DNA from: Acidimicrobiia bacterium
GTDB taxonomy: Bacteria > Actinomycetota > Acidimicrobiia > Spongiisociales > ZC4RG35
Reading direction: 5' to 3'
DNA: 64,000 bases
NCBI GenBank assembly: GCA_965216445.1
Contig: OZ244166.1
Location: 1,175,515 to 1,239,514, forward strand
Of the stretch, positions 1 through 64,000 are shown one piece after another. The notes beneath the pieces were generated by a model. That model had not been told where the DNA came from and made no database searches. It was given only the letters and a program-made list of their open reading frames with translations. The translations under genes and the position numbers were made by a program. Positions within the stretch are counted from its first letter, which is position 1; every line of letters begins with the position of its first letter.

Positions 1-195
1 TCACAGGTAGCCGCCGGTGTCCTCGCAATCCTCTTGGGAAGCTTCGGAATCCACAAGTTCTACCTCGACGACGCCGGGAAAGGGATCATCTATCTGATCT
101 TCTTCTGGACAGGTATCCCAGGTTTGATCGGACTGATTGAAGGGATTCTCTATCTGACGATGAGCGAAGCCGAATTCACCCGCAAGTACGGCTAA
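1..195 (+). CDS. TM2 domain-containing membrane protein, 3' fragment (5' end outside window)
   Basis: Frame 1 is open from base 1 and reads ...GVLAILLGSFGIHKFYLDDAGKGIIYLIFFWTGIPGLIGLIEGILYLTMSEAEFTRKYG*, a TM2-domain-like pair of hydrophobic helices. Stop TAA at 193-195. The minus-strand ORF 1..246 in the track looks spurious. Confidence 0.5.
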   Translation, partial: SQVAAGVLAILLGSFGIHKFYLDDAGKGIIYLIFFWTGIPGLIGLIEGILYLTMSEAEFTRKYG

Positions 196-229
196 TAGCG
201 CAAAAGAGACCTTGCCGTAGGATGACCAC

Positions 230-1252
230 ATGAACGAACCGGTCATTGACGTAACCGAACTTGGCTTCCCGTGGCAAGGCCTCGATCCCTTCCTGATGAC
301 CGTGCATCATCTCGATCACTATCCGGCGGGAAACGACGTGATGGGGCCGGCGGTCTCACTTCACGGCCGCCAGATCGGCTCCGATTTTTCGTATCGAGAC
401 GGTTGGAGCATGTATCACGGTGACGTCGTACCCGGATTCCCCCAACATCCACATCGCGGTTTTGAGACTGTCACTGTTGTTCGCCAAGGGTATGTAGACC
501 ACTCCGACTCTCTCGGGGCGACCGGTCGCTACGGAGGCGGAGACGTGCAGTGGCTAACCACTGGTGGGGGAGTCATGCATGCCGAGATGTTCCCATTGCT
601 GAATTCCGAAGCAGGCAACACCCTTGAACTATTCCAGATATGGCTGAACCTGCCACCGGAGTCGAAGATGGTCCCAGCGCATTTCGCCATGCTCTGGGGA
701 GAGGACATACCAACTCTCCGTCCTGCGACAGGGGTGAGCCTCGATTTGATCGCTGGTCGCTTGGGCGAATGGGTCCCGCCTCAACCTCCACCCAACTCTT
801 GGGCGTCAAACCCGGATTCGCATTTGGGGATCTGGTTGATTCGGGTTGACTCTGGAGCGTCTTGGGAGCTACCCGCCGACGCCGCCGGTCTCAATCGGAT
901 GCTGCACGTGTTCATGGGTGACGACCTGGAGGTTGCCGGTCATCGGGTGAGCTCTTCTACCGGCGTTCAGGTCCACTCTGACCTCGGTGTGCCGATCCAC
1001 AACCACGGTGCGCCCGCAGAGATTCTGTTGCTTCAGGGCCGACCCATAGGAGCACCTGTTTTCCAGATGGGGCCCTTTGTGATGAACACTCCGGAGCAAC
1101 TTCGCCAGGCTGTCCAGGACTATCACCGGACCCAATTCGGCGGGTGGAAATGGGACGGACCAAGTCCGGTACATCCTCGGGAGCAAGGTCGGTTTGCCCG
1201 GCATGCCGACGGACGAATTGAACAACGTGACATGCCGGTAGGGATCGTGTGA
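230..1252 (+). CDS. pirin family protein (bicupin)
   Basis: HPHRGFETVTVV motif and bicupin length (340 aa) typical of pirin/quercetin-2,3-dioxygenase-like proteins. Confidence 0.85.
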   Translation: MNEPVIDVTELGFPWQGLDPFLMTVHHLDHYPAGNDVMGPAVSLHGRQIGSDFSYRDGWSMYHGDVVPGFPQHPHRGFETVTVVRQGYVDHSDSLGATGRYGGGDVQWLTTGGGVMHAEMFPLLNSEAGNTLELFQIWLNLPPESKMVPAHFAMLWGEDIPTLRPATGVSLDLIAGRLGEWVPPQPPPNSWASNPDSHLGIWLIRVDSGASWELPADAAGLNRMLHVFMGDDLEVAGHRVSSSTGVQVHSDLGVPIHNHGAPAEILLLQGRPIGAPVFQMGPFVMNTPEQLRQAVQDYHRTQFGGWKWDGPSPVHPREQGRFARHADGRIEQRDMPVGIV

Positions 1253-1293
1253 CCAAACCCAGCCCAGATCCGACCTATCACTAGGCTGGCGGC

Positions 1294-2466
1294 GTGCCCG
1301 ACGCATCTGACGACCTGAAGACACTGCTCGGTCCCGATCGCCGACACATCAAACCACCCGGTTGGCAAGCCTCATCTGTCTGGGCAATCGTCCTGTTTGT
1401 GGTCATCGGCATCCTCGTTCTGGCGCCGCGGCAGATTCCAGACGTCGACCTGGCCGCATTGGGATTCGCCGACAATGCCATACCAGCCACCGTTGCGAGC
1501 TCGACCAGTGGTGCATGCTCCTACTCGGCAGAGCTCGAATGCATTCAGGTGGAGTTCGACCTTGGAGACGAGTCCGTACCTTTCACCCAAGAGTTCGCAA
1601 CCGATGTCAGTCACCCTGATTTGGCCGCCGGAGACAACGTCTTCGTCTACGAGAACGAGTTTGAAGACGGCACTGTCTCATATCAGTACGCCGACAGGGA
1701 TCGTCGCGTTCTCCTGCTTGTCGTAACGGCGGTCTTTGCAATCGCCGTGATCGCTCTGGCGAGGGTGCGGGGGCTCTATGCGCTGTTCGGCTTGTTTGCG
1801 AGCGTGGTGGTTCTCGTCCTGTTCATCGTGCCGGCGATCATCGCCGGACGGGATGCGGTGTTAGTTGCCTTGGTTGGGGGTGGGGCGATAGCCCTGATTT
1901 CTTTATATGTGACCCACGGGCCCAATCCATTGACGCACATTGCTGCGATAGGCGCCTTCGGGTCGTTGGCTTTGACGGTGGGACTCTCGTACCTGGTGCT
2001 GCTGTTCGCCGATTTCACAGGCTTTGCCTCCGAGGAAGCATTCTATCTGTCAGTGGTGCCTGGTCTCGACTTGAGCGGATTGCTGTTGGCCGGGATCGTG
2101 TTGGGAACAATTGGGGCGCTTGACGATGTGACCGTCACACAAGCCTCGACCGTATGGGAGGTCAGCAAGGCCAATCCGTCCCTCGGCCAAGGTGAGATCT
2201 TTGCGGCCGGCATTCGTGTTGGTCGCGATCACATCGCCTCAACCGTGAACACTCTGTTACTGGCCTATGCGGGTGCAGCGATGCCACTCCTGATTCTGTT
2301 CAGCCTCTCCGGACTCAGCTTCGGGTTTGTGGTCAGCTCTGAAGTCGTAGCAATCGAGATCGTGAGGACTTTGGTCGGCTCTATGGGCCTTGTCGCGGCT
2401 GTCCCCTTGACGACGTTCCTGGCGGCGCGGACGGCGTCGTCGGGGATAAAGCTGGCGGGCACCTAG
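1294..2466 (+). CDS. YibE/F family membrane protein
   Basis: Polytopic membrane protein with the conserved GALDDVTVTQAS segment characteristic of YibE/F. Confidence 0.65.
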   Translation: MPDASDDLKTLLGPDRRHIKPPGWQASSVWAIVLFVVIGILVLAPRQIPDVDLAALGFADNAIPATVASSTSGACSYSAELECIQVEFDLGDESVPFTQEFATDVSHPDLAAGDNVFVYENEFEDGTVSYQYADRDRRVLLLVVTAVFAIAVIALARVRGLYALFGLFASVVVLVLFIVPAIIAGRDAVLVALVGGGAIALISLYVTHGPNPLTHIAAIGAFGSLALTVGLSYLVLLFADFTGFASEEAFYLSVVPGLDLSGLLLAGIVLGTIGALDDVTVTQASTVWEVSKANPSLGQGEIFAAGIRVGRDHIASTVNTLLLAYAGAAMPLLILFSLSGLSFGFVVSSEVVAIEIVRTLVGSMGLVAAVPLTTFLAARTASSGIKLAGT

Positions 2467-3503
2467 CGGAGTAGGAATCCCGGGTTGAGGGGATCGGCTG
2501 GATCGATCCAAAAGGTCGAACGGCCCGTTATGTGGGCGGACCCTGAGATTTGGGGAACCACAGCTTCGACGCCGGCGAATACAACGTCTTCGACGGCGCT
2601 TCCCACAAAACGGCTGCCGACGATGCTTTCGACGGCGATCTCATCGCCCAAGTCAAAACTGCCTCTGGCCCTTCCGAGGGCCACGTGCCCCGAAACTCCA
2701 GTGCCGGTCGGCGACCGATCAATCTCGCCGTCGGCAAACACACAGACGTTTCGGTACGTATTGGCTGAGTCCACTGGCGGTCCGTAGATAACAACCCCAT
2801 ACAAGAAACCGAGGTCGGGCTCGACCGGATGGGTCAAGGGATGCGAGTCGGATATCGCCGCTTTCAACTGCCGACCGAGATCGACAAGAGGGCCACCCTG
2901 CTCGGGCGGCCAATTCAATCCCAAGTTCTCAGCCTTGATGTACGCGTAATAGGCGCCCCCGAAGGCGATGTCGTAAGCAACTGCTCCGATGCCCGGAACG
3001 TCGATCCGATTGTCGAGACTCTCAACGAACGACGGCACATTGCGGAATGAGATCTCTTCGACTGTGTCTCCGTCGACCCTGGCCATAGCGGTGACCTGTC
3101 CGGCAGGGGTGTCAATGCGCATTGTTGTCACCGGGCTCACGCGAGGGATCATCTCAGTCACCAGCGCCACCTGCGTCAGTGCGATTATTCCGTGCCCGCA
3201 CATCGTTGAGAACCCATCGTTGTGCAGAAAGAGCACGCCCAGATCTGAGTCGTCTGCCACAGCCGGTGTCAGCCACGCGCCGTACATGTCGGCATGGCCC
3301 CGAGGCTCCCACATCAATGACTTTCTGAGGTCGTCGAGGTTGGCTTGGGCAAAGCTGCGTTTTTCGAGGATGGTCTCGCCTGGAATCTCAGGAAGGCCAC
3401 CAGTCACAATTCGGAATGGTTCCCCGCCAGTATGCGATTCGATCGTCTCGATCTTCACCCAGTCATCCGGCGGTTGCCACGATCGAGCCCGTGCGATGTG
3501 CAT
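2463..3503 (-). CDS. proline racemase family enzyme, predicted trans-3-hydroxy-L-proline dehydratase (Cys/Thr type)
   Basis: SHTGGEP N-terminal motif and MCGHG (catalytic Cys) but SPTGTG (Thr replaces the second catalytic Cys), the pattern of T3LHyp dehydratases. The ORF track extends to 3743, but the first ATG giving a sensible N-terminus (MHIARARS...IETIESHTGGEP) is at 3503. The longer form would overlap nif3. Confidence 0.65.
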   Translation of the reverse strand: MHIARARSWQPPDDWVKIETIESHTGGEPFRIVTGGLPEIPGETILEKRSFAQANLDDLRKSLMWEPRGHADMYGAWLTPAVADDSDLGVLFLHNDGFSTMCGHGIIALTQVALVTEMIPRVSPVTTMRIDTPAGQVTAMARVDGDTVEEISFRNVPSFVESLDNRIDVPGIGAVAYDIAFGGAYYAYIKAENLGLNWPPEQGGPLVDLGRQLKAAISDSHPLTHPVEPDLGFLYGVVIYGPPVDSANTYRNVCVFADGEIDRSPTGTGVSGHVALGRARGSFDLGDEIAVESIVGSRFVGSAVEDVVFAGVEAVVPQISGSAHITGRSTFWIDPADPLNPGFLLR

Positions 3504-3545
3504 AGCTGAAGAGTATCTTCGCAAATCGCGATTACTCTGCCTGAG

Positions 3546-4364
3546 GTGCCAACAGTCAAAGAAATCAGCCAGCACCTGGCAGAGCGAACCCGTCCTGAAA
3601 CCGCCGCCGACTGGGACCCTGTTGGTCTTCAGCTCGGTGACAACGAGGCGAGAGTCGCGTCTGTCGGGGTGTGTCATGAGGTCACCGAGGAGGTCGTGAG
3701 GCGTCTGTCGGACACGCCGGTCGACCTCCTGATCACCTACCACCCACTCTTATTCGATCCGATCAATCGGCTGGTCGCGGGGTCGTCTCCCGCCTCACGC
3801 GCCTTGCGTCTGATTCAGAACGGAACGGCCGTTCTCGTAACCCACACGGACTTTGACGCCGCTCCCGGCGGAACAGCTGATGCCCTCGCGAACCTGTTCA
3901 GCCTCCGTGACATCGAGGCGTTTGGCGGTGACCCCGAATCCGGGATTCCGCACATTGGGAGAGTCGGGGACTTCGGGCGCAACCTCGGCACTCTTGACGC
4001 CATCGCCACAGATGCCTTTGGTGTCGCTGGCCTGAGAGTTTCTGGAGATCGGGAAGGCGTTCTTGCCAAAGTTGCGGTCATTCCCGGTTCCGGATCATCG
4101 TTTATCGATGCTGCAGCTGCAGTTGCCGACGCACTGGTCACAGGCGACGTGTCGCACCACAACGCCGTTCGCGCCCTAGATCTGGGTTTGGCGATCGTCG
4201 ACCCCGGACACGTGGCTACAGAACGGCCCGGAATGGTGGCTCTGGTGGCGCTGGCGGCTTCAATTCCAGATGTGGAACTGCTTGACCTGACCGATATCGA
4301 TCCTGAGACCTGGGGGACAGGGTATCTCGGTGCAGAGCGTCGCGACACCCTGCCAGTTTCCTGA
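3546..4364 (+). CDS. Nif3-like dinuclear metal centre protein
   Basis: DWDPVGLQLGD N-terminal motif and length (272 aa) typical of the NIF3/YqfO/YbgI family. Confidence 0.85.
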   Translation: MPTVKEISQHLAERTRPETAADWDPVGLQLGDNEARVASVGVCHEVTEEVVRRLSDTPVDLLITYHPLLFDPINRLVAGSSPASRALRLIQNGTAVLVTHTDFDAAPGGTADALANLFSLRDIEAFGGDPESGIPHIGRVGDFGRNLGTLDAIATDAFGVAGLRVSGDREGVLAKVAVIPGSGSSFIDAAAAVADALVTGDVSHHNAVRALDLGLAIVDPGHVATERPGMVALVALAASIPDVELLDLTDIDPETWGTGYLGAERRDTLPVS

Positions 4365-4408
4365 TCAGGATCTGGTACCGGGCTGGCAACCACTAGCCTG
4401 CCACCTGC

Positions 4409-5116
4409 ATGGAAATTCCGAGCCTCGCCGACCTCCTCGACGTACAAGCGCTGGATCTTCAGATCGATCGTTTACTCGAGAACCGCCAAAATCTCCCGGA
4501 GCTGAGTCGGTACAAAGCCGTCCACGAGGCGATGGAGGCAACCCAAGGCGAACTCGATACGGCTTCCTCGTCGCTCAGGGAGCTCGAACTCGACTTCGAC
4601 AAATCTGAGGGCGAGCTCGAGATGCTCGAGTCGAAGCTCAACGAACATGAGACACGTCTGTTTGCGGGTGCAATGAGTGCCCGCGAAACCGAGCACATGC
4701 GCCTGGAAGTCGAAAGTCTCAAAGGCCAACGGGACGCTATGGAGGAGAGGGTCCTGAAACTCCTGGACACAGTGGACCCGGCCCGGGCTGCTGTGAAATC
4801 CCTCCAAGAGCAGCTGGAGGCCATGTCTGCAGAGAAAGACGATCTCGAAGGCAAGATCAAGGCCGAATGGAAGAAGATTGACGCCGAGCTGGCACGCAAG
4901 GAAGAGCGCAAGGCGGAGGCTATCGCTCCGGTGCCTCCCGATCTATTGGAGCTGTACGAGAAGCTTCGCGTGACAAAAGAAGGTGTTGCAGTTGGGAAGT
5001 TCGAAGAGGGTGTCTGCGGCGGTTGCCACATGGCTCTCTCACCCGCCGAACGAGACGAAGCAATGAGTCACGACCTGCCACGTTGCGTCCACTGCCGCCG
5101 GATACTCGTGGCGTAA
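4409..5116 (+). CDS. zinc-ribbon domain protein (COG1579/DUF164 family)
   Basis: Long coiled-coil followed by C-terminal CGGCHMALSP...CVHCRR zinc ribbon. Classic partner gene downstream of nif3. Confidence 0.8.
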   Translation: MEIPSLADLLDVQALDLQIDRLLENRQNLPELSRYKAVHEAMEATQGELDTASSSLRELELDFDKSEGELEMLESKLNEHETRLFAGAMSARETEHMRLEVESLKGQRDAMEERVLKLLDTVDPARAAVKSLQEQLEAMSAEKDDLEGKIKAEWKKIDAELARKEERKAEAIAPVPPDLLELYEKLRVTKEGVAVGKFEEGVCGGCHMALSPAERDEAMSHDLPRCVHCRRILVA

Positions 5117-5119
5117 GGG

Positions 5120-5659
5120 ATGCTGTTTTGGCGTCTCGGTGCGACGCTGTGGCTGTTTCGTTGGATCTTTCGAGATCCCAAGGTCGATGTTCGGTTTCTC
5201 TTCCTGGGCGTACTCGTACCCGACCTGATCGATATTCCGATTGGCACAATCTTTCTCGCCGACCGGTATTCGACCGGCGAACTGTGGGCCCACTCGTTGC
5301 TTGCGCCTACGTTGTACATGACCATCGTCCTGTTGGCCACACGTCGGGGACGGCGCCGTCGGGCGTTCATGGCGGTTGGAGTTGCCTGGCTCTTCCATCT
5401 TCTCCTGGACGGGATGTGGACCGACCCAGAAGTCTTTCTCTGGCCGTTCTTCGGGGAGATTCCGGCCGGGCCCGCCCCGTACTGGCCGCTCGCGTGGGAA
5501 CGTGCTTTGTCCGACCCATGGCGATGGGTGCTCGAAGGGGTCGGAATCATGTACCTGGTCTGGCTGTGGTTCGCCCTTGGGCTGAACATCCGAAGCCGGA
5601 GAGCGGGAACGATGTCTAGCGGGAGACTTCCCGGATACGTGAGTGAAGATGTTGGGTAG
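5120..5659 (+). CDS. membrane-bound metal-dependent hydrolase-like protein (DUF457/YdjM-like)
   Basis: Small polytopic membrane protein with His-containing motifs (HSLLAP, FHLLLDG). Family assignment is tentative. Confidence 0.35.
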   Translation: MLFWRLGATLWLFRWIFRDPKVDVRFLFLGVLVPDLIDIPIGTIFLADRYSTGELWAHSLLAPTLYMTIVLLATRRGRRRRAFMAVGVAWLFHLLLDGMWTDPEVFLWPFFGEIPAGPAPYWPLAWERALSDPWRWVLEGVGIMYLVWLWFALGLNIRSRRAGTMSSGRLPGYVSEDVG

Positions 5660-6317
5660 AGCCCTATTGGTATTGGCCGTGGTCTTCGCCATTGGCGCCT
5701 GCTCGGGTGGCGGTGATGGATCGGACGAGAATCCCTCGGCAGGTCCGGGTGCATCCAGCGCAGAGGCAGCGGTGTCAGACCTGTTGGTGTTTTTGACTGA
5801 GGGTGACTTCAACGGCGCGGTTTCGCTGGCCATACCGGGCCAGGCTGCGCTTGCTTCGCTGGCTGAAGGGGCTTCGGACGAAGAGGTCGCCTCGTCGCTA
5901 CGGGACAACGACGGTTTGATCGCTGCCAACTTCTGGTCGGGTTTTGCGCAGAGTGTCGCCGACTTCCTGGCACCTGGAGTCGATGTTGTCGGTTCCGACT
6001 CGAGCACCGTCGAGGGTGTCGCCTTCGAGGTGGTTGACGTGATGACAGCAGGCGGAGTGACCCGTCAGCTGACCACTCGAGATGTCGATGGCTACCGAAT
6101 CGACATCTTCGCCACATTCGGACCGGGCCTTGCGAGTCGCCTCTATCCCCAGGTTGAACGGTTGCAGTCGTCGCCAACCGAAGACGCTGAACTCATATTG
6201 GCCGGCCTGCGCGACCAGGTCCCATCGCTGGCTATGGCGGCACAAACCCCAGATCTGGCGCCGAATGTTGTCCAGGACATCATCCAGCTGATCGAGTTGA
6301 TAACCCGCGTCAGCTAG
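5643..6317 (+). CDS. hypothetical lipoprotein
   Basis: Signal peptide with lipobox (LAVVFAIGAC) followed by a Gly/Ser-rich linker. Confidence 0.5.
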   Translation: MKMLGRALLVLAVVFAIGACSGGGDGSDENPSAGPGASSAEAAVSDLLVFLTEGDFNGAVSLAIPGQAALASLAEGASDEEVASSLRDNDGLIAANFWSGFAQSVADFLAPGVDVVGSDSSTVEGVAFEVVDVMTAGGVTRQLTTRDVDGYRIDIFATFGPGLASRLYPQVERLQSSPTEDAELILAGLRDQVPSLAMAAQTPDLAPNVVQDIIQLIELITRVS

Positions 6318-6328
6318 GCGACAAGCTG

Positions 6329-8008
6329 CTACTGGTAGCTCACAAAAACGGGCACCGGATCTTTGCCCATGGTGTGTTCGGGGCTCGGGGTGGGGGAGTC
6401 CTCGTCGAAGAAATTCTTCCATCCCCACTCCCAGTGGTCGTCCTCGGTCCCTTGAGTAAGGAAGGCGTAGGTGGTGTCCTTGGTGTCGATGGGGCCCTGT
6501 CCATCCATCTGAATGACCATCTGGAGCTCGGGACGCTCCTTGAGGGTGGATCTGTTCTCGATCATGAAATCCCGAAACTGGTGAACAATCAGCATCTTCT
6601 GGGGCAATCCGTTGTCACGCACCAGGTCAGCGAGCCAGTCGACCACGAGATTCACCTCTGACGCATCCACCCGGCCGATCTGGCGCAGGTGGAACTCATC
6701 GGGTCCGAGCCTCCATTCCGGGTCGAGAGCCAGCCCCACGTTGGGAAGTAGGAGGAGCTCCTCGTACTGCATCGCCTGGGAGAGGAAGTCCTCACGGCCC
6801 GGTTGGAGGTCGAGGATTACGTAGCCCCCCTGCTCGGTCGCCACATCGATCCACTCGGTGAACGTGGATACCGGCCATTCGAAGCTGTAATCACCGTCAT
6901 CTGTCGCGTCGGCAGCGGCGACGGTTGCCATGACTTCGAACGTAGGAATTGCCTGGTACCCATCGGCTTCGTAGGCAGTGAGGAAAGGTTCCATACGATC
7001 CAGTGTCTCCTGTGGCCCTTGTTCGCCCAGTACACCCAGAGCTGAGGTCGTCGGATGCCCGTAAAAGGCGACATATCGTTTTGGCTGGTCGTCGCCGAGT
7101 ATGGAAAAGCCGCCTCCTGGCAGCTGGTTGCCGTTGAGCAGCACGGCAAGTTCCCATTCGCTTTGGTCTGGTGTTGAGCCAACAAAACGGAGTTCTTCGC
7201 TGCTGCGACCGCTCAGAGCGGTACCCACCTCCGGGTACCCCAAGATATCGGCTGAATCCACGGCTATGGCCTGAGCGTCGACCGCGTGCCCGGTGGCAGC
7301 CGCCACCAAGATCGTCACCGGGTCGAGAGCATCAACAAGCCAGACGAAGTCGGCTTCGGACGAGGTTGCGAGGCCCGACACAATCTCACTTGGAGCCAAC
7401 AGCGGGTCGGCCGGCGGTTCGGATCCCGGAGGTGCAGTCTGGGGAAGAACCACTCGACTCCCCGATGTGATGGCACGCACCGTTTCGACGATGGTGGAGG
7501 CGTCAGGCGTTGCCGGGAGTCTGATTTCCTCAACCGTGCCCAGTGCCAAGGCTGCCGCGGCGACAGCTTGGGCGACGTCATATCGCGTGACATCGGATTC
7601 GGGGGGCAGGGTCACCTCGAGATCACCGACGATTCGTACATGCAGCGGCTTCAGTCGACCTATCTCGGCCGCAAGCTGAGCGTGGGGGAGGAGGAGGGGC
7701 CCGCGCAGGGCTGCTGCAAGCTGCGCTCCGGCTGCTAGCTCGTTGATGTCTCCGGGGGAGGCGACCACCACCTCGTCTGCACATACGAACGACTCGCCGC
7801 TGAGGAACAATGCGTCCGTCTCGGGGGCTCCTGTTGCAACCGAGTTGGTGCTCCCGGTGAATTGAACACAGTCTCTAGTCGGAGGATCCGTCGATGTCGG
7901 CGCCGTCGAGGTCCCGCCGGTTCCGCCCGCGGTTGTGTTGACCGGGTCAGCAGGTTGGCAAGCCGTCAGGATCGTGGCCAAGACGAATAGGCGCGCGAGA
8001 TTTCTCAT
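6329..8008 (-). CDS. large hypothetical lipoprotein (559 aa) with acidic C-terminal domain
   Basis: Signal peptide plus lipobox (LATILTAC) and a Thr/Gly-rich linker. C-terminal about 250 aa are rich in Asp/Glu/Trp and may be a glycoside-hydrolase-like domain. No family recognised with confidence. Confidence 0.5.
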   Translation of the reverse strand: MRNLARLFVLATILTACQPADPVNTTAGGTGGTSTAPTSTDPPTRDCVQFTGSTNSVATGAPETDALFLSGESFVCADEVVVASPGDINELAAGAQLAAALRGPLLLPHAQLAAEIGRLKPLHVRIVGDLEVTLPPESDVTRYDVAQAVAAAALALGTVEEIRLPATPDASTIVETVRAITSGSRVVLPQTAPPGSEPPADPLLAPSEIVSGLATSSEADFVWLVDALDPVTILVAAATGHAVDAQAIAVDSADILGYPEVGTALSGRSSEELRFVGSTPDQSEWELAVLLNGNQLPGGGFSILGDDQPKRYVAFYGHPTTSALGVLGEQGPQETLDRMEPFLTAYEADGYQAIPTFEVMATVAAADATDDGDYSFEWPVSTFTEWIDVATEQGGYVILDLQPGREDFLSQAMQYEELLLLPNVGLALDPEWRLGPDEFHLRQIGRVDASEVNLVVDWLADLVRDNGLPQKMLIVHQFRDFMIENRSTLKERPELQMVIQMDGQGPIDTKDTTYAFLTQGTEDDHWEWGWKNFFDEDSPTPSPEHTMGKDPVPVFVSYQ

Positions 8009-8071
8009 GGTTTTCAGGGTGGACCAGAGAATAATCCCTCACAGGGAAGAATTCGGGGCTATCGGGGTGGA

Positions 8072-8755
8072 TCAGAACAGCGTTTCGGGCTCGGAAGGGT
8101 CCCGCAGTTCGCTGTCGTTGTTTTTCACCGAGTTGACCCGTCGTGAGACTGGGTGTTCCATCAGAAGGTCAGAGTCGATCGGTTGCAGCAAGCCGAGTGC
8201 TGTTTCGGGGTCGGTGAGCTCGCGATCCAGCCAGGCATCCCATGTTTCGTTCTTGAGGATCACCGGCATGCGATGGTGGATGTCTGTGATTGGACCGGAT
8301 GCTTCGGTCGTCAAGATGGAACACGTTCGCTCCCATTCTTGAGTCTCTTCGTTCATCCGTGCCGCCCAAATCCCGGCGAAGACCATCGGATGTCCGTCCG
8401 CCCTGTAGATCCAGTGAGGTGTTCGACCGGACTCGGCCGGCTCCCACTCGTAAAAGCCGTCCGATGGGATCAAACACCGTTTTCTGGCGAAGGAATCCCG
8501 GAACATTGGTGCGGTGGCAACGGTTTCCGATCGCGCGTTGATTTGTATTTGGCGCGTGTCCTTCGCCCAGTGCGGCACCAGCCCCCATTTCATCGATCCC
8601 AGAGCACGGGTGTCGTTGTGTTCTGCCACCACGTAGATTCGGTCGGTTGGCGCGACATTCCAACTGGCTTCGATGGCGTTTGTCTCGACATCGTCCACGC
8701 CGAAGTACTCGGCGTAGAAGTCGAGATCGCCTGTGATCGAAAACCTGCCGCACAT
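8072..8755 (-). CDS. SOS response-associated peptidase (SRAP/YedK/HMCES family), abasic-site processing protein
   Basis: Canonical N-terminus MCGRF (catalytic Cys2). WNVAPT, GLVPHWAKD and FYEWE motifs present. Confidence 0.9.
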   Translation of the reverse strand: MCGRFSITGDLDFYAEYFGVDDVETNAIEASWNVAPTDRIYVVAEHNDTRALGSMKWGLVPHWAKDTRQIQINARSETVATAPMFRDSFARKRCLIPSDGFYEWEPAESGRTPHWIYRADGHPMVFAGIWAARMNEETQEWERTCSILTTEASGPITDIHHRMPVILKNETWDAWLDRELTDPETALGLLQPIDSDLLMEHPVSRRVNSVKNNDSELRDPSEPETLF

Positions 8756-8758
8756 TCT

Positions 8759-9181
8759 TCAGGAAGCGGGTTGATTTCGGAGGTGGAGGGCCGATTCACG
8801 GAACTTCTCTGTCAAAAACCGCTGCAGCTGTTCGGGTAGGTCGACAGCCGTCATCGCCTCGTCCATGCACCTCATCCACTCTTCGGCCTCGACGTCGCCG
8901 ATGGAAAACGGAAGGTGTCGCATCCTCAGCCGGGGGTGACCCCGCTTTGAGATGTACAGCGGTGGGCCACCCAGCCAGCCCACAAGGAATTCGTAGAGCT
9001 TGGTTCGCGACGTGGAGGTGTTGGCTGGCAGCATTTCTCGAAGTCGGGGCGAATCGGCCTCAACAATGTCGTAGAACCGGTCGGTCAGCTCTCGCACCTG
9101 GCTTGCTCCGCCGATCTCCCCAAAAGGGGTGTCGGCATCCCCCCAGGGGTGTCTGGTCTCGAACGCAGGTGATGGCTTCAT
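8759..9181 (-). CDS. glbO: group II truncated haemoglobin (trHbO)
   Basis: 140 aa. YISKRGHPRLRMRHLPFSIG matches the trHb proximal region. 4 nt upstream of the SRAP gene on the same strand. Confidence 0.8.
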   Translation of the reverse strand: MKPSPAFETRHPWGDADTPFGEIGGASQVRELTDRFYDIVEADSPRLREMLPANTSTSRTKLYEFLVGWLGGPPLYISKRGHPRLRMRHLPFSIGDVEAEEWMRCMDEAMTAVDLPEQLQRFLTEKFRESALHLRNQPAS

Positions 9182-9270
9182 CAGCCCTGATTATCTCAAC
9201 TATCTCGCTCATTGCGAAGTGGCCGCTCTGGTGGAGGGCACGACTATCTTGACGCTGTGAGACATGTTTC

Positions 9271-9663
9271 GTGGGTCGTGGCCAGATGCTTGCCGCGCTG
9301 AGCATCCCAGCGGTTATTGCTGGTGTCGCATCGAGCGGTCTTGCCGCCACGATCGTGGGCCTGGCGGTCGGCGGTGTTTTGTCTGTGGTTGGGGTCGGAA
9401 ACGGCGCCAACATTGGTTTGATATTGGGCGTCGTGAGTGGCCTTTTTGCCGGTGGTTGGGTGGCGGGACGGCTGGCTATCCACTCAGAACGGTTTCACGG
9501 GGCAATCTCGGGGCTCCTCTTCGGAGGCATCTTGATCCTGTTGGCAAGCCTCTCGTCTACATCCGCATCGATATTCAACGTTCTTGTTCTGGCGCTGGTC
9601 TCGATCCTGTTCGGGGGATTTGGCGGCGTTGTGGGTGGTCGTCGGTCTCCGGCCGAGACGTAG
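9271..9663 (+). CDS. small Gly/Ala-rich membrane protein, hypothetical
   Basis: Four predicted TM helices rich in G/A/L. The alternative frame 9264..9677 is Arg/Cys/Trp-rich and looks non-coding. An internal ATG at 9286 could be the real start. Confidence 0.35.
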   Translation: MGRGQMLAALSIPAVIAGVASSGLAATIVGLAVGGVLSVVGVGNGANIGLILGVVSGLFAGGWVAGRLAIHSERFHGAISGLLFGGILILLASLSSTSASIFNVLVLALVSILFGGFGGVVGGRRSPAET

Positions 9664-9687
9664 CTCGACGCTACTAAAATGCTGTTG

Positions 9688-10029
9688 CGAGTTCGTCGGA
9701 CGGCCGCGGCGTGGGGATCCCCCAGGTCGAGGAAAGTCCGGACTCCACAGGGCATGGTGCTGGGTAACACCCAGGCGGGGTGACCCGACGGAAAGTGCAG
9801 CAGAAAGCAAACCGCCGATGGTCTTTGGACACAGGCAAGGGTGAAAAGGTGGTGTAAGAGACCACCAGCACTTCGGGTGACCGGAGTGGCTTGTAAACCC
9901 CACCAGGAGCAAGGCCAAGCAGGGATTGATGGCCCGTCGATATCCCGGGTAGGCCGCATGAGCTGACTGGTAACAGTCCGCCAAGATGGATGGTCGTCGC
10001 AACAGAATCCGGCTTATAGACGAACTCGC
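9688..10029 (+). ncRNA. rnpB: RNase P RNA (bacterial type A)
   Basis: Conserved P4 5' strand GAGGAAAGTCCGGACTCCACAGGGCA and P4 3' strand ACAGAATCCGGCTTA. P1 pairing CGAGTTCGTC(9688-9697)/GACGAACTCG(10020-10029). P3-like hairpin GTGGGGATCCCCCA. TAAAAT -10 box at 9675-9680, 7 nt before the predicted 5' end. Ends are +/- 5 nt. Confidence 0.85.
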
Positions 10030-10189
10030 ACTCGTGAAGAAGGCCCCCGATTGTCGGGGGCCTTCGCCTTGTCTTCTCCACGTTCCAAAATCCGGCGAAT
10101 CTACGTTGTCGGCCAATAGCCTGAGGGTGTCCGGAAACCTTTTCCAACCGGAGCAGGTCGAATCCGTGGCTTCAAAGGAGGAGTTGACG

Positions 10190-10837
10190 TTGGTTATCAA
10201 CAAATATCTGGCCGAATTCATGGGGACTTTGATCCTCGTGTTCGGCGGTTCGATGGGGATTCTGGCCGTCGGTGGTGCCAATGGCGCCGCCGAAATGTTG
10301 GCCATTTCCCTGGCATTCGGTATGGCCCTGTTGGCAGGGATTTGGGCACTCGGACATGTCTCTGGTGCTCACTTCAATCCCGCTGTCACCTTGAGCATGC
10401 TCCTAGACGGGCGAATCGGCGTTAGTGACGCAATCGGCTACTGGGTGGGACAGTTCGCCGGTGCAGCGGTAGCGTCGCTTCTGGTGGCGGGAGCCTCATC
10501 CACCGACATCGTTGCCGGCACCATGACGACGTTTACGGATCAGGGGACGGCGATTCTGATGGAGATCGCACTAACCGCGATATTCGTGTGGGTGATCATG
10601 GCGGTTACCAAAACTGGTGCGAACGCAGCCCCGGCCGCAATTGCCCTCACCCTGGTTGGTGTCCATCTTTCGGGTATCCCATTCTCAGGAGCGTCAGTCA
10701 ACCCGGCGCGTTCGTTCGGACCTGCTGTGGTCTCGGGGAACTTCGCTGACTTGTGGGTATACCTCGTGTTCCCGTTGGTCGGTGCTTTGGTGGCCTTCGG
10801 CCTATACCGGCTTTTCCCGGCGCCGGACGAAGCCTGA
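10190..10837 (+). CDS. aqpZ: aquaporin Z (MIP family water channel)
   Basis: Two NPA boxes (HFNPAVT and NPARSFGPAV). Start placed at TTG 10190, 7 nt after a strong AAGGAGGA RBS (10175-10182). The ORF-track start 9986 would run through rnpB. Confidence 0.85.
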   Translation: MVINKYLAEFMGTLILVFGGSMGILAVGGANGAAEMLAISLAFGMALLAGIWALGHVSGAHFNPAVTLSMLLDGRIGVSDAIGYWVGQFAGAAVASLLVAGASSTDIVAGTMTTFTDQGTAILMEIALTAIFVWVIMAVTKTGANAAPAAIALTLVGVHLSGIPFSGASVNPARSFGPAVVSGNFADLWVYLVFPLVGALVAFGLYRLFPAPDEA

Positions 10838-10862
10838 AAGTCGACGTCAGGACCTAATCGAG

Positions 10863-10888
10863 AAACGGCCCGCTTCGGCGGGCCGTTT
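10863..10888. terminator. rho-independent terminator hairpin (bidirectional, between aqpZ and the convergent GGCT-like gene)
   Basis: Perfect 11-bp stem AAACGGCCCGC/GCGGGCCGTTT with TTCG loop, followed by TCTTCAAA. Confidence 0.5.
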
Positions 10889-10923
10889 CTTCAAAGCACT
10901 TGTGCTTCTTGCGTTGCGCCCGG

Positions 10924-11439
10924 TCAACTGAAAAGAGGATCTTCGACAAGGTCCTGGAGTCCGACGACCCAACCAGCCGGGAGGTCCCAGTGCCGAGCAC
11001 CGGCGATCATTGTTTCGACGTATTCGACAGGTGGGACGGTCTCTTCACCTGGGCTGCCTGGGCTGACGAACGTCAAACAATCGTGCTTGTTTCCACCACG
11101 GTCGATGGCTCTTTCTTCCCAGATGGCGACCCGTCCCTCTTGCTCCTCAATAGCTGTGAGGGCCTCGATTTCGTCTTCCGGGATCTCAAACACCCCACCC
11201 CAGACGGTTGATCCCTCTCCATGAACCAGCGTCACCGTTGGCTTGGGCCCGTTGGCGACGAACGAAAGCCTGGTTTCGGGGTAATGGGCTGTGAATCGGA
11301 ATTCAGCATTGGGAGCCGCCGCGGCCAGCCGCTCCGGTTCCAGGATTGATGTATAGGCGAAGTACAGCTTCGTTTCTGGCACGGGGAGCCAAGTGTACCC
11401 GTAGCAAAACGCGAATCCCGATTTATTCCTGATAAACAC
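10924..11439 (-). CDS. gamma-glutamylcyclotransferase-like (AIG2/GGCT fold) protein
   Basis: LYFAYTSILEPERL resembles the YFAYGSNL N-terminal motif of GGCT/AIG2 proteins. GTG 11439 is only 23 nt from the divergent selenoprotein start. An in-frame GTG at 11382 (MPETKLYFAY...) is a plausible alternative start. Confidence 0.45.
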   Translation of the reverse strand: MFIRNKSGFAFCYGYTWLPVPETKLYFAYTSILEPERLAAAAPNAEFRFTAHYPETRLSFVANGPKPTVTLVHGEGSTVWGGVFEIPEDEIEALTAIEEQEGRVAIWEERAIDRGGNKHDCLTFVSPGSPGEETVPPVEYVETMIAGARHWDLPAGWVVGLQDLVEDPLFS

Positions 11440-11462
11440 AGGATCGTCTACCGTTCTGGGAC

Positions 11463-12080
11463 GTGAAACGTCTCATTCTCTTTGCGGTATTGGCACTCGT
11501 CGTCGCTGCGTGTGGTGGTTCAGCGGTTTCAGACCAATCCACTGATCCCACTGATCCTGCCAGCACGGAGACAACGTCGACCTCCGATACCCCGGCAACA
11601 ACCGGGTCGGACGGTGAAACTACGACCACACCAGCTGGCGAGACCTCGACCACTTCAGGTCGTGAGGTGGCCCCTGACTTCACTCTGCAGCTCGGTGAAG
11701 GTGGAACCTTCAGTCTTTCAGACAGCTCCAAGCCGGTCTATCTGGTCTTTTGGGCTGAGTGGTGACCAACCTGTCGACGGGAGTTGCCCGTCATCGACAG
11801 AATTGCGGCTGATTACGCCGATCGAATCGACTTCGTCGCCCCTGCGTGGAAGTCGTCGTTCGCGGCCACAGAGGAGCGTGCCAATGAACTGCTCCAGTCG
11901 GGCGTGATCATGTGGGGTTTGGACGAAGATGAAGAGATATTCTCGCTGTATGGAGTCCCTTACCAGCCGGTCACAGTACTGATCGCTGGCGACGACACAG
12001 TGGTCGAAGCCTGGCCCGGTCTCAGGGACGAGGCGGAGATTCGTGCCGCCCTGGATGCGCTCATAGCGCTGACGAGCTAA
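11463..12080 (+). CDS. TlpA-like thioredoxin-fold lipoprotein, predicted selenoprotein with in-frame UGA (Sec) at 11763-11765 (UXXC active site)
   Basis: ORFs 11463..11765 and 11784..12080 share one frame and are separated only by TGA. Read-through gives ...APDFTLQLGEGGTFSLSDSSKPVYLVFWAEW-U-PTCRRELPVIDRIAADYADRIDFVAPAW...FSLYGVPYQPVTVLIAGDDTVVEAWPG. This is a complete TlpA/ResA fold with TGA exactly at the first Cys of W-C-x-x-C. N-terminal signal peptide with lipobox (LVVAAC) and Thr/Ser-rich linker. SECIS-like hairpin directly downstream. Confidence 0.6.
11771..11800 (+). promoter_or_regulatory. candidate bacterial SECIS hairpin for UGA 11763-11765
   Basis: CTGTCGA-CGGG-[AGTTG]-CCCG-TCA-TCGACAG: 11 bp in two helical segments with a 3-nt bulge. 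Apical loop contains G and U about 20 nt after the UGA, within the usual bSECIS window. Confidence 0.45.
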
Positions 12081-12105
12081 CCAACACGCTCTACTATGGA
12101 GCCGG

Positions 12106-12486
12106 ATGTCAACGCAGGTTTCTACCGAGGAACTCCTCAAGGGTCTTGAGCTCCAGCTACTGGATCCCGACTTCAGGCGCGACACCGCGAAAGTTCTCGA
12201 ACTCTTGTCAGACGACTTTCTCGAGGTGGGTACCCGAGGACGCCAATATGACCTTGTGGCGATCGTTAGAGAAATGGCCAGGGGCCGACCCAGTTCGGTG
12301 GTCGTCAAGGATTGGAAGATCCGCGAGTTGTTTCCAACGGTGATGCTCTGTACATATCGCACAGTGAGCTCAACAGGCCGAGAGGTTTTTCGCAGTTCAG
12401 TATGGGTGCGGCGCAAGGACGGAAAGTGGAGAATGTCCTTTCATCAAGGCACTCCGATACCCGAGTCCTGGGGGGGACCGAGTTGA
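12106..12486 (+). CDS. SnoaL-like/NTF2-fold protein (DUF4440-like)
   Basis: 126 aa. C-terminal VWVRRKDGKWRMSFHQGT is typical of DUF4440/NTF2-like proteins. Confidence 0.55.
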   Translation: MSTQVSTEELLKGLELQLLDPDFRRDTAKVLELLSDDFLEVGTRGRQYDLVAIVREMARGRPSSVVVKDWKIRELFPTVMLCTYRTVSSTGREVFRSSVWVRRKDGKWRMSFHQGTPIPESWGGPS

Positions 12487-12529
12487 GCTGGTTGTAGATG
12501 CCTAGACCCACCTCATACATCACTCCTTT

Positions 12530-13975
12530 TTGAGAAGATTCGAACTCCTTCTCCTTTTCGCCGGACTGTTCGCCGTGGCGTGGCCAGCGGTTTTTGGCGT
12601 CCGACCACGCCGCGGGATTGCTTCGACGCTGCTCGTGGCCGCTTTCGTCGCGCATCTTCAGATCGAGGGTCTTCGTTGGCAACTGATCCCGTTGTATCTG
12701 GCCACGTTTGGTTTGGTTATCGGCGACATCGTGTTTCTCGACAGGGAGCTTCGTTGGCCACGGCGTGTCGCCAGAGGTGTTTTTGGGGTCGTTGGCTTGC
12801 TTCTGGTGGCCTCGCTCGGCTGGTTGCTTCCCGTACCCGAATTGCCAACTCCGACTGGGACGGAAGTCATCGGGACGGTTGTGGTCGAGGTCATCGACAG
12901 GGACCGGCCCGAGATCTACGGGCTGCAACCCGGGCAGGAGACTGGAGGAGATCGTCGATTCGTGGCCCAGGTCTGGTACCCAGCTGGTGATCCCGGAGAC
13001 GCTGAACCACAGGGTGTCCATCCGGATTGGCCGATAGTTGGCTCTGAGCTGGCACTGGACATCGGTTTTCCTGGCTGGTTTCTCAGTCATGTCAAATACA
13101 CGGATTCCCACTCGTTCGACTCGCTGCCAGTGGCTCCAGGAACGTATCCAGTGGTGCTCTACAGCCACGGATGGACTGGATATCGATCGATCGGTTTGAA
13201 CCAGATCGAGTCCCTGGTTTCCAACGGGTACATCGTCATCGCACCGGATCACACCTATGGGGCTGTGGCGACGGTGTTCAACGACGGCGAGGTCGTGACC
13301 TATGACCCATCTGCCCTGCCTGACGAGACCACTGTGAGTGATACTCAATACCGGGAGTCATCGGAGATGCTGGTCGAGACGTTCGCTGGTGACTTGTTGA
13401 AAATCCTCGACGAACTTGATCTCGGTGTCGAGGGTGACTTCGGTACCTTGACAGACAGTATGGACCTGACCCGCGTCGGCGTCTTCGGCCATTCGACAGG
13501 CGGGGGAGCCGCGATGCGTGTTTGCCTCGTTGACGAACGTTGTGACGCGGTATTGGGGATGGATGCCTGGGTCGAACCTCTTCCTGATCGAATCCTGGCC
13601 GAGACCCTGCAGCAGCCGTCACTGCAGATGCGGTCGGCTGAATGGCAGGCAAAACCAAATGACGCCATCCTGCGCGGGATTTCGGAACGCAGTGAAGAGG
13701 TTGCCTACTGGATAGGCATCGACGGCACCGGTCACAACGACTTTGTGATGACACCTCTTTTCTCGCCGGTTGCTGACGAGTTGGGGCTCCGGGGGCCAAT
13801 CCCGGCAGGTCGGATAATCCCGATCATCAACCAGTATCTCGTCGGATTCTTTGACGTCTTCCTGCTCGGAACAGGACCAGCTGCCATCAACACTGTCACC
13901 TTCGATGAGGTCAGTCTGGAGATCATCCCCGCGGCGAATGTGGGACAAGACGACGAGGCTGGGGATTCTGGCTGA
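12530..13975 (+). CDS. membrane-anchored alpha/beta hydrolase (PAF-acetylhydrolase-like / lipase family)
   Basis: N-terminal TM helices, then a hydrolase domain with YSHGWTG and nucleophile elbow GHSTGG, and later a DGTGHNDF region. Confidence 0.6.
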   Translation: MRRFELLLLFAGLFAVAWPAVFGVRPRRGIASTLLVAAFVAHLQIEGLRWQLIPLYLATFGLVIGDIVFLDRELRWPRRVARGVFGVVGLLLVASLGWLLPVPELPTPTGTEVIGTVVVEVIDRDRPEIYGLQPGQETGGDRRFVAQVWYPAGDPGDAEPQGVHPDWPIVGSELALDIGFPGWFLSHVKYTDSHSFDSLPVAPGTYPVVLYSHGWTGYRSIGLNQIESLVSNGYIVIAPDHTYGAVATVFNDGEVVTYDPSALPDETTVSDTQYRESSEMLVETFAGDLLKILDELDLGVEGDFGTLTDSMDLTRVGVFGHSTGGGAAMRVCLVDERCDAVLGMDAWVEPLPDRILAETLQQPSLQMRSAEWQAKPNDAILRGISERSEEVAYWIGIDGTGHNDFVMTPLFSPVADELGLRGPIPAGRIIPIINQYLVGFFDVFLLGTGPAAINTVTFDEVSLEIIPAANVGQDDEAGDSG

Positions 13976-13980
13976 GCTGA

Positions 13981-14580
13981 TTACTCGGAAGGTCTTTGTT
14001 GCGTGTCGCCAGTGACTTGTTGTCCCGGCGTCTCTCCGGCAAGGATGCCGTCAAGTGTGGCGCCGAGGATGAGCGCGTCAGCCTCGCCGATGATCTTGCC
14101 GACCACGGTGCCCTCTTCGTTGATGAAAAACGTCTCGGGAATGCCAAATACCCCGTAGGCAATCGAAGCCCTCCCGCCAGGGTCCGAAAGGTAGATAGTC
14201 GACTCCGACCTTCCCGCTTCATCCAGGTAGGCGATGGCGGTTCCACGGTTCTCGTTGTAGAGGATTTGAACGAACTGGACCCCACGGTCCGCAAAAGCTT
14301 CTGAGGTGGCGACAAAGTCGGCGTGTTCGTTGCGACATTCGGGGCACCAGGAGGCAAAGAAGTTGACCACGGTGACACTCCCGGTAAGTTCCGAAGTGTC
14401 GAACTCCGATTCTTCGTCGAGCAATTGCATGGTGAGCTGTGGTGCCGGCTGACCGAGGAGGGGAGACTGAACGAGACCAGGATCAGAACCGAAACGACTC
14501 GCCAGAACCACTGATAGGACCACAGCCACACCGGCGACCGAAAGACCGACCCATTTCAGAACGCCGCCCCTCACGTGCAC
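13981..14580 (-). CDS. ccmG: thiol:disulfide interchange protein CcmG/DsbE
   Basis: WCPECR active site and the DsbE-specific GVFGIPETFFINEEGTVVGK motif. N-terminal membrane anchor. Last gene of the ccm operon. Confidence 0.75.
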   Translation of the reverse strand: MHVRGGVLKWVGLSVAGVAVVLSVVLASRFGSDPGLVQSPLLGQPAPQLTMQLLDEESEFDTSELTGSVTVVNFFASWCPECRNEHADFVATSEAFADRGVQFVQILYNENRGTAIAYLDEAGRSESTIYLSDPGGRASIAYGVFGIPETFFINEEGTVVGKIIGEADALILGATLDGILAGETPGQQVTGDTQQRPSE

Positions 14581-15593
14581 GCCTGTCCGGCCGAGGCCAG
14601 GTCGAAGTCACTTTGAACTTGGGACCGGGTTTCCTCAGAGAGCTCGGGGTTGGCTAACACCTCGGCGAAGAGCGTCGAAGCCTGCTGGTTGTCACCTGTC
14701 CCGCACCAGATCACTTGACCCTTCAGGTAAAGCGCCACCGTGGACTCGGGCACAATGGCCAGCGCCTCGTCAAACAGAGTCACGGCAGTCTCGACCTCGC
14801 CGTTTCCGTCGTAAGCCATCCAACCCAACCGTATGAGTGCCGTCGAAGCCTCCCCTTCAGTCGATCGTTCGTCCTCAGCTACCTGCAGGTAGAGCGGGAA
14901 GGCTGATCGATAGTCGCCCGCACTGAAATAGCGCTCGGCGAGTGCAACCCGCATCCCATTGACCTGGGGATGGTCGACGTTCGCAGCAATCACCGCCTCC
15001 ATAGTCTCGTTACTCACGCCATCGAGGTTGTCGACGTCGACGCTGGCAGCCCCTGACGTGGTGGCTGGACGATCCTGGATCATCGCGCCGGCTATCAAAA
15101 CGATCAATGCGAAGCCGCCGATCACGATTAGACCGCCGACAAGCCGACGATTGGTAGTTGATGGCGTCGTTTCGTCCTCCAGTCCTCCGCCCTCCGTGGC
15201 CACGGCGGGGCCGGGATGAGCTCGCCACCAGAAAATGACCGCGACGCCGATGGCCAGGGCCGCGATGGGTGCGAGCCAAAGAAACAATGTCGAACCGGAG
15301 GCTGGAGGGTCAAGCAAAACCGAGTTGCTGAACGAGGAGAGCAGTTCGTCGATGATCTCATCGTCGCTGGCTCCGGCGGCAACCCTCTCTTCCACCAGGT
15401 CCATCATGTCGGTAGCCATCTGGGCTGGTGAGTTGGCAATCGACTCACCCTGACAAACAGGGCATTTGATGGCTGTGCCGATCCGTTCGACGCGATCGTC
15501 GGGAGTCTCGGCGGTTGCAACCAGTCCGATCAGCACGAGGGTCAGGACACCGAGAAGAGACCCGACAACGAGATTTCTGGCTCTGTCAGACAT
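14571..15593 (-). CDS. ccmH: cytochrome c-type biogenesis protein CcmH (CXXC) with C-terminal TPR/CcmI-like domain
   Basis: KCPVCQGESIANSPAQMA matches the CcmH LRCPVCQ motif. TM segment, then TPR-like repeats. Start taken at ATG 15593 (MSDRARN...), which overlaps the ccmF stop as ATGTCTGA. The ORF track begins at 15659. Confidence 0.75.
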   Translation of the reverse strand: MSDRARNLVVGSLLGVLTLVLIGLVATAETPDDRVERIGTAIKCPVCQGESIANSPAQMATDMMDLVEERVAAGASDDEIIDELLSSFSNSVLLDPPASGSTLFLWLAPIAALAIGVAVIFWWRAHPGPAVATEGGGLEDETTPSTTNRRLVGGLIVIGGFALIVLIAGAMIQDRPATTSGAASVDVDNLDGVSNETMEAVIAANVDHPQVNGMRVALAERYFSAGDYRSAFPLYLQVAEDERSTEGEASTALIRLGWMAYDGNGEVETAVTLFDEALAIVPESTVALYLKGQVIWCGTGDNQQASTLFAEVLANPELSEETRSQVQSDFDLASAGQACT

Positions 15594-17616
15594 CAGCCGT
15601 TTGACGTTTCGGCACGGTGTTGGGTTCCCCTCGGCGCGAAGTGAGAGCCCAGAAGCCACCCGCTGCCGCCAGCATGCCGCCGACCCACAGCAGCCAGATC
15701 AGCGGCGAAGTATCCAGCGATAGGGTCGCCGCCGGTGAGGTGCCGGGAGGGATACGCAGGGTGAGGTAAAGGTCCCCGCTGGGTCTGGTCAGGACCGATG
15801 GTGTTGTGATGCCCGAACCCGATCGGTAGAAGTTCACGGTTGGTTCCAACGTGGTCACGAAGCGACCCCCACGGAAAACGCTGATACGGACTCCCAAAAC
15901 TGTCCGTTGCGGTTGTTCGGACTGGAATGGGCTCTCGTAGACGAGTTCGTATCCAGCGAAGTTGGTCGATTCACCCGGTTCGAGTTCGACGGTGCTGTGG
16001 ACTCCGAGATTGGCTGCGAATGCAATACCCAGTGCTACCAGCACCACGCCAATGTGGCTCAGTTGGCCTGCCCAGAATGGTGTATCTCCACGTACCACTG
16101 TTCCCACAGCTTCGAGGAGTGACTCGCCCGTCTTATTAGATCTCCGACTCGCCTGTTCGAGTAGAAGTCCGAGGATGACACCGATTACGAAGACAGCGAG
16201 GACCGTCGCCAGGATCACCCATCCCAGTCGGGTCACGGTTAAAGCCACGATCAGTCCCGCAGTCACGGCAATCAACGCCGGGTTGCGAATCTGTCGCCAT
16301 ACGACTTCGGCAGAAGCGTGTCGCCAGGGTGTAATTGGTCCAAAACCCATGACGAGAAGTAGCGCGAAGGAAAGGGGCACAGCGAGACGGTTGAAGAAAG
16401 GCTCGCCGACTCCCACCTGAGTTCCGGTGAATGCTTCCACCAGCAATGGGTAGGTGGTTCCGATCAGGACGACAAATGCATACAGGGTGAGAATCAGGTT
16501 GTTTGCCAGGAAAGTTCCTTCCCGGCTAGCGAACGATTCGATCCGTGGTGCCGAGCTGACCAAATGCGATCTGGTGGCGAAAAGCGTGAATGAACCGACC
16601 AACACCAAAGTCAGGAATCCGAGAAGGGCGGGTCCAATCGCTGACTGTGTGAACGAGTGGACCGAGTTGATCGTCCCCGACCGGGTGAGGAAGGTGCCGA
16701 GGATCGTGAGAGCGAAAGCAGATATCACAAGTACGAAATTCCAGGCCTGGAGCATGTTGCGGCGTTGTTGCACAATCGCCGAGTGGAGGAACGCCGTGGC
16801 AACTAGCCACGGCATCAGCGAAGCGTTTTCCACTGGGTCCCATGCCCAGTATCCACCCCAGGAAAGAACCTCATAAGCCCACCACCCACCGAGAACGATC
16901 CCGAAAGTGAGAAAGCTCCAGGCGACCAGAGTCGACCGATGAGATCTCCGGAGCCAGGCGGGACCGGGAACTTTGAGTGCCAGGGCCGAAATTGCGAAAG
17001 AGAACGGAACGGATAGTCCCACGTAACCGAGGTAGAGCATTGGGGGGTGGATCGCCATCAAGATGTGGTTTTGCAGCAGGTCGTTGGGCCCTGCACCGTC
17101 TGCAGGTGCCTGAATCGATGAGAAGGGCCACGGGCTGGACACTGCGCATGCTCTCTCCGCTGCCTCGACGCACACTTCGAACGGGTTGGAGACTGTGATC
17201 ATCAAGGCAAAGAAGAAGATCCCAATGCCGCCCATTACCGCCAGCGCGCCTGCCCCAAGCCGGTCCGGTGCGGTTTCGTAACGCCTCAGTACCGCCCAGG
17301 TGAAACCGGCCAACACCAAGCCCCACAGCACGATGGATCCTTCGAGTGCTCCCCAGGCGCTGGCGACATTGAATGGGAACGGTGTCGAAGACGCATGGTG
17401 GTTGGCAACGTATGAGATCTGAAAGTCATTCGTCACCAGCGCCAGCTCCAACGCAACCATTGCCACAACGGCACCACTGAGAAGCAACCGCACGGGTGGT
17501 CTGAGGTTCGACACACCCGTTTCGGAGCGGGCGACTGCCACCGCTCTGGCCACGAGAAGAACTGCTCCAACCAGACCTGCTGCGATTCCGATTGTTCCCA
17601 AGAGGGAAAGCAGCAT
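15586..17616 (-). CDS. ccmF: cytochrome c haem lyase subunit CcmF
   Basis: 676 aa polytopic protein with the WWD domain WGGYWAWDPVENASLMPWL. Confidence 0.9.
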   Translation of the reverse strand: MLLSLLGTIGIAAGLVGAVLLVARAVAVARSETGVSNLRPPVRLLLSGAVVAMVALELALVTNDFQISYVANHHASSTPFPFNVASAWGALEGSIVLWGLVLAGFTWAVLRRYETAPDRLGAGALAVMGGIGIFFFALMITVSNPFEVCVEAAERACAVSSPWPFSSIQAPADGAGPNDLLQNHILMAIHPPMLYLGYVGLSVPFSFAISALALKVPGPAWLRRSHRSTLVAWSFLTFGIVLGGWWAYEVLSWGGYWAWDPVENASLMPWLVATAFLHSAIVQQRRNMLQAWNFVLVISAFALTILGTFLTRSGTINSVHSFTQSAIGPALLGFLTLVLVGSFTLFATRSHLVSSAPRIESFASREGTFLANNLILTLYAFVVLIGTTYPLLVEAFTGTQVGVGEPFFNRLAVPLSFALLLVMGFGPITPWRHASAEVVWRQIRNPALIAVTAGLIVALTVTRLGWVILATVLAVFVIGVILGLLLEQASRRSNKTGESLLEAVGTVVRGDTPFWAGQLSHIGVVLVALGIAFAANLGVHSTVELEPGESTNFAGYELVYESPFQSEQPQRTVLGVRISVFRGGRFVTTLEPTVNFYRSGSGITTPSVLTRPSGDLYLTLRIPPGTSPAATLSLDTSPLIWLLWVGGMLAAAGGFWALTSRRGEPNTVPKRQTADV

Positions 17617-18023
17617 CAGCTGTCCTCTACCGGCGTTCCCTCTTCGGGAATGACGTAGTTCTCGTCGTGGCGGATGAGTGCGTTTGTTGCCGCGTAGTCG
17701 TCACCGTCCCAAGATCCGTCGAGAAGTACCGGGACCGTATCGTTGAACAGAGGCGGGGGAGTGTCGGCGAGTCGGACGCTGATTGTTGCTCCACCGTCGG
17801 TGACGTCAAACAAAAGATCGTCTCCAACCTCGACCACGGTCCCCGGCACCACCGAACCGGCCAACCGGAATTGCTCGCCGTCAGGGAACGAATCCCGCTG
17901 GTCCACTGCTTCGGTGGGATAGAGGTAATAAGTCAGGTTGTCATCGAGATTGATCAATGACATTGCCACGATCAGAGCGATGATGCCTCCGATTCCAAGA
18001 AGGACCAGAGATCGATGCTCCAT
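17616..18023 (-). CDS. ccmE: cytochrome c maturation haem chaperone CcmE
   Basis: N-terminal TM anchor then OB-fold. C-terminal LIRHDENYVIPEE matches the CcmE haem-binding HDENY motif. Confidence 0.85.
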   Translation of the reverse strand: MEHRSLVLLGIGGIIALIVAMSLINLDDNLTYYLYPTEAVDQRDSFPDGEQFRLAGSVVPGTVVEVGDDLLFDVTDGGATISVRLADTPPPLFNDTVPVLLDGSWDGDDYAATNALIRHDENYVIPEEGTPVEDS

Positions 18024-18025
18024 TA

Positions 18026-18130
18026 CTACCGCTCCGCTCTCTTGCGACGCAGATGCAGATAGACGGCATAGCCAAGGGTCGACCCGTAGACAACGGCGTA
18101 AGTTGCGATCACGACCAGCGAATCAGACAT
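18026..18130 (-). CDS. ccmD: haem exporter protein CcmD (35 aa, single TM)
   Basis: Not in the ORF track. Minus strand reads ATG TCT GAT ... = MSDSLVVIATYAVVYGSTLGYAVYLHLRRKRAER*, a hydrophobic helix followed by basic residues as in CcmD. The ATG overlaps the ccmC stop as ATGTCTGA, and the stop lies 2 nt before the ccmE ATG. Confidence 0.5.
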   Translation of the reverse strand: MSDSLVVIATYAVVYGSTLGYAVYLHLRRKRAER

Positions 18131-18833
18131 CTTTCACCTCGGACAGCCGTGGGGGTGAAACTGGATCGTTGGCTAGATCGGCGTCGAGTTCGGCCGCCTC
18201 CTCAATCCGTCCGACGTATGTTCGAGCCATGAGAAGTGCGATGTAGAGCACAGTGAACGCAGCGACATTGACCAGCATCGCAACCAGAATCTCGGTTGCG
18301 AGAGTGCTCCCATCGGGTCGAATTGACTGTGTCTGGTGAAGGGTTCGCCAGAGGTTGACCGAGAAGTAAACAAGAGGAACCTGGACAACAGCAACGGTGC
18401 CGAGTATTGCCGCCCGTTTTGCTCGTGTTTCGGGGTCGGCGACCGCCCTTCGCAAGGCGAGATAGCCGATGTAGACGAAGATCATCACCGCCGTTGTGGC
18501 GAGACGTGCGTCGCTCCAGTCCCATGCCTGTCCCCACACGGCCTGACCCCAGACCATCCCTGTGAACACACCGACCACTGAGAAAATGACTCCGATCTCC
18601 GCAGAGGCTGCCGCGAGCCGATCCCATCGCCGGTTCTTGGTCAGCAAGTACAGAACTGAGCCGAGTGCGGTCAATCCGAATGCGAGAAACGCCAGCCACA
18701 AAGTCGGGACGTGGACGTAGATCATTCGGGTGTAGACACCTTGGAGCTGGTCGAGGGGAGCGGTGAATGCCAGGAATGCACCGTAGGCCAGCGCAATCGC
18801 CGCTACGAGAAAGGTCACCTGTACTCGTCTCAT
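18123..18833 (-). CDS. ccmC: haem exporter protein CcmC
   Basis: WGQAVWGQAWDWSDARL is the CcmC WWD motif (WGxxWxWDxR). 236 aa, 6 TM. Confidence 0.9.
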   Translation of the reverse strand: MRRVQVTFLVAAIALAYGAFLAFTAPLDQLQGVYTRMIYVHVPTLWLAFLAFGLTALGSVLYLLTKNRRWDRLAAASAEIGVIFSVVGVFTGMVWGQAVWGQAWDWSDARLATTAVMIFVYIGYLALRRAVADPETRAKRAAILGTVAVVQVPLVYFSVNLWRTLHQTQSIRPDGSTLATEILVAMLVNVAAFTVLYIALLMARTYVGRIEEAAELDADLANDPVSPPRLSEVKDV

Positions 18834-19504
18834 CTGGTTGCTTCCTCAAGGGGTCTCGACAACGCTATCCCGGCTACGAACAGAGCCAAATCGGCTGTGG
18901 TCAACAACAGAATCCATAACAGGATACCGTTGCCTCGTTCCATAGCTTCCAGGACCTGAGAGGCACCGACCACGACGGGTATCAGGAGGGGCGCCACGAT
19001 CAGGGATGCGAGGGAGGATCGGTTCCGTAAGCCGCTGGCGACTTCGCCGGCGAGGGTGGAGAGCATCGCCAGGCCAACCGAAGCAAGTGCACTTGCGAGC
19101 AGAACGGGGAGTGGCCAGCCATCCGGGAGATCTGGGTTGAAGAGGAATACCATCGACATCCACAACACCGCCATGAAGCCCAGCAGCAGCAATGTGGCAG
19201 CAAGGGATCGCCCGAGGAAACGTGCGGCCGGGTCGAGCCCGAGAAGCATTGTCGTGTCCCGTCGTTGCGATGTCTCAGATACCGAGGTTCGTAATGCCAC
19301 CTGCATTCCGTAGAGAATGGCAACGGCCCAGAAAATCGCTGTGCCGAGATCATTGAGCGAGGTCCCGGAGTCTGCAGCGACGATGGAGAAGATCATCATG
19401 GCGACGACTGCAAAGGGAAGGACGATGCGGAACGTGTCACCCAGACGGCGCTCCACGACCAGGTCGACTCTGGCTACCTCAGCGGTCTGACGCCACAAGG
19501 TCAT
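18830..19504 (-). CDS. ccmB: haem exporter membrane protein CcmB
   Basis: 224 aa polytopic ABC-2 type permease. Sits between ccmA and ccmC with ATGA overlaps. Confidence 0.8.
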   Translation of the reverse strand: MTLWRQTAEVARVDLVVERRLGDTFRIVLPFAVVAMMIFSIVAADSGTSLNDLGTAIFWAVAILYGMQVALRTSVSETSQRRDTTMLLGLDPAARFLGRSLAATLLLLGFMAVLWMSMVFLFNPDLPDGWPLPVLLASALASVGLAMLSTLAGEVASGLRNRSSLASLIVAPLLIPVVVGASQVLEAMERGNGILLWILLLTTADLALFVAGIALSRPLEEATR

Positions 19505-20145
19505 GATCTGCGCTCCAGCTGTCCGCCGGTTAGACGCAAGGTTGTCTGGAACACCGGTGAAAGGCCATCGGGCTCGTGGGTGACCGCCACCACACCACCG
19601 CCACGTTCCAATGTGGTTGCAGTGAGGGCATCGACAAGTCCCCGGGAGTCAGCATCCAGCCCGGTGCGCGCCTCATCGAGGAGAAGCAGTTTCGGCTTGG
19701 CCATCAGTAGCCAGGCAACCTCGACCCTTCGCTTCATACCGAAACTGGACTCCGAAACCCGCGTCGAGGCGGCCCGTTCCAAGCCAACGGTGTGCAACGC
19801 CTTTGCTGTTGCCTCCTGGGGGCGACCGGTCAGGGTATTGAAGTGGTTGAGGTTCTCTTCGAGGGTCAGCTCCTCCAACAGACCAGGCGTGTGACTGATG
19901 AGGCCGATCGAGGTTCGAATCTTCCGTATTCCGCTGCTGCCGATGTCAGTGCCCAAGACGGACCCCGAACCGGATCGAGGGCGTATCAGAGTGGCTAGGA
20001 GTCTGAGCAATGTAGTTTTTCCACTTCCGTTGGCGCCGACCACCGCGCACGCTTCACCGGTGCCCAAACTGAAATCGACATCACGGAGGATTGTCTTCCC
20101 GCCGAGGGCGACTGTCACGGAATGCAGGTCAAAGATGCTGCTCAC
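19501..20145 (-). CDS. ccmA: cytochrome c biogenesis ABC ATPase CcmA
   Basis: Walker A GANGSGKTT, signature SFGMKRR, Walker B LLLLDEARTGLD. 214 aa. Confidence 0.8.
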   Translation of the reverse strand: MSSIFDLHSVTVALGGKTILRDVDFSLGTGEACAVVGANGSGKTTLLRLLATLIRPRSGSGSVLGTDIGSSGIRKIRTSIGLISHTPGLLEELTLEENLNHFNTLTGRPQEATAKALHTVGLERAASTRVSESSFGMKRRVEVAWLLMAKPKLLLLDEARTGLDADSRGLVDALTATTLERGGGVVAVTHEPDGLSPVFQTTLRLTGGQLERRS

Positions 20146-20176
20146 GGGTCGAGTCTCCCCGCCTAGTCCAAAACAC

Positions 20177-20839
20177 TCAAGTTGGATTGGGGTCCCGACG
20201 CGAGCCGATCAAGGCGATTGCCAACCCAGCAGCGATCCCAGCGATGTACCAGGCCGTCGGACCCCCGGTCAACGACAGTCGGAAGGGTTCAGTCATCAAT
20301 CGCACCGCTGAAGCGAGTGCCAGTGCGGAACCACCCCGCACTCCGACCGTCCAAGGCAGTCGGGAAACAGCAACAGCTGCTCCGAGCATCCCAAGGGCGG
20401 CGTAGATCTCGACCGGGTGACGGGTGATTGTGCTCCCCGCCTCAGACCATGCCCAAGGGAGAGAAGAAGCGGTTCCCAGGCAGGCACCCCTCCAAAGGCA
20501 GCCGAGGTGCCATCCGGCCAACCCCAGCAAAGCCGTGGGTGCCAGGGCATCGAGAGATCGAAGATGCTTTCCCGTCATCAGGAACAGCGTCACCACAGCA
20601 AAGACAACAGCAGCCGGTGTGTTGACCCCACCCCGGACAATTATCAAATCGCCGAGGTTCGTGATGGGGTTGATGCCCTGTAGGGCCATTGCGGTTACCC
20701 GTCCTCCCAACAATCCCGCAGCGGCCGATCCAAGAAGGGCATCGAATGCTGAATCCGGGACACGCTCTGGCCACAATCTGAGTCCAACCCACATTGCAGC
20801 TACTGCTGTGAGCGCTGCCCACAAGAGTGTGAACTCCAT
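20177..20839 (-). CDS. Lgt-like (prolipoprotein diacylglyceryl transferase family) membrane protein, short form
   Basis: LLGGRVTAMAL and GCLWRGACLGTASSLPWAW resemble the Lgt GGRIGY and GRLGNFINGELWG...LPWA motifs, but the protein is 220 aa against about 290 for Lgt. Its ATG lies 1 nt after the stop of the upstream tlpA-like gene. Confidence 0.4.
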   Translation of the reverse strand: MEFTLLWAALTAVAAMWVGLRLWPERVPDSAFDALLGSAAAGLLGGRVTAMALQGINPITNLGDLIIVRGGVNTPAAVVFAVVTLFLMTGKHLRSLDALAPTALLGLAGWHLGCLWRGACLGTASSLPWAWSEAGSTITRHPVEIYAALGMLGAAVAVSRLPWTVGVRGGSALALASAVRLMTEPFRLSLTGGPTAWYIAGIAAGLAIALIGSRRDPNPT

Positions 20840-20840
20840 C

Positions 20841-21311
20841 TCAGCCGTTCAGGATTTCGTCAATACCGAGTGCAAGCGTCCGATCGTCGATCACACCGAG
20901 ATGGGTATCGACGAGGGCGCCCGTGTCATCGAAGAAAAAGGTGATTGGTGTTCCTATCCCACCAAAGTGGCGAGGCACCGAGCGGTCGCGATCGAAGTAG
21001 TGATCGAACACGAGGCCAAAACTGGCGATGAAATCCTTCGCTCCTGGCTGGCTGTCCTGCACGTCAATCCCGATGAACTCGACGTCGTCACCAAACTGCT
21101 CGTATGCGGCCGTCAGCAATGGTGCCTCGGATCGGCAGGGCCCGCACCAGGAAGCCCATACGTTCACGACTGCCGGTCGCTCCAGGTCGACAAGTATTTG
21201 CTCGAGTTCAGGTCCGGTCGTAGGTGGAAGGTCAGGTAGATCCTGGCCTGCCAGATCGGATCCCGAACAAGCAGACAGGATGATGGCGAGCGCGACGAGG
21301 ATCCTCTTCAC
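20841..21311 (-). CDS. TlpA/ResA-like thiol:disulfide oxidoreductase lipoprotein
   Basis: Signal peptide with lipobox (LAIILSAC), active site WASWCGPCR, thioredoxin fold. First gene of the ccm operon. Confidence 0.75.
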   Translation of the reverse strand: MKRILVALAIILSACSGSDLAGQDLPDLPPTTGPELEQILVDLERPAVVNVWASWCGPCRSEAPLLTAAYEQFGDDVEFIGIDVQDSQPGAKDFIASFGLVFDHYFDRDRSVPRHFGGIGTPITFFFDDTGALVDTHLGVIDDRTLALGIDEILNG

Positions 21312-21368
21312 GATCCCAATTGTCTCACTCGGCGGTGGGTATGAACCGGATCCCGTTCATGGCCTTTC

Positions 21369-23039
21369 TCAGGCGGTCTTCTTGAGCCCTCCGGAGCGCA
21401 ACGGGTTTGGGTAAACCGTCGGTAGGGCAAGAGTTCCGGTCGACATCTCCAACCAAGCAGCTTCTTTGGAGAGCCACTTCCATATCAGCTCCACCTCTTC
21501 AGCCTGCTCGACGCTTGGGGCGACTTCCGGCTGGATTTCGGTTGACGACTGCGCTCGGTCTCCAATCAGTGGCGGCGTTGAGTTTCTCCAACTCGAAACA
21601 AGAAGCCCGTGATCGACCAGGACGTGGTTTCCGGCACTGTCAGCCGCCTCGAAAGACCCGGCATTGACCATCGCCCGCCAATGCTGACGCTGTTGCAGTG
21701 CTCTGGCGAGAGCGTTGTGTCGATCGAACAGCCAACCCGCCTCCTCGTAGCGTTGCGACTGGGAGTGTCTCAACATCTTCTCCCGAAGTGGCTGGAGCAG
21801 GGATTCGGGGTTCCTGTCGATCGCCTTGAGCAAGAGATCGATCATCTCCTGATACTTCTTCCGGTCCAGCTTCCCGTCACAGGGACACATTGCGACTCCG
21901 AGCTGTGCCGGAGCGCACTGGGCTGCCCGTGACCCCGGGGTGCCGCGGCATCTGCGGATGGGGATCGCATCCCATATTGCCTGGGTGACCCGGTCGGCCG
22001 CACGTCGCGAGCGGAAAGGGCCGATGTGGGCCAGGGCCTTTGGGTTGACCGTTCTCACCAGGGAAAGTCGGGGAAAGTCCTCCGCAGTTATCCGCACAAA
22101 GTGGGAAGACTTCGGTGGGCGACTTCGACGATTGTGCCGGGGCCGATGAGTGTGAATCAGGCGAACTTCGGTGACTTCGGCTTCGATCGGTGTCGGGCAA
22201 ACCACATGGTCGATGGTGGCCAGTTCACGCATCATGTTGCCGATTGTTCTGCGTTTGTCCCCGTAGAAGTATTGGCGGACGCGTTGGCGGAGGTTGTTGG
22301 CCTTGCCGACGTAGATCACGTTGTCATGCCGGTCCCGGAACATGTACACGCCAGGTGCACGGGGCAACGAATCGGTCATTTGGATCTTCTTGTAGAACGG
22401 CGAACCCTTTGCCCTCGGAAGGGCCAGGAGGTCGTCGAGATTTGTGACACCCATTGAACCGACTCGTTCCAGGAGGCCGTGCAGGACATGAGCCGTGGCG
22501 CGGGCGTCTTCGAACGCACGATGATTCGGCGTGACTGGGCTCCGGAAGTGTGCGGCCAGTGTCTTCAGCTTCAGGTTGCGGACCTCGGGGCGTACCAGCC
22601 GACGTGCCAAGGCAGCGGTGTCGACGGAGTCGTTGTCGAGGCGCTCGTACCCGAGACGTTCTGCTGCGGCGTTGAGGAAGGACAGATCGAATCGAACGTT
22701 GTGTCCAACTATCACCGCGTCGCCGATGAACTCGAGGAAGCCTGGCAAGGCAGCCGAGATGTCGGGTGCGTCGACAACCATTGCGTGGGTGATGCCGGTG
22801 AGAATCGTGATCGAAGGCGGGATCGGGCTCCCTGGATCCACCAAGGTCTGGAATGTCCCGATCTCGATCCCTCTGTGGTATTTGACCGCACCAATCTCGG
22901 TGATTTCACAGTTCTTTGGTGATCCACCCGTGGTTTCCAGGTCGAGAACACAGAAGATCACATCGAAGAGAGGTGTCGAGAGGTCGTCGAAACTCGGTTG
23001 GATGGGAAGTGCCACTGCCCAGTTCACCCTATCGAACAC
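21369..23039 (-). CDS. DEDDh 3'-5' exonuclease (DnaQ-like) fused to GIY-YIG nuclease domain (Cho-like)
   Basis: N-terminal LDLETTGG...HNVRFDLSFL exonuclease motifs. Central GVYMFRDRHDNVIYVGKANNLRQRVRQY is a GIY-YIG (UvrC/Cho-type) domain. Confidence 0.75.
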   Translation of the reverse strand: MFDRVNWAVALPIQPSFDDLSTPLFDVIFCVLDLETTGGSPKNCEITEIGAVKYHRGIEIGTFQTLVDPGSPIPPSITILTGITHAMVVDAPDISAALPGFLEFIGDAVIVGHNVRFDLSFLNAAAERLGYERLDNDSVDTAALARRLVRPEVRNLKLKTLAAHFRSPVTPNHRAFEDARATAHVLHGLLERVGSMGVTNLDDLLALPRAKGSPFYKKIQMTDSLPRAPGVYMFRDRHDNVIYVGKANNLRQRVRQYFYGDKRRTIGNMMRELATIDHVVCPTPIEAEVTEVRLIHTHRPRHNRRSRPPKSSHFVRITAEDFPRLSLVRTVNPKALAHIGPFRSRRAADRVTQAIWDAIPIRRCRGTPGSRAAQCAPAQLGVAMCPCDGKLDRKKYQEMIDLLLKAIDRNPESLLQPLREKMLRHSQSQRYEEAGWLFDRHNALARALQQRQHWRAMVNAGSFEAADSAGNHVLVDHGLLVSSWRNSTPPLIGDRAQSSTEIQPEVAPSVEQAEEVELIWKWLSKEAAWLEMSTGTLALPTVYPNPLRSGGLKKTA

Positions 23040-23072
23040 ATGTTCGATTTACAAGCAAGGTACGCTTGGTTC

Positions 23073-23297
23073 ATGGAACTCAGTCAGGTTGGCATCTATC
23101 AGTCATCCACGGAAGCAAACCTCATAAAGGCCCGCCTGGAGGCGAACGGGATTGATTCCATGGTCCAGGCGGACTCAGCCTCGGGGGCTGTCCCACAGCT
23201 GGAGGCTTATTCCGGCGTTCGGGTCCTGGTGCGACCAGACGACCTGGCAGAAGCACTTGAAGTCCTGGAACGGATGCTTCCGAGCGGTTCGGAGTAG
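23073..23297 (+). CDS. DUF2007-like small protein (putative signal-transducing, P-II-like fold)
   Basis: Start placed at ATG 23073 (MELSQVGIYQS...) because the track start 22998 overlaps the upstream convergent gene. 74 aa. Confidence 0.35.
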   Translation: MELSQVGIYQSSTEANLIKARLEANGIDSMVQADSASGAVPQLEAYSGVRVLVRPDDLAEALEVLERMLPSGSE

Positions 23298-23303
23298 CAG
23301 TCT

Positions 23304-24089
23304 TTGTCACAGGAGATCGTTTCCTCGTCCAACGAGCGAATCAAACGGCTGGTGAAACTCCAACAGAGTCGGAAGGCCCGTGACACGGAAGGTCTATTCG
23401 TCGTTGAGGAGCAACGCGTCCTCGAGCGAGCACTGAGTGCCGGATGGGAACCCGTTGAGGTTTATGCAACACCGGAACACATCCAGTCCGGTTCTTTGGA
23501 TCCGCTTGACCCGACACCCGTGGCCGATTCGGCACTCTCTCGGGCGTCCTATCGAAAGAAGACAACGGGACTGATCGCCTTGTTCGAATTCCTGGACACC
23601 AGTTTGCCGGCGTCGGCTCCAAACGACACATCGCTGTTCCTAGTGGTCGAAAAGCTTGAGAAGCCAGGAAACCTAGGAGCGGTATTGCGCATCGCCGACG
23701 CTGCAGGTGTAACAGGTGTGCTTCTGACCGATCCTGTGGTCGATGTCTTCAACCCCAACGTTGTCCGTGCGTCCACAGGTGCCCTCTTCGCCGTCCCGAC
23801 GTTTCAGGGTCCTTTCCGCCAGGTTTCGAATTGGTTGATCGGCGCCGGCGTCAGAAACGTCGCTTTGGCGCCCGAGGCGTCGACCACGATCTGGGACACC
23901 AATCTGGGTGGAAGCTGTGCACTGTGGATAGGAGCCGAAGCCGAGGGCCTGAGCCCCGAAGCGAGGTCCCTGGCGAGCGTCGTGGCTCGGATACCAATGG
24001 CGGGTTCGTCTGACTCGTTGAACGCTTCGGTGTCCGCTGCGATAGCCGTTTTCGAGGCGGTCAGACAACGGCACGTGGGTCGGGTTTAG
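23304..24089 (+). CDS. TrmH/SpoU family RNA 2'-O-methyltransferase
   Basis: GNLGAVLRIADAAG and the C-terminal SLNASVSAAIAVFE motifs of the SPOUT class. Confidence 0.8.
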   Translation: MSQEIVSSSNERIKRLVKLQQSRKARDTEGLFVVEEQRVLERALSAGWEPVEVYATPEHIQSGSLDPLDPTPVADSALSRASYRKKTTGLIALFEFLDTSLPASAPNDTSLFLVVEKLEKPGNLGAVLRIADAAGVTGVLLTDPVVDVFNPNVVRASTGALFAVPTFQGPFRQVSNWLIGAGVRNVALAPEASTTIWDTNLGGSCALWIGAEAEGLSPEARSLASVVARIPMAGSSDSLNASVSAAIAVFEAVRQRHVGRV

Positions 24090-24688
24090 TCGATCTGGGA
24101 GTAACGGTCGGTGTGGATCGTCTCCGTGAGTGGACGCTTGCCACGCTTGAGGCTTCCCGACCTGCGATCTTGAGCCGCGTGGCCGACCGTGATGACGCCA
24201 ATAGGGGAGAAGTGATCGGGCAGATCTAGAAGGTGCTTGAGATCAGGGATTGAGTGAACGCCAAGGAATCCTGCAGCGAGACCCTCGTCGACGGCTGCCA
24301 GCAGCACAGCCATCATCGCTGCGCCCGCATCGACCCACCAGTACGGGACCGGCCAAGCGATCTCTTCCCCACTCTCATCTAGTTTGTCTGCCTCACGATA
24401 TCTCTCGTGGTAGACCTTCTCTGACACCGATACGACGATATGTGCCGGCGCCCTCGATATCCATGGGTCGAAACCCGCTTCAACGTAGGCCGGTTCATTG
24501 GCCAGGCGGGCGATCTCGATTCGGCGGGCCGCATCGGTCACCACGACAATGGCGAAGCCTTGTGAGTTTCCCGCTGACGGCGCACGCAATGCAGCCGCTG
24601 CAATCCGATGCAGCTGCTCGGATTCGATCGGGTCACTTTTGTAGTTCCTGACCATGCGACGTCGCGCCAGAACATCTTTGAATTCCAT
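24086..24688 (-). CDS. nitroreductase family protein
   Basis: 200 aa. RRMVRNY...PSAGNSQG N-terminal nitroreductase signature. Confidence 0.8.
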   Translation of the reverse strand: MEFKDVLARRRMVRNYKSDPIESEQLHRIAAAALRAPSAGNSQGFAIVVVTDAARRIEIARLANEPAYVEAGFDPWISRAPAHIVVSVSEKVYHERYREADKLDESGEEIAWPVPYWWVDAGAAMMAVLLAAVDEGLAAGFLGVHSIPDLKHLLDLPDHFSPIGVITVGHAAQDRRSGSLKRGKRPLTETIHTDRYSQID

Positions 24689-24778
24689 GTTCCGATTCTG
24701 TCACACCCGAGAAGCACTGTTGGGTGCATGGGCCCATACGTTTGACGCCGACATCTGGCAGAATCGAGAAGCAGAGGA

Positions 24779-25678
24779 ATGAATTCGAGTCCCCGTTCAG
24801 AGCAGAAGGTCGTTTGGACCCGCGGTCGCGGGTGCATGGAGCTGGCCGAGATCCTGGACAGATCGACCGCTAGTCGAGTCCAGGGGGATATCAGGGCGGG
24901 GGTCATCGAGGCACGGGCCGACTTCGTGGTTGCGAAGAAGATGCCTGGTTCGTTTGACCTAGCGCATGTTGCCGTGCCGGTGGATTTCGAACCCGAGGTT
25001 GTGACCAAAGTCTCAGCCACTGTCGCCGGTGGACCCCATTCACAACTGGCTGCCTTGACTGCTGCCCATATCGCCGAAGTTCTCGATGTGCCACTTGAGA
25101 TCGTCTCGGCGCATCAGGACGCGGACGATGTCGGTTCGGCGATGCGGGTTGTGGCTGAGTTCGGGGACCAATTCCCGGACGCTGAGAGACGCGTTGTCCA
25201 AGCTCAGAACATGAATGAGCTGACCGATACCGCCGACGAAGGCTCGTTGATTGTTGTGGGTGCTCCTGGCGGTTCATGGCTGCGTCGTTCCCGCTTTGGC
25301 TCGGGAGCAAGGATCAAAGGCGCCACGAAAGCGGGTGCGGTGATGGTGCGCAGTGCACCGGACCGTGTCTACAGATTCATGGGAGACCCGGTCTATGTGG
25401 CTCCGATGCTCCATGCTTCCGACACCCTTCGACTCCACGATGAGAAGGTGTTGGCAGTGGCCGACCAGGGTCTGTTGGTTGGGGTGGTCAGACGTAGCGA
25501 TCTTGACGGTGTCGGTAACCAAACGGTCGAGTCGGTCATGGATGAGCCTGTGTCCGCACGGGTCGATGAAACCATCGAGGAAGCGCGTTCTCTCGAGGAC
25601 TTGTTCGGATACGACCCGATACCCGTCACCGACCACGACGAGCGGTTGGTTGGCGGTTTGTCCTTGCCAGCGGCCTGA
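24779..25678 (+). CDS. universal stress protein domain / CBS domain protein
   Basis: USP-like C-terminal motif LIVVGAPGGSWLRRSRFGSGA, followed by a CBS pair (HDEKVLAVADQGLLVGVVRRSDL ... YDPIPVTDHDERLVGGL). An internal ATG (MELAEILD) is an alternative start. Confidence 0.5.
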   Translation: MNSSPRSEQKVVWTRGRGCMELAEILDRSTASRVQGDIRAGVIEARADFVVAKKMPGSFDLAHVAVPVDFEPEVVTKVSATVAGGPHSQLAALTAAHIAEVLDVPLEIVSAHQDADDVGSAMRVVAEFGDQFPDAERRVVQAQNMNELTDTADEGSLIVVGAPGGSWLRRSRFGSGARIKGATKAGAVMVRSAPDRVYRFMGDPVYVAPMLHASDTLRLHDEKVLAVADQGLLVGVVRRSDLDGVGNQTVESVMDEPVSARVDETIEEARSLEDLFGYDPIPVTDHDERLVGGLSLPAA

Positions 25679-25699
25679 AATCGGGCAGAATCAACGTCT

Positions 25700-26611
25700 G
25701 TGACTTTTAGATCTGTATTTCGCGGGCTCCTGTGGAGTCTGGTGGCCTTAGCAATTGTCTTCTACGCAGCCGGTGGTTGGTACTTCTCCGGAGAGCTGAT
25801 AGACGATGCGTTTGTCGTCGACGGCGATCCGATCACCGTAACCAGCGGCGACTATGAACTGGAGCTAGTTGAGTACGAGACCGAGTTGGGCCCAATGGAC
25901 GCGTGGTTCTTCCCGGCCGGAGGCGAGACGTGGGTCATCCATGTTCATGGTTTGGGAGCGACGCCAGCCGAAGCCGAACCCATGTTCGGCCCTCTTCAGG
26001 ATGCCGGATACCCGCAGCTGGCGATCACGTATCGAAATGACGATGGGCAGCCCGAGGATCCCAGTGGGTATTACCAATACGGTGCAACTGAATACCGCGA
26101 TGTCAGTGACGCAGTTGACTTCGCACTGGACAATGGTGCCGAGAAGATCGTGTTCAATTCTTACTCCACAGGCGCTGGACACACTATGGGTTTCATCTTC
26201 CGCGAGGTGCGCGACCGGGTGATCGGGGCTCACTTCGACTCTCCAAACATCGATTTCGGTGAGACCGTCAACTACAACGCCAGCCAGCGAGACCTGCCAA
26301 TCATCCCGATCTCGGTCCCCGAATCGCTGGCCGGTGTCGCCAAGTTCATGACCTCCCTCAGGATCGGGGTCAGCTGGAGGTCGTTGGACTACATCGAGCA
26401 ATCAAAGAGCAGTCTCCGCGTTCCGGTGTTGGTCCATCACGGTGATGCCGACCTCACAGTGCCGCTCCAGACGAGTATCGACTTCGCAACCGAGAACCCG
26501 TCTCTGGTGAGTCTCGTTCAGGTAGGGGGTGCCGAGCACGTGGGCTCTTACGACATTGACCCAGAACTCTACGTGGCGCAGGTTCTGGATTTCCTGGAAA
26601 GCCTCGAATAG
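25700..26611 (+). CDS. membrane-anchored alpha/beta hydrolase
   Basis: N-terminal TM helix, HVHGLGAT oxyanion region, nucleophile elbow NSYSTGAG, C-terminal HHGDAD. Confidence 0.6.
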   Translation: MTFRSVFRGLLWSLVALAIVFYAAGGWYFSGELIDDAFVVDGDPITVTSGDYELELVEYETELGPMDAWFFPAGGETWVIHVHGLGATPAEAEPMFGPLQDAGYPQLAITYRNDDGQPEDPSGYYQYGATEYRDVSDAVDFALDNGAEKIVFNSYSTGAGHTMGFIFREVRDRVIGAHFDSPNIDFGETVNYNASQRDLPIIPISVPESLAGVAKFMTSLRIGVSWRSLDYIEQSKSSLRVPVLVHHGDADLTVPLQTSIDFATENPSLVSLVQVGGAEHVGSYDIDPELYVAQVLDFLESLE

Positions 26612-26703
26612 AAAGTCGAGCTGCCTTTAGGGTTTAGGAGACCACGAGGAGGCAACCAGTCGTCGACCACCCGAATCCCGCTGTAAACGCGCCCGAGAAC
26701 GAC

Positions 26704-27795
26704 GTGATGATCCGTCTCGAGGGCGTCACCAAACATTATTCAGGTACGTCCACCCCAGCCGTCGGAAACTTGAGTCTCGACATCAACAAAGGTGAGTTCG
26801 TCACATTGGTCGGACCATCAGGCTGCGGAAAGACGACCACCCTCAAGATGATCAACCGCATCATCGAACCGACAGACGGCTCGATCCAAATCGATGGGAA
26901 AGACGCACTGTCGATGCCAGCTCATGAGTTGCGGAGGTCCATTGGCTACGTCATCCAGCAGATCGGGTTGTTTCCCCACAGAACGATCGCACAGAATATC
27001 GCAACGGTTCCCGGCTTGCTCGGCTGGGAAACCGATCGGGCCGAGGAGCGCACAGCCGAGCTGATCGACGTGGTTGGCCTCGACCCAGAGATGCTCGACA
27101 GGTACCCCTCAGAATTATCCGGAGGGCAACAACAGAGAGTCGGTGTCGCCCGCGCTCTGGCCGCGGATCCTCCCGTGTTGCTCATGGATGAGCCGTTTGG
27201 GGCGGTGGACCCGATTGTCAGGGGGAACCTGCAGCGTGAATTCTTGGATCTCCAACACAAGCTCGGCAAGACCGTCGTCTTCGTGACTCACGATATTGAC
27301 GAGGCGATCTTCTTGGGCACTCGAATTGCCGTGCTCAATGTGGGCGGGATTCTGGAGCAGTACGACGCCCCGAGTGTCTTGCTTCGCGAGCCCGCAAATG
27401 ACTTCGTGGAGGACTTCATTGGAGGGGAGCGAGGCTTGAAGCGGCTGGGGCTCCTCACCGTCAGCTCGGCTGAAATGGTGAGAGGCCCTGTCGTTGACCG
27501 CCTAGCAACCCGGTCCGATGCGGAGGCAGCTATGCGTGCTCACGACGTCGACTGGTTCGGAATCCTCGATGGCAATCGACTTCTTGGATGGGCTGACTCC
27601 ACGCAGTTCAACGGTTCGCAATTGGCGAACATAGAGCCCAAGCCTTTTGCAGTTTCATTGCGCAGCGATTCGTCGCTGCGCGAAGCATTGGACGCTGTTG
27701 TAACCGGTCGGGCCAGAACTGCTGTCGTTGTTGATGACGGGGTTTATCAGGGGATGCTCGACCTGGAGACCATCGCTGAGGAGATCACAGAGTGA
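26704..27795 (+). CDS. glycine betaine/choline/carnitine ABC transporter ATP-binding protein with C-terminal CBS domains (OpuCA/ProV-like)
   Basis: Walker A GPSGCGKTT, signature LSGGQQQR, Walker B LLMDEPFGAVD, then a CBS pair. Confidence 0.85.
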   Translation: MMIRLEGVTKHYSGTSTPAVGNLSLDINKGEFVTLVGPSGCGKTTTLKMINRIIEPTDGSIQIDGKDALSMPAHELRRSIGYVIQQIGLFPHRTIAQNIATVPGLLGWETDRAEERTAELIDVVGLDPEMLDRYPSELSGGQQQRVGVARALAADPPVLLMDEPFGAVDPIVRGNLQREFLDLQHKLGKTVVFVTHDIDEAIFLGTRIAVLNVGGILEQYDAPSVLLREPANDFVEDFIGGERGLKRLGLLTVSSAEMVRGPVVDRLATRSDAEAAMRAHDVDWFGILDGNRLLGWADSTQFNGSQLANIEPKPFAVSLRSDSSLREALDAVVTGRARTAVVVDDGVYQGMLDLETIAEEITE

Positions 27796-28463
27796 ATCCG
27801 ATACTCGCCCAGTCGGACGAGCTGATCGAGTGGTCCTGGATCCAGCGGAACATGGATCAGATCATCGAACGGACATGGGAACACCTGACTTTGACCGGGA
27901 TCTCGGTGGTAGTCGGTCTGGTTCTGTCGGTGGGCCTCGCCATGGTCGCATTGCGATGGCGCTGGACCTATCAGCCAATCACGGGTGTGACAGGTCTGCT
28001 CTACACAATTCCCTCACTGGCCCTCTTTGCGTTGTTGGTGCCATTCACCGGGTTGACTCAGTTGACCGCGGTGATTGCGCTCACTTCTTATACGTTGCTG
28101 ATCCTGATTCGGAACATCGTGGCAGGAATCGATGGCGTCCCCGCGTCGGTCAAGGAGGCAGCAGACGGAATGGGCTACACCCGTCGGGCCCGGTTCTGGC
28201 GGATGGAGGTGCCGCTGGCGCTGCCAGTGATCGTCGCAGGGGTGAGGATCGCCACCGTCACAACAGTGGGGCTGGTCACTGTGACGGCGGTGATCGGTTT
28301 GGGGGGATATGGCTTCTTCATCCTTCGTGGCCTCAACACTTTCTTCTGGACGCAGCTGATTGTCGGTGTTGTGCTCTCTGTGGTCCTGGCCACCATCCTC
28401 GACTTCACCTTCATTGGCCTGCAGCGTTGGCTCAGTCCCTGGGCCGGGAGTGAACGCTCATGA
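27792..28463 (+). CDS. osmoprotectant ABC transporter permease (OpuCB-like)
   Basis: 223 aa polytopic permease. ATGA overlap with the ATPase gene. Confidence 0.8.
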   Translation: MNPILAQSDELIEWSWIQRNMDQIIERTWEHLTLTGISVVVGLVLSVGLAMVALRWRWTYQPITGVTGLLYTIPSLALFALLVPFTGLTQLTAVIALTSYTLLILIRNIVAGIDGVPASVKEAADGMGYTRRARFWRMEVPLALPVIVAGVRIATVTTVGLVTVTAVIGLGGYGFFILRGLNTFFWTQLIVGVVLSVVLATILDFTFIGLQRWLSPWAGSERS

Positions 28464-29149
28464 GCGTTTGGGAGGAGTTCATCGAGTTCGTGACAGATCC
28501 ATCGCTGTGGTCCGGTCCCGGCTCCCTGTGGACGAGGTTGTTCGAGCACATCTGGGTTTCTGTCGCAGCAACCGTCATCGCCATGCTGTTGGTGTTCCCG
28601 TTGGCGCTTTACCTGGGGCACATCAGGAAGGGTTCGAACCTCGCCACAGCGGTGGTCAACATCGGACGAGCCATCCCTTCCTTTGGGATTCTGGCCATTG
28701 CCTTTCTCGTCCTCGTCCAGCTTGGCGTCCCTTTCGTGGACAAGCCGTGGACTGTCCTGGTGGCTCTAATCGCCCTTGCTGCGCCTCCCGTTTTCACAAA
28801 TACGATTGCGGGTGTTCAAAGCGTGGAACCTTCGATGATCGAGGCAGCGCGGGGTATGGGGTTGACCGAGCGGGAGGTCCTCTTCGACATAGAGCTACCG
28901 CTGGCGATGCCGCTTGTCCTCGAGGGGATCCGGATCGCTTTTGTGCAAGTCATTGCCACAGCCACGCTCGGCGCTCTTGTCGCCTGGGGAGGTTTGGGCA
29001 GGTATATCGTCGACGGGTTTGCAGTACAAGACAACGGCGAAGTTCTGTTTGGAGCGATTGTTGTCGGGCTCCTCGCGATAGCGGCCGAGTTGGGCTTCGG
29101 AATCGCCGGGAGAGTTGTCACTCCGAAGGGTCTCCAGAATGCCCGATAA
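28460..29149 (+). CDS. osmoprotectant ABC transporter permease (OpuCD-like)
   Basis: 229 aa polytopic permease. ATGA overlap with the preceding permease. Confidence 0.8.
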   Translation: MSVWEEFIEFVTDPSLWSGPGSLWTRLFEHIWVSVAATVIAMLLVFPLALYLGHIRKGSNLATAVVNIGRAIPSFGILAIAFLVLVQLGVPFVDKPWTVLVALIALAAPPVFTNTIAGVQSVEPSMIEAARGMGLTEREVLFDIELPLAMPLVLEGIRIAFVQVIATATLGALVAWGGLGRYIVDGFAVQDNGEVLFGAIVVGLLAIAAELGFGIAGRVVTPKGLQNAR

Positions 29150-29259
29150 CCGGGAATCTCGGCAACCGGCATAAGGTTGTCAGTACCGACACCCATACAA
29201 ACGGTCGCTTTTGCGACTTTGTGTGGGTTGTTTAGCTAGCAATAGATAAGGAGAAACCC

Positions 29260-30171
29260 ATGCGGAAACCCATCCGCAAACGCACCTTCGGGGCGATCCT
29301 GGCGTTGTCGCTTGTAGTGGCCGCCTGTGGGTCGGGTGATGGTGCAACCGACGGCGATCCAATCGTGGTTTCGTCGTTTGCATTCAACGAATCAGTAATC
29401 GTCGCGGAGATCTATGCCCAGGCTCTCGAAGCCGAAGGGTATTCGGTCGAGCGAAAGATGAACCTTGGAAACCGTGAAGTCGTCAAACCGGCACTCGAGT
29501 CAGGCGAGATCGATCTCGTTCCTGAATACGTTGGGACTATTGCGTCCTTCCTTGGTGAGACACCAACCGCAGACTCGGAGTCGACGTGGAGCGCAGCCAA
29601 AACCGCGTTCGAGGCGAGTGGGGTGACACTCCTGCAGTACAGCCCAGCCCAGGACAAGAACGCTTACGTCGTCACGGCCGAGACAGCCGCCGAGTACAAC
29701 CTGACCACCGTCTCAGACCTGCAACCGGTTGCTGGCGAGTTGGTATTCGGCGGTCCGCCCGAGTGTCCGGAACGTGAGTTCTGTCTGCTCGGTTTGACCG
29801 ATGTATACGGTCTGACCTTCGCTGACTTCCAACCACTCGACGTTGCCGGCCCGATCACCATCGCTGCTCTCGAAGGTGGCGAAATCGACGTCGCCCTGCT
29901 GTTCTCCACTCAGGGGATCATCGCAGCCAATGGTTGGGTGTCACTGGAAGACGACATGGGGCTCAACCCCGCAGAGAACCTGGTTCCGGCCATCAGAACT
30001 GATGTCCTCGATGAATATGGGGACGCTCTCAAGGACCTTCTCGAGGCGGTTTCAGCCGACCTGACCACGGAAGACCTGACCGAGATGAACAAACGCGCCG
30101 ATCTAGATCAGGAAGATCCCGCAGATCTGGCCAAAGAATGGCTCGAAGCCAACGGACATATCGAAGGCTAA
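29260..30171 (+). CDS. glycine betaine/choline ABC transporter substrate-binding lipoprotein (OpuCC/OsmX-like)
   Basis: Signal peptide with lipobox (LVVAAC). IVAEIYAQALEAEGY and LVPEYVGT motifs of OpuAC-type binding proteins. Confidence 0.8.
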   Translation: MRKPIRKRTFGAILALSLVVAACGSGDGATDGDPIVVSSFAFNESVIVAEIYAQALEAEGYSVERKMNLGNREVVKPALESGEIDLVPEYVGTIASFLGETPTADSESTWSAAKTAFEASGVTLLQYSPAQDKNAYVVTAETAAEYNLTTVSDLQPVAGELVFGGPPECPEREFCLLGLTDVYGLTFADFQPLDVAGPITIAALEGGEIDVALLFSTQGIIAANGWVSLEDDMGLNPAENLVPAIRTDVLDEYGDALKDLLEAVSADLTTEDLTEMNKRADLDQEDPADLAKEWLEANGHIEG

Positions 30172-31484
30172 GAACCTGCTGATGCAAGGGGGGAACTCCC
30201 CCCTTGCACGGCAACTTCCATCTGCACTTCTCTAACCCGGCGTCGGTCCATCCGGCGGACGGTCATCCGGTAGTTGTCGCCGACCACGACGTCGCCGTGT
30301 CTCGGTATCCGGCCGAGTTCGGACATGATGAATCCTCCCACCGTCTCGTAGGGTCCGTCGTCGAGCTTGATATCCAGCCCTTCGAGACGGTCGGGGCGAC
30401 AGCTCCCCGCGACCAAGTAGCGATTCCTCCCTGCCGGTCTCACCTCCATGACCTCGCGAATATCGTGTTCGTCCCGGATCTCTCCAACCAGTTCCTCGGC
30501 AATGTCCTCGAGTGTTATCAATCCAGCCGTTGAACCGTGTTCGTCAATCGCAACTGCGACGTGGGTACGGCTGTCCCGCATCATCTCCATCACCGGGGCG
30601 ATGGACATCGTCTCAGGCACAATCGGAACATCACGTATCAGATGGGTTGCGATGCTTTGGTGACGAGTTCCCTCGTCGATTGTGAGCAGGTCTTTAACGT
30701 GGATGAAGCCCCTGACGTCATCGAGCGTCTCCCCATACACCGGGACGCGGGAATGGCCCGTGGCCATCATGGTTCGTTCGACATCCGCAACGGTCGTGTC
30801 GACTGGCACAGCCACCAGGTCGGGCCGAGGTGCCATCACTTCCGAAACTGAAGTTTCGCTGAAAGAGACGGCTGCCGACAGGAGTTGGGACGAGCTGGCA
30901 TCTATGGCGCCCGTGGCCCCGACTGTTTGAACCAGGTTTGCGATGTCTTCTGCCGAGTGCACCGTCTCGACTGACTGGGCTGTCGTAACTCCGAAGAGTC
31001 GCAACAGGCCGAGAGCGATCCACGTCAGGGCAGCGACCAGGGGTCTCAGCACGGTGATGAACAGTTTGAAAGGGCCAGCGACGAACAGCGCCACGCGCTC
31101 CGGGTCGGTGATGGTCGCGTTCTTCGGCGCCATCTCACCAAAAACGTTGTGCAGGAAGCTGGCAATCAGCAGCGCAAGCGCCACTGAGACTGTTGCTGAG
31201 ACACCCGTTGGCATTCCTGCAGAATCGAAAACATCTTCGAGAAGGTGTCCGATGCTCGGCTCCATCACGCTTCCCAGGGCAAGCGATGCGGCGGCAACTC
31301 CGAGCTGTGCGCCGGCGAAGGTGATCGGGAGCTCATCCATAGAGGAAAGGGCATAGCGCGCGAACCTGTTTCCACCCTCGGCATACTCCTCGATCACGTG
31401 GCGTCTCGAGGCGGTGTAGGCGAATTCCACGGCGACGAAGAACCCGTTCACAATGATCAAAGCGATCGCAAGGACAAAGATCAC
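30168..31484 (-). CDS. CNNM/CorC family transporter (DUF21-CBS pair-CorC_HlyC)
   Basis: N-terminal DUF21 TM region (NGFFVAVEFAY), CBS pair, C-terminal transporter-associated domain. 438 aa as called. The C-terminus is read through the terminator hairpin and may be shorter. Confidence 0.8.
   Translation of the reverse strand: MIFVLAIALIIVNGFFVAVEFAYTASRRHVIEEYAEGGNRFARYALSSMDELPITFAGAQLGVAAASLALGSVMEPSIGHLLEDVFDSAGMPTGVSATVSVALALLIASFLHNVFGEMAPKNATITDPERVALFVAGPFKLFITVLRPLVAALTWIALGLLRLFGVTTAQSVETVHSAEDIANLVQTVGATGAIDASSSQLLSAAVSFSETSVSEVMAPRPDLVAVPVDTTVADVERTMMATGHSRVPVYGETLDDVRGFIHVKDLLTIDEGTRHQSIATHLIRDVPIVPETMSIAPVMEMMRDSRTHVAVAIDEHGSTAGLITLEDIAEELVGEIRDEHDIREVMEVRPAGRNRYLVAGSCRPDRLEGLDIKLDDGPYETVGGFIMSELGRIPRHGDVVVGDNYRMTVRRMDRRRVREVQMEVAVQGGSSPLASAGS
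30184..30207. terminator. strong hairpin, probable bidirectional terminator after the opuC-like operon
   Basis: GCAAGGGGGG-AACT-CCCCCCTTGC, a perfect 10-bp GC-rich stem. It lies within the last codons of the convergent CNNM gene as called (30168..). Confidence 0.45.
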
Positions 31485-32740
31485 TTGACCTGTTCCTCGT
31501 CTGACTTGGCCACTCTCACAGAGTCGACACGGAAACCATCGACGGCGACCACCTCGAACGTCCAGCCGTCGAGTTCAACGGAGTCGCCAACCTCCGGGAT
31601 TCGTTCGAGGTTGGCTGTGATCAATCCGCCAAGTGTTTCATACCGGCCTTCTGGCCACTCGTAGCCGGTCAGCTCCTCGACGGCGTGGCGGTTGAGAAGA
31701 CCAGAGAGCGTGTCTGATCTCTCCTCCAGGGCGGAGCCCTCGGCGTCGTCGTATTCGTCTTCGATCTCGCCAAGGATTTCCTCCAGCAGATCCTCCATCG
31801 TGACGATTCCGGCGGTACCTCCATACTCGTCGGTGACAACTGCGAGGCCGGAACCTTTGGTTCTGAGATCGACCATGAGTGCGTCTAGTGGCTGGGTTTC
31901 GGGCACCACCAAGGCGGGTCTCATGTGGTCGACTACGAGTTCGGATCTTCGGTCCTCATATGGCACCCGGAACACGTCCTTGACGTGAGCGACCCCGAGT
32001 ATCTCGTCGAGGTCTTCCCCGTAAACCGGGAAGCGACTGTGACCCGATTCGACCGCAGAATCGATGAGGTCGGCCACCGTCGCGTCGGCTCCCAAGCCGA
32101 CCACCTGTACCCGTGGAACCATGATGTCGGCGGAGAAGTTCTCAGTAAACGCAATGGATCGGGTGAGAAGTGTGAGTTCGCCGGCGTCGAGTTCACCGTC
32201 GGCGTTAGACGACCGGATGATCAGTTCGATCTCCTCCAAAGACCTAACACCGAGGAGCTCGTCGATCGGTTCAATGCCCAGGAGTCGAACGGTCCTGTTG
32301 GCCGCTGAGTTGAGGAATCGAGTTATCGGACCCAATAGATTGTTGACGAACAACATCGGAACTCCGATTCGCGCCGCCGTCGGGTAGGGATTGGTGATAG
32401 CGACCGTCTTGGGCATGACCTCGCCAAACACGAGCTGCGCTGCAGTACCTAGGGAAAGGGCGAATGCCACTGCGATTGCGGGGATCGTCGCCTCGGATAC
32501 CCCCAGCCTGGTGAGCAGGGGCTCGATCAACGGTCCGAGGGCGGATTCTGCAATCAGACCGAGAAGCAGCGACGAGACAGTGATTCCCAGCTGGGCGCCT
32601 GAGAGGTGAAACGAAAGCTGCTCCAACCCGCCGAGAATACGACCTGCTGTCTTGTCGCCTTCCGAAGCAAGACGATTCACCCTGTGTCGGTCCACAGTGA
32701 CCAGGCCGAACTCGCCAGCGACGAAGAAGGCGTTGATCAA
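31481..32740 (-). CDS. CNNM/CorC family transporter (DUF21-CBS pair-CorC_HlyC), tandem paralog
   Basis: Same architecture as the downstream gene. ATGA overlap. The called start is TTG 32740, but the first TM helix continues upstream in frame (ISTPAGLALVLLLILINAFF) with no canonical start codon before the stop at 32801-32803. Confidence 0.75.
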   Translation of the reverse strand: MINAFFVAGEFGLVTVDRHRVNRLASEGDKTAGRILGGLEQLSFHLSGAQLGITVSSLLLGLIAESALGPLIEPLLTRLGVSEATIPAIAVAFALSLGTAAQLVFGEVMPKTVAITNPYPTAARIGVPMLFVNNLLGPITRFLNSAANRTVRLLGIEPIDELLGVRSLEEIELIIRSSNADGELDAGELTLLTRSIAFTENFSADIMVPRVQVVGLGADATVADLIDSAVESGHSRFPVYGEDLDEILGVAHVKDVFRVPYEDRRSELVVDHMRPALVVPETQPLDALMVDLRTKGSGLAVVTDEYGGTAGIVTMEDLLEEILGEIEDEYDDAEGSALEERSDTLSGLLNRHAVEELTGYEWPEGRYETLGGLITANLERIPEVGDSVELDGWTFEVVAVDGFRVDSVRVAKSDEEQVK

Positions 32741-32905
32741 TATCAGAAGAAGAACGAGTGCCAGCCCGGCGGGGGTACTAATAGGGCAGAACCTCAGGAT
32801 TCACGATGGCGACAGCGTAGCTCGGTCCTGCTGAACGGGCATCCCGCAGGGCTCAGAGAAAACTGTCACAGGCAGGCCGTACCTTTGTCAGCGAAAGGAA
32901 GATCA

Positions 32906-33094
32906 ATGCTTATCGACTGCGCCCAATGTGCCATGCAACACACATCAGCCTGCGATGACTGTGTGGTGAGTGTGCTGTTCCAGGTTGGCCCTGTCGACCT
33001 CTCTGAAGATGAGGTTGCTGCCCTGGACAACCTTGCCGAGAACGGGCTGGTACCACGACTACGTCTCGTGCCGTCGAACCGAAGAGTGTCTTAA
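32906..33094 (+). CDS. small Cys-rich protein (62 aa), hypothetical
   Basis: ATG 32906 preceded by AAAGGAAG RBS. MLIDCAQCAMQHTSACDDC carries CxxC...CxxC spacing suggestive of a zinc ribbon. Confidence 0.35.
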   Translation: MLIDCAQCAMQHTSACDDCVVSVLFQVGPVDLSEDEVAALDNLAENGLVPRLRLVPSNRRVS

Positions 33095-33147
33095 GTCGCA
33101 TCGACCACTCCCTGGAATCGGCCAGGTGTAGCGGTATCCTCTCGTCG

Positions 33148-33444
33148 ATGGTCAAGGTGTACTCAACTCTGCTCGTGGTCGGGTTCCTTGCTGTTGTGGT
33201 CTTGATAATGGGTGGCTCTCTGTTTGAGAACTTGGGGAAGGCTGAACGTGACCCGGGTCATCTGATCGGGCGGCGAGGCGGTATGGCAATTGGTGGTCTG
33301 CTTGGCTTCGCGATGGGTGGGATGGCTGCCGAGTTCTCACCTCTTGACCTGAGTTGGCAAGTTTCGCTTCTGGTTGCCCTTCTTGGCGGGGGCGTCGGGC
33401 TGTTGTGGGTGTGGTACGCATCCACGATCACGCCCGAGAATTGA
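33148..33444 (+). CDS. small membrane protein, hypothetical
   Basis: 98 aa with three hydrophobic Gly-rich segments. Its stop overlaps the next start (TGATG). Confidence 0.35.
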   Translation: MVKVYSTLLVVGFLAVVVLIMGGSLFENLGKAERDPGHLIGRRGGMAIGGLLGFAMGGMAAEFSPLDLSWQVSLLVALLGGGVGLLWVWYASTITPEN

Positions 33445-34208
33445 TGCTGGTCGTTTCAGACGTCCACGGTGCGTTCACAGCACTTGGAGAGGTAGCAAAC
33501 AAGGACACTCTCTTGATTCTCGGCGATCTGGCGAATCTGACCGATTACCGAACGGGGGAGGGGGCGGTGGCGTCAGCGCTCGGCATCGATTTCGCCCGCG
33601 AGGCCGGCGAAGCCAGGGGTCGCGGCTCTTTCGAAGAAATGCGGCGTCTCTGGGCGACGAGAGCTGCTGAGCTCGATGACGTTCGAAACGCAATCAAGTC
33701 TGCGATTGACGCCCAGTACGCGTTGATGGCGGAGGCTCTTGCTGACGGAACAGGGTATGTCATCCATGGGAACGTCGACCGACCGACGCAACTCGTCAAT
33801 GCGCTTCCAGCAGGATTTCGCTACGTCCACGGCGAGCGGATAGAGATTGATGGGGTGGTCTTCGGGTTTGTCGGTGGTGGCGTCGAGACTCCGTTACGTG
33901 CAGAGGGGGAGATATCGGACGAAGAAATGATCGCCCACCTCGCCAATATCGGTCCCGTCGACGTTCTTTGCACACACGTAGCACCCGCGTATGGACCGCT
34001 TCACAACGACGTCGTGACCGGCTACCCCGAGCGGAGCTCGGTTCCGATACTGGAGTACCTGCAGGAGCATCAGCCTTCTCTCCACCTATTCGGCGATGTT
34101 CACCAACCGCAGGCTTCGCGTTGGAGGCTGGGCCGGACCAGGTGTGTCAATGTTGGCTATTTCCGTGCCACCGGACGCCCCTTCCAACTCGATCTGGCCA
34201 CCGTTTAG
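33444..34208 (+). CDS. metallophosphoesterase (calcineurin-like)
   Basis: MLVVSDVHGAF...LILGDLAN...VIHGNVD...CTHVAP are metallophosphoesterase motifs I-V. Start at ATG 33444, not the track start 33354. Confidence 0.65.
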   Translation: MLVVSDVHGAFTALGEVANKDTLLILGDLANLTDYRTGEGAVASALGIDFAREAGEARGRGSFEEMRRLWATRAAELDDVRNAIKSAIDAQYALMAEALADGTGYVIHGNVDRPTQLVNALPAGFRYVHGERIEIDGVVFGFVGGGVETPLRAEGEISDEEMIAHLANIGPVDVLCTHVAPAYGPLHNDVVTGYPERSSVPILEYLQEHQPSLHLFGDVHQPQASRWRLGRTRCVNVGYFRATGRPFQLDLATV

Positions 34209-34242
34209 CCAAAAAGGCCCGGCTAGTCTCCTCAGCAAGATC

Positions 34243-34686
34243 ATGACCGAAGGCACATTCCAAACACTTGAAATCGATGCACCCGCCGAGGTGCTCTACG
34301 ACACCGTCGCCGACATTGCCAGTTATCCAGACTGGGCCACCGGCGTCAAGGAAGTCGAAGTACTCGAGACCGACGACGAGGGCCGCGTCAGCAGGGCCAG
34401 GTTTGTTCTCGAAGGCTTCATCAAAGAGATTGAATACACGCTTCTCTACACACACGACAGACCGAACTCGCTTAGTTGGACTGCAACCGAAAGCGACGAC
34501 GTGAAGATGATGGACGGTTCGTACACGTTCAATCCCGGCGAGTCGGGAACAGAGGTGGTTTACGCCCTCAGCGTGGAGACCAACTTCACAATTCCAGGAT
34601 TCATCAGGCGCCAAGCCGAGCGCCAAATCGTGACGACAGCACTCAAGGGTCTCCGGAAGAGGGTTGCCGAGACCGACTCCCAATGA
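34243..34686 (+). CDS. SRPBCC (START/polyketide cyclase-like) family protein
   Basis: 147 aa from ATG 34243 (MTEGTFQTLEIDAPAEVLYDTVADIASYPDWA...), a typical SRPBCC N-terminus. Confidence 0.6.
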   Translation: MTEGTFQTLEIDAPAEVLYDTVADIASYPDWATGVKEVEVLETDDEGRVSRARFVLEGFIKEIEYTLLYTHDRPNSLSWTATESDDVKMMDGSYTFNPGESGTEVVYALSVETNFTIPGFIRRQAERQIVTTALKGLRKRVAETDSQ

Positions 34687-35861
34687 GGATCATCCTCGTC
34701 ACCGGTAAAGGCGGCGTGGGTAAAACTACAGTTGCCGCAGCCACAGCCTTGGCCGCTGCGGATCGGGGTTACCGGACAATGGTCACCTCTACTGATCCCG
34801 CTCACTCCCTCTCCGACGCACTAACAGTTGCCCTGGGCACCGAGCCAACTTCGGTCGTGGATCGGCTACACGGACAGCAGATCGACACCCAGCGACAGCT
34901 GGACAAGTACTGGGGATCAATTCGGCGCCAACTGATGGATGTCTTGGACTGGGGTGGCGTCGGAGGCATAGAGGCGGAGGAGTTCCTCATCTTCCCAGGA
35001 ATGGATGAGCTGTTCGCTTTGCTCGAGGTGAACTCGCACGCCAGATCCGGACGGTTCGACGTTGTAGTCGTGGACTGTGCCCCGACAGCGGAGACCTTGC
35101 GCCTTCTCTCCTTGCCCGAAGTCTTGTCCTGGTATTTCGACAGGGTCATGCCGACCGAACGCCGGATCATGAAAGCCGCCCGTCCAATCCTGAGCCGGAT
35201 AACCGATCTTCCGCTGCCGCAGGACGAGGTCTTCAGTGCGGCCCAATCGGTTTTTGAGTCCGTTGAGGAGGTCAAGGAGCTCATGTCCTCCCCGGAAGTC
35301 ACATCAGCCCGTCTTGTCGTCAATCCCGAGAAGATGGTCATCGATGAGGCGAGGCGAACCTACAGCTACCTCGGCCTCTTCGGCTATGGCGTCGATGGCG
35401 TTGTGGTGAACAGGGTTCTTCCGGAGAATGTGACCGACCCCTACTTCGAGCGCTGGCGTTCTATTCAAAAGGGCCATCTCGACGTAGTCGATGAGGCTTT
35501 TGCAGACTTGCCGAGGATGCGACTGAGACTCTTCGACGACGAGATGGTGGGAGTCGAGCGGCTGAGACTCCTCGCACAGGAGCTCTACGACGATACCGAT
35601 CCAATTGCGGACTACCACGCCACCAGCCCGTTTCGCATCGTCAGCGAAGACGTCGGTGTCACGATGGAACTCGACGTTCCGTTCGTCGACAAAGCAGATC
35701 TCGATGTGTTCAGGAAAGGCAACGAGCTATACGTCCAACTCGGCCCGTATCGTCGCTCTTTCCTGCTTCCCGACGCCCTGCACCGTCGTGAAGTGACCCG
35801 GGCCAGGCTCGACGGCGGTTTGCTATCAGTTTCCTTCTCTGATCCGGACAGCCCTTCTTGA
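34683..35861 (+). CDS. ArsA/GET3-family ATPase fused to C-terminal HSP20-like domain
   Basis: Start MRIILVTGKGGVGKTT (deviant Walker A of the ArsA/GET3 family), with ATGA overlap to the SRPBCC gene. The C-terminal about 100 aa (VTMELDVPFVDKADLDVFRKGNELYVQLGPYRRSFLLP) form an alpha-crystallin/HSP20-like fold. Confidence 0.8.
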   Translation: MRIILVTGKGGVGKTTVAAATALAAADRGYRTMVTSTDPAHSLSDALTVALGTEPTSVVDRLHGQQIDTQRQLDKYWGSIRRQLMDVLDWGGVGGIEAEEFLIFPGMDELFALLEVNSHARSGRFDVVVVDCAPTAETLRLLSLPEVLSWYFDRVMPTERRIMKAARPILSRITDLPLPQDEVFSAAQSVFESVEEVKELMSSPEVTSARLVVNPEKMVIDEARRTYSYLGLFGYGVDGVVVNRVLPENVTDPYFERWRSIQKGHLDVVDEAFADLPRMRLRLFDDEMVGVERLRLLAQELYDDTDPIADYHATSPFRIVSEDVGVTMELDVPFVDKADLDVFRKGNELYVQLGPYRRSFLLPDALHRREVTRARLDGGLLSVSFSDPDSPS

Positions 35862-36039
35862 GAGACCGTGAAGAAGTCGTTTCCGCCGCCGGACGGGCCG
35901 GGAAACGGGTTCTGATCCATTTGCTCCAAGCCGCTATCGAAGGTGTCAAAGCGGTTGAGGCAGTAATAGACGAATTCGCAAACCTGGGGGAGAATTACGA
36001 TGGCAACGACAAACCCGAGACCGAACGGATTGATGTCGA

Positions 36040-36468
36040 GTGACTGAAGAGAGAAGAGAGAGTGTGCGACCGGACGAGGTAGTGCCGCCGGACCGGTCGA
36101 TTCAGGGTTCGAAGCTGGTCGGCGACGCCGTGCTGATGATTCCCAACATCGTCAAACTGGTCGGACGGCTAATGACCGATCCTCGAGTACCCCGACGCTC
36201 CAAGATCGCTCTCGGGGCTGCAGCCGCCTACGTGGTGAGCCCTATCGATTTGATCCCGGAAGTGATACCAGTGGTGGGATGGGCGGACGATGTCGTTTTC
36301 CTGATGATGGCTCTGGACGGTCTGATCAGTCGATCGGGACCTGAAGTCGTCGAGGAGCATTGGGATGGCCCGGTCGATCTCCTGAGTTTGATCGAAGATG
36401 TCCTTGCTCTGGCCCGATCCGTGGTACCGAAAAGGCTGACGGCGATATTCGATCGGCTGTCGGGTTGA
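36040..36468 (+). CDS. DUF1232 (YkvA-like) membrane protein
   Basis: SPIDLIPEVIPVVGWADDVVFLMMALD is the DUF1232 signature. GTG start. Confidence 0.6.
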   Translation: MTEERRESVRPDEVVPPDRSIQGSKLVGDAVLMIPNIVKLVGRLMTDPRVPRRSKIALGAAAAYVVSPIDLIPEVIPVVGWADDVVFLMMALDGLISRSGPEVVEEHWDGPVDLLSLIEDVLALARSVVPKRLTAIFDRLSG

Positions 36469-36507
36469 CCGGGTCCTAGGGCCTCGGGAAGCTAACTTGA
36501 TGGCCCG

Positions 36508-37680
36508 ATGGACTTCAGACGAATCGGATCTCTCCCGCCCTACGCCTTTGCCGAAGTAAACCGACGAAAAGCCGAAGCACGAAATGCCGGAGTCGACGTA
36601 GTCGACCTTGGATTCGGCAACCCCGATCTTCCCTCACCCGCAATAGCTGTGGATTCGCTGCGGGAGGAGGCCCTGAACCCTTCCAACCATCGCTATTCGG
36701 TCTCTCGTGGGATCGAAGACTTGCGGGTTGCTCTAGCCGATCGCTACATGCGACGTTTCGGTGTTTCCCTTGATCCTGAGACTGAGGTCATTGCGACCAT
36801 CGGAGCCAAGGAAGGTCTCTCGCACCTCATGTGGACTCTCCTTCAGCCGGGAGACGCGGCAATCGTCCCCGACCCGTCTTACCCGATTCACATCTACGCA
36901 CCGGTTATTGCTGGTGCTGAAGTCCGCAGGGCACCCATCAGCTCGGAGGAGGACTACTTCGATGTTGTAGACCGGATGTTCCGGAACTCTTGGCCCCGGC
37001 CACGAGTGATCATCGTGAGCTTCCCCCACAACCCGACTACCAAAGTCGTCGCACTCGACTTCTTCACCCGTTTGGTCGATTTTGCCAGGGAACACGAGGT
37101 GATCCTCGTTCATGATTTCGCCTATGCCGATGTCTCCTTTGATGGCTACCGCCCACCGTCGCTCTTAGAAGTTGACGGTGCTCACGAGGTCGGAGTCGAG
37201 TTGTACTCACTCACCAAGGGTCATTCCATGGCCGGTTGGAGGGTCGGCTTCTTGGCCGGGAATCCCGAAATCGTGGCCGCACTCGCCAAACTCAAGAGCT
37301 ACCTGGACTATGGAACGTTCCAGCCGATCCAGGTAGCTGCCGCAGCTGCTTTGAACCAGGGCGATTCCTTCGTTGACGAGGTGAACGAAACGTACCTGAA
37401 GCGCAGGGATCTTCTGATCGATGGATTGGACACGTTTGGTTGGCGTGTAGAGCCACCCAAAGGGACGATGTTCGTGTGGGCTCCAATCCCGGATGCGTAC
37501 CAAGACATGGGCTCGGTTGATTTCTCGATGTACATGTTGGAGAAGGCTGGGGTGGCCGTCAGCCCGGGAATCGGGTTTGGGCAAGCCGGCGAGGGATTCG
37601 TCCGGTTCGCCCTGGTTGAGGAAGGTGCACGGATCACAGAAGCCACTGAGCGGCTCGGCGAAGCTCTAGGCAGGTTGTGA
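36508..37680 (+). CDS. pyridoxal-phosphate-dependent aminotransferase class I/II (AlaA/DapC-like)
   Basis: 390 aa. LPPYAFAEVN N-terminus, SFPHNPTT and SLTKGHSMAGWRVGF (Lys-PLP) motifs. Confidence 0.85.
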   Translation: MDFRRIGSLPPYAFAEVNRRKAEARNAGVDVVDLGFGNPDLPSPAIAVDSLREEALNPSNHRYSVSRGIEDLRVALADRYMRRFGVSLDPETEVIATIGAKEGLSHLMWTLLQPGDAAIVPDPSYPIHIYAPVIAGAEVRRAPISSEEDYFDVVDRMFRNSWPRPRVIIVSFPHNPTTKVVALDFFTRLVDFAREHEVILVHDFAYADVSFDGYRPPSLLEVDGAHEVGVELYSLTKGHSMAGWRVGFLAGNPEIVAALAKLKSYLDYGTFQPIQVAAAAALNQGDSFVDEVNETYLKRRDLLIDGLDTFGWRVEPPKGTMFVWAPIPDAYQDMGSVDFSMYMLEKAGVAVSPGIGFGQAGEGFVRFALVEEGARITEATERLGEALGRL

Positions 37681-37705
37681 CTCTGCTGGCCGGTTGTTGC
37701 CAGGG

Positions 37706-38362
37706 CTACAAACAACTTGATTGCTCATGAAACAGTGTTTCGGGACCGACAGGTGCCGATTCAAAATGGTCACTTTTCAGAACTCGAGCGATCATATCCG
37801 GTGGTCCGGCAACGAAAGAGCACGCTAGGTCATCGTCCGAGGAGCACAGCCATTCGCCATCATTGTCCCACCACAAATTCGGATTAGGCCGGCCAAAGAT
37901 TCGGTGTTCGGGAGCGTCATCGAAACCGAAGACCGTGTATTCAAACCTTCGCAGCTTGATCGAGCCGAGGGCGTTGGGTCCCTCCCATGATCTTGTGTTT
38001 CGGTGCTCAACGTAACCCATTCTGCTCGGCGCAGAATTCCTGATGACTTCGGCGATCATCACTCCCGTGAGTTCGCTAGGGAAACCTGAGACCGGCGAGC
38101 TTACACGGCTGTCTTCGACAATTGCGTCGGCCCCAAATGGGACGCCGGCCGTATCGCACCACGATGACATCGCTGGATTGAAGGGGACTCTCCTTTCTTG
38201 AGCGATCTCCTGCCACTTGACGCGTACGCCAGTATCGGAGGTCGCGGGGTGCAGAATTCGAGCATACGAGGGTGCCTGAGATCCGACCAAGCTTGCGACG
38301 GTGGACCTACTTGCACTCTCGATGGAACGGCGGAGTGATGGCGGGAATAGTTGATGGTCCAT
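37706..38362 (-). CDS. hypothetical protein
   Basis: Start set at ATG 38362 (MDHQLFPPSL...). The longer track ORF (to 38575) overlaps the neighbouring gene. No family recognised. Confidence 0.4.
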   Translation of the reverse strand: MDHQLFPPSLRRSIESASRSTVASLVGSQAPSYARILHPATSDTGVRVKWQEIAQERRVPFNPAMSSWCDTAGVPFGADAIVEDSRVSSPVSGFPSELTGVMIAEVIRNSAPSRMGYVEHRNTRSWEGPNALGSIKLRRFEYTVFGFDDAPEHRIFGRPNPNLWWDNDGEWLCSSDDDLACSFVAGPPDMIARVLKSDHFESAPVGPETLFHEQSSCL

Positions 38363-38364
38363 AG

Positions 38365-38658
38365 TCACGATGTCAAGAGATAGATCACAATAACGTCGGC
38401 GATGACGTGGATGCCAGCAGGGACCAAGAGACCATTCGACCTTCTCCGCACGAGGCCCATCGTTAACCCGAACAGTGTTGCCATAGCTACGCCCGATGCA
38501 CCGCTTGGAAAACCATTCCAGTGGCTTACTCCAAATGCGAGTCCTTGCACGAGGTTGGCGGCCTGGAATCCCCATCCACCCTTAGTGAGCGCGTCAAGAA
38601 AAAGCCCCTCCCGCCCTGATAGTGCTCCGGCTTGCGTCGATTGGCAATCAGGTGTCAT
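38365..38658 (-). CDS. CPBP (CAAX protease/Abi) family C-terminal domain protein, possibly truncated remnant
   Basis: 97 aa. GLAFGVSHWNG and LVPAGIHVIAD match the last two conserved motifs of CPBP intramembrane metalloproteases. The N-terminal two-thirds of the family domain are absent. Confidence 0.35.
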   Translation of the reverse strand: MTPDCQSTQAGALSGREGLFLDALTKGGWGFQAANLVQGLAFGVSHWNGFPSGASGVAMATLFGLTMGLVRRRSNGLLVPAGIHVIADVIVIYLLTS

Positions 38659-38684
38659 TGGAGATTGGGTACCCTCACATCTCT

Positions 38685-39710
38685 ATGGCTTTTCCCGACG
38701 GCGTAGCCGACTTTCGCTCTGACACAGTCACCCGACCCACTCCGCAAATGCTCGACGCGATGGCGTCGGCACCACTTGGAGATGACGTGTATCACGACGA
38801 CCCGACCGTCAACCTCCTAGAGCAGGAATCGGCCGAGGTCGTTGGGAAAGAAGCAGCCGTCTTTGTGCCAACCGGGACGATGGGTAACCAGCTCGCCATC
38901 ATGTTTCACACCAACCCCGGGGAAGAGGTGTTGGCGAACGAAGCGAGTCACGTCCGCAGCATCGAAGCCGGCGCCCCTCAGGCTTTGTCCGGCGTCGGTT
39001 TCAGAACAGTTGCCGGCGAAAACGGCGCCATCACGCCTGCAGATGTGGAACTGGCCATGGATGCGGCCGGTTTCTTCCCGAGGATCGGCCTGATGGTGTG
39101 GGAGAACACGCACAATCTCTCCGGGGGAAGGGTGGTACCTCTGCAGCTGATGGAGAAGACGTCAGGTGTTGCCCGTGATCGTGGGCTCCGTGTCCATATC
39201 GACGGAGCACGTATCTTCAATGCTGTAGCGGCCACCGGGGTGGATGCATCTGTTTGGGCCGCTAACGCAGACACGATCCAGTTCTGTTTCTCCAAGGGTT
39301 TGGGTGCACCTGTGGGATCCATTGTCTGTGGGCCGCAAGCAATGATCGACGAGATTCGTTACTTGCGGAAGAGGATGGGCGGCGGAATGCGCCAGGCTGG
39401 GGTGATTGCGGCGGCCGCACGTATTGCTCTGGCAGATCGAGATCGCCTGGTCGAAGACCACGATTTGGCCCGCCAGCTCGGTGAGATGCTCGCGGATCGC
39501 TTTCCGGGTTCCGTTGATCCCGAGGGTGTGGAGACCAACATGGTCCGCCCGAGTCTGGCGGCTTTGGGCATGGAATGGCCCGCAATCAGACAACGGCTCG
39601 AGTCAGCACAGGTCAAAGTCAACCCTCCTTTTGCAGGTGGATGGAGACTGGTGACACATCGCGATGTTGACATCGAGGATGTCAAGCGTCTGGTTGCCGC
39701 TCTTTCGTAA
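38685..39710 (+). CDS. ltaE: low-specificity L-threonine aldolase
   Basis: [11 protein letters not shown]-terminal signature and PLP-Lys region [13 protein letters not shown]. Start at ATG 38685. Confidence 0.85.
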
Positions 39711-39743
39711 CTCATCGGTCCGGATCGGAGTCGAAATTCGGTA

Positions 39744-40691
39744 GTGAAGTATGCAGTTCTTTTCCCCGGTCAGGGGAGCCAATTCGTGGGGATGGGATCA
39801 GATCTCTTCGACGCCGGTTCCGAGTTTGTCCTCGAACGCGCCGACGAGGTCCTTGGCTGGTCTCTGCGCGACTTGTGTCTCGACGGCTCCGAGGAGGAGC
39901 TGAAGCAAACCGACAGGACACAACCAGCGATTTTCGCGGTCTCGTACGCTCTTTGGTCGAGCTTCGAGTCTCGGGTCTCGGCTCACCCTGCTGCGGCAGC
40001 GGGCCACTCCCTGGGCGAATACACAGCTCTAACGGCTTCAGGTGCTTTGACGTTCGAAGAAGCGTTGAGCCTGGTTCACACGAGGGGACGTTTGATGGCA
40101 GAGGCCGCGTCCGAGACAGCGTCGGGTATGGCGGCCCTTCTCGGCGCAGACCGGAAGCTGGCCGAAGCCGTCGTCGCAGGCAATCATGCATCCGGCGGCA
40201 CTCTTCAGATTGCCAACTTGAATGCGCCCGGGCAGATCGTCGTGGCGGGGAGTGATATGGACCTCCAATGGCTTGCCGAGAACGGAAGGGACCTCGGCGT
40301 CCGCCGTGCGATACCCCTCAAGGTCGCCGGGGCGTTCCATACCAGCTACATGCAAACTGCCGCTGACGGGCTTGCAAATGTGATCGGCGATGTGGCGATT
40401 AGCGGAACTGCGTTCGACGTGTGGGCAAACTCCACGGCGCAGCCTATGCACGCCGGCGGTATTGCCGGAATACTGGTTGATCAGGTCACATCTCCGGTGC
40501 TGTTTGACGAGACCTTGCAAGGAATGGCGAACGAGGGGATCGACACCTTCGTTCACGTAGGACCGGGCGACGTAACCGCCGGGTTGGCCAAGCGCACACT
40601 GCCTGAGGCTGAGGTATTGGTCGCGTCCAACCTCGAAGACGTCACCGGAATCGCTGAATCGCTGAGTACGATGGATTTGGAGCTGAGGTAG
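39744..40691 (+). CDS. fabD: malonyl-CoA:ACP transacylase
   Basis: FPGQGSQ and GHSLGEY active-site motifs. Confidence 0.9.
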   Translation: MKYAVLFPGQGSQFVGMGSDLFDAGSEFVLERADEVLGWSLRDLCLDGSEEELKQTDRTQPAIFAVSYALWSSFESRVSAHPAAAAGHSLGEYTALTASGALTFEEALSLVHTRGRLMAEAASETASGMAALLGADRKLAEAVVAGNHASGGTLQIANLNAPGQIVVAGSDMDLQWLAENGRDLGVRRAIPLKVAGAFHTSYMQTAADGLANVIGDVAISGTAFDVWANSTAQPMHAGGIAGILVDQVTSPVLFDETLQGMANEGIDTFVHVGPGDVTAGLAKRTLPEAEVLVASNLEDVTGIAESLSTMDLELR

Positions 40692-40693
40692 AT

Positions 40694-41776
40694 ATGAACG
40701 CCGAAATCACCGGTTGGGGCAAATGCATGCCCCAAAACGTGCTGAGCAACCACGATCTCGAACAGATCGTGGAGACATCTGACGACTGGATCACAACCCG
40801 CACGGGCATCAAGGAACGTCGTATCGCCCATGTGGAGGTCTCCGACATGGCGGCGGTAGCCGGCCACCGTGCCCTCGCGGCCGCCGGAAAAACCGTCGCA
40901 GACGTTGACCTACTTTTGGTTGCCACTTGTTCGGGCGACTCGATCATCCCGTCAACGGCATCGCGTGTTCAGGAGAAGATGGGTGCGGTTAATGCCGCGG
41001 CTATGGACCTCAACGCTGCCTGCTCGGGTTTTGTCTACGGACTTGTCGTCGGCGCAAACATGATCCGGGGAGGCACCAACAACACCGTCCTACTCATAGG
41101 CGCCGAGAAGCTCCACTACCTCATGGATTTCACCGACCGAACAACATGTGTCCTGTTCGGAGACGGGGCAGGGGCTGTTGTTCTTGAACCTTCATCCGAC
41201 GACATCGGACTCCTCGGATCGGATCTAGGCATGGACGGTACGGCAGGCAAGTTTCTCCAGACCCCCGTCGATGGAACGCAGGGTGATCGGGAGTATCGCC
41301 CACCTGAGGTATGCGGCATCAAGATGGATGGCCAGGAGGTGTTCAGAAGGGCTGTGACGATGATGGCCGAAAGCTCGGCAACAGCCTTGTCCCGGTCTGG
41401 TCTCGCCCTCGAAGAAGTCGACCTGCTGGTACCACATCAGGCCAACGTGCGAATAATCGATGCTACGGCCCGGCGGATGGGGCTCGACCCGAACAAGGTC
41501 TACGTCAACATCCACTCCTACGGAAACACATCAGCAGCCACTATTCCCGTCGCCCTCACCGAAGCTCTCGAGCAAGGAAGGGTCAACCCGGGCGACATCG
41601 TTGCCTTCACGGCGTTTGGTGGGGGGCTCAGCTGGGGTTCGGCAATCGTTCGTTGGGGTGAGCGGGTTACTGCCATCGGCGAGAGCGACGCGAAACTCGC
41701 TCCGCCGGATCGGGACACCATGGAGTTGCTCCAATCCAATTTCGACTTCTTCGGGGTGCCGGAGCGGATGGCGTGA
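40694..41776 (+). CDS. fabH: 3-oxoacyl-ACP synthase III
   Basis: NAACSGF active-site Cys region. HQAN and GNTSAA catalytic His/Asn motifs. Confidence 0.9.
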   Translation: MNAEITGWGKCMPQNVLSNHDLEQIVETSDDWITTRTGIKERRIAHVEVSDMAAVAGHRALAAAGKTVADVDLLLVATCSGDSIIPSTASRVQEKMGAVNAAAMDLNAACSGFVYGLVVGANMIRGGTNNTVLLIGAEKLHYLMDFTDRTTCVLFGDGAGAVVLEPSSDDIGLLGSDLGMDGTAGKFLQTPVDGTQGDREYRPPEVCGIKMDGQEVFRRAVTMMAESSATALSRSGLALEEVDLLVPHQANVRIIDATARRMGLDPNKVYVNIHSYGNTSAATIPVALTEALEQGRVNPGDIVAFTAFGGGLSWGSAIVRWGERVTAIGESDAKLAPPDRDTMELLQSNFDFFGVPERMA

Positions 41777-42519
41777 CCGAACCGAATACAAGAACTGCCC
41801 TTGTCACGGGAGGATCCCGTGGCATCGGCAAGGCGATTGCCCTACGACTGGGCCGAACCGGCCACCGCATTGCGGTCAACTACTCCGCTAACTCCGCAGC
41901 AGCTGATGAGGTCGTTGCTGAGATCTCGGAACACGGGGGGGAAGCAGCTGCGTTCCAAGCCGATGTTTCCCAGGCCGACGATGTCGAATCCCTGTTTGCC
42001 GCGGTCGATGAAGCCTTTGGGCCGGTCCACATCCTGGTGAACAACGCTGGAATCACGAGGGACAACTTGGTTCTCCGAATGCGTCCTGAGGAGTTTGATG
42101 CCGTTATCGCAACCAATCTCCGCTCCGCTTACTTGTGTACCAAGTCGTCATTGCGAGGAATGCTCCGGGCGAAATGGGGAAGAATCGTCTCGATTGCATC
42201 AGTCGCGGGAATCACCGGAAACCCGGGCCAGGGCAACTATGCAGCATCGAAGGCCGGCATGATCGGTTTTGCCAAATCCGTTGCCAAGGAAGTTGGATCC
42301 CGGGGTATCACGTCGAACGTTATCGCCCCAGGATTCATCGATACGGACATGACGGGTGCACTGGACGACTCGGTCAAAGAAGCCGCTGCTGAGTCGATAG
42401 CGCTCGGACGTTTTGGGACGCCCGATGAAGTTGCTGCGGCGGTCGAATTCCTCACGTCGGACGACGGGGGTTACATAACAGGGCAGGTATTGGCGGTGGA
42501 CGGCGGGATAACCCTCTAA
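41773..42519 (+). CDS. fabG: 3-oxoacyl-ACP reductase
   Basis: SDR signatures TGGSRGIG, NNAG and YAASKAG. Confidence 0.9.
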   Translation: MTEPNTRTALVTGGSRGIGKAIALRLGRTGHRIAVNYSANSAAADEVVAEISEHGGEAAAFQADVSQADDVESLFAAVDEAFGPVHILVNNAGITRDNLVLRMRPEEFDAVIATNLRSAYLCTKSSLRGMLRAKWGRIVSIASVAGITGNPGQGNYAASKAGMIGFAKSVAKEVGSRGITSNVIAPGFIDTDMTGALDDSVKEAAAESIALGRFGTPDEVAAAVEFLTSDDGGYITGQVLAVDGGITL

Positions 42520-42549
42520 GTTCTATCCGACAACAACACAGGAGAAGAA

Positions 42550-42795
42550 ATGGAACGCACAGAAGTAGCTGACAAACTCAACGGAGTCCTAGTCACCGAG
42601 TTGGGACTGGAAGCAGAGAAGATCAACGACGAAGCCCACTTCGAAGAGGACCTCGATGTCGACAGTCTCGGCGTTGTGGAGCTTCTGATGGCTCTCGAGG
42701 ACGAATTTGGCGTCAAGATCCCGGACGAAGAGGCCGAGTCCATCATGACAGTCGGCCAGGCGATCGACCTGGTTCACGGCAAGCTGAACAGCTAA
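42550..42795 (+). CDS. acpP: acyl carrier protein
   Basis: 81 aa. DLDVDSLGVVELLMALEDEFG with the phosphopantetheine-attachment Ser. Confidence 0.9.
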   Translation: MERTEVADKLNGVLVTELGLEAEKINDEAHFEEDLDVDSLGVVELLMALEDEFGVKIPDEEAESIMTVGQAIDLVHGKLNS

Positions 42796-43076
42796 ACCTC
42801 ACACCCCGGGCCCGGTGGTGGCTCGTTCCGAGATTGAGCATCCCGCCACTCCGCGATGCTCCGGTACACCAGAACCAATACGAGCGCCATGCCGGCCGTC
42901 ACCAGCAAGAAGGCCGTAGCAGCCATGAGCGCAGACCAACCGGGACAAGGGGTGATTGCTCCGGCCGGATCCGAGGTTGTACAGCTCAGGTCGGTCACAA
43001 ACCAGCCCAGTAAGCCAGCGAGTGTCCCGACGGCTAGTGCCGGAATCGCAATCCAAGGGTTGGGAAACCTCCTCAT
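42792..43076 (-). CDS. small membrane protein, hypothetical
   Basis: 94 aa, two TM segments. Overlaps the upstream membrane-protein gene by 4 nt. Confidence 0.3.
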   Translation of the reverse strand: MRRFPNPWIAIPALAVGTLAGLLGWFVTDLSCTTSDPAGAITPCPGWSALMAATAFLLVTAGMALVLVLVYRSIAEWRDAQSRNEPPPGPGCEV

Positions 43077-43813
43077 AACGGCTTGCCTCTATCATCGATG
43101 CCCGCCCCGTCTCTGATCTCCCTCGGGGCCAATTCCGGCGGGATTGCGTATGTCGTCCCCTTCTCAATGAGCGGACGAAAGGCAACCGCAACGTCGGAGG
43201 AGAGGGCAACTGCCGATATTGCCACTGTTGTCGCAATTGCGACGACGGCGTGAGGAAGGTTCATAAAGAAGGCCAGAGTGAGAGCCAGAAGGGGAAGCCC
43301 GTATCTCATCAGAAGCAGGCCACCTGGGATAGTTCTGCTGTAGGCGAACGACGAGACAACTCCAGCCGTTGCCATCACGAAGACTGCCGCGTTTGGTTCA
43401 GTAGGCACCAATCCCAACGCCAGGGGGAGAGCAGCCGCAGCCAGCGTCACAAACACGGCCTTGGGCGGAGGTCCGGCTGCCGACGGGAGCTTCCGAACTA
43501 GTCGCGTTTGCTGTGGAGTCAGCAGTATCACTGCTGCAGTGGCGGTGAACGCGAGTGCAATCCACGAAACCAAATCCAACGGTCTGGAGACGGCGACCGG
43601 CAGAGTTGTCGCGAGCACGCCCAGCAGCGTGTTCTTGGCCCAACGACCGCCCACAAGCACGATTCCGACCGTTGCGGTCGTAGTGAGGATCAGCCAACCC
43701 ACGCCGATGAGGAGCGCCGATCCCGGCGAATAGATGCCAGGCTCGAGGATGAGCGCCAGTACCCAAAGGAGAACTGCCGTCATTGGGGTGGCGGCTGGAA
43801 TCATCGACCTCAC
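43073..43813 (-). CDS. polytopic membrane protein, hypothetical
   Basis: 246 aa, about 7 hydrophobic segments. No family recognised. Confidence 0.4.
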   Translation of the reverse strand: MRSMIPAATPMTAVLLWVLALILEPGIYSPGSALLIGVGWLILTTTATVGIVLVGGRWAKNTLLGVLATTLPVAVSRPLDLVSWIALAFTATAAVILLTPQQTRLVRKLPSAAGPPPKAVFVTLAAAALPLALGLVPTEPNAAVFVMATAGVVSSFAYSRTIPGGLLLMRYGLPLLALTLAFFMNLPHAVVAIATTVAISAVALSSDVAVAFRPLIEKGTTYAIPPELAPREIRDGAGIDDRGKPL

Positions 43814-43839
43814 GCCCGCATTGTCGCATCAGGCTGCGG

Positions 43840-44514
43840 TCAAGCCGAACTCGGACCTCGGTCGTTGTCTGCCTCGACTACCGCGCGTAGGTCCGCCTTC
43901 TCGCCGAAGCCTGGAGTATCTCCGGGCGCCCACACCGTTTCCTCGAGCCATGTTGTACCCGGTCGAAGCGTGACCACGGCGCCGTTACCTGGCTTGTCGG
44001 TGTGGAGCTGCCGAAGTGACGTACCCAGCAACCTCAGACGCGCCGCCTGAATCGGATCCTGGTGGGAGACGATTACGACATCGCCATGCGGGTGCTGCTC
44101 ATCGAGTCGCTTGGCGACGCCCGCCACTCGCTCGGCAAGCGTTTCGAGACTTTCGGGAGCGAAGTGCAAATCGGTCGGGTTATCGAGATATGCCTCTAGT
44201 TCGCCGGGAAACTTGGATCCGATGTCCGCCCAGGAGAGACCCTTCCACCTGTCGACGGTGGCCCACTCGGTCAGATCGTGATCGACGCGGACCGGCACTC
44301 CTGACCTCGACGCTATCTCCTCCGCAGTGCGAAGAGACCGCTCGAGGGGAGACGACCAAATCGCGACTACCGCTCGGGGCCCGAGATACCGACCCACTTT
44401 TCGGGCTTGTTCGACACCAAGGGTTGAGAGGCCGAAGTCGGGGAGTGAGCCGTAGACCACGTTGCTTGGGTTATCCACTTCTCCGTGTCGGACCAGGTGT
44501 ACCAGTGCTGCCAT
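43840..44514 (-). CDS. histidine phosphatase family protein (phosphoglycerate mutase-like)
   Basis: N-terminal LVRHGE catalytic motif and later SSPLERSLRTA. Confidence 0.8.
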   Translation of the reverse strand: MAALVHLVRHGEVDNPSNVVYGSLPDFGLSTLGVEQARKVGRYLGPRAVVAIWSSPLERSLRTAEEIASRSGVPVRVDHDLTEWATVDRWKGLSWADIGSKFPGELEAYLDNPTDLHFAPESLETLAERVAGVAKRLDEQHPHGDVVIVSHQDPIQAARLRLLGTSLRQLHTDKPGNGAVVTLRPGTTWLEETVWAPGDTPGFGEKADLRAVVEADNDRGPSSA

Positions 44515-44566
44515 CGTCGGTAGTTTGGCCTGTTCGCTTTCGGTAGTGAGGTATCTTCGCTAATGC

Positions 44567-45751
44567 ATGTGGTCTGAGCCGATCCTCCATGTTGATATGG
44601 ATTCCTTCTTCGTCGAAGTAGAACGTCTCGCCGATCCTGCCCTGATGTCTCAACCAGTCGCGGTGGGCGGCACCGGCAAACGTGGGGTCATCGCCTCGGC
44701 TTCTTACGAGGCGAGGGCGTTTGGGGTCCGCTCGGCTCAACCGACCGGCGTCGCGAGGAGCCTCTGCCCGGAGCTGGTGGTGGTCTCACCGAGACACGGT
44801 AAGTACGGCGACTACTCGGAGAAGGTGTTCTCCATATTTCGGTCCTTCACCCCCAAGGTCGAGGGTCTCAGCCTCGATGAGGCGTTCCTCGATGTGTCCG
44901 GATTGCGACACCACTACGAAACATCGCCTGAGGTCGGTGAGGCGGTACGCTTCGAAATCAAGCAGGAACTCGGGCTCCCGGCTTCGGTTGGAGTTGCATC
45001 GAACAAGTTTCTGGCCAAGTTGGCCTCTGAGGAAGCCAAACCGGACGGTCTTCGTCATATTCCCGTGGACAATCAGCTTGAGTTCTTGCACGGGTTGCCG
45101 GTTGAAGTCTTGTGGGGTGTTGGCCCTGCCACTCTGGCTGGTTTGCAACGGCTTGGGATCGAACGGGTCGGCGACCTAACAGAGATTCCGGAGAGAACCC
45201 TTGCCGCCACTCTCGGTCCAACCCAGGGGGCCCATCTTCGCCTCCTCGCCCAAGGAGTCGACAATCGACCCGTTGAAGCGCAGACCGGCGCCAAGTCCCT
45301 TTCCGTCGAGGAGACATTCGCCGAAGACTTGGCCGGTCGAGACATGGTCCAGTCAGCCCTGATGGCACACGCACAGCGGCTTTCGGTTCGGCTACGTCGT
45401 GCTGGGCTCTTGCCACATACCATTTCGTTGAAGATTCGATATTCGGATTTCACGACGTTGACGCGTTCCCGGACATTCCAACACACGCTGAGTCAGCCAC
45501 GCGAGCTGTACCGAGCTGCGATTGCGCTGCTTGAGGATGTACCCGATGATCAGCCGGTGAGACTACTCGGTCTGGGAGGCTCCCAATTCGACCGCTCGGA
45601 CACACCACAGCAGGAGTCGCTCGATAGCGACGATGCCTGGCGCAAGTTGGGCGACGCTGTGGGAGATGTTCAGGACCGTTTCGGGACACGCTCGGTCGGA
45701 CCGGCGCGCCTGATAGATTGGCGTGAAACTGATAGGTCACCCGATACATGA
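44567..45751 (+). CDS. dinB: DNA polymerase IV (Y-family)
   Basis: ILHVDMDSFFVEVE N-terminal motif, SLDEAFLD. 394 aa. Confidence 0.9.
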   Translation: MWSEPILHVDMDSFFVEVERLADPALMSQPVAVGGTGKRGVIASASYEARAFGVRSAQPTGVARSLCPELVVVSPRHGKYGDYSEKVFSIFRSFTPKVEGLSLDEAFLDVSGLRHHYETSPEVGEAVRFEIKQELGLPASVGVASNKFLAKLASEEAKPDGLRHIPVDNQLEFLHGLPVEVLWGVGPATLAGLQRLGIERVGDLTEIPERTLAATLGPTQGAHLRLLAQGVDNRPVEAQTGAKSLSVEETFAEDLAGRDMVQSALMAHAQRLSVRLRRAGLLPHTISLKIRYSDFTTLTRSRTFQHTLSQPRELYRAAIALLEDVPDDQPVRLLGLGGSQFDRSDTPQQESLDSDDAWRKLGDAVGDVQDRFGTRSVGPARLIDWRETDRSPDT

Positions 45752-45804
45752 CTCACAAGCCGGTGTAATGTTTGGGTATAAGCCAAAAGCAATGGGTTTC
45801 TCAG

Positions 45805-46110
45805 ATGCCACTTGATGATCGGGAACAAAAGATCCTCGAAGAGATAGAACGTCAGTTCTACGAAGAGGACCCCGAACTGGCCCGCGCTGTCGAGAAGATC
45901 AGCCGGCCATCTGCGACCAGGGTGCGACTTGCTGCACTGGGCGCGATACTCGGCCTCACCGTCATCCTGGTTTTCTTCGCACAGAACACCGTCCTGGCGC
46001 TGGTGGGGTTCGCTGTATTGGTTGCGTCGATCACGGTGCTCGTGCCGGCAATTCGGGAGCGTGTGACCCCCGAAAGCGACCCGGGATCTGGCACTGATCA
46101 GATCGAATAA
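45805..46110 (+). CDS. DUF3040 domain membrane protein
   Basis: MPLDDREQKILEEIERQFYEEDP is the DUF3040 N-terminus, followed by two TM helices. Track start TTG 45772; ATG 45805 preferred. Confidence 0.55.
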   Translation: MPLDDREQKILEEIERQFYEEDPELARAVEKISRPSATRVRLAALGAILGLTVILVFFAQNTVLALVGFAVLVASITVLVPAIRERVTPESDPGSGTDQIE

Positions 46111-46212
46111 GGTCTCAAATCTCGATCCTTCCTACAGGCTGAGAACCCGCTAAGGTTGCGTCCCCATGGCGACGCTCCGAGACGAGCTGACCACGGGAAT
46201 TAGGTTTGCGGG

Positions 46213-46752
46213 ATGGCTTCGCTGGAGCCATACGACAGTTTTAGGAAGGGAAGAGTGGAGCAGGCATTCACAGCCGAGCAGGCCTGCCGGCTGACTAATT
46301 GCACACATCACCAATTGCGATATTGGGACACAGTAGGGCTGTTGAAGCCCTCGATTCAGGAAAGTGGCGGCAGGCCAGGAGTGCGACGGTTGTATTCATT
46401 TCGCGACCTCGTTGCGCTTCGTGTCGTTCGGAGCCTCCTCGACAACGGTATGTCCCTACAGCGGGTGAGACGTGCGTGGGACTATCTACGACGCGAAGGG
46501 GGCATGGAGGATCATCTGTCCGAGGTGAAACTCGTCACCGATGGTCAATCGATCTTCAGGGTTAGCTCCGACGAAGGCGAAATCCTCGACGCATTGAGAG
46601 AAGGCCAGCTGTCGTTCTTTGTTGCAATCGACCAGATTGCCCGTGAGGTTGAAGAGGACGTCAGTCGATTCGAACTCGACAAAGACCGGTTCCTGACCAT
46701 GCTGCGTCGTGTTGAAGACGACATCGCCGAGGAGAAGCAGGCCTCCGGCTGA
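46213..46752 (+). CDS. MerR family transcriptional regulator
   Basis: MerR-type HTH FTAEQACRLTNCTHHQLRYWDTVGLLKP...RLYSFRDLVALRVVRSLLDNGMSLQRVR. Confidence 0.6.
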   Translation: MASLEPYDSFRKGRVEQAFTAEQACRLTNCTHHQLRYWDTVGLLKPSIQESGGRPGVRRLYSFRDLVALRVVRSLLDNGMSLQRVRRAWDYLRREGGMEDHLSEVKLVTDGQSIFRVSSDEGEILDALREGQLSFFVAIDQIAREVEEDVSRFELDKDRFLTMLRRVEDDIAEEKQASG

Positions 46753-46768
46753 AGACGGTCGGTCTTCA
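46750..46768. terminator. weak convergent hairpin between merR-like and tgpA-like genes
   Basis: TGAAGAC-GGTCG-GTCTTCA, 7-bp stem. No U-tract. Confidence 0.25.
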
Positions 46769-49117
46769 GGTATTCCGTCGTTTGATCACGGATCCGGGGT
46801 TGAAGCGAGCCCGCATCCGACGGCCACTTTCGTAGCGCATCCGAATCCAATCTTCGACGGCCAAGAAATCGTCTTCACTCCCTTCTCCAGCCTTACCTCC
46901 GTAGATGGCAGCACCGTACGCCGTTGCCACCGGGACCAATGTTCGATCCTTTTCGAGGGCAAACTCGATCGGAGTCTGATATTCGGGTATCACCTCGCCG
47001 AGGTCGGAGAGCTGGTCGACAATCTCATCCCATGCTGCTGTGACATCACCCTCTTGGATGACCTTGAGACGGCGCTTTCTTCGGAATCGCTTGTATCCCG
47101 GTATGCCAAAGGCGGCCAGCAAGAGCGCCGGGATAACTAGGACCCACCAGGGGAATCCGCCTCCGCTGCCTTCTCCAGCCGAACCGAGGTCAGACTCGTC
47201 GAGCCCGAACAGATTGTTCTCGTCGTCGAATCCGGGCTGGTCGATGGTGGCGGGTTGTTGGAGTGACTCGGCGACAAAGTCGTTGGGATCGAATTCGGCA
47301 GTTATTCCGTTGGGGTTGGCTCCATCTGATCGTGGTGTTGGATCAAACCTGACCCAGCCGAATCCATCCATCCACATCTCGACCCAGGCGTGTGCGTTGT
47401 TGTCGCGGACGACGATGGCTGTGGTTCCGTCGGTCTGAGTGACTTCTTCGCCCGGAGTGAAGCCCCACACAACTCTGCTCGGCACACCGAGTGACCGAGC
47501 AAGTACCGCCATGGAGGCAGCGAACTGCTCGCAGTACCCGGTTCGGTAGTGAGAGCTGGTGTCATCGATCAGGAAGTCGGTGAGTTGGTTCTGGGCGTGG
47601 CCGGGACTCACATCGGTTGAGTATGTGAAGTCTCCGCTATCGCGGAACCAGTGTTGCAACAGGATTGCCGTCTCGAAATCGGACTGAGCTCCAGCGGTCT
47701 TTTCGCGTCCGATCGCCAATACTTCGGGGTCGATGTCATCGGGGAGATCCAGGTAACGCCCGATGTCGGTCGGACGGTCGATGTTACGTGAGGTTGTATC
47801 CGGCGTAACGGAGATGGCTCCTACGCTGCCAGCTTCCGCGAAGAGCGCGGTGAGGTTCCCATCTGGCCCGGTAGCAAGCCCATTCAGATCGGAGCGCTCC
47901 AGAGGGAAGTTCGCCTCGACTTGATAGGTCATTCCCTCGTCGAGTTGCGATTGGATGATCAGGGCACCGTCAACGGTCACTTGGAACTGGTTGATGTCCT
48001 CGGTGTCGCTTTGCAGGGCCTGAGCGATGCCTGCCGTGGGGACAACCGGACCCCGCAGGGCCGCGATGCGAACTCGCTGGGTGAAGGTCGCTGTGGTGCC
48101 TCGGTACGAATGGTCGGGGTCGCCGCCGGCCGACCTTGGTGAGTAGCGCTCGAGGTCGGAGTTGCTGGGCAGCCAGGACTCGCCGTCGAAGCGGTCGAGG
48201 GTCTCCATCCGCCAATAGATCTGGCCGGCTGCGGGAGCGTTCTCGTCGACAGTTGCCCTAAAAAGCTCGGTATTGCTGCGCGAGATCAATCGTTTCTGCA
48301 GGTCGACGCTCCGATTGAAGGAAATCCCGCCATAACCTGGCCCATATCCGCCACCGGTTCTCCATTGGACATTGCCATCCTCGCTGACGAGTTGGGAAGC
48401 GCTGGTAGCGAGCGCAACCGAGGAGATCCCGACGATCAAGGCCATCACGAGAGCCAAGCTGCCACCACGTCGGGGGAGAGGGCGTCCGTCGGCATCGCGG
48501 ACGCGACCGGCGTTGCTGCGACGGTCAGCGGCGATAGCTGCGATCGCTAATGCAAAGACCACAGCTGCGGCACCCATCCAGCCCCGGCCCGCGGGGGCTC
48601 GGTCAACAACTGCGAACTGGAGATAGAAGCCAATCGAGGGGAGCGTCATCGCGGCTACCGGTCCGCCAGAAGCCCCCCAAATGAATAGCGCTCCGATAGC
48701 CCACATGATCACTGCAAGGATGGCCACCAAACCCGAACTTGGGTATACCGGTGTCACGCCAAACCGGAAGATGTCCAAAGATTCGCTCATTTCGGTGATC
48801 AGCGCGCCCGGTGTCTCCGGACCGGGGAAGAATCCGGCGATCAGACTTTGTGGGACAGCGATCCTGAGGAAGAGAATGAAGCCACCCACCAGGAACAACC
48901 CAATCGCAAGACGCTTCGAGGTGATGGTCTGACTGATAAGCCACCAGGCGATTCCTCCGAGGAACGCGGCGGCAATGAGTATCAGGTGCCAAGCCGGTGC
49001 GTCACCACCGGTCTCGAGCAACCGTCCGAGCCGGGCGATCATCAACGCAAAGGCGGCGATCCCCGCTACACGACTGAGGGTGTTGCTGACCATGTTGTTT
49101 TCATTCCTGTCATCCAC
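46766..49117 (-). CDS. transglutaminase-like protein (TgpA-like; DUF3488 N-terminal membrane domain + transglutaminase core)
   Basis: N-terminal polytopic region. Core NNAHAWVEMWMDGFGWVRFDPTP (Cys-His-Asp transglutaminase-like). 783 aa. Third gene of the moxR-DUF58-tgpA triad. Confidence 0.8.
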   Translation of the reverse strand: MDDRNENNMVSNTLSRVAGIAAFALMIARLGRLLETGGDAPAWHLILIAAAFLGGIAWWLISQTITSKRLAIGLFLVGGFILFLRIAVPQSLIAGFFPGPETPGALITEMSESLDIFRFGVTPVYPSSGLVAILAVIMWAIGALFIWGASGGPVAAMTLPSIGFYLQFAVVDRAPAGRGWMGAAAVVFALAIAAIAADRRSNAGRVRDADGRPLPRRGGSLALVMALIVGISSVALATSASQLVSEDGNVQWRTGGGYGPGYGGISFNRSVDLQKRLISRSNTELFRATVDENAPAAGQIYWRMETLDRFDGESWLPSNSDLERYSPRSAGGDPDHSYRGTTATFTQRVRIAALRGPVVPTAGIAQALQSDTEDINQFQVTVDGALIIQSQLDEGMTYQVEANFPLERSDLNGLATGPDGNLTALFAEAGSVGAISVTPDTTSRNIDRPTDIGRYLDLPDDIDPEVLAIGREKTAGAQSDFETAILLQHWFRDSGDFTYSTDVSPGHAQNQLTDFLIDDTSSHYRTGYCEQFAASMAVLARSLGVPSRVVWGFTPGEEVTQTDGTTAIVVRDNNAHAWVEMWMDGFGWVRFDPTPRSDGANPNGITAEFDPNDFVAESLQQPATIDQPGFDDENNLFGLDESDLGSAGEGSGGGFPWWVLVIPALLLAAFGIPGYKRFRRKRRLKVIQEGDVTAAWDEIVDQLSDLGEVIPEYQTPIEFALEKDRTLVPVATAYGAAIYGGKAGEGSEDDFLAVEDWIRMRYESGRRMRARFNPGSVIKRRNT

Positions 49118-50247
49118 GCTGGAGCCCAGCGTTCGTCTGGCGTGATCGACACTGTCGTTACGCCTAGGCGGTGGAACCCGACAAGGGTTTGCGAAGTGGA
49201 TTCGGAGGCCGACATCAGGACCGTTGTCGGATAATCTCTGGAGAGGAGTTGTTGGACTGAGAGGAGTGCCCGGTCGGCGACTCCGGTGACGATCACAAGT
49301 GCGCCGCCGCCGCCCTTTTGGCGGATGCGGGAAGCTACAGATTCGATATCGATGGCCGTATCTGGTTGGACGAGGGCGAGTCGTTCCATCGCAGAGCCGT
49401 ATCGGGCGGCATCGATCGGGTCGGCGTCACCGGCCCATAGGTCGGCGTCGAAACCCGAAGTCACGAGATGGGTGACGATGGTGGCTGCTCCCGACACGGC
49501 TCGCTCGAACGCCGACTGTGACTCATAACTGCCACCGCGGACATCGAGCAGTACCAGAGCACGCGACTGCCAGGGAGTTTCCAGCTGTCTGATCATCAGC
49601 TCGTCGGTTCGAGCTGACGATGGCCAGTGGACTCGACGGAGGTCGTCGCCACGTTGATACTCCCGTAGCGTGTAGAAGTCCTCACCGCCCCGCCGGGCGT
49701 GCTCGGGCCGGCTGGCTTGCATGGCTGGATCCTGTCCGCGAACGATCGGAAATCCGGTCAAATCCTCAACGCTCGGGTATACGACGATCCTGTCCACCGG
49801 CCCGGTTCCGATGGTGGTTCTGGCCAGCCCGAACGGGTCACTATTGCGGACAACGGTCGGCCCCACCCGATACACACCCCGTGGTCGGCATGTGACTCGG
49901 TAGGTGGCAGTTGTCTGTTCGCCGCGACCAATCTTGGCACATTCGAAGCTCGCGGTTCCGAGGTTGTTGATGTTGTCCTCGATAGTGAGGTTTCCAATCG
50001 AAGTTTTCGACTCATTTTCAATCAACAGGGTGATCGTCGTGGTGTCACCGTCGTGAACTGTGGCCGACCCCAGCCTTCGCCCGACCGCGAGTTTGGGTCG
50101 TCTGACCTTGACGTAGATGAGCGCTCCGATTTGGAGTAAGAAAACGAAGATCGCGGCCAGCAACAATTCCAGGTCCCCAAAGGCATACCACAGGATGGTG
50201 AGAGCAACCCCGCTTCCGGTCAGCGCCCAGCCTCGGACCGTTGGCAT
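49066..50247 (-). CDS. DUF58 domain protein (vWA-like)
   Basis: HWPSSARTDELMIRQLE DUF58 signature. Sits between moxR and the transglutaminase gene. Confidence 0.8.
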   Translation of the reverse strand: MPTVRGWALTGSGVALTILWYAFGDLELLLAAIFVFLLQIGALIYVKVRRPKLAVGRRLGSATVHDGDTTTITLLIENESKTSIGNLTIEDNINNLGTASFECAKIGRGEQTTATYRVTCRPRGVYRVGPTVVRNSDPFGLARTTIGTGPVDRIVVYPSVEDLTGFPIVRGQDPAMQASRPEHARRGGEDFYTLREYQRGDDLRRVHWPSSARTDELMIRQLETPWQSRALVLLDVRGGSYESQSAFERAVSGAATIVTHLVTSGFDADLWAGDADPIDAARYGSAMERLALVQPDTAIDIESVASRIRQKGGGGALVIVTGVADRALLSVQQLLSRDYPTTVLMSASESTSQTLVGFHRLGVTTVSITPDERWAPAWMTGMKTTWSATPSVV

Positions 50248-51272
50248 CAGGTGGCGAGTCGGGAGGTAGTGCCCGGGACGCGGAGCCTGGTCATAACCTC
50301 ATCAATGATCTCGGCGAGTGTTTCGCCGCGCATCTGAGCTTCGGGGCGGAGAGACATGCGGTGCTCGAGCACCGGGACTGCCAAAGCCTTGACATCGTCA
50401 GGTGTTACGTACTCTCTGCCCTCGGCCGCTGCTCGCGCCCGACTGAGCCGTTGTAGGAAGAGAGCCGAACGTGGAGAGGCCCCGAGAAGAATGTCAGAGT
50501 GGTTTCTCGTGCCTTCGACAAGGTCGACGATGTAAGTCTTGACTGACTGTGAGACAGTCACCCCACGTGCGATCGAGATCATTTCTGCGATCTCCGATGT
50601 GGTCACAACCGGTTCCAGGTCAAGGAATGTGGATCTCACTCCGTGGGTGTCCATCATCTCGAGTTCCTTGGCGCGACTGGGATAGCCGATCACCACGCGC
50701 ATCATGAAGCGGTCGAGTTGAGCCTCAGGCAGTGGGTAGGTGCCTTCGTGTTCCAGTGGATTCTGGGTGGCGACGACCATGAACGGGACACCAAGCTGAC
50801 GGGTCATTCCGTCCGATGTGACCTGACGTTCCTCCATGGCCTCCAAGAGTGCGGACTGGGTTTTTGGGCTGGCGCGGTTGATTTCGTCGCCTACAACGAT
50901 GTTGGCGAAGATCGGGCCCGGTTTGAAATCGAACTCACTTCTGTTGCGGTCCCAAACCGACACTCCTGTGACGTCTGATGGGAGAAGGTCGGGTGTGAAC
51001 TGGATTCGATTGAATGCACCGTCGATGCTCCGGGCGATTGACTTGGCTAATTGGGTCTTTCCGACACCGGGAACGTCTTCGATGAGGACGTGACCCTCGG
51101 CGACCAGCGCCATTACTACGAGTTCCACGACTTCACGCTTGCCTTGGATGACCGTTTCAACGTTGGCGGCGACACGGTGAAACCGTTCCCCGAAGAGCTG
51201 AATCTGCTGTGGACTGGCCTCGATCAAGGAAATCTCCCGGTTATCGCGAATTCCCAAAGACTCTACTGACAT
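50247..51272 (-). CDS. MoxR-like AAA+ ATPase
   Basis: EGHVLIEDVPGVGKTQLAKSIARS Walker A region and LLLDEA-type Walker B. Start set at ATG 51272 (MSVESLG...). The track ORF extends to 51467 through a Gln/Pro-rich low-complexity segment. Confidence 0.8.
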   Translation of the reverse strand: MSVESLGIRDNREISLIEASPQQIQLFGERFHRVAANVETVIQGKREVVELVVMALVAEGHVLIEDVPGVGKTQLAKSIARSIDGAFNRIQFTPDLLPSDVTGVSVWDRNRSEFDFKPGPIFANIVVGDEINRASPKTQSALLEAMEERQVTSDGMTRQLGVPFMVVATQNPLEHEGTYPLPEAQLDRFMMRVVIGYPSRAKELEMMDTHGVRSTFLDLEPVVTTSEIAEMISIARGVTVSQSVKTYIVDLVEGTRNHSDILLGASPRSALFLQRLSRARAAAEGREYVTPDDVKALAVPVLEHRMSLRPEAQMRGETLAEIIDEVMTRLRVPGTTSRLAT

Positions 51273-51526
51273 GTTGCCGTTGTGGGAGTTAGAGTGTTGC
51301 TGGGGAATGGCTATCGAATTATGAGCTGGAACGCGGGTTTGGGGCAGGCCCTGCCTATCTTGGCCTTGAGGCCCCTGCTGTTGTGGGAGGCCTTCAGGTC
51401 CCTGTTCGCTGTCCGTGCGCATCGTGGTCTGCTTCCTTCCGCCGAATATCTCCACTGGAGAGTTCATACCGCTTATGGCGATTACATGTCGGAGTCAACG
51501 CCCGAAGACCTAGTTGAGTTCCTCAG

Positions 51527-52129
51527 GTGGCGTCGGACTATGAGACGTCTGTCATGACTCCTGGGCTGATCCTCAGGTTGCAAGACATTCCAGGAGTTGA
51601 GAGCGTCTCGATTGATCTCGCCACTGAAAGCGGTGGAATCAACCTCAAGATTGCGGAGGATTCCGACGAACAGCTAATCCTGCGTCAGGTGCATGAGCTT
51701 CTGGTTGCCTACGGGGTGAAAGGGCTGGTGCAACCGAAGGTCACACTCAGTTCTGCCTCCGGAGTGACCCTCGACCCGGGAATCGACGTCAGGATCACAC
51801 AGGTAGGTGCTGGGGCCCGAATCCGTGTCGGGGTTGGAGACATCCAATCGTCGCGGCAGGTTGCGGCCACGCCGGCGGCCATCGCCCAGGGACTCGCTGA
51901 TGCCTGGTGCCAGGTCTTAGGGCGGATTCCGCGAGAGGTTGTTTCTGTCTCGTTGAGCGATACAGGGGCACTTGCGGTTGTGGTGTCCGATGGTGAGTCA
52001 GAGCACAGAGGCGTTGCCGACGTTGGAGATGGTTGGACAAACGCCCTGATCCGATCAGTCGGCTCAGCGCTTGAGTTGTTCAGCGACGAGGGTGCCAAAC
52101 CGACCAACATGGCGCCGAGCGCTTGGTAA
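51527..52129 (+). CDS. hypothetical protein
   Basis: 200 aa, no recognised motifs. An internal ATG (MTPGLILRLQD) is an alternative start. Confidence 0.35.
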   Translation: MASDYETSVMTPGLILRLQDIPGVESVSIDLATESGGINLKIAEDSDEQLILRQVHELLVAYGVKGLVQPKVTLSSASGVTLDPGIDVRITQVGAGARIRVGVGDIQSSRQVAATPAAIAQGLADAWCQVLGRIPREVVSVSLSDTGALAVVVSDGESEHRGVADVGDGWTNALIRSVGSALELFSDEGAKPTNMAPSAW

Positions 52130-52157
52130 CGTCTTCGTAATCACGAAGTCGTAGCCA

Positions 52158-52661
52158 ATGTCAAGAGTTCTAGTTCTCAACGCCAGTTATGAGCCACTTT
52201 CTGTGGTCAGCACCCGAAGAGCAGTTGTCCTCGTCCTCCGTGAGAAAGCCACGATTGTGGTGGACCGCCCAGAGATCTGGGCAAGCGCCACAGCCTCCAT
52301 CGAGGTTCCGTCAGTCGTGAAGCTGGTCCGCTATGTCAAAGTTCCGTACCGGCGGTCCGTCCCGGTCTCGCGGAGGGCGGTCTTTGGCAGGGATGGAAAC
52401 AGATGTCAGTACTGCGGTGCGCCCGCCGAGTCGATTGACCACGTCCTGCCCCGGTCCAAGGGTGGAGAACACTCGTGGGAGAATGTGGTCGCATGTTGTC
52501 GAGCTTGCAACGTGCGCAAGGCGGACCGAACACCCAACGAGGCAGGGTTCCAGTTGGCAGCGCGCCCTCGGCCACCTCGTCGGTTCGGATGGATCTATGC
52601 ATCCTCCGGCTACCAAATGGATCCGGCGTGGCAGCCGTACCTCCTCCAGGAGTCTGCTTAG
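52158..52661 (+). CDS. HNH endonuclease
   Basis: CQYCGAPAESIDHVLPRSKGGEHSWENVVACCRACNVRK: the HNH motif with two CxxC zinc knuckles. Confidence 0.8.
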   Translation: MSRVLVLNASYEPLSVVSTRRAVVLVLREKATIVVDRPEIWASATASIEVPSVVKLVRYVKVPYRRSVPVSRRAVFGRDGNRCQYCGAPAESIDHVLPRSKGGEHSWENVVACCRACNVRKADRTPNEAGFQLAARPRPPRRFGWIYASSGYQMDPAWQPYLLQESA

Positions 52662-52886
52662 CCTTCCGGCAAGAACTCTGGTTGCGACGACTTAAGTGAT
52701 ACCATGCGTGAGCCGCACCGGTGGAGGCCAGCGTTTTCGACGCTTTACCAGGTGAACCAACGGCTTTTCATTCTCAAACGGTTGGACCGCCTCTTCGGCC
52801 GAAGTGTCTCTCACGGTCGAGTAAGTCCGTGCGCGTCACCGAGACAGCAGGTCCAACTAACGCCCCTCGTCGGGGCAGGAGAAATC

Positions 52887-54383
52887 ATGGAAAACTCATT
52901 TGCGCGTCTTGGCGTGCCTGAACAGGTCGTTCACGCTTTGGCGAAACGACAAATCACCACCCCATTCCCGGTGCAATCGGCAACCATTCCCGATGCCCTC
53001 GCTGGTATGGACGTTTCGGGAAAGGCTCCTACCGGTTCGGGTAAGACTCTCGCGTTTGGCCTCCCCGTGATTGCCAAGGTGGAAAAGGCGACGAAGAGAT
53101 CACCTCGGGCTCTGATTCTGGCGCCAACGAGAGAACTTGCTGAGCAAATCAAAGACGAGCTCGCGCCTCTGGCTCGGGCCGCCAGCAGGCAGGTGTCTGC
53201 CGTCTATGGAGGTGTCTCTTACGGAGGACAGAGAAGCGCCCTGAATAGGGGAGTGGACATCCTCGTAGCCACCCCTGGGCGGCTTGAAGACTTGATCCAA
53301 CAAGGCCTTGTCAGTTTGCGACGTGTCGATCTCGTGGTTGTCGATGAAGCTGATCGCATGGCTGATATGGGATTCCTACCCGCTGTGCGTCGGATCCTCG
53401 ACATGACCTCGGAGGACAGACAAACTCTGTTGTTCTCAGCGACCCTCGACGGTGACGTGGCGGTTCTGATACGGGATTACCAGAGGAATCCGGTCCGTCA
53501 CGAAGCAGGGACAGTGGAACCCGAGACCCTCGACGCCCGGCATCACTTCTGGCTGGTCAACCATCATGACCGGGTCGCCCAAACTGCCGAGATCCTGGAG
53601 CGGTCCGATCGTTCCATTGTCTTCACTCGGACCCGACACGGCGCAGACCGTCTCGCCAGACAGTTGTCTCGCGAGGACATCAAGGCGGTCGCCCTCCACG
53701 GAGGGAGATCGCAGAACCAACGCCAACGAGCGATCAAGGCGTTCTCGACTGGGCGGGCGCAGGCCCTGATCGCCACCGATGTGGCCGCTCGGGGTATCCA
53801 CATCGATGCCGTGGAAACGGTCGTCCACTACGACCCCGCTGCTGACCACAAGGATTATCTGCATCGATCTGGGCGCACCGCACGGGCAGGCGCAAATGGA
53901 ACCATCGTCAGTTTGGTCACTGGCGAGAAAAGGAAAGCGGTGCAACGACTCCAGCGTGACCTAGGCCTGGATGTTTCGATCGAACAGCCCAACATCGATG
54001 CTCTCGGTTCTGAGGGGCACGGAATCGGATTTGAACCCAAGTCGGCGAGAGGATTCGAAGGCGGAACGCCGAAAAGCCGCAATCGTCCGACGCGGGGGAC
54101 GAAACGATCCCGGCGGGACGCCGGACCAACTCCAAGCGTTTTCATCGGGAATCTGCCGTGGAGTGCAACAGGTGACGAGCTTCAGGCTTTGTTCTCCCAG
54201 CACGGAGAGGTTCTGAGCGCAACCGTGATCAAGGACCGCAGGACCGGCCGGTCGAAGGGATTTGGATTTGTCGAAATGCCACGTCCCGACGCTCGTGTTG
54301 CAATTGATGCCCTACATGGATCGACTATGGGTGGCCGTTCTCTCAAGGTGCGTATCGCAGAGCCTCGCGGATCGAAGCGGTAG
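52887..54383 (+). CDS. DEAD-box ATP-dependent RNA helicase with C-terminal RRM domain
   Basis: Q-motif/GKTLAF Walker A, DEAD (VVDEADRM), SAT, HGGRSQ and HRSGRTAR motifs. The C-terminal about 80 aa carry RNP2 VFIGNL and RNP1 KGFGFVEM. Start at ATG 52887 after an AGGAGA RBS; the track start 52704 lacks an RBS. Confidence 0.85.
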   Translation: MENSFARLGVPEQVVHALAKRQITTPFPVQSATIPDALAGMDVSGKAPTGSGKTLAFGLPVIAKVEKATKRSPRALILAPTRELAEQIKDELAPLARAASRQVSAVYGGVSYGGQRSALNRGVDILVATPGRLEDLIQQGLVSLRRVDLVVVDEADRMADMGFLPAVRRILDMTSEDRQTLLFSATLDGDVAVLIRDYQRNPVRHEAGTVEPETLDARHHFWLVNHHDRVAQTAEILERSDRSIVFTRTRHGADRLARQLSREDIKAVALHGGRSQNQRQRAIKAFSTGRAQALIATDVAARGIHIDAVETVVHYDPAADHKDYLHRSGRTARAGANGTIVSLVTGEKRKAVQRLQRDLGLDVSIEQPNIDALGSEGHGIGFEPKSARGFEGGTPKSRNRPTRGTKRSRRDAGPTPSVFIGNLPWSATGDELQALFSQHGEVLSATVIKDRRTGRSKGFGFVEMPRPDARVAIDALHGSTMGGRSLKVRIAEPRGSKR

Positions 54384-54443
54384 AAGGCTCACCTGACCGG
54401 GACGGCTCGCACCTGGCGATTCACCAAAACTAGCGTTTCGGGG

Positions 54444-55163
54444 ATGAAGACGGTCGTCCTCGTTCATGGTGCGTGGCACGGTCCGTGGTGTTGGGCAAAC
54501 GTGACCAAGTCACTCGAGGACGCCGGACACAGCGTGATCGAGGTCACACTGCCCGGGCACGACCGGCCGGGGGCAACCGATCGAATCTGGAATCGAGTGT
54601 CGGATTACGTAGAGGCTCTGGCCTCGGCAGTTCGCAACGTCCCCGAACCGGTCGTCGTGGGGCATTCGATGGGTGGGTATGTCGTCCAGCGCTATCTGGA
54701 GGAGAACCAGGCAGCAATTGGCGTTCTGGTGGCTTCCGCTCCGCGTCGTGGCACGCTGTTGGCCAATTTCCGAGCTCTGAGAGTGGTTCCGTTATCGCTC
54801 ATCGGCTCAACTTTGACCGCCAACTATCGCTGGGTCGTACGCACTCCGGGCCATGTGCGGAAGCTCTTCTTCACCAAAGAAACGCCGGACGAAGTCGTCG
54901 AGTGGGCGTGGTCTCGGATCCAGAACGAGTCTGCATTCGCTCTCAACGTGATGATGATTCGCCCGATTCGAACCAAAAGGGTTTCGACACCGATGATGGT
55001 GATCGGTGCGGAGAACGACGGGATCTTCACAGTCGCGGAGCAGAACGACCTCGCCAGAGCTTACGGCGTCGAGGCTGAGATCGTCGGGGGAGGACACGAC
55101 ATCATGCTCGACGAGTCGTGGCCGATTCTGGCTGAGCGTTTAGGTGCTATCGCGGCGAGCTAA
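54444..55163 (+). CDS. alpha/beta hydrolase
   Basis: VVLVHGAWHG and nucleophile elbow GHSMGG. 239 aa. Confidence 0.75.
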   Translation: MKTVVLVHGAWHGPWCWANVTKSLEDAGHSVIEVTLPGHDRPGATDRIWNRVSDYVEALASAVRNVPEPVVVGHSMGGYVVQRYLEENQAAIGVLVASAPRRGTLLANFRALRVVPLSLIGSTLTANYRWVVRTPGHVRKLFFTKETPDEVVEWAWSRIQNESAFALNVMMIRPIRTKRVSTPMMVIGAENDGIFTVAEQNDLARAYGVEAEIVGGGHDIMLDESWPILAERLGAIAAS

Positions 55164-55465
55164 TGGGGTCCGGCCGTCGGATGCGTGGTTCGGATCCGGT
55201 CGAGGAGGTCGGTTACGGAGCGGAGGTAGTCGATACCGCCCATCAGTTGTTCGGCCATGGTTCCCATTTCAAGGCTGCGGCGCACATGGCCGGGAGGTGT
55301 ACGAGTTGGCTGGCAGCTCATTCGCTACTCCGCTTGTTGGCTGATGAATAAGGGACCGGGGTTCACGCCCGCATTCAGAATCGTCGGGTCATCGCGCTTC
55401 GGTATGGTGTGAGGCATCACAAGAAAGTCAGTTGAAGCCTCAGACTTGGGAACGGACGTATCGCC

Positions 55466-56305
55466 GTGAAGTTCGGACTGTACGGCTTGCACCGCGGGCC
55501 GGGAATCGCTCCCGACGTGCTCGCCAGGAGAGCCGAAGCCGCCGAGCACGCCGGGTTCGAATCGCTGTGGGTAGGTGACCATATCGCGCTGCCAGCCGAT
55601 CTCGCAGGCGCTGACGAGCCACGCCTCGAGGGCTTGGCTGCCCTGCTTTATCTCTCAGGCGTGACATCGACGGTTCGGCTCGCTGCCGGTGTCCTCGTCA
55701 TTCCGCAAAGGAACCCCGTGCTGCTGGCCAAACAGCTGACGTCGCTGGACGTCCTGTCGAAAGGACGGTTGATCGTCGGTGTCGGCGTAGGCCACATCGA
55801 GGCGGAGTTGGCCGCGCTCGGTGTTCCGATGTCGGAGCGGAGGGCGCGAACAGAGGATGGCTTGACTCGGATTCGGGAGTTGTGGGCGCGTGAGCACTCC
55901 TCCGGAGACGACGCTGCGGGCAACGGTGTGGTCCAGTTTCCGCCTCCGGTCCAGGACCCGCATCCCCCGATCGTGGTTGGGGGTCACTCGCCAGCGGCAT
56001 TGGCGCGGGCAGCCCGCATTGGCGACGGATGGTTCGGATGGCTTACTCCGCCCGAGAGGACTCGCGAGCTAATTCAGGAGTTGGCAGATCTGGCTAGCTC
56101 GCTGGCACGTCCCGACTCATTGCGGCCGTTGGAGATCACGGTTGCTGCCCCAGGAGAGGTCACACTCGATGTCGTCGATGCCTATGAGCAAATCGGTGTT
56201 GACCGACTTGTAGTCGGACCGGATAGTGCCGATGGAGACGAGCCCGATCGTTTCATCGACGTCTTCCATCGAGAGGTTCTGTCAGTCTCCGACAGCGATT
56301 CCTGA
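55466..56305 (+). CDS. LLM-class (luciferase-like) F420-dependent oxidoreductase
   Basis: FESLWVGDH, PQRNPVLLAKQLTSLDVLSKGRL and GVGVGH motifs of luciferase-like monooxygenase family flavin/F420 enzymes. Confidence 0.7.
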   Translation: MKFGLYGLHRGPGIAPDVLARRAEAAEHAGFESLWVGDHIALPADLAGADEPRLEGLAALLYLSGVTSTVRLAAGVLVIPQRNPVLLAKQLTSLDVLSKGRLIVGVGVGHIEAELAALGVPMSERRARTEDGLTRIRELWAREHSSGDDAAGNGVVQFPPPVQDPHPPIVVGGHSPAALARAARIGDGWFGWLTPPERTRELIQELADLASSLARPDSLRPLEITVAAPGEVTLDVVDAYEQIGVDRLVVGPDSADGDEPDRFIDVFHREVLSVSDSDS

Positions 56306-56402
56306 GAGCCAGTATTCGTTCATCGCTTCACATCGAAGCAGTCATCAGGTGCTTTTGCGGATAACCCGGTTGTGGTGCGCGGTGGGGAGGTGTCATGAAG
56401 AG

Positions 56403-56431
56403 TTGACATGTGGGGCAAAATGGGCCATAGT
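56403..56431 (+). promoter_or_regulatory. candidate sigma-A promoter of the dcw cluster (Pmra) with embedded TGGGN direct repeats
   Basis: TTGACA (56403-56408), 17-nt spacer, CATAGT (56426-56431), about 60 nt upstream of mraZ. The spacer contains TGGGG (56411-56415) and TGGGC (56421-56425) exactly 10 nt apart, resembling MraZ operator repeats. Confidence 0.35.
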
Positions 56432-56491
56432 GTCAATCACGACTTCCGAAAGGGCAGTCGAGGACATGACGGACGGACGAGAAGAGCAGAA

Positions 56492-56914
56492 GTGTTCCTT
56501 GGTGAGTACTTCCACAGCCTGGATGAAAAGGGGAGGGTGGTTATGCCCTCATCCTTTCGCGACGATCTCAAGGCGGGCTGCGTGGTCATCAAAGGACAAG
56601 ACGGCCAGCTTCTCCTCTACACGCCGGATGAGTTCAAGAAAAGGGCAGACGAGGTTCTCGCCGAGCGACCCAAGAACAAGGCGGGCCGCCGATTCAGCAG
56701 GACGGTCTTTGCCGGTGCTGATTCGGTTGACATCACCGCCGGGGGAAGGGTCCACCTCAAAAGCGATCTGCGCACCTTCGCCGAACTCGAAGCGAATACC
56801 GAGGTTGTTGTGCTCGGAGTCCTGGATCACATCGAAGTATGGAACAAGGACCGGTACCTGGCTGATCGTGAGGCCGGCGACGAGATGTATCTGGAAGAAG
56901 ATGAGGAGGACTGA
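56492..56914 (+). CDS. mraZ: transcriptional regulator MraZ
   Basis: Start at GTG 56492 (VFLGEYFHSLDEKGRVVMP, matching the MraZ MFLG..H.LD.KGR N-terminus). Two SpoVT/AbrB-like repeats. The track start 56408 adds a non-homologous extension. Confidence 0.85.
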   Translation: MFLGEYFHSLDEKGRVVMPSSFRDDLKAGCVVIKGQDGQLLLYTPDEFKKRADEVLAERPKNKAGRRFSRTVFAGADSVDITAGGRVHLKSDLRTFAELEANTEVVVLGVLDHIEVWNKDRYLADREAGDEMYLEEDEED

Positions 56915-57018
56915 AACACCCAAACTGCGGCTGACTTATTGTCAGCCCTCCGGACACCAATGGAAGGCCCCTGACTCCGCCCGCTTCCCATTTGGTACCA
57001 GCGCCCGGGGGGCTGACA

Positions 57019-57954
57019 ATGAGCCAGAACCAGGACACGGGATCAACAGAGTTCCACCGGCCAGCACTGGTGGACGAAGTGGTTGACCTCATCCGTCCCG
57101 TGCTCCCCGGGTTGGTCGTCGACGCGACCTTCGGTGGCGGCGGGCATAGCCGCCGAATCCAGCAAGAGTTCGGTGAGGACGTTTCCGTTCTGGGTATCGA
57201 CCGCGACCCCGAAGCCGTTGCCAATGGCCGGGGGAGTGGCATAGATGTTGTCGAAGCCAACTTCGCGGACGTTGCGACAGTCGTCGCCGATCTGGGAGTC
57301 GAGGCTCCCGCAGCCATTCTCTTCGACTTCGGTGTGTCATCCCACCAACTTGACGTCCCCGAACGCGGATTCTCATATCGACAAGAAGGTCCGCTGGACA
57401 TGCGGATGGGGCCGGACGCAGCCCACACGGCTGACGAGATCGTTAATGAATGGGCTACCGACGACCTTGCCCGCGTCATCCGCCAATACGGAGACGAGCC
57501 CTTAGCCAAGCGGATTGCACGCTCAATCGTCGAAGCCCGTCCCATAAAGACCACCAGCCAGCTAGCCACCGTCGTCGCCAATGCTCTTCCGGCGGCCCGT
57601 CGTCGGGTAGGTCACCCTGCCCGACGAACGTTTCAGGCAATCAGGATTGCGGTCAATTCTGAGCTCGAGGCAGTCGCCGGCGGGCTGGACGGGGCAATCG
57701 AGGCCTTACGACCGGATGGACGTGTCCTTGCAATCAGCTATCACTCTTTGGAGGATCGCATCGTCAAGCGCCGTTTCGCAGCGGGTGCGGTCGGCTGCAC
57801 GTGTCCGCCTGATCTCCCCGTGTGCGGTTGCGGAAACGTCGCGGAGCTCCGAGTCTTGACCAGGAAGCCGATTCGTGCCTCTGAGACAGAAGTTGCAGAC
57901 AACAAGCGGGCGAGATCGGCCCTTCTCAGGGCTGCAGAGAAGGTCGCAGCATGA
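57019..57954 (+). CDS. rsmH: 16S rRNA (cytosine1402-N4)-methyltransferase RsmH
   Basis: HRPALVDEVV, DATFGGGGHS and FDFGVSSHQLD motifs. ATG 57019 chosen; an alternative upstream ATG is at 56992. Confidence 0.9.
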   Translation: MSQNQDTGSTEFHRPALVDEVVDLIRPVLPGLVVDATFGGGGHSRRIQQEFGEDVSVLGIDRDPEAVANGRGSGIDVVEANFADVATVVADLGVEAPAAILFDFGVSSHQLDVPERGFSYRQEGPLDMRMGPDAAHTADEIVNEWATDDLARVIRQYGDEPLAKRIARSIVEARPIKTTSQLATVVANALPAARRRVGHPARRTFQAIRIAVNSELEAVAGGLDGAIEALRPDGRVLAISYHSLEDRIVKRRFAAGAVGCTCPPDLPVCGCGNVAELRVLTRKPIRASETEVADNKRARSALLRAAEKVAA

Positions 57955-58334
57955 GTGCTCGCCCACAGAGGGCCGTCCAAGCTGACGGCGGACTTCGGGT
58001 TCTCCGGGGCCGGAAGATCAGTCGACCATCGGTCGCACCTTGGATGGTCATGGCCTTGGTCGGGATCACAGCGTTCTTCGGTCTTGTATTCGCTCGCACC
58101 TCCCTGGACAACTCGGCGTTCGAGTTGGCCGAGCTTCGCGAATCGATCGAAATACAGACCGAGTTGAATCGCGATCTCAGGATCGAGATTGCGCGGATGG
58201 AGAACCCGGCACGGATAGCACCGCTTGCTGAGGAAATGGGACTGGTTGTGCCGGATGAGACCCATCAGCTGCTGGTGGATCTCAATCCGGATGCACCACG
58301 AGTTATTCAGATAGACCGGGAAGAGACACAGTGA
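57951..58334 (+). CDS. ftsL: cell division protein FtsL-like
   Basis: 127 aa, single TM then coiled coil. Conserved position between rsmH and ftsI with ATGA overlap. Confidence 0.6.
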   Translation: MSARPQRAVQADGGLRVLRGRKISRPSVAPWMVMALVGITAFFGLVFARTSLDNSAFELAELRESIEIQTELNRDLRIEIARMENPARIAPLAEEMGLVVPDETHQLLVDLNPDAPRVIQIDREETQ

Positions 58335-58386
58335 ACGCCCGCTTACGCGCTGGAATCGGGCTCACGAACGGAACCGTCGGTTCCGC

Positions 58387-60156
58387 TTGTGGGGATTTCC
58401 AGCTGGTTGCATAACCGTGGCCGCGATCACGGCCGGCAAGAGGTGGAATGCGCAGAAGCTGCGTTTGGCTCTCATCGGCGTAGTCCTGCTTCTTTCGTGG
58501 GGCGTCGTGGCATGGCGGCTGGTGCAGGTCCAGCTGGTCACCGGGCCCGAAGTTGCAGAGCTCGGCCTGCAGCAACGACTGGTTTCTCGTGAACTGCCTC
58601 CGCAACGAGGCAAAATCTATGACCGCAATGGAGATCTGCTTGCCATGACAGTGGAGGCCGAGAGCCTCTATGCCGTTCCCGGTCAGGTTGAAGAACCGTT
58701 GTGGGTAGCCCAGCAGTTCGGGTCTCTTCTCGGAGTTGATGCAGGTGTGCTGTACGAACGTCTGACCTCGGATAGGGATTTCGTATACATCAAACGACAG
58801 GTTGACGCCGACACAGCTGATGAATTGCTTGCTCTCGGTGTCCGAGGCGTCTACTCGACTCCGGAGAACACACGGGTGTATCCCGCGGGAGAGGTCGCCA
58901 GTCACGTCGTGGGATTCGTTGACATCGATGGTCATGGACAGGAAGGGCTGGAGATCATCTACGAAGATGGCCTCAAGGGTGTTCCCGGACAGGAGCTTTT
59001 TGAACGGGACAAAGACAATGTCCCAATTCCTCAGGGAATCAACGAAATTGTCCCGGCGGTACCCGGTGTCGACCTGAACACAACCATCGATCTTCCCCTT
59101 CAGTACCAAGCACAACAGGCTTGTCTCGAGATGGTGGAGCGGGCCGAGGCGGAGTCTTGCTGGGTCGTTGCCCTCGAGGTAGAAACCGGAGCAATACTCG
59201 CAATGACCGGTGCACCTGCTTTCGATCCGGCGACACGGCTAACCACGGAAGGCGAGCCCTTCTCCAACTTCACTGTGCGTGGGATCTACGAGCCTGGTTC
59301 AACGCAGAAGCTGATCACGGTGGCGGGTGCCCTTGAAGAAAAGACCGTCCAAACAGGCACGATCTTCGAGGACGTCGGCGATGTGATCGAGCTGCGAGAG
59401 GGTGCTTGTGAGTCCGAGTCCGACGACATTCAGGGGTGCTACCGCGACTTCGATGAGCACGAAACCAAGGATATGACCGTCGAGGAGATCTTTGTTCAGT
59501 CTTCAAACGTCGGCACCATCAAAATCGCCGATACCCTCGGCGAGGATCGTTTGGTCGAGTACATCAAGGCGTTTGGTCTGGGTACGCCCACCGGTATCGA
59601 TTATGGGGCCGAAGCTGCCGGAATTCTCAACTTTGCAGCAGGTTGTGAGACCTGTTGGGCTTCGGGTGCAATCGGCTACTCAGTCGCTGTGACCCCACTC
59701 CAGGTAGCCGCTGCCTACGCCGCCATCGGAAACGATGGAGTATGGACCTCCCCACACATCGTCGCCTCCACGGTGGACGCGCAAGGCTCACTGGAGATCG
59801 CGGGCATGGAAACCAGGCGAGTGGTCTCGGAGGAGACTGCAGCTCTGATGCGAGAGCTGCTGGCTGGTGTGGTCGAAGAAGGCACGGGAAAGAACGCTCA
59901 GGTCGAGGGATATCGGGTTGGCGGAAAGACCGGAACGGCCAACAAACTTGGCGAAGACGGTCGCTACACCAAAGAAACCAGAGCAAGCTTCGTGGGAATG
60001 GCTCCAATCGACGATCCCCAAGTCGTGGTCGCGGTGTTGATTGATGCTCCGTCCCACAAATTCCGGACCGGTGGCGTGTCAGCAGCTCCAGTGTTCGCCG
60101 AAGTGATGGAACAAGCTCTCCACCGTTTGGGAGTGACTCCCGATGGTCTCGAGTAG
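58387..60156 (+). CDS. ftsI: peptidoglycan D,D-transpeptidase FtsI (class B PBP)
   Basis: Transpeptidase motifs STQK (SxxK), SSN and KTGT. N-terminal TM anchor. GTG 58417 is an alternative start. Confidence 0.85.
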   Translation: MWGFPAGCITVAAITAGKRWNAQKLRLALIGVVLLLSWGVVAWRLVQVQLVTGPEVAELGLQQRLVSRELPPQRGKIYDRNGDLLAMTVEAESLYAVPGQVEEPLWVAQQFGSLLGVDAGVLYERLTSDRDFVYIKRQVDADTADELLALGVRGVYSTPENTRVYPAGEVASHVVGFVDIDGHGQEGLEIIYEDGLKGVPGQELFERDKDNVPIPQGINEIVPAVPGVDLNTTIDLPLQYQAQQACLEMVERAEAESCWVVALEVETGAILAMTGAPAFDPATRLTTEGEPFSNFTVRGIYEPGSTQKLITVAGALEEKTVQTGTIFEDVGDVIELREGACESESDDIQGCYRDFDEHETKDMTVEEIFVQSSNVGTIKIADTLGEDRLVEYIKAFGLGTPTGIDYGAEAAGILNFAAGCETCWASGAIGYSVAVTPLQVAAAYAAIGNDGVWTSPHIVASTVDAQGSLEIAGMETRRVVSEETAALMRELLAGVVEEGTGKNAQVEGYRVGGKTGTANKLGEDGRYTKETRASFVGMAPIDDPQVVVAVLIDAPSHKFRTGGVSAAPVFAEVMEQALHRLGVTPDGLE

Positions 60157-61636
60157 GGCGCTGGATGAGTTGGCGGAGGTAACAGGGGGACATGTCATTG
60201 GAACTGCTCAAACTCGCGTTTTTGACGTCACCCATGATTCTCGTCAGGTTGATCAAGGCACGCTTTTCGTTGCTATCCAGGGAGCGAACTTTGACGGTCA
60301 CGATTTTGTCGATCAAGCCGTTGAGCGAGGTGCCTCCGGGGTCTGCGTCAATAATCCCGCTAGCACCGAGGTCAGCCAGCTCATTGTCAGAGACACAAGA
60401 GCAGCACTTGGCCAGCTAGCCGCAGAGATCCACGATCGCCCTTCGGACTCGATTGATGTGATCGGGGTGACCGGCACCAACGGCAAGACGACTGTCACCC
60501 ACTTCATTCATTCGCTTCTCACCAGCGTTGGAATCCCGACCGGAATGATTGGAACCCTGGGCAGCGTGGTAGGGGAGAGAGTGATCCCATCGCCACGGAC
60601 TACACCTGAAGCATCCGACTTCCAGAGGACACTTGCGTCGATGCGTGATCTCGGAGCAGTCAAAGTCGCAGTCGAAGTGTCGTCTCATGCTCTTGAACTG
60701 AAACGGGTTGAGGCGACCCGGTTTGCAGTGGCAGCCTTCACCAATCTCTCACAAGACCACCTCGACTTTCACGGAAACATGGCCGACTACCAGAGGGCGA
60801 AGGAACGTCTCTTCGAAGAGTTCGTCATCGAAACTGCAGTGGTCAATGTTGACGATCCGGTGGGTGCCGGTATTGCTGAGGGCTACACCGGTGAGTTGGT
60901 TCGTGTCGGTGAACGGGGCGAGTTTCGCTTCAGTGATTTGGAACCCAACCGGGAGGGAAACTCGTTCATATTGCACTCTCCGGAGGGCAGGAGGTCTGTG
61001 CAGCTCCCGATTTTTGGCGCCTTCAACATTTCGAACTTCGTTCTCGCGGTTGCGTGCGTCTACGCCTCCGGGGTGGAACTCGACCGGCTCTGGCCCCATC
61101 TCGAATCGGTTCAACCTGTGCCCGGAAGGTTTGAGATCGTCTCTTTGGAGGCTGACGACGGATCTCTGCCTCGAGCCATCGTCGACTACGCACACACACC
61201 CGAGGGGATTGAGAAGGCAGTCGAGACCGGTCGGGAGATGACTACTGGGAGGGTCATAGTTGTTTTCGGCGCCGGGGGTGATCGTGATGGTGCCAAACGC
61301 CCGCTAATGGGCAAAGCGGCTTCGGGTGCCGACGTAGTCATCATTACCAGCGACAACCCCCGCTCGGAGGACCCCGAGGCAATTATCGATGACATAGTTG
61401 CCGGAGGAGACGGGCCGACTCTGCGCGTCTCGGAACGGCGGCAAGCGATTGCCACCGCCATCGGTATGGCAACTGCAGACGATCTCGTGATGGTTCTCGG
61501 CAAAGGTCACGAGTCAGGCCAGGAGATAGCGGGTGTGGTCTACCCATTTGATGACGCCGACGTCGTTCGTCAGGAACTGATTCTCCGACGGAAGTCCACC
61601 AATTTCGACCCGAATTCAGGGACCATAGACCAGTGA
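60143..61636 (+). CDS. murE: UDP-N-acetylmuramoyl-L-alanyl-D-glutamate--2,6-diaminopimelate ligase
   Basis: GVTGTNGKTT P-loop and the DAP-specific DNPRSEDP motif. Confidence 0.9.
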   Translation: MVSSRALDELAEVTGGHVIGTAQTRVFDVTHDSRQVDQGTLFVAIQGANFDGHDFVDQAVERGASGVCVNNPASTEVSQLIVRDTRAALGQLAAEIHDRPSDSIDVIGVTGTNGKTTVTHFIHSLLTSVGIPTGMIGTLGSVVGERVIPSPRTTPEASDFQRTLASMRDLGAVKVAVEVSSHALELKRVEATRFAVAAFTNLSQDHLDFHGNMADYQRAKERLFEEFVIETAVVNVDDPVGAGIAEGYTGELVRVGERGEFRFSDLEPNREGNSFILHSPEGRRSVQLPIFGAFNISNFVLAVACVYASGVELDRLWPHLESVQPVPGRFEIVSLEADDGSLPRAIVDYAHTPEGIEKAVETGREMTTGRVIVVFGAGGDRDGAKRPLMGKAASGADVVIITSDNPRSEDPEAIIDDIVAGGDGPTLRVSERRQAIATAIGMATADDLVMVLGKGHESGQEIAGVVYPFDDADVVRQELILRRKSTNFDPNSGTIDQ

Positions 61637-62688
61637 TTTCTCTTCTGATCGGGGCGGCCGTGGCACTCGTGGTGTCAATCTTCGGTACCCGCTATGCCAT
61701 TGCGTTTTTCCGGCGGCGTTCCATCGGCCAATTCATCCAAGAAGAGATCGCCGGGATGCATGCCCACAAGCAGGGAACCCCCACGATGGGCGGAATCGTT
61801 TTCGTTGCGGCGGCGATCATTGGATGGGTGGTCTCCCACTTTCGGATCTGGGGTGGTGGTGAGTTCATTTTCGAGGTCAGAGAGTTCCGCCCGGGTGGTC
61901 TGCTAGCTGTTCTTGCTCTCGCTGGGATGGCGGTTGTCGGCCTGCTTGATGACTGGGCCAAGTACAGCAACAAGAGAAGCTTGGGGTTGTCCAAGGTCGC
62001 CAAGTTCGGCGGCCAGCTCGGCATCGCGGCGTTGTTTGCTTGGGGAGCGACCGCAGCCGGTATCACCACTGAGATCTCCTTCGTCAGGCCCCTGGGTATA
62101 GACCTCGGTGTCTTCTTCGTGGTGTGGGTACTGCTAATGCTGACCGGGGCCGCCAATGGAGTGAACCTCGCCGATGGAATGGATGGCCTCGCCGCCGGTT
62201 CGTCGGCGCTGGTATTCGCCTCGTACACCCTTATCGCCTTCTGGCAGTTCCGTAACTTCGACTCGGGGTTCTACGATCCGGTGAGCCCCTTGGAGCTGGC
62301 CGTCATCTCAGCGTCGATGTTCGGTGCGATTCTCGGTTTCCTCTGGTGGAATGCCCCACCCGCCAAGATCATCATGGGTGACGTGGGCTCGCAAGGGATT
62401 GGTGGGCTGCTTGCTGCACTCGCTCTTCTCACGAATACACACCTGCTTTTGGTGATTCTCGGCGGTATCTACGTTGCGGAGACTCTGTCGGTCATCCTCC
62501 AGGTTGCCAGCTTCAAGCTCACCGGCAACCGGATCTTTCGGATGTCGCCCCTCCATTTCCATTTCGATTTGGGTGGCTGGCCGGAGACGACCGTTGTGAT
62601 CAGGTTCTGGATTCTGACCGGTATCGGCGTCGCCCTCGGACTTGGCTTCTTCTACGCCGACTTCTTGTTGCTGGAGGGGATCCTTTGA
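61633..62688 (+). CDS. mraY: phospho-N-acetylmuramoyl-pentapeptide transferase
   Basis: Polytopic protein with NGVNLADGMDGLAAG and HFHFDL motifs. Confidence 0.9.
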   Translation: MISLLIGAAVALVVSIFGTRYAIAFFRRRSIGQFIQEEIAGMHAHKQGTPTMGGIVFVAAAIIGWVVSHFRIWGGGEFIFEVREFRPGGLLAVLALAGMAVVGLLDDWAKYSNKRSLGLSKVAKFGGQLGIAALFAWGATAAGITTEISFVRPLGIDLGVFFVVWVLLMLTGAANGVNLADGMDGLAAGSSALVFASYTLIAFWQFRNFDSGFYDPVSPLELAVISASMFGAILGFLWWNAPPAKIIMGDVGSQGIGGLLAALALLTNTHLLLVILGGIYVAETLSVILQVASFKLTGNRIFRMSPLHFHFDLGGWPETTVVIRFWILTGIGVALGLGFFYADFLLLEGIL

Positions 62689-63983
62689 GCCGGATACTGA
62701 TACTCGGTGCCGGGGTTTCAGGGTTGGCAGCTGCGCGTCTCGCTGCGAGTCGCGACATGAGTGTGACGATCTATGACGCCGATCCATCGGCAGAGGCGTA
62801 CGCATCCGGGTTTGGCTTGGCGATCGGCCCCTGGGATCACCTCCTCCTCACTGGCGTCGACCTGGTAGTCACATCACCGGGTTTCCCAGAACGCTCCTTA
62901 CCTGTTGTAGAAACACTCGAGGCGGGTCTGCCAATATGGAGTGAGATCGAGTTTGCCTCCTCCTACTTGGACGTACCTCTGATCGCAGTGACCGGAACGA
63001 ACGGCAAGACGACGGTCACGGAAGCCACGTCCCTGATGCTGGAAGCGTCAGGCGTGGATGCCCCGGCGACGGGGAACATCGGAGATCCGCTGTCCAACTT
63101 CGTCGGCACCCACCATCAGGCACTCGTTGTCGAAACCTCCAGTTTCCAACTCAGGTTCGTCGAGAAGTTTCATCCGGTCGCAGCTGCGGTCACCAACGTT
63201 GCAGCCGATCACCTCGATTGGCATGGCTCTGCGAGCGCGTATGCAGATGCAAAACGCAACATATTCGTCAACCAATCCGAGTCTGATCTCCTCGTCTTCG
63301 ATGCCGACGACCCCGGAGCGACGGACCTTGTGTCGTCGGCGTCGAGCGAGCGCTACCCCGTTTCGGGGGTGCGACTGCCTGAGGGGGGTGGTGGGGTTTC
63401 CGACGGAACGCTCTCGGTCGGAGACGTTGCGATCAGCCTCGAAGACCTCCAACTGACAGATCCCGTGCATCTGGCCAACCTTGCCACGTCAGCGGCCTTG
63501 GCCCTGTGGATGGGTGCGTCCGGCGAGGCTATCGAGTCAGCCGCTGTCAAATATCGTCCGGGTGTTCATCGACGTCAGGAGATAGCCAATGTTGACGGAA
63601 TCGTTTGGATCGACGATTCCAAAGCAACGAACCCCCACGCCGCATTGGCGTCGATTCGTAGTCACGATTCAGTTGTTTTGATTGCAGGCGGTTTGGCCAA
63701 AGGCACGGATGTCACCGTGCTGGGTCGAGAGCCGAGCCTGAAGGCCGTGTTCGAAATCGGCGAGAGCGAATCGGGTATTGCCAAGACGGCGGGCCCGATT
63801 GGTCATTTCGTCAAGACGCTGGAACGGGCGGTTACCGAAGCCGCTGCGGTTGCAAGGCCGGGTGACACGGTGTTGCTGGCGCCGGGCTGTGCCAGTTTCG
63901 ATCAATACACGTCGTACGGCGCCAGAGGCGATGCCTTTCAAGCACTTGTCGGGGAATTGCAACGGGAGGTTCCGACCCAATGA
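62685..63983 (+). CDS. murD: UDP-N-acetylmuramoylalanine--D-glutamate ligase
   Basis: N-terminal Rossmann ILGAGVSG, P-loop VTGTNGKTTVT, WIDDSKATNPHAA. Confidence 0.9.
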   Translation: MSRILILGAGVSGLAAARLAASRDMSVTIYDADPSAEAYASGFGLAIGPWDHLLLTGVDLVVTSPGFPERSLPVVETLEAGLPIWSEIEFASSYLDVPLIAVTGTNGKTTVTEATSLMLEASGVDAPATGNIGDPLSNFVGTHHQALVVETSSFQLRFVEKFHPVAAAVTNVAADHLDWHGSASAYADAKRNIFVNQSESDLLVFDADDPGATDLVSSASSERYPVSGVRLPEGGGGVSDGTLSVGDVAISLEDLQLTDPVHLANLATSAALALWMGASGEAIESAAVKYRPGVHRRQEIANVDGIVWIDDSKATNPHAALASIRSHDSVVLIAGGLAKGTDVTVLGREPSLKAVFEIGESESGIAKTAGPIGHFVKTLERAVTEAAAVARPGDTVLLAPGCASFDQYTSYGARGDAFQALVGELQREVPTQ

Positions 63984-64000
63984 CAGCAAATGTGACATCG
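63980..64000 (+). CDS. 5' end of next dcw gene (probably ftsW by synteny), truncated by window
   Basis: ATG 63980 overlaps the murD stop (ATGA) and is preceded by a GGGAGGT RBS. Only 7 codons (MTANVTS) lie inside the window. Confidence 0.35.

Follow-up and report, generated by a model that had tools for sequence, protein, structure and literature searches.

The window, that is, the whole 64-kb stretch of DNA that was analysed, contains two open reading frames on the plus strand (11463-11765 and 11784-12080) that lie in the same frame and are divided by a single in-frame TGA at 11763-11765, codon 101 of the combined frame. When the TGA is read through, the product runs ...KPVYLVFWAEW*PTCRRELPVIDRIAADY... 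to the TAA at 12078-12080. The residues at the junction are FWAEW-[TGA]-P-T-C-R-R-E-L-P, which places the TGA at the first Cys position of a CxxC motif. The features assigned to this gene are as follows.

11463-12080, plus strand: predicted complete selenoprotein coding sequence with a GTG start, 205 codons and a TAA at 12078-12080, codon 101 being selenocysteine (Sec)
11463-11513, plus strand: predicted lipoprotein signal peptide VKRLILFAVLALVVAA with the lipobox Cys17 (codon 11511-11513), as read from the sequence
11514-11666, plus strand: low-complexity linker of ~50 residues, rich in Thr, Ser, Pro and Asp, which varies in length and sequence across the family
11667-12077, plus strand: TlpA/ResA-like thioredoxin-fold domain with U101-P-T-C104 and the cis-Pro motif YQP169, from Pfam and PDB profile matches
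11763-11765, plus strand: UGA codon, predicted to be read as Sec, at the nucleophilic first Cys of CxxC, from orthologue comparison
11772-11774, plus strand: resolving Cys104 (TGT) of UxxC, invariant in the family alignment
11776-11792, plus strand: putative bacterial SECIS core, a 6-bp helix (11776-11781 with 11787-11792) and the loop AGUUG (11782-11786), from covariation and specificity to Sec forms
11771-11800, plus strand: extended stem with five further base pairs under a 3-nt bulge, from the minimum free energy (MFE) fold, with weak comparative support

The N-terminus is composed of a KR pair, a hydrophobic stretch and V-A-A-C17 and, on reading the sequence, fits the lipobox pattern [LVI][ASTVI][GAS]C. 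Cys17 is invariant in 33 of 33 aligned family members, and the protein would be expected to undergo cleavage by signal peptidase II and lipidation at this residue. A Pfam match of the linker to New_glue scores below the cut-off and is an artefact of low complexity. The domain that follows exceeds the Pfam gathering cut-offs (given second) of AhpC-TSA (44.6, 26), Redoxin (43.7, 26.6), Thioredoxin (33, 23.5) and Thioredoxin_2 (29.2, 27), and the AhpC-TSA, Redoxin and Thioredoxin_2 matches cross the TGA, jointly covering residues 69-197. Assignment to the superfamily was based on scores above the gathering cut-offs for PF08534, PF00578 and PF13098 together with a CxxC-type site and a cis-Pro loop, all of which are found here, and P169 of the cis-Pro loop is invariant in the family alignment. 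A profile of the family aligned with PDB entries without gaps across the TGA, the matches being the Etrx lipoproteins (4hqs, 4hqz and 2yp6), ResA, and DsbF and MPT53 of M. tuberculosis; in the solved Etrx- and ResA-type structures the residue aligned with the TGA is the first Cys of CxxC. The original prediction, made from the sequence alone, held that two same-frame reading frames, the first ending KPVYLVFWAEW*, are parted by a TGA, that read-through restores a TlpA/ResA block with Sec in place of the nucleophilic Cys, and that neither half is a plausible protein alone. All three points are borne out: both reading frames and the single TGA are present, the Pfam and PDB profile matches span the TGA, and by neither method is a thioredoxin fold found in either half.

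The surroundings of the gene include the following features.

8759-9181 and 8072-8755, minus strand: truncated-haemoglobin-type globin, then SRAP peptidase, in the same frame
9688-10032, plus strand: bacterial RNase P RNA class A (313.8 bits)
13981-20145, minus strand: System I cytochrome c maturation operon with ccmG (Cys form, WCPEC), ccmH, ccmF, ccmE, ccmC, ccmB and ccmA, from Pfam and NCBIfam
20177-20839, minus strand: short Lgt-like (PF01790) membrane protein, directly upstream of ccmA
20841-21311, minus strand: second TlpA-like lipoprotein (Cys form, WCGPC), upstream of ccmA

The stretch 8072-9181 on the minus strand was considered as another read-through candidate and rejected, the globin and SRAP genes being two ordinary genes in the same frame with a TGA between them. 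The reading frames 9264-9677 (plus), 9495-9959 (minus) and 9484-10305 (minus) adjoin or overlap the RNase P RNA and are likely spurious.

A System I ccm operon, already noted in the original prediction, is confirmed at a distance of ~2 kb from the gene. The operon encodes its own Cys-type CcmG (13981-14580), which scores 97.9 bits against TIGR00385 versus 26.1 for the putative selenoprotein, and the latter is therefore regarded as a paralogue with a distinct substrate rather than as CcmG. The TlpA-like and Lgt-like pair apparently heads the ccm operon of the window. A ccm neighbourhood is found in 9 of the 19 Sec-form loci with enough flanking sequence, all of them in the window's branch of the family; the linkage seems to be specific to one clade and is only partly supported as a functional argument. 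In another clade, matches to the 20177-21311 stretch adjoin the Sec gene (for example, in loci L101, L105, L130, L155 and L185), and in L155 and L101 the reading frame beside the Sec gene has a lipoprotein-type N-terminus. These matches suggest a common extracytoplasmic redox neighbourhood, without thereby identifying the substrate. They were revealed by a 271-residue reading frame at 20424-21239 (plus strand) that has no Pfam match and gave tblastn matches in 19 related loci; this apparent conserved neighbour proved to be an antisense shadow cast by the TlpA-like/Lgt-like pair and was discarded. An apparent coupling of an Lgt paralogue to thioredoxin-like lipoproteins and Ccm was noted at 20177-21311 (minus strand). 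The occurrence of a complete System I (Ccm) operon in an apparent Acidimicrobiia-type actinobacterium is a separate observation; Actinobacteria are usually described as System II users.

Homologues were sought among 5.8 billion proteins, and the 120 clusters listed fall into two classes. About 70 of them are full length (137-246 aa) and, with one exception, have FWAEW-C-x-x-C, while at least 50 (112-266 aa) terminate exactly at ...FWAEW. In 69 Cys-form clusters the first Cys of CxxC is aligned with UGA-101. The exception is a JGI gene call (P0058; locus L213, 99-716) in which the homologous TGA is translated as W, giving FWAEW-W-GSC. This Trp is a miscalled TGA, presumably owing to the use of an alternative genetic code, and the entry is a full-length yet wrong database protein. 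Public gene callers annotate the TGA form as split or ended at the TGA. At two loci, L001 (NCBI MAG GCA_041751055.1) and L002, the stop is TGA and is followed by 102-104 conserved in-frame codons, in a neighbourhood like that of the window. A scan of metagenome contigs with the pattern FWAEW-TGA-xx-TGY gave at least 88 unique orthologous TGA sequences from metagenomes and MAGs, some of them only ~40% identical at the protein level. In complete TGA orthologues the frame stays intact for 98-106 codons past the TGA and closes at the homologous stop; the sole exception (L170) contains an ambiguous base and overruns that stop.

A second contig scan used the pattern FWAEWC[PS]xC, which could yield Cys forms only, and six true orthologues were obtained. 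Cys forms (TGY) occupy the same locus, in the order MIP channel, GGACT, Cys-form gene, DUF4440, PAF-AH-type hydrolase and then ccmG-H-F-E-D-C-B-A, and the named genomes that carry them are Acidimicrobiia, Acidimicrobiales or Acidimicrobiaceae MAGs. Both Cys and Sec orthologues are equal in length and architecture to the 11463-12080 coding sequence. The FWAEW-TGA-xx-TGY scan also caught other thioredoxin-fold genes with an in-frame TGA at CxxC and an intact downstream frame (L083, L089, L102, L106, L112, L118, L134, L135, L165, L201 and others; further L111, L171, L194; L095, L141; L132, L182; L196; L116). These loci include thioredoxins (U-GGC, U-GPC) and redoxin-like families (U-HFC, U-GAC, U-PSC, U-EGC). 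Sec thioredoxin is a known family.

Selection on the two halves of the gene was estimated from pairwise Nei-Gojobori medians for 19 Sec forms of equal downstream length. The dN/dS ratio is 0.145 downstream (codons 13-104 after the TGA; dS=1.68, saturated) and 0.12 upstream (the 32 codons before the TGA). The low downstream ratio therefore effectively rules out a pseudogene and genuine termination. Over the 12 SECIS codons dS is 0.59 versus 1.68 in the remaining gene, or about one third.

The core helix of the hairpin starts 10 nt after the UGA and its loop 16 nt after it (spacer 11766-11781). The 19-nt core has an energy of −10.7 kcal/mol and the 30-nt extended stem one of −14.8 kcal/mol. The lower helix of the extended stem is 77% paired among orthologues and shows no covariation. 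For the window sequence alone the fold is not significant relative to shuffled sequences (z=−1.17); the significance of the hairpin comes from the orthologue comparison and not from the fold of the lone sequence. Codons 4-9 after the TGA are near-fixed at the nucleotide level in Sec forms (CGA CGG GAG TTG CCC GTC), the counts among 88 sequences being CGG 78, GAG 83, TTG 71, CCC 77 and GTC/GTT 77, with CGA, CGG or CAA as the first codon. Across 84 distinct Sec forms the helix is paired in 97% of cells and compensatory changes are present at four of the six pairs (both sides altered, 24 cells). None of 500 shuffles matched the observed helix values, and slid registers are 29-58% paired. Whenever codon 4 is CAA (nine cases), codon 9 is GTT, and whenever codon 5 is CAG (five cases), codon 8 is CCT; this clearest compensation pairs an Arg-to-Gln change with a silent change in the partner codon.

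All six pairs are complete in 75 of the 84 Sec forms versus 0 of 10 unique Cys forms, and the median hairpin energy is −10.6 kcal/mol for Sec forms versus −1.0 kcal/mol for Cys forms, which encode the same RRELPV without keeping the hairpin. Partial SECIS remnants (for example, CGT CGG GAG TTG CCC GTC) are seen in the Cys forms L203-L206, which are 70-74% identical to the window protein, and this looks like a recent Sec-to-Cys conversion after which the constraint on the RNA was relaxed.

The published consensus for bacterial SECIS (bSECIS) elements specifies a loop of 3-9 nt, an upper stem of 4-16 bp, a UGA-loop distance of 16-37 nt, an MFE of −7.5 kcal/mol or lower and a G at loop position 1 or 2, usually followed by G or U (PMC13188914 Fig. 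2). The window hairpin, in which the loop is 5 nt and the helix 6 bp (or 7 bp where codon 10 begins with G), satisfies all of these, the 16-nt spacing being the shortest that the consensus allows. G is at loop position 2 in 79 of the 84 Sec forms; the other five have AAC..., neither position 1 nor position 2 being G. A SECIS covariance model gave 71.9 bits at 11776-11792 and found no second SECIS in the window. Rfam searches of the window at the gathering threshold and of 11700-11900 at E≤10 returned no SECIS family, as would be anticipated, since Rfam covers the bacterial SECIS elements of coding regions poorly. Several further elements of the original prediction can be judged against these data. 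The stem-loop that it placed 6 nt after the UGA corresponds to the extended stem, which starts at the sixth nucleotide, and the proposed pattern search led to a hairpin that fits the bSECIS consensus and is kept only in TGA forms. It had also called for Cys orthologues conserved on either flank of the UGA, and such orthologues exist, including syntenic ones. Degraded or unrelated sequence past the TGA, which would have counted against it, is not what the TGA orthologues contain: they keep a conserved in-frame downstream half under purifying selection.

Components of the Sec machinery were sought in the available sequence. The 64-kb window has no tRNA genes, ARAGORN found no tRNA-Sec (selC) in the window and 211 loci (1.09 Mb), and tblastn with E. 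coli SelA, SelB and SelD as queries gave no match to selA, selB or selD in either the window or these related loci. All complete genomes of Actinomarinales, another order of Acidimicrobiia, are reported in a 2026 preprint to contain selA, selB, selC and selD (bioRxiv 10.64898/2026.04.03.716425), and this is the sole support at the level of the lineage.

A neighbour-joining tree of 139 domain sequences, a rough analysis with a midpoint root, places Sec forms throughout the family and Cys forms in several derived clusters. By parsimony at least 13 Sec/Cys switches are needed and Sec is preferred at the midpoint root, consistent with the decaying hairpins of the recent Cys forms. A wider proposal is that Sec is ancestral in an Acidimicrobiia-wide family of surface-tethered selenolipoproteins, that it has repeatedly given way to Cys, and that these proteins cooperate with System I ccm and the TlpA-like/Lgt-like pair. 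Taken as a whole we consider this speculative and rather doubtful; if true, this would be the first case in Actinomycetota of a selenoprotein linked to the biogenesis of cytochrome c or to a thiol-redox module dedicated to the extracytoplasmic space.

Other explanations of the TGA were weighed against the same evidence. The public gene calls treat it as a genuine stop, which would give two polypeptides, with re-initiation at the TTG at 11784, 18 nt past the TGA, or the N-terminal half alone. However, each syntenic Cys form is one uninterrupted chain that keeps this sequence at the junction; a stop would leave the resolving Cys and the RRE, which follow the TGA and precede the TTG, untranslated; and neither half is a thioredoxin fold by itself. 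The TTG is moreover the Leu codon within the hairpin loop, where several orthologues have a non-start Leu codon instead (CTC, CTT or CTG), and we regard genuine termination as very unlikely. A nonsense-mutated pseudogene, or a one-base sequencing or assembly error, is suggested by the single base (TGY to TGA) that distinguishes the Cys and TGA forms, but we give it next to no weight. The TGA is common to at least 88 unique sequences, from independent assemblies and with protein identities as low as ~40% in some; the dN/dS of 0.145 past it is accompanied by the lack of any further stop within 98-106 codons in complete orthologues; and the hairpin is under selection.

Genome-wide reassignment of UGA, for example to Trp or Gly, finds a precedent in the JGI call that reads the homologous TGA as W. 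TGA is, however, the commonest stop in the window and terminates 37 of its 62 long reading frames, including neighbours with Pfam-consistent lengths, and a genome-wide reassignment is therefore hardly credible. A scan of the window for TGA-interrupted reading frames with coding-like composition on both sides found no coding-type in-frame TGA other than 11763-11765, the remaining matches being adjacent separate genes or antisense shadows. The last alternative is that a near-cognate tRNA inserts Cys or Trp at UGA-101, with no Sec involved and with a hairpin that merely slows termination. It draws on the fact that the Sec machinery was not found in the window and 1.09 Mb of related loci, and purifying selection downstream demands read-through of some kind. 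Nevertheless, Trp at this position would wreck the active site, and the hairpin conforms to the bSECIS consensus in every respect, spacing and loop G included, and vanishes when the codon is TGY. Furthermore, a catalytic redox position that is Cys in some sequences and UGA in others is the classic signature of a selenoprotein (PMC1088965; PMC13188914). We judge read-through without Sec to be improbable.

The reading that we prefer, with a probability of about 0.9, is that 11463-12080 is one gene, which would encode a thiol-disulfide oxidoreductase of the TlpA/ResA/Etrx type that is exported, held by a lipid anchor and equipped with Sec as its nucleophile. The UGA is at the catalytic position, both halves of the gene are under purifying selection, Cys and UGA alternate in syntenic orthologues, and the hairpin is conserved, covarying and specific to the Sec forms. 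Judged by sequence comparison, Sec insertion is probably SelB dependent, and export, lipidation and reductase chemistry are likewise predicted. During translation the hairpin 3′ of UGA-101 would act as a bacterial SECIS, to which SelB with Sec-tRNA(Sec) would bind, bringing Sec to the UGA, and the ribosome would then proceed through 104 more codons. After export and lipidation at Cys17, the product would be held at the cytoplasmic membrane's outer surface by a flexible, Thr/Ser-rich tether ~50 residues long. There, U101 would attack a substrate disulfide (or sulfenate) to form a selenenyl-sulfide intermediate, C104 would resolve it, and a membrane electron shuttle would recycle the enzyme. The physiological substrate may have a connection with the maturation of cytochrome c or with the repair of extracytoplasmic oxidative damage.

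For annotation, the result means that gene callers that take UGA only as a stop miss a family of redox proteins from Acidimicrobiia-type bacteria in many environments. The gene also points to selenium use in this lineage and would place a selenol nucleophile outside the cell membrane. The numerous natural pairs of Sec and Cys forms at one syntenic locus, together with the decaying SECIS, provide a clean system for the study of Sec-to-Cys replacement, dual coding and RNA-structure constraint. The finding leaves the understanding of selenoprotein function unaltered, and its value is mainly in annotation and in the natural Sec/Cys series.

Among the predicted selenoproteins of bacteria, those of the UxxC type with a thioredoxin fold are the commonest. 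These proteins, TlpA-like members and lipoproteins included, constitute an established class (PMC13188914 Table 1; PMC1088965). With that class established and with selA, selB, selC and selD reported in Actinomarinales, a Sec TlpA-type protein in an actinobacterial context is less unusual than the original prediction had supposed. Like the window protein, the known UxxC selenoproteins belong to the same fold superfamily, use an N-terminal nucleophilic Sec, have Cys homologues and carry a bSECIS directly after the UGA. The window protein differs from them in its motif (U-P-T-C, not UGC), its Acidimicrobiia-type host and its architecture of lipoprotein signal and linker. The ‘thiol-disulfide isomerase-like’ proteins of the Sargasso data read ...DW-U-TWC..., whereas the window family differs in sequence; neither the Sargasso nor the GOS supplementary files contain the string FWAEW, and the searchable literature does not contain FWAEWU. 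An exported thioredoxin fold is likewise a property of two curated NCBIfam (seleno)protein families, NF041057 (‘Rcas_1661 family thioredoxin-like (seleno)lipoprotein’) and NF041054 (‘ResA-like WAxxUGC motif-containing protein’), and the former also has the lipoprotein anchor. The window protein is a member of neither, scoring 25.6 against a cut-off of 190 for NF041057 and 21.9 against 300 for NF041054. It also falls below the NCBIfam cut-offs for ResA (NF002854, 50.6 versus 170), TlpA (NF047696, 29.8 versus 230) and DsbE/CcmG (TIGR00385, 26.1 versus 123; NF011941, 26 versus 359), although CcmG/DsbE belong to the same superfamily.

The best relatives of solved structure are S. pneumoniae Etrx1/Etrx2 (4hqs, 4hqz and 2yp6) and B. 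subtilis ResA (1st9), with E=5e-21 to 3e-16. The alignments cover the entire domain and place CxxC on U101-C104; identity is low, and Etrx and ResA use Cys. Etrx and ResA have a membrane or lipid anchor, an extracytoplasmic location and reductase-type chemistry, as predicted for the window protein. The SECIS elements of E. coli fdhF and fdnG are similarly hairpins of the coding region; like the window element, they directly follow the UGA, at the consensus spacing, and have a small apical loop in which U follows G. The window hairpin is unrelated to them in sequence and has no bulged U evident in its 6-bp core. Thus, by comparison with these systems, the window protein apparently represents an undescribed family within a known kind of selenoprotein.

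Follow-up and report, generated by a model that had tools for sequence, protein, structure and literature searches.

A probable bacterial SECIS element within the coding region of a TlpA-like thiol-disulfide oxidoreductase gene

Described bacterial SECIS elements and the UGA-containing gene

Bacterial SECIS elements are described by a consensus model of the bSECISearch type (Zhang and Gladyshev, summarised in PMC13188914, Fig. 2), in which an upper stem of 4 to 16 bp carries an apical loop of 3 to 9 nt (PMC13188914, Fig. 2), a G occupies one of the first two loop positions and is usually followed by G or U, 16 to 37 nt separate the UGA from the apical loop, and the minimum free energy (MFE) is -7.5 kcal/mol or lower (PMC13188914). 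In the SECIS of E. coli fdhF, 11 nt separate the UGA from a 17-nt upper stem-loop whose stem bears a bulged U and whose loop includes G23 and U24 (PMC8659212); we confirmed these positions on the E. coli sequence. Selenoproteins that combine a UxxC motif with a thioredoxin fold have been known since the 2005 analysis of the Sargasso Sea (PMC1088965), and the families found there include a TlpA-like “thiol-disulfide isomerase-like” family (cd02966) and a “Prx-like” family (PMC1088965; table in PMC13188914). The replacement of a redox-active Cys by selenocysteine (Sec) in such a UxxC motif is the classic signature of a Sec/Cys pair (PMC1088965). Sec machinery has also been reported in Actinomarinales, another order of the class Acidimicrobiia (preprint 10.64898/2026.04.03.716425), where selA, selC and selD together with a divergent selB were found in 84 of 84 complete Actinomarina genomes (2026 preprint 10.64898/2026.04.03.716425).

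The locus described here lies in a 64-kb stretch of DNA, analyzed as a whole and referred to below as the window. Translation reveals one reading frame on the plus strand, from 11463 to 12080, which is broken by a single TGA at 11763-11765. The features of this gene and of the RNA hairpin downstream of the TGA are as follows.

11463-12080, plus strand: predicted selenoprotein gene, with GTG start, in-frame TGA as codon 101 and TAA stop; 205 residues
11463-11513, plus strand: predicted signal peptide with lipobox V-A-A-C, a motif in the translation; Cys17 at 11511-11513
11763-11765, plus strand: predicted Sec codon UGA, at the first-Cys position of the WCxxC redox motif (W-U-P-T-C)
11771-11775, plus strand: 5' arm (CUGUC) of the lower helix, within the MFE fold; not conserved
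11772-11774, plus strand: TGT, resolving Cys of UxxC; a Cys codon (TGT or TGC) is invariant here in all family members
11776-11792, plus strand: conserved core of the probable SECIS, the 17-nt stem-loop GACGGG/AGUUG/CCCGUC, from RNAalifold and covariation; it starts 10 nt after the UGA
11782-11786, plus strand: apical pentaloop AGUUG, with G21 and U22 as the presumed SelB contact
11796-11800, plus strand: 3' arm (GACAG) of the lower helix, parted from the core by an AUC bulge at 11793-11795

With U read as C, the translation matches the Pfam families AhpC-TSA (PF00578; E = 1.6e-11, 44.6 bits against a cut-off of 26) and Redoxin (PF08534; E = 3e-11, 43.7 bits against a cut-off of 26.6). Both matches cover residues 69-182 and run across the TGA, after which the reading frame carries on with the redoxin domain for another 104 codons. 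The placement of the UGA in frame, as an earlier reading of the sequence had it, is thereby borne out, with the TGA lying inside the open reading frame and spanned by the AhpC-TSA/Redoxin match. A domain score above the gathering threshold, together with a CxxC-type motif (W-U-P-T-C, in the context VFWAEW-U-PTC-RRELPV) following beta-1, places the protein among the TlpA/ResA-like oxidoreductases, and its general best profile match is ResA. The N-terminus, MKRLILFAVLALVVAAC, carries the lipobox and is followed by a Thr/Ser/Pro-rich linker that extends to about 11660; the A-C lipobox cysteine is aligned in most full-length homologues. The product is thus predicted from its translation to be a TlpA/redoxin-like thiol-disulfide oxidoreductase of lipoprotein type, and the mature selenoprotein is probably an exported lipoprotein, as predicted from the lipobox motif only.

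Fold and conservation of the stem-loop

The RNA from 11771 to 11800, CUGUCGACGGGAGUUGCCCGUCAUCGACAG, folds as CUGUCGACGGG-AGUUG-CCCGUC-AUC-GACAG. This hairpin of 11 bp with a 5-nt AGUUG loop is the MFE fold in every context computed (30, 48, 56 and 101 nt), in agreement with the sequence-only reading, which had proposed a hairpin across the same 30 nucleotides. Numbering the element from the U of the UGA as +1, the loop G is found at +21 and the loop U at +22, so that the figure of about 20 nt given earlier for the loop G and U is correct; 16 nt (11766-11781) separate the UGA from the loop. The folding energy is -14.8 kcal/mol for the 30-nt hairpin and -9.2 kcal/mol for the 17-nt core alone. 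None of 200 shuffles of the isolated 30-mer folded equally well (z = -4.05), while in contexts of 48 to 56 nt the z-score was -1.84 to -1.35 and 10 to 24 of 200 shuffles were equally stable; the sequence around the hairpin has a G+C content of 59%. Thermodynamics confirms the hairpin but is by itself no demonstration of function, and since the local folding energy is unexceptional, the case that the structure goes beyond chance rests on the comparison of orthologues.

As had been claimed from the sequence, the hairpin matches the generic bacterial SECIS model, and does so in all four structural respects (PMC13188914). It is situated within the coding region, immediately 3' of the in-frame UGA; its 5-nt loop closes a conserved stem of 6 bp (11 bp in total in this genome); the loop reads A-G-U-U-G, with G at the second position and U after it; the spacing falls exactly on the lower limit of the model; and the energies of both the core and the 30-nt hairpin lie below the threshold.

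Protein searches returned relatives of two types. Full-length proteins of about 180-230 aa share the same FWAEWCPTCRRELPV peptide, and many others are 98-aa fragments whose first residue is the Leu or Met of ELPV, as results when gene callers stop at a TGA. The closest full-length Cys homologues share 60-75% identity with the window protein. A scan of species representatives (one genome per species) yielded 80 loci, most of them from MAGs labelled Acidimicrobiia or Actinomycetota, in which the active-site codon is TGA in 72 and TGC or TGT in 8. With 28 further TGA forms from a metagenome scan, the TGA is kept in 100 fetched orthologous loci (72 species-representative genomes and 28 metagenome contigs), in lineages 50-76% identical to the window protein. 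Four contigs that carry the selenoprotein gene (L005, L006, L013 and L046) belong to MAGs labelled Boseongicola, Acidobacteria or Gammaproteobacteria, labels that probably reflect mis-binning or mislabelling and not horizontal transfer. Six close Cys forms, fetched individually, share the gene neighborhood of the window in the order GGACT-like gene (opposite strand), TlpA-like gene, DUF4440 and PAF-AH-like hydrolase, and are therefore true orthologues. In the closest Cys forms, which share the peptide FWAEW-[U/C]-PTCRRELP with the window, a Cys stands opposite the TGA and both flanks are conserved, as is characteristic of a Sec/Cys pair (PMC1088965).

An ungapped alignment of 48 nt from the UGA onward was submitted to RNAalifold, which returned exactly six pairs, joining columns 14-19 with columns 25-30 (window positions 11776-11781 with 11787-11792). 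Across 68 distinct sequences this 6-bp core helix is paired in 99.5% of cells, and when the 3' arm is shifted by 1 to 3 columns as a sliding control, pairing drops to 35-77%. Compensatory changes are seen at two of the six pairs: 14/30, with the states GC (60 of the 68 sequences), GU (4), AU (2) and UA (1), and 17/27, with GC (64), AU (3) and GU (1). At 15/29, AU and GU alternate, and four of the six pairs in all are invariant or vary on one side only. Covariation is confined to two of six pairs, since the majority of the helix columns do not vary. Further AU variants occur among the metagenome sequences (L099-L101 and L112). The nearest neighbours of L025, L046, L112, the L099-L101 clade and L024 are sequences of the G-C type, from which it follows that the compensatory changes arose several times, independently. 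Several changes in the 5' arm replace Arg in the protein by Gln, Leu or Asn, and the compensating changes in the 3' arm are synonymous. Within the loop, A20, G21, U22 and U23 are invariant among 90 distinct Sec-form sequences, and position 24 is either G or A. Conservation with compensatory substitutions, the comparative evidence to which the sequence-only reading had pointed, is thus found for the core in about 100 TGA-bearing orthologues.

Pairing in the lower helix (11771-11775 with 11796-11800) is limited to 70.6% of cells, and 54 of the 68 sequences leave its outermost pair open. Of the 11-bp hairpin originally put forward, all 11 bp and the 5-nt loop stand as the MFE fold in this genome, but conservation extends to 6 bp and the pentaloop only, and the lower stem drawn earlier is lineage-specific. 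That drawing also placed a UCA bulge in the 3' arm by pairing G14 with C33, a register that has to be given up: the MFE fold has instead a continuous 6-bp upper helix followed by an AUC bulge. The comparative support for the G14-C33 register is likewise lower, this pair being unpaired in 15 of the 68 distinct sequences, against 1 of 68 for G14-C30, which is paired in 67 and shows 3 compensatory cells. Judged by this conservation, the functional core appears to be the 17-nt stem-loop at 11776-11792, composed of 6 bp and a pentaloop.

Sec and Cys forms and the competing explanations

The relation between the helix and the UGA is seen in the codons downstream of the active site. We examined 132 codons in 89 distinct Sec-form genes and calculated codon entropy at the residues with a conserved amino acid. 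For the five codons from +5 to +9, which specify R, E, L, P and V, the entropy is 0, 0, 0.47, 0.26 and 0.60 bits, the codons being CGG, GAG, TTG or TTA, CCC, and GTC or GTT; for other conserved codons it is 2.4-2.5 bits where the residue is Arg and about 1.1-2.0 bits where it is Leu, Pro or Val. A similar stretch of frozen codons is not seen anywhere else among the 132 codons of these 89 genes. The Leu codon is one of the rare codons TTG and TTA in 89 of 89 Sec forms and mostly CTN in the Cys forms, and R-E-L-P is written with eight different codon combinations in nine sequences of Cys orthologues. All six core pairs are possible in 86 of 90 Sec forms versus 1 of 18 Cys forms (Fisher p = 3.7e-15, uncorrected for phylogeny), and the MFE fold holds the core helix in 64 of 73 Sec forms versus none of 8 Cys forms. 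The sole Cys exception to the pairing contrast is L089 (362-409), a TGC form with the SECIS core fully retained. Its identity to two TGA forms, L003 and L011, is 89%, and it represents either a change from Sec to Cys in the very recent past or a variant introduced by sequencing or assembly. The comparison shows that the RNA constraint is tied to the UGA and that the protein sequence is not the cause of the conservation. The proposal that these nucleotides serve both as code and as RNA structure is confirmed by codons for R-E-L-P-V that are nearly frozen in the Sec forms only.

These data bear on the idea that the hairpin is a by-product of coding, in which the codons that write C-R-R-E-L-P-V are self-complementary by chance and the RNA as such is without function. 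The peptide is indeed highly conserved in Sec and Cys forms alike, and the four pairs that never vary or vary one-sidedly are what such an explanation would allow. The syntenic Cys orthologues nevertheless write the same peptide in many codons without forming the helix, synonymous sites in the Sec forms are frozen at only five of the 132 codons, the rare Leu codons are used without exception, and changes that alter an amino acid are compensated on the opposite arm. The Sec versus Cys comparison effectively refutes a coding by-product, and we regard it as very improbable. A different role for the hairpin as RNA, for example in pausing for lipoprotein export or folding, in mRNA stability or as the site of a different factor, would be in keeping with a stable, conserved local structure in the gene of an exported protein. 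The choice between TGA and TGC/TGT at the active-site codon would be expected to make no difference to any such role, but the structure persists only where that codon is TGA, and the one TGC form that has it is consistent with a recent conversion; we accord this explanation next to no probability.

Whether the TGA is decoded at all, and as what, raises two further alternatives. Public gene calls split the gene at the TGA into products of 100 aa (P0122, 11463-11765) and 98 aa (P0026, 11784-12080), which are unnamed or called “hypothetical protein”, and the same 98-aa “hypothetical protein” is listed in dozens of related MAGs. TGA is moreover the commonest ordinary stop in the window (49 of 79 long ORFs). 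Taken at face value, these two-ORF calls and the usual role of TGA here would make the codon a real stop, leaving a pseudogene or two small genes next to a hairpin that is either irrelevant or terminator-like. But the two halves together make one redoxin domain with the TGA at the position of the catalytic Cys, they stand in the same frame with both flanks conserved in about 100 lineages of 50-76% identity, a pseudogene would gather frameshifts and more stops, and the hairpin is not followed by the U tract of a terminator. The chance that translation truly ends at this codon seems to us very slim. The usual role of TGA as a stop elsewhere in the window also rules out a genome-wide reassignment of the codon, and TGA at 11763 is therefore a site-specific exception. 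Alternatively, the UGA might be read through without Sec, by hairpin-stimulated insertion of near-cognate Trp, Cys or Arg or by SelB-independent recoding. Stop-codon readthrough stimulated by downstream hairpins occurs in other systems and provides a precedent, and the 64-kb window holds no homologues of selA, selB or selD (tblastn with E. coli SelA, SelB and SelD) and no tRNA genes, including tRNA-Sec (ARAGORN). The same tblastn search found no selA, selB or selD in the flanks, up to 3 kb on each side, of the 80 species-representative loci. Readthrough of this kind is nonetheless unlikely: an enzyme with Trp or Arg at its catalytic position would be inactive, a small invariant loop that contains GU and keeps a fixed distance is in keeping with recognition by SelB, the UGA takes the place of the redox-active Cys in a UxxC motif (PMC1088965), and Sec use has been reported within the class (preprint 10.64898/2026.04.03.716425).

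Having weighed these explanations, we conclude that the hairpin is very probably a bacterial SECIS element within the coding region of a TlpA-like thiol-disulfide oxidoreductase gene, a conclusion built on the observed fold and position of the stem-loop, its conservation and covariation, its strict association with TGA as opposed to TGC or TGT, and the correspondence of the UGA to the catalytic Cys in the alignment. The window yielded neither a further selenoprotein gene nor another SECIS of this type. The motif GGAGTTRCC occurs at three sites there, and those at 5378 (plus strand) and 31293 (minus strand) were rejected as they are without complementary arms; a generic scan for a TGA followed by a hairpin with G in its loop, within the open frames of the window, gave 11 candidates.

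Genomic setting, proposed decoding and relation to known systems

The gene is surrounded by the following features.

9688-10032, plus strand: RNase P RNA, bacterial class A (Rfam RF00010, 313.8 bits), about 1.7 kb upstream of the selenoprotein gene
9986-10837, plus strand: MIP/aquaporin-family channel
10924-11439, minus strand: GGACT/AIG2-like gene
12106-12486, plus strand: DUF4440
12530-13975, plus strand: PAF-acetylhydrolase-like alpha/beta hydrolase
13981-20839, minus strand: System I cytochrome c maturation cluster, ending in Lgt
13981-14580, minus strand: DsbE/CcmG-like redoxin, WCPEC
14571-15659, minus strand: CcmH
15586-17616, minus strand: CcmF
18123-18833, minus strand: CcmC-like gene
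18830-19504, minus strand: CcmB
19501-20145, minus strand: ABC ATPase, likely CcmA
20177-20839, minus strand: Lgt, prolipoprotein diacylglyceryl transferase

About 2 kb separate the seleno-TlpA gene from the cytochrome c maturation cluster. The SECIS loop region is matched by the 11-mer GGGAGTTACCC in non-coding sequence of five related loci (L003, L007, L009, L042 and L056); by eye these sites look like the neighboring RNase P RNA gene, and the match looks like a coincidence. In all, second copies of GGGAGTTRCCC occur in six related loci and were rejected as SECIS elements, being coincidences: five lie apparently in the RNase P RNA gene and the sixth in an unrelated E-L-P codon run of the GGACT gene.

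The way in which a SECIS element at this position may act can be modelled on the SelB-SECIS system of E. coli and Moorella, from which the binding of SelB, the insertion of Sec and the route of export are drawn by analogy. With the ribosome at the UGA (11763-11765), the stem-loop at 11776-11792 would be exposed just outside the mRNA entry channel, where the AGUUG loop, including G21 and U22, would be presented by the 6-bp, G+C-rich helix. SelB, carrying Sec-tRNA(Sec) and GTP, could then bind this loop through its C-terminal domain, and its binding would tether the ternary complex at the A site so that the UGA is decoded as selenocysteine and termination is avoided. The expected product would be a thioredoxin-fold protein, exported and lipid-anchored, with U-P-T-C as its redox centre.

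Reading the locus in this way corrects an annotation error, in that one gene for a redox enzyme is publicly represented by two hypothetical ORFs of about 100 aa. It also indicates the presence of selenocysteine in an extracytoplasmic thiol-disulfide oxidoreductase of lineages that are mostly labelled Acidimicrobiia. Sec and Cys orthologues with the same peptide further provide a clean natural experiment, showing the constraint that a SECIS places on synonymous sites. The SECIS element itself reveals no new mechanism. We offer more tentatively the possibility that the gene belongs to a previously undescribed and unannotated family of exported TlpA-like seleno-lipoproteins, spread over about 100 fetched lineages, most with the label Acidimicrobiia, and possessing a compact, near-invariant 17-nt SECIS without a bulged U. 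Were this true, the recognition motif of a divergent actinobacterial SelB would be given by the SECIS of the family, and Sec use would be common in Acidimicrobiia other than Actinomarina.

Among described elements, the bacterial SECIS consensus is the closest general model. Like the elements it covers, the present one accompanies a Sec/Cys pair within a redox motif; it differs in a sequence that is unusually invariant across the family (GGG-AGUUG-CCC) and in a lower stem that is optional. The fdhF element of E. coli is similar in its 17-nt core, which begins 11 nt from the UGA there and 10 nt from it here, and in a loop GU that lies at +23/+24 in fdhF and at +21/+22 in the present gene. It is unlike the present element in its bulged U17, where we find 6 continuous base pairs, and in its GGUC loop as opposed to the pentaloop AGUUG; there is no sequence similarity between the two. 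The bulged U is a determinant for E. coli SelB. Its absence from the 5' arm sets the element apart from the fdhF type, even though the loop GU is present, and by analogy the element would work as that of fdhF does while being of another sequence type. In Rfam, no SECIS-type family matched the window at the gathering threshold, and a search of 11650-11900 at E <= 10 gave chance-level matches only, with no SECIS-type family among them; bacterial SECIS elements are poorly represented in that database (preprint 10.64898/2026.04.03.716425).

At the protein level, the likeness to the UxxC selenoproteins of the Sargasso Sea comprises the thioredoxin fold of TlpA/AhpC-TSA type, Sec as the first residue of UxxC, the existence of Cys-form homologues and, as compared by description, a SECIS hairpin directly downstream. 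The present family is distinguished by being a lipoprotein, by its occurrence mostly in Acidimicrobiia-labelled genomes and by its conserved GGACT/TlpA/DUF4440/hydrolase neighborhood. Two NCBIfam families, NF041057 (Rcas_1661 family thioredoxin-like (seleno)lipoprotein) and NF041054 (ResA-like WAxxUGC motif protein), are likewise exported proteins or lipoproteins with seleno forms. The window protein scores 25.6 bits against the NF041057 cut-off of 190 and 21.9 bits against the NF041054 cut-off of 300, and its motif is WAEW-U-PTC and not the WAxxUGC of the latter. The element is thus of a textbook kind and the selenoprotein of a known kind, and what is new is their membership in an apparently unannotated family.

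What the first reader, a model, noticed from the sequence alone, without database searches (positions are those of the whole stretch)
13981..21311. Complete, translationally coupled System I cytochrome c maturation operon (tlpA-lgt-like-ccmABCDEFH-ccmG) in an actinobacterial-type genome
Ten collinear minus-strand genes carry the hallmark motifs of System I: CcmA Walker motifs, CcmC WGxxWxWDxR, CcmE HDENY, CcmF WWD domain, CcmH CPVCQ, CcmG GxPETF. Nearly every junction is a 1-8 nt start/stop overlap. The surrounding gene content looks actinobacterial (F420-type LLM, DUF3040, Cho-like nuclease, trHbO, dcw order with ftsL). Actinobacteria are generally described as using System II (ResABC/CcsBA). 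A full Ccm system here is atypical and could reflect lateral acquisition or an under-sampled lineage. Three thioredoxin-fold paralogs accompany it, two with Cys and one with Sec.
Basis: partly seen in the sequence, partly recalled or inferred. Interest (0 to 1): 0.6.

Follow-up and report, generated by a model that had tools for sequence, protein, structure and literature searches.

The report
Cytochrome c maturation operon, Acidimicrobiia type
This is a complete, ordinary-looking System I (Ccm) machine for attaching haem to c-type cytochromes, and it is common rather than exceptional in the actinobacterial class Acidimicrobiia; the only under-described parts are two accessory genes (a thioredoxin-like lipoprotein paired with a two-cysteine Lgt-like membrane protein) and a nearby selenocysteine thioredoxin-like lipoprotein.

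Summary
Ten collinear minus-strand genes (21311-13981) encode TlpA-like, Lgt-like, CcmA, B, C, D, E, F, H(+TPR) and G. All catalytic residues known from E. coli and Thermus are present, and most junctions overlap by 1-8 nt.

The interpretation "atypical, perhaps laterally acquired" is not supported. The window comes from an Acidimicrobiia genome. The same ccmABCDEF(H/G) operon, often with the same flanking genes, occurs in dozens of Acidimicrobiia and other Actinomycetota genomes: 52 of the 80 best genome loci, out of at least 598 confirmed loci. GC content and codon usage match the rest of the window. CcmF sequences fall into two robust actinobacterial clades.

Two accessory features are less ordinary.
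- The Lgt-like protein has the Lgt fold but lacks the essential Arg143 and Glu151. It carries an invariant CX5C pair on the outer face. It always follows a TlpA-like thioredoxin gene, also in distant lineages without ccm.
- A TlpA-like lipoprotein at 11463-12080 has a conserved in-frame UGA (W-U-P-T-C) followed by a covarying hairpin.

System II genes, ccdA and cytochrome c genes could not be searched in the rest of the genome.

The parts
20841..21311 (-). TlpA/ResA-like thioredoxin-fold lipoprotein (156 aa; lipobox LSAC with Cys15; active site W-C56-G-P-C59)
   Evidence: Pfam Redoxin, AhpC-TSA and Thioredoxin. NCBIfam ResA and DsbE hits are below their cut-offs. Homologous partners precede every 2-Cys Lgt-like gene examined.
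20177..20839 (-). Lgt-fold membrane protein (220 aa) that lacks the Lgt catalytic Arg143 and Glu151 and has an invariant Cys114-X5-Cys120 pair
   Evidence: Pfam LGT 42 bits. AlphaFold2 model with pLDDT 86.6. The only significant Foldseek hit is E. coli Lgt 5AZB, E 1.3e-6. hhalign residue mapping. Family alignment.
19501..20145 (-). ccmA, ABC ATPase (Walker A GANGSGKT, Walker B LLLLDE, degenerate signature SSFGM)
   Evidence: TIGR01189 139 bits, cut-off 131.6. Alignment with E. coli CcmA.
18830..19504 (-). ccmB, divergent ABC permease subunit
   Evidence: Pfam CcmB 40 bits, cut-off 24.9; no NCBIfam hit. Position between ccmA and ccmC is conserved in relatives.
18123..18833 (-). ccmC (His41, WWD W100-R110 with a one-residue insertion, His166)
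   Evidence: TIGR01191 153 bits, below its 186 cut-off. E. coli CcmC 7F02_C, E 1.9e-23. Residue mapping.
18026..18130 (-). ccmD, 34-aa single-helix protein with a basic C-terminus
   Evidence: Read from the sequence. Small ORFs of 33-39 aa sit at the same place in L081, L083, L086 and L087. tblastn gives 50-59% identity in L001, L002, L007 and L027.
17616..18023 (-). ccmE, membrane-anchored haem chaperone (His119-D-E-N-Tyr123)
   Evidence: Pfam CcmE 58 bits. Alignment with E. coli H130DENY134.
15586..17616 (-). ccmF, haem lyase (WWD W253-S266; His190, His278, His320, His521)
   Evidence: Pfam Cytochrom_C_asm plus CcmF_C. Full-length match to the T. thermophilus CcmF structure 6ZMQ, E 4e-112. 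The four E. coli His ligands align.
14571..15593 (-). ccmH fused to a TPR (CcmI-like) C-terminal domain (Cys44-P-V-Cys47)
   Evidence: Pfam CcmH 95 bits plus weak TPR hits. Alignment with E. coli CcmH. The start at 15593 gives the same 8-nt overlap seen in L081, L083, L086 and L087.
13981..14580 (-). ccmG/DsbE, membrane-anchored thiol:disulfide oxidoreductase (W-Cys79-P-E-Cys82; GIPETF)
   Evidence: TIGR00385 98 bits, below its cut-off. Alignment with E. coli CcmG. The start may be GTG 14574, giving a 4-nt overlap and 197 aa as in relatives.
11463..12080 (+). Candidate selenoprotein: TlpA/ResA-like lipoprotein (205 aa; lipobox VAAC; W-Sec101-P-T-Cys104; UGA at 11763-11765)
   Evidence: Read-through ORF. 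Pfam AhpC-TSA and Redoxin with U replaced by C. UGA is conserved in 9 orthologues in 8 loci. The gene lies next to or near ccmG in relatives.
11771..11800 (+). SECIS-like hairpin starting 5 nt after the UGA (upper stem begins 10 nt after), with an invariant AGUU in the apical loop
   Evidence: MFE -22.1 kcal/mol, z -2.86. The upper helix is 98% paired across 10 sequences, with compensatory changes at 2 pairs.

Best explanation
The locus is a functional, canonical System I (His-type CcmE, with CcmH) cytochrome c maturation operon of an Acidimicrobiia bacterium. It was inherited within that class, not recently imported.

The mechanism below is inferred by homology with the E. coli, Rhodobacter and Thermus systems; only the residues are shown here.
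1. CcmC, with CcmD, holds haem b at the outer face of the membrane between His41 and His166 and its WWD loop.
2. CcmC transfers the haem covalently to His119 of the membrane-anchored chaperone CcmE.
3. The CcmAB ATPase releases holo-CcmE.
4. CcmE delivers haem to the WWD site of CcmF (His190 and His320). CcmF carries its own b-haem on His278 and His521.
5. CcmH (C44xxC47, with a TPR apocytochrome-binding domain) and CcmG (C79xxC82) keep the CXXCH cysteines of the apocytochrome reduced.
6. CcmF/H forms the two thioether bonds.

In a monoderm cell all of this happens on the outer face of the cytoplasmic membrane, which fits the membrane anchors of CcmE, CcmG and CcmH and the lipoboxes of the two TlpA-like proteins.

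The upstream TlpA-like and Lgt-fold gene pair is a separate two-gene module that was recruited into the operon in this sub-clade. Most likely it acts in extracytoplasmic thiol chemistry, not in lipoprotein maturation (inferred).
For: - Family assignments for all ten genes.
- Every residue known to be functionally essential in E. coli CcmC, E, F, G and H aligns.
- CcmF matches the Thermus structure end to end, E 4e-112. CcmC matches E. coli 7F02.
- Tight coupling of the genes.
- The ccmABC(D)EF plus H and G operon is conserved in 80 of 80 related loci where the sequence extends far enough.
- 52 of the 80 best loci are Actinomycetota, including complete Acidimicrobiia chromosomes OZ219757, OY730477 and NZ_OZ244925.
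- Flanking genes are shared with relatives.
- GC is flat across the window. Pooled codon-usage distance of the operon is 0.030, against 0.026 mean and 0.033 maximum for same-size control blocks.
- Two actinobacterial CcmF clades each have 60/60 bootstrap support.
- Multihaem CXXCH genes lie next to ccm in L010, L011, L017 and L036.
- A cultured Acidimicrobiia isolate is reported to carry CcmABC (PMC12263773).
Against: - No c-type cytochrome gene and no CcdA/DsbD reductant supplier lie in the 56 kb that were annotated, so substrates and the electron source are assumed to be elsewhere.
- CcmB is very divergent, and the CcmA signature motif is degenerate (SSFGM).
- CcmC has a one-residue insertion in the WWD motif. 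These changes are shared by the whole sub-clade, so they are probably tolerated, but no function has been tested.
- The relationship of the two actinobacterial CcmF clades is unresolved: they are sisters in 37 of 60 bootstraps. Ancient transfer into or within the phylum is therefore not excluded.
- The fraction of Acidimicrobiia genomes that carry ccm was not counted.
Confidence: 0.85

Rival explanations
1. The operon was recently acquired by lateral transfer from a Gram-negative donor (Proteobacteria, Deinococcota or Gemmatimonadota).
For: Reviews assign System I to Gram-negatives and System II to Gram-positives and mycobacteria. In one NJ topology the second actinobacterial CcmF clade groups with Gemmatimonadota, Myxococcota and Deinococcales.
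Against: - GC and codon usage are the same as the flanks.
- The nearest homologues at 50-77% identity are all Acidimicrobiia, while Gemmatimonadota, Deinococcales and Myxococcota reach about 40% and E. coli is a distant outgroup.
- Flanks are conserved in relatives.
- No mobile-element genes are adjacent.
Confidence: 0.04
2. The genes serve only haem export or detoxification, or a dedicated NrfEFG-type lyase for one special cytochrome, and not general cytochrome c maturation.
For: A paper on a cultured Acidimicrobiia isolate describes CcmABC as a haem exporter against haem toxicity (PMC12263773). CcmF also scores with the NrfE models.
Against: - The full set of CcmE, CcmF, CcmH and CcmG is present with all haem-ligand and CXXC residues.
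- No nrfA or other cytochrome gene is linked here.
- The NrfE-specific models are far below their cut-offs: 378 against 927 bits.
Confidence: 0.06
3. Accessory pair, reading A. The TlpA-like lipoprotein and the 2-Cys Lgt-fold protein form an extracytoplasmic thiol-disulfide relay. The membrane protein's CX5C pair, in the lipid-facing cavity at the outer face, exchanges electrons with the TlpA CGPC site, analogous to DsbB/VKOR with DsbA, or it is kept reduced by TlpA. In this sub-clade the relay feeds or balances the Ccm thiol pathway.
For: - Arg143, Asn146, Glu151, Glu202 and Tyr235 of E. coli Lgt are replaced. Two invariant Cys occupy positions 146 and 152. R143 and E151 mutants of Lgt are inactive (PMC4728403).
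- More distant relatives lose the RHP and R239/E243/R246 motifs too, yet keep the CX5C pair.
- In all 12 informative contexts a homologous TlpA-like gene sits immediately upstream, often with a 1-4 nt junction, with or without ccm nearby.
- Control Lgt types that keep Arg143 sit next to lspA with no thioredoxin gene.
Against: - No biochemical data exist.
- A single Cys pair near the outer face gives no obvious route for electrons from the cytoplasm.
- A CGPC site suggests a reductant, and menaquinol could not reduce it.
- The pair is missing next to ccm in close relatives L001, L003, L007 and L027, so it is not required in cis.
- The Cys pair could simply be a structural disulfide.
Confidence: 0.35
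4. Accessory pair, reading B. The Lgt-like protein is still a lipid transferase, a dedicated or alternative Lgt that lipidates the co-encoded TlpA-like lipoprotein and possibly the Sec lipoprotein. It would use a modified active site.
For: - It has the Lgt fold.
- It retains Arg180, Glu184 and Arg187 (equivalent to R239, E243, R246), the RHP motif and Tyr146.
- The upstream TlpA has a lipobox, as do most partner proteins.
- H103 is not conserved even in genuine actinobacterial Lgt (PMC13251419).
Against: - The absolutely conserved Arg143 is His, Gln or Glu, and Glu151 is Ala.
- The distant sub-family lacks all Lgt catalytic residues but keeps the pairing with the thioredoxin gene.
- One partner (L092) has no lipobox Cys.
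- In L089 a canonical 297-aa Lgt (GRWGNWFNQELFG) lies two genes away, so the 2-Cys form is an extra paralogue there.
Confidence: 0.2

Closest known systems
E. coli CcmABCDEFGH (System I; structures 7F02, 8CE1 and others)
   Same: Same eight functions, same ccmA-F order and translational coupling. The residues kept are CcmC His60/His184 and WWD; CcmE H130xxxY134; CcmF His173/261/303/491 and WWD; the CcmG CPxC and GxPETF motifs; the CcmH CPxC motif; and a CcmH-TPR fusion.
   Different: - Identity is only 25-35%.
- Gene order is F-H-G instead of F-G-H.
- CcmD is 34 aa instead of 69 aa.
- The CcmA signature is SSFGM.
- CcmB lacks the DGSLE motif.
- CcmC has a one-residue insertion in the WWD motif.
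- The host is a monoderm.
- Extra TlpA-like and Lgt-like genes lie upstream.
Thermus thermophilus CcmF (PDB 6ZMQ) and Deinococcus-Thermus System I
   Same: Full-length CcmF alignment, E 4e-112, with a near-identical WWD segment. It is another System I outside the Proteobacteria.
   Different: Deinococcales operons have F-G-H order and about 38-40% CcmF identity. They fall outside the window's clade.
System I* (archaea, Desulfovibrio: Cys-type CcmE, no CcmH)
   Same: Shares the CcmABCEF core.
   Different: The window has His-type CcmE (HDENY) and a CcmH, so it is classical System I and not I* (definition in PMC3601427).
System II (ResABC/CcsBA with CcdA and ResA/CcsX) of Mycobacterium, Corynebacterium and Bacillus
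   Same: Same end result. Both use TlpA/ResA-like thioredoxin-fold reductants on the outer face of a monoderm membrane. CcmC and CcmF share the Cytochrom_C_asm domain with CcsA.
   Different: No ResB/CcsB or CcsA gene lies in the window. Haem handling here goes through CcmE. Presence of System II elsewhere in this genome was not testable.
Lgt, phosphatidylglycerol:prolipoprotein diacylglyceryl transferase (E. coli, PDB 5AZB/5AZC)
   Same: Same seven-helix fold (Foldseek E 1.3e-6, TM 0.67). Above the Pfam PF01790 threshold. Retains the equivalents of R239, E243, R246, RHP and Y201.
   Different: - 220 aa, with a shortened head domain.
- The signature G142-R-L-G-N-F-I-N-G-E-L-W-G154 reads W-H-L-G-C-L-W-R-G-A-C-L-G.
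- The essential Arg143, Glu151 and Gly142 are replaced, and two invariant Cys are gained.
- It is linked to a thioredoxin gene and not to lspA.
DsbB-DsbA, VKOR-MdbA and CcdA-ResA membrane/thioredoxin-fold redox pairs
   Same: The gene pair consists of a polytopic membrane protein with conserved cysteines plus an extracytoplasmic thioredoxin-fold partner. There is also an association with cytochrome c maturation.
   Different: The fold is unrelated (Lgt fold). There is a single CX5C pair and not two pairs or two trans-membrane Cys. No activity has been shown, so this is an analogy only.
Thioredoxin-like bacterial selenoproteins (for example NCBIfam Rcas_1661 selenolipoprotein family and the ResA-like WAxxUGC family)
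   Same: Thioredoxin-fold lipoprotein with Sec in the first position of the redox motif (UxxC), and a hairpin after the UGA.
   Different: It scores far below the cut-offs of both curated families: 25.6 against 190 bits and 21.9 against 300 bits. Its motif is FWAEW-U-P-x-C.

Membership tests
System I (Ccm) cytochrome c maturation | CcmA ABC ATPase with Walker A and B motifs, plus the CcmB permease | tested here: met
   TIGR01189 is above its cut-off. Walker A is GANGSGKT and Walker B is LLLLDE. CcmB passes Pfam at 40 bits only. The ABC signature is degenerate (SSFGM).
System I (Ccm) cytochrome c maturation | CcmC with a WWD motif and two flanking His haem ligands (E. coli H60, H184) | tested here: met
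   His41 and His166 align. The WWD motif is present with a one-residue insertion that is shared by the sub-clade.
System I (Ccm) cytochrome c maturation | CcmE with the covalent haem-binding His and axial Tyr (HxxxY) | tested here: met
   His119-D-E-N-Tyr123 aligns with E. coli H130DENY134.
System I (Ccm) cytochrome c maturation | CcmF with a WWD domain and four conserved His (two for the b-haem, two flanking WWD) | tested here: met
   His190, His278, His320 and His521 align with E. coli H173, H261, H303 and H491. Full-length match to 6ZMQ.
System I (Ccm) cytochrome c maturation | CcmH with a CXXC motif, and CcmG with CXXC plus GxPETF | tested here: met
   CcmH has IKCPVCQGESIANS. CcmG has WCPEC and GIPETF.
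System I (Ccm) cytochrome c maturation | Supply of reductant across the membrane (DsbD or CcdA), and presence of CXXCH apocytochrome substrates | not testable with these tools
   Neither was found in the 56 kb of the window that was annotated. Multihaem genes lie next to ccm in relatives L010, L011, L017 and L036.
System I (Ccm) cytochrome c maturation | Actual holocytochrome c formation | not testable with these tools
   Requires an experiment.
System I* variant | Cys instead of His in CcmE, and no CcmH | tested here: not met
   CcmE is the His type and CcmH is present.
Lgt (prolipoprotein diacylglyceryl transferase) | Seven-helix Lgt fold | tested here: met
   AlphaFold2 model with pLDDT 86.6. 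5AZB is the only significant PDB match.
Lgt (prolipoprotein diacylglyceryl transferase) | Signature motif G-R-x-G-N-x-x-N-x-E-x-x-G with the essential Arg143, Glu151 and Gly142 | tested here: not met
   Arg143 is His, Asn146 is Cys, Glu151 is Ala and Gly142 is Trp, across the family. The essentiality of these residues comes from PMC4728403.
Lgt (prolipoprotein diacylglyceryl transferase) | The R239/E243/R246 network | tested here: met
   Arg180, Glu184 and Arg187 are (nearly) invariant. They are lost in the more distant 2-Cys sub-family.
Lgt (prolipoprotein diacylglyceryl transferase) | Genomic association with lipoprotein maturation genes (lspA) | tested here: not met
   The gene always follows a TlpA-like gene. 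Control Lgt types that keep Arg143 are next to lspA.
Bacterial selenoprotein | An in-frame UGA conserved among orthologues at a redox-active position where paralogues have Cys | tested here: met
   UGA is in the same codon in the window and 9 orthologues. The paralogous TlpA and CcmG have Cys there.
Bacterial selenoprotein | SECIS stem-loop immediately downstream of the UGA | tested here: met
   The hairpin has z -2.86. The upper helix is 98% paired, with two covarying pairs and an invariant AGUU loop. The overlap with coding sequence limits the strength of this test. No Rfam model matched.
Bacterial selenoprotein | selA, selB, selD and tRNA-Sec in the genome | not testable with these tools
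   None were found in the window, and no tRNA gene at all.

The most novel reading that the evidence does not exclude
The TlpA-like lipoprotein and the 2-Cys Lgt-fold membrane protein form a previously undescribed two-gene module. In it, the lipid-binding Lgt scaffold has lost its diacylglyceryl-transferase residues and acquired a conserved CX5C pair on the outer face. It would work with its thioredoxin-fold partner as an extracytoplasmic thiol-disulfide (or Cys-dependent) system, a functional analogue of DsbB/VKOR or CcdA. In one Acidimicrobiia sub-clade the module has been wired into the System I operon, alongside a selenocysteine-containing TlpA paralogue.
Probability: 0.3. Interest if true: 0.7.

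Novelty: new member of a known kind. Interest (0 to 1): 0.35.

Why it matters
- **Main finding.** It corrects a textbook simplification, namely that Gram-positives and Actinobacteria use System II. A whole, environmentally abundant actinobacterial class commonly carries the multi-protein System I, working on a monoderm envelope. This matters for reconstructing how the two systems spread, and for interpreting cytochrome-rich metabolisms in Acidimicrobiia. It is a matter of under-reporting, not new biology, because annotation pipelines already name these genes.
- **Accessory pair.** The more promising lead is the thioredoxin-fold plus 2-Cys Lgt-fold pair. If it is a redox module, it would add a new membrane scaffold to the small set known to move or handle thiol redox equivalents outside the cytoplasm (DsbB, VKOR, DsbD/CcdA). 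It would also caution against annotating every PF01790 protein as Lgt.
- **Selenoprotein.** The Sec-TlpA lipoprotein adds an uncurated selenoprotein family linked to cytochrome maturation.

Tried and rejected
- The exact-sequence look-up of the window's CcmF (P0001) to obtain the record name found nothing, so the organism is known only as Acidimicrobiia-like, from its homologues.
- Literature searches linking Acidimicrobiia with ccm or cytochrome c maturation returned nothing. One passing mention of CcmABC in a cultured isolate turned up later. The Kranz 2009 review is not held.
- A PDB sequence search with the Lgt-like protein found nothing. The link to Lgt needed Pfam, hhalign and a fold search.
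- The CGGCH motif in the ORF at 4409-5116 was considered as a possible cytochrome c. It was rejected because it lies in a C4 zinc-ribbon of a CT398-like protein.
- Rfam has no match for the SECIS-like hairpin.
- Curated selenoprotein and ResA/DsbE NCBIfam models are all below their cut-offs for the Sec protein.
- I considered using the last protein search to look for a canonical Lgt or System II protein on the same 2,609,530-bp contig. I dropped this because only the 120 best hits are listed and no close query was available.
- The BLOSUM-distance NJ tree suggested that clade B groups with Gemmatimonadota and Myxococcota. The bootstrap with Kimura distances did not uphold this: A+B grouped in 37/60 replicates and B+others in 10/60. 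I therefore make no claim about the deep branching.

Full report
**1. What is in the sequence**

Positions 21311 to 13981 carry ten collinear genes on the minus strand. Pfam and NCBIfam assign them as follows.

| Gene | Coordinates | Assignment and motifs |
|---|---|---|
| tlpA-like | 21311-20841 | Thioredoxin-fold TlpA/ResA-like protein; WCGPC; lipobox LSAC |
| lgt-like | 20839-20177 | 220-aa member of the Lgt family; PF01790, 42 bits |
| ccmA | 20145-19501 | TIGR01189 above its cut-off |
| ccmB | 19504-18830 | Pfam only, 40 bits |
| ccmC | 18833-18123 | |
| ccmD | 18130-18026 | 34 codons; read directly |
| ccmE | 18023-17616 | |
| ccmF | 17616-15586 | |
| ccmH | 15593-14571 | C-terminal TPR region |
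| ccmG | 14580 or 14574 to 13981 | |

Junctions:
- Overlaps: A/B 4 nt, B/C 4 nt, C/D 8 nt, E/F 1 nt, F/H 8 nt, H/G 4 or 10 nt.
- Gaps: tlpA/lgt-like 1 nt, D/E 2 nt, lgt-like/ccmA 31 nt.

I fetched the E. coli ccm operon and aligned each protein pairwise. Every residue known to matter is present.

| Protein | Residues in the window | E. coli equivalents |
|---|---|---|
| CcmC | His41, His166 and the WWD loop | H60, H184 |
| CcmE | His119-DEN-Tyr123 | H130, Y134 |
| CcmF | His190, His278, His320, His521 and WGGYWAWDPVENAS | H173, H261, H303, H491 |
| CcmG | WCPEC and GIPETF | |
| CcmH | CPVCQ | |

CcmF aligns over its whole length with the solved Thermus thermophilus CcmF (6ZMQ, E 4e-112). CcmC aligns with E. 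coli CcmC (7F02, E 2e-23).

Small deviations are a one-residue insertion in the CcmC WWD motif (W-S-D-A-R), a degenerate ABC signature in CcmA (SSFGM) and a very divergent CcmB. All three are shared by the relatives of this sub-clade.

**2. Whose genome this is, and whether the operon is unusual there**

- The window's CcmF is 100% identical to a protein on a 2.6-Mb contig in NCBI/ENA. It has dozens of cluster representatives at 67-77% identity, and those that carry names are from Acidimicrobiia.
- Of the best 80 loci, 35 are labelled Acidimicrobiia or its orders and families, 13 are unclassified Actinomycetota, and 4 are named Actinomycetes (Haloechinothrix, Tersicoccus, Amycolatopsis, Pseudonocardia).
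- The remainder are Gemmatimonadota, Myxococcota, Deinococcales and a few others, at about 40% identity.
- tblastn of the window's proteins against these loci shows the ccmABC(D)EF block everywhere. In the window's clade it is followed by H-G; in the other Acidimicrobiales and in the non-actinobacterial groups it is followed by G-H.
- The flanks are also shared: a Cho-like RNase_T/GIY-YIG nuclease upstream and a PAF-acetylhydrolase-like hydrolase downstream.
- GC is flat across the window.
- GC3 and synonymous codon usage of the operon genes lie within the range of 52 other window genes. The pooled distance is 0.030, against 0.026 mean and 0.033 maximum for control blocks of equal size.
- A neighbour-joining tree of 82 CcmF sequences gives two actinobacterial clades, each with 60/60 bootstrap support. 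Clade A holds the window, many Acidimicrobiia, the Pseudonocardiales and Tersicoccus sequences and one Microthrixaceae sequence. Clade B holds Iamia, Poriferisodalis and other Acidimicrobiales. Whether the two are sisters is unresolved at 37/60.

There is thus no sign of recent transfer, and System I is common in the class. The conclusion "atypical here" is not.

In the held literature I found only one passing mention: CcmABC described as a "heme exporter" in a cultured Acidimicrobiia isolate (PMC12263773).

**3. How it most likely works**

By homology, with only the residues shown here:
1. CcmCD presents haem at the outer face and loads it covalently on CcmE His119.
2. CcmAB releases holo-CcmE.
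3. CcmF/H receives the haem at its WWD site and forms the thioether bonds.
4. CcmH and CcmG keep the apocytochrome CXXCH motif reduced.

The His-type CcmE and the presence of CcmH make this classical System I and not System I*. The window holds no CXXCH cytochrome and no CcdA/DsbD. Relatives do have multihaem genes next to ccm. System II genes elsewhere in the genome could not be looked for.

**4. The Lgt-like gene**

- Its AlphaFold2 model (pLDDT 86.6) matches only E. coli Lgt among solved structures (5AZB, E 1.3e-6; the next hit has E 0.74).
- A profile alignment with E. coli Lgt maps the Lgt signature G142-R-L-G-N-F-I-N-G-E-L-W-G154 onto W-H-L-G-C-L-W-R-G-A-C-L-G.
- The essential Arg143, Glu151 and Gly142 are therefore replaced; all mutants of these residues are inactive in E. 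coli (PMC4728403). Two invariant cysteines (Cys114, Cys120) occupy positions 146 and 152, at the end of TM4 and the following head loop, which is the outer face.
- The R239/E243/R246 equivalents and the RHP motif are kept.
- In every context sampled for this family the gene directly follows a TlpA-like gene. This holds for the window, L004, L009, L029, L081-L083, L086 and L087. In L081 and L083 an arginine operon separates the pair from the Cho-like gene, yet the pair stays attached to ccmA.
- A profile search of 1.84 billion representatives found a more distant sub-family. It has lost RHP and the R239/E243/R246 triad as well, but keeps the CX5C pair.
- In all three informative contexts of that sub-family (L089/L090, L092, L094) the gene again follows a homologous TlpA-like gene, with 4-nt overlaps in two of them and no ccm nearby. 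In L089 a canonical Lgt lies two genes away.
- As a control, Lgt-family proteins that keep Arg143 but have a Cys-rich signature sit next to lspA and have no thioredoxin neighbour.

I conclude that this is an Lgt-fold paralogue that should not be filed as Lgt. It is functionally tied to its thioredoxin-fold partner. A thiol-redox role is the best guess (about 0.35), and a modified lipid transferase is the main rival (about 0.2). Close relatives L001, L003, L007 and L027 lack the pair next to ccm, so its link to cytochrome maturation is facultative. I found no paper on it.

**5. The Sec paralogue**

- On the plus strand at 11463-12080 lies a 205-codon TlpA/ResA-like lipoprotein gene (lipobox VAAC). 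It has an in-frame UGA at 11763, in the motif FWAEW-U-PTC.
- The UGA is conserved in nine orthologues, in L007, L009, L018, L025, L029 (two copies), L081, L082 and L083. In three of these loci the gene lies immediately downstream of ccmG.
- The UGA is followed by a hairpin (11771-11800; -22.1 kcal/mol, z -2.86). Its upper helix is 98% paired across ten sequences, with compensatory changes at two pairs and an invariant AGUU loop.
- Gene callers split the gene at the UGA in relatives.
- It is below the cut-off of all curated selenoprotein families.
- The Sec machinery could not be checked.

**6. Verdict**

- The finding is real and correctly identified.
- Its claimed oddity disappears once relatives are examined. 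It is a new member of a known kind, already named by annotation pipelines but hardly discussed in the literature.
- The TlpA plus 2-Cys Lgt-fold module and the Sec-TlpA lipoprotein are the parts worth following up.

Noticed in passing
window 9688-10032 (+): Bacterial RNase P RNA class A (Rfam RF00010, 313.8 bits, full length). The long ORF at 9986-10837 (MIP aquaporin) overlaps its end, so the true aquaporin start must be further downstream.
   Followed up: partly
window 11463-12080 (+), hairpin 11771-11800: Candidate selenoprotein: a TlpA-like lipoprotein with W-U-P-T-C and a covarying SECIS-like hairpin. It is conserved near ccm in relatives and matches no curated selenoprotein family.
   Followed up: yes
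L089 4501-5714; L092 3462-4834; L094 660-1978: The pair of a thioredoxin-fold gene and a 2-Cys Lgt-fold gene also occurs outside ccm contexts. It is found near a DsbD_TM plus thioredoxin pair and a canonical Lgt (L089), near a P450 (L092), and after a rhodanese gene (L094).
   Followed up: partly
L010 14074-20018; L011 4261-7201; L017 7922-8450; L036 7404-7923: Multihaem CXXCH protein genes lie directly next to the ccm operon in several Actinomycetota and Acidimicrobiia relatives, which suggests cytochrome-rich respiratory or extracellular electron-transfer modules in this phylum.
   Followed up: no
L016, L021, L024, L026: Cultured or named Actinomycetes (Haloechinothrix sp., Tersicoccus phoenicis, Amycolatopsis ultiminotia, Pseudonocardia sp.) carry a complete ccmABCEFHG operon of the same clade as the window. 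These orders are usually assumed to rely on System II, so possible coexistence of both systems is worth checking.
   Followed up: no
window 52704-54383 (+): DEAD-box helicase with a C-terminal RRM_1 domain (E 1e-18), an uncommon combination in bacteria.
   Followed up: no
window 46766-51467 (-): MoxR AAA ATPase, DUF58 and TgpA-like transglutaminase three-gene cluster.
   Followed up: no
window 6329-8008 (-), 5643-6317 (+), 24779-25678 (+), 37706-38575 (-), 43073-43813 (-), 51527-52129 (+): ORFs with coding-like GC phase but no Pfam hit. The first two also have no NCBIfam hit. The 559-aa protein at 6329-8008 is the largest.
   Followed up: no
window 12530-13975 (+): A membrane-anchored PAF-acetylhydrolase/chlorophyllase-like hydrolase lies convergent to ccmG. 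It is conserved at this position in most clade-A relatives (L001, L002, L007, L008, L027, L029, L081-L083, L086, L087). No functional link to ccm is known.
   Followed up: partly
L020 (labelled Gemmatimonadales), L014, L015, L018: A few loci labelled as non-actinobacterial or unclassified MAGs fall inside actinobacterial CcmF clade A. This may reflect mis-binning, missing classification or real transfer.
   Followed up: no
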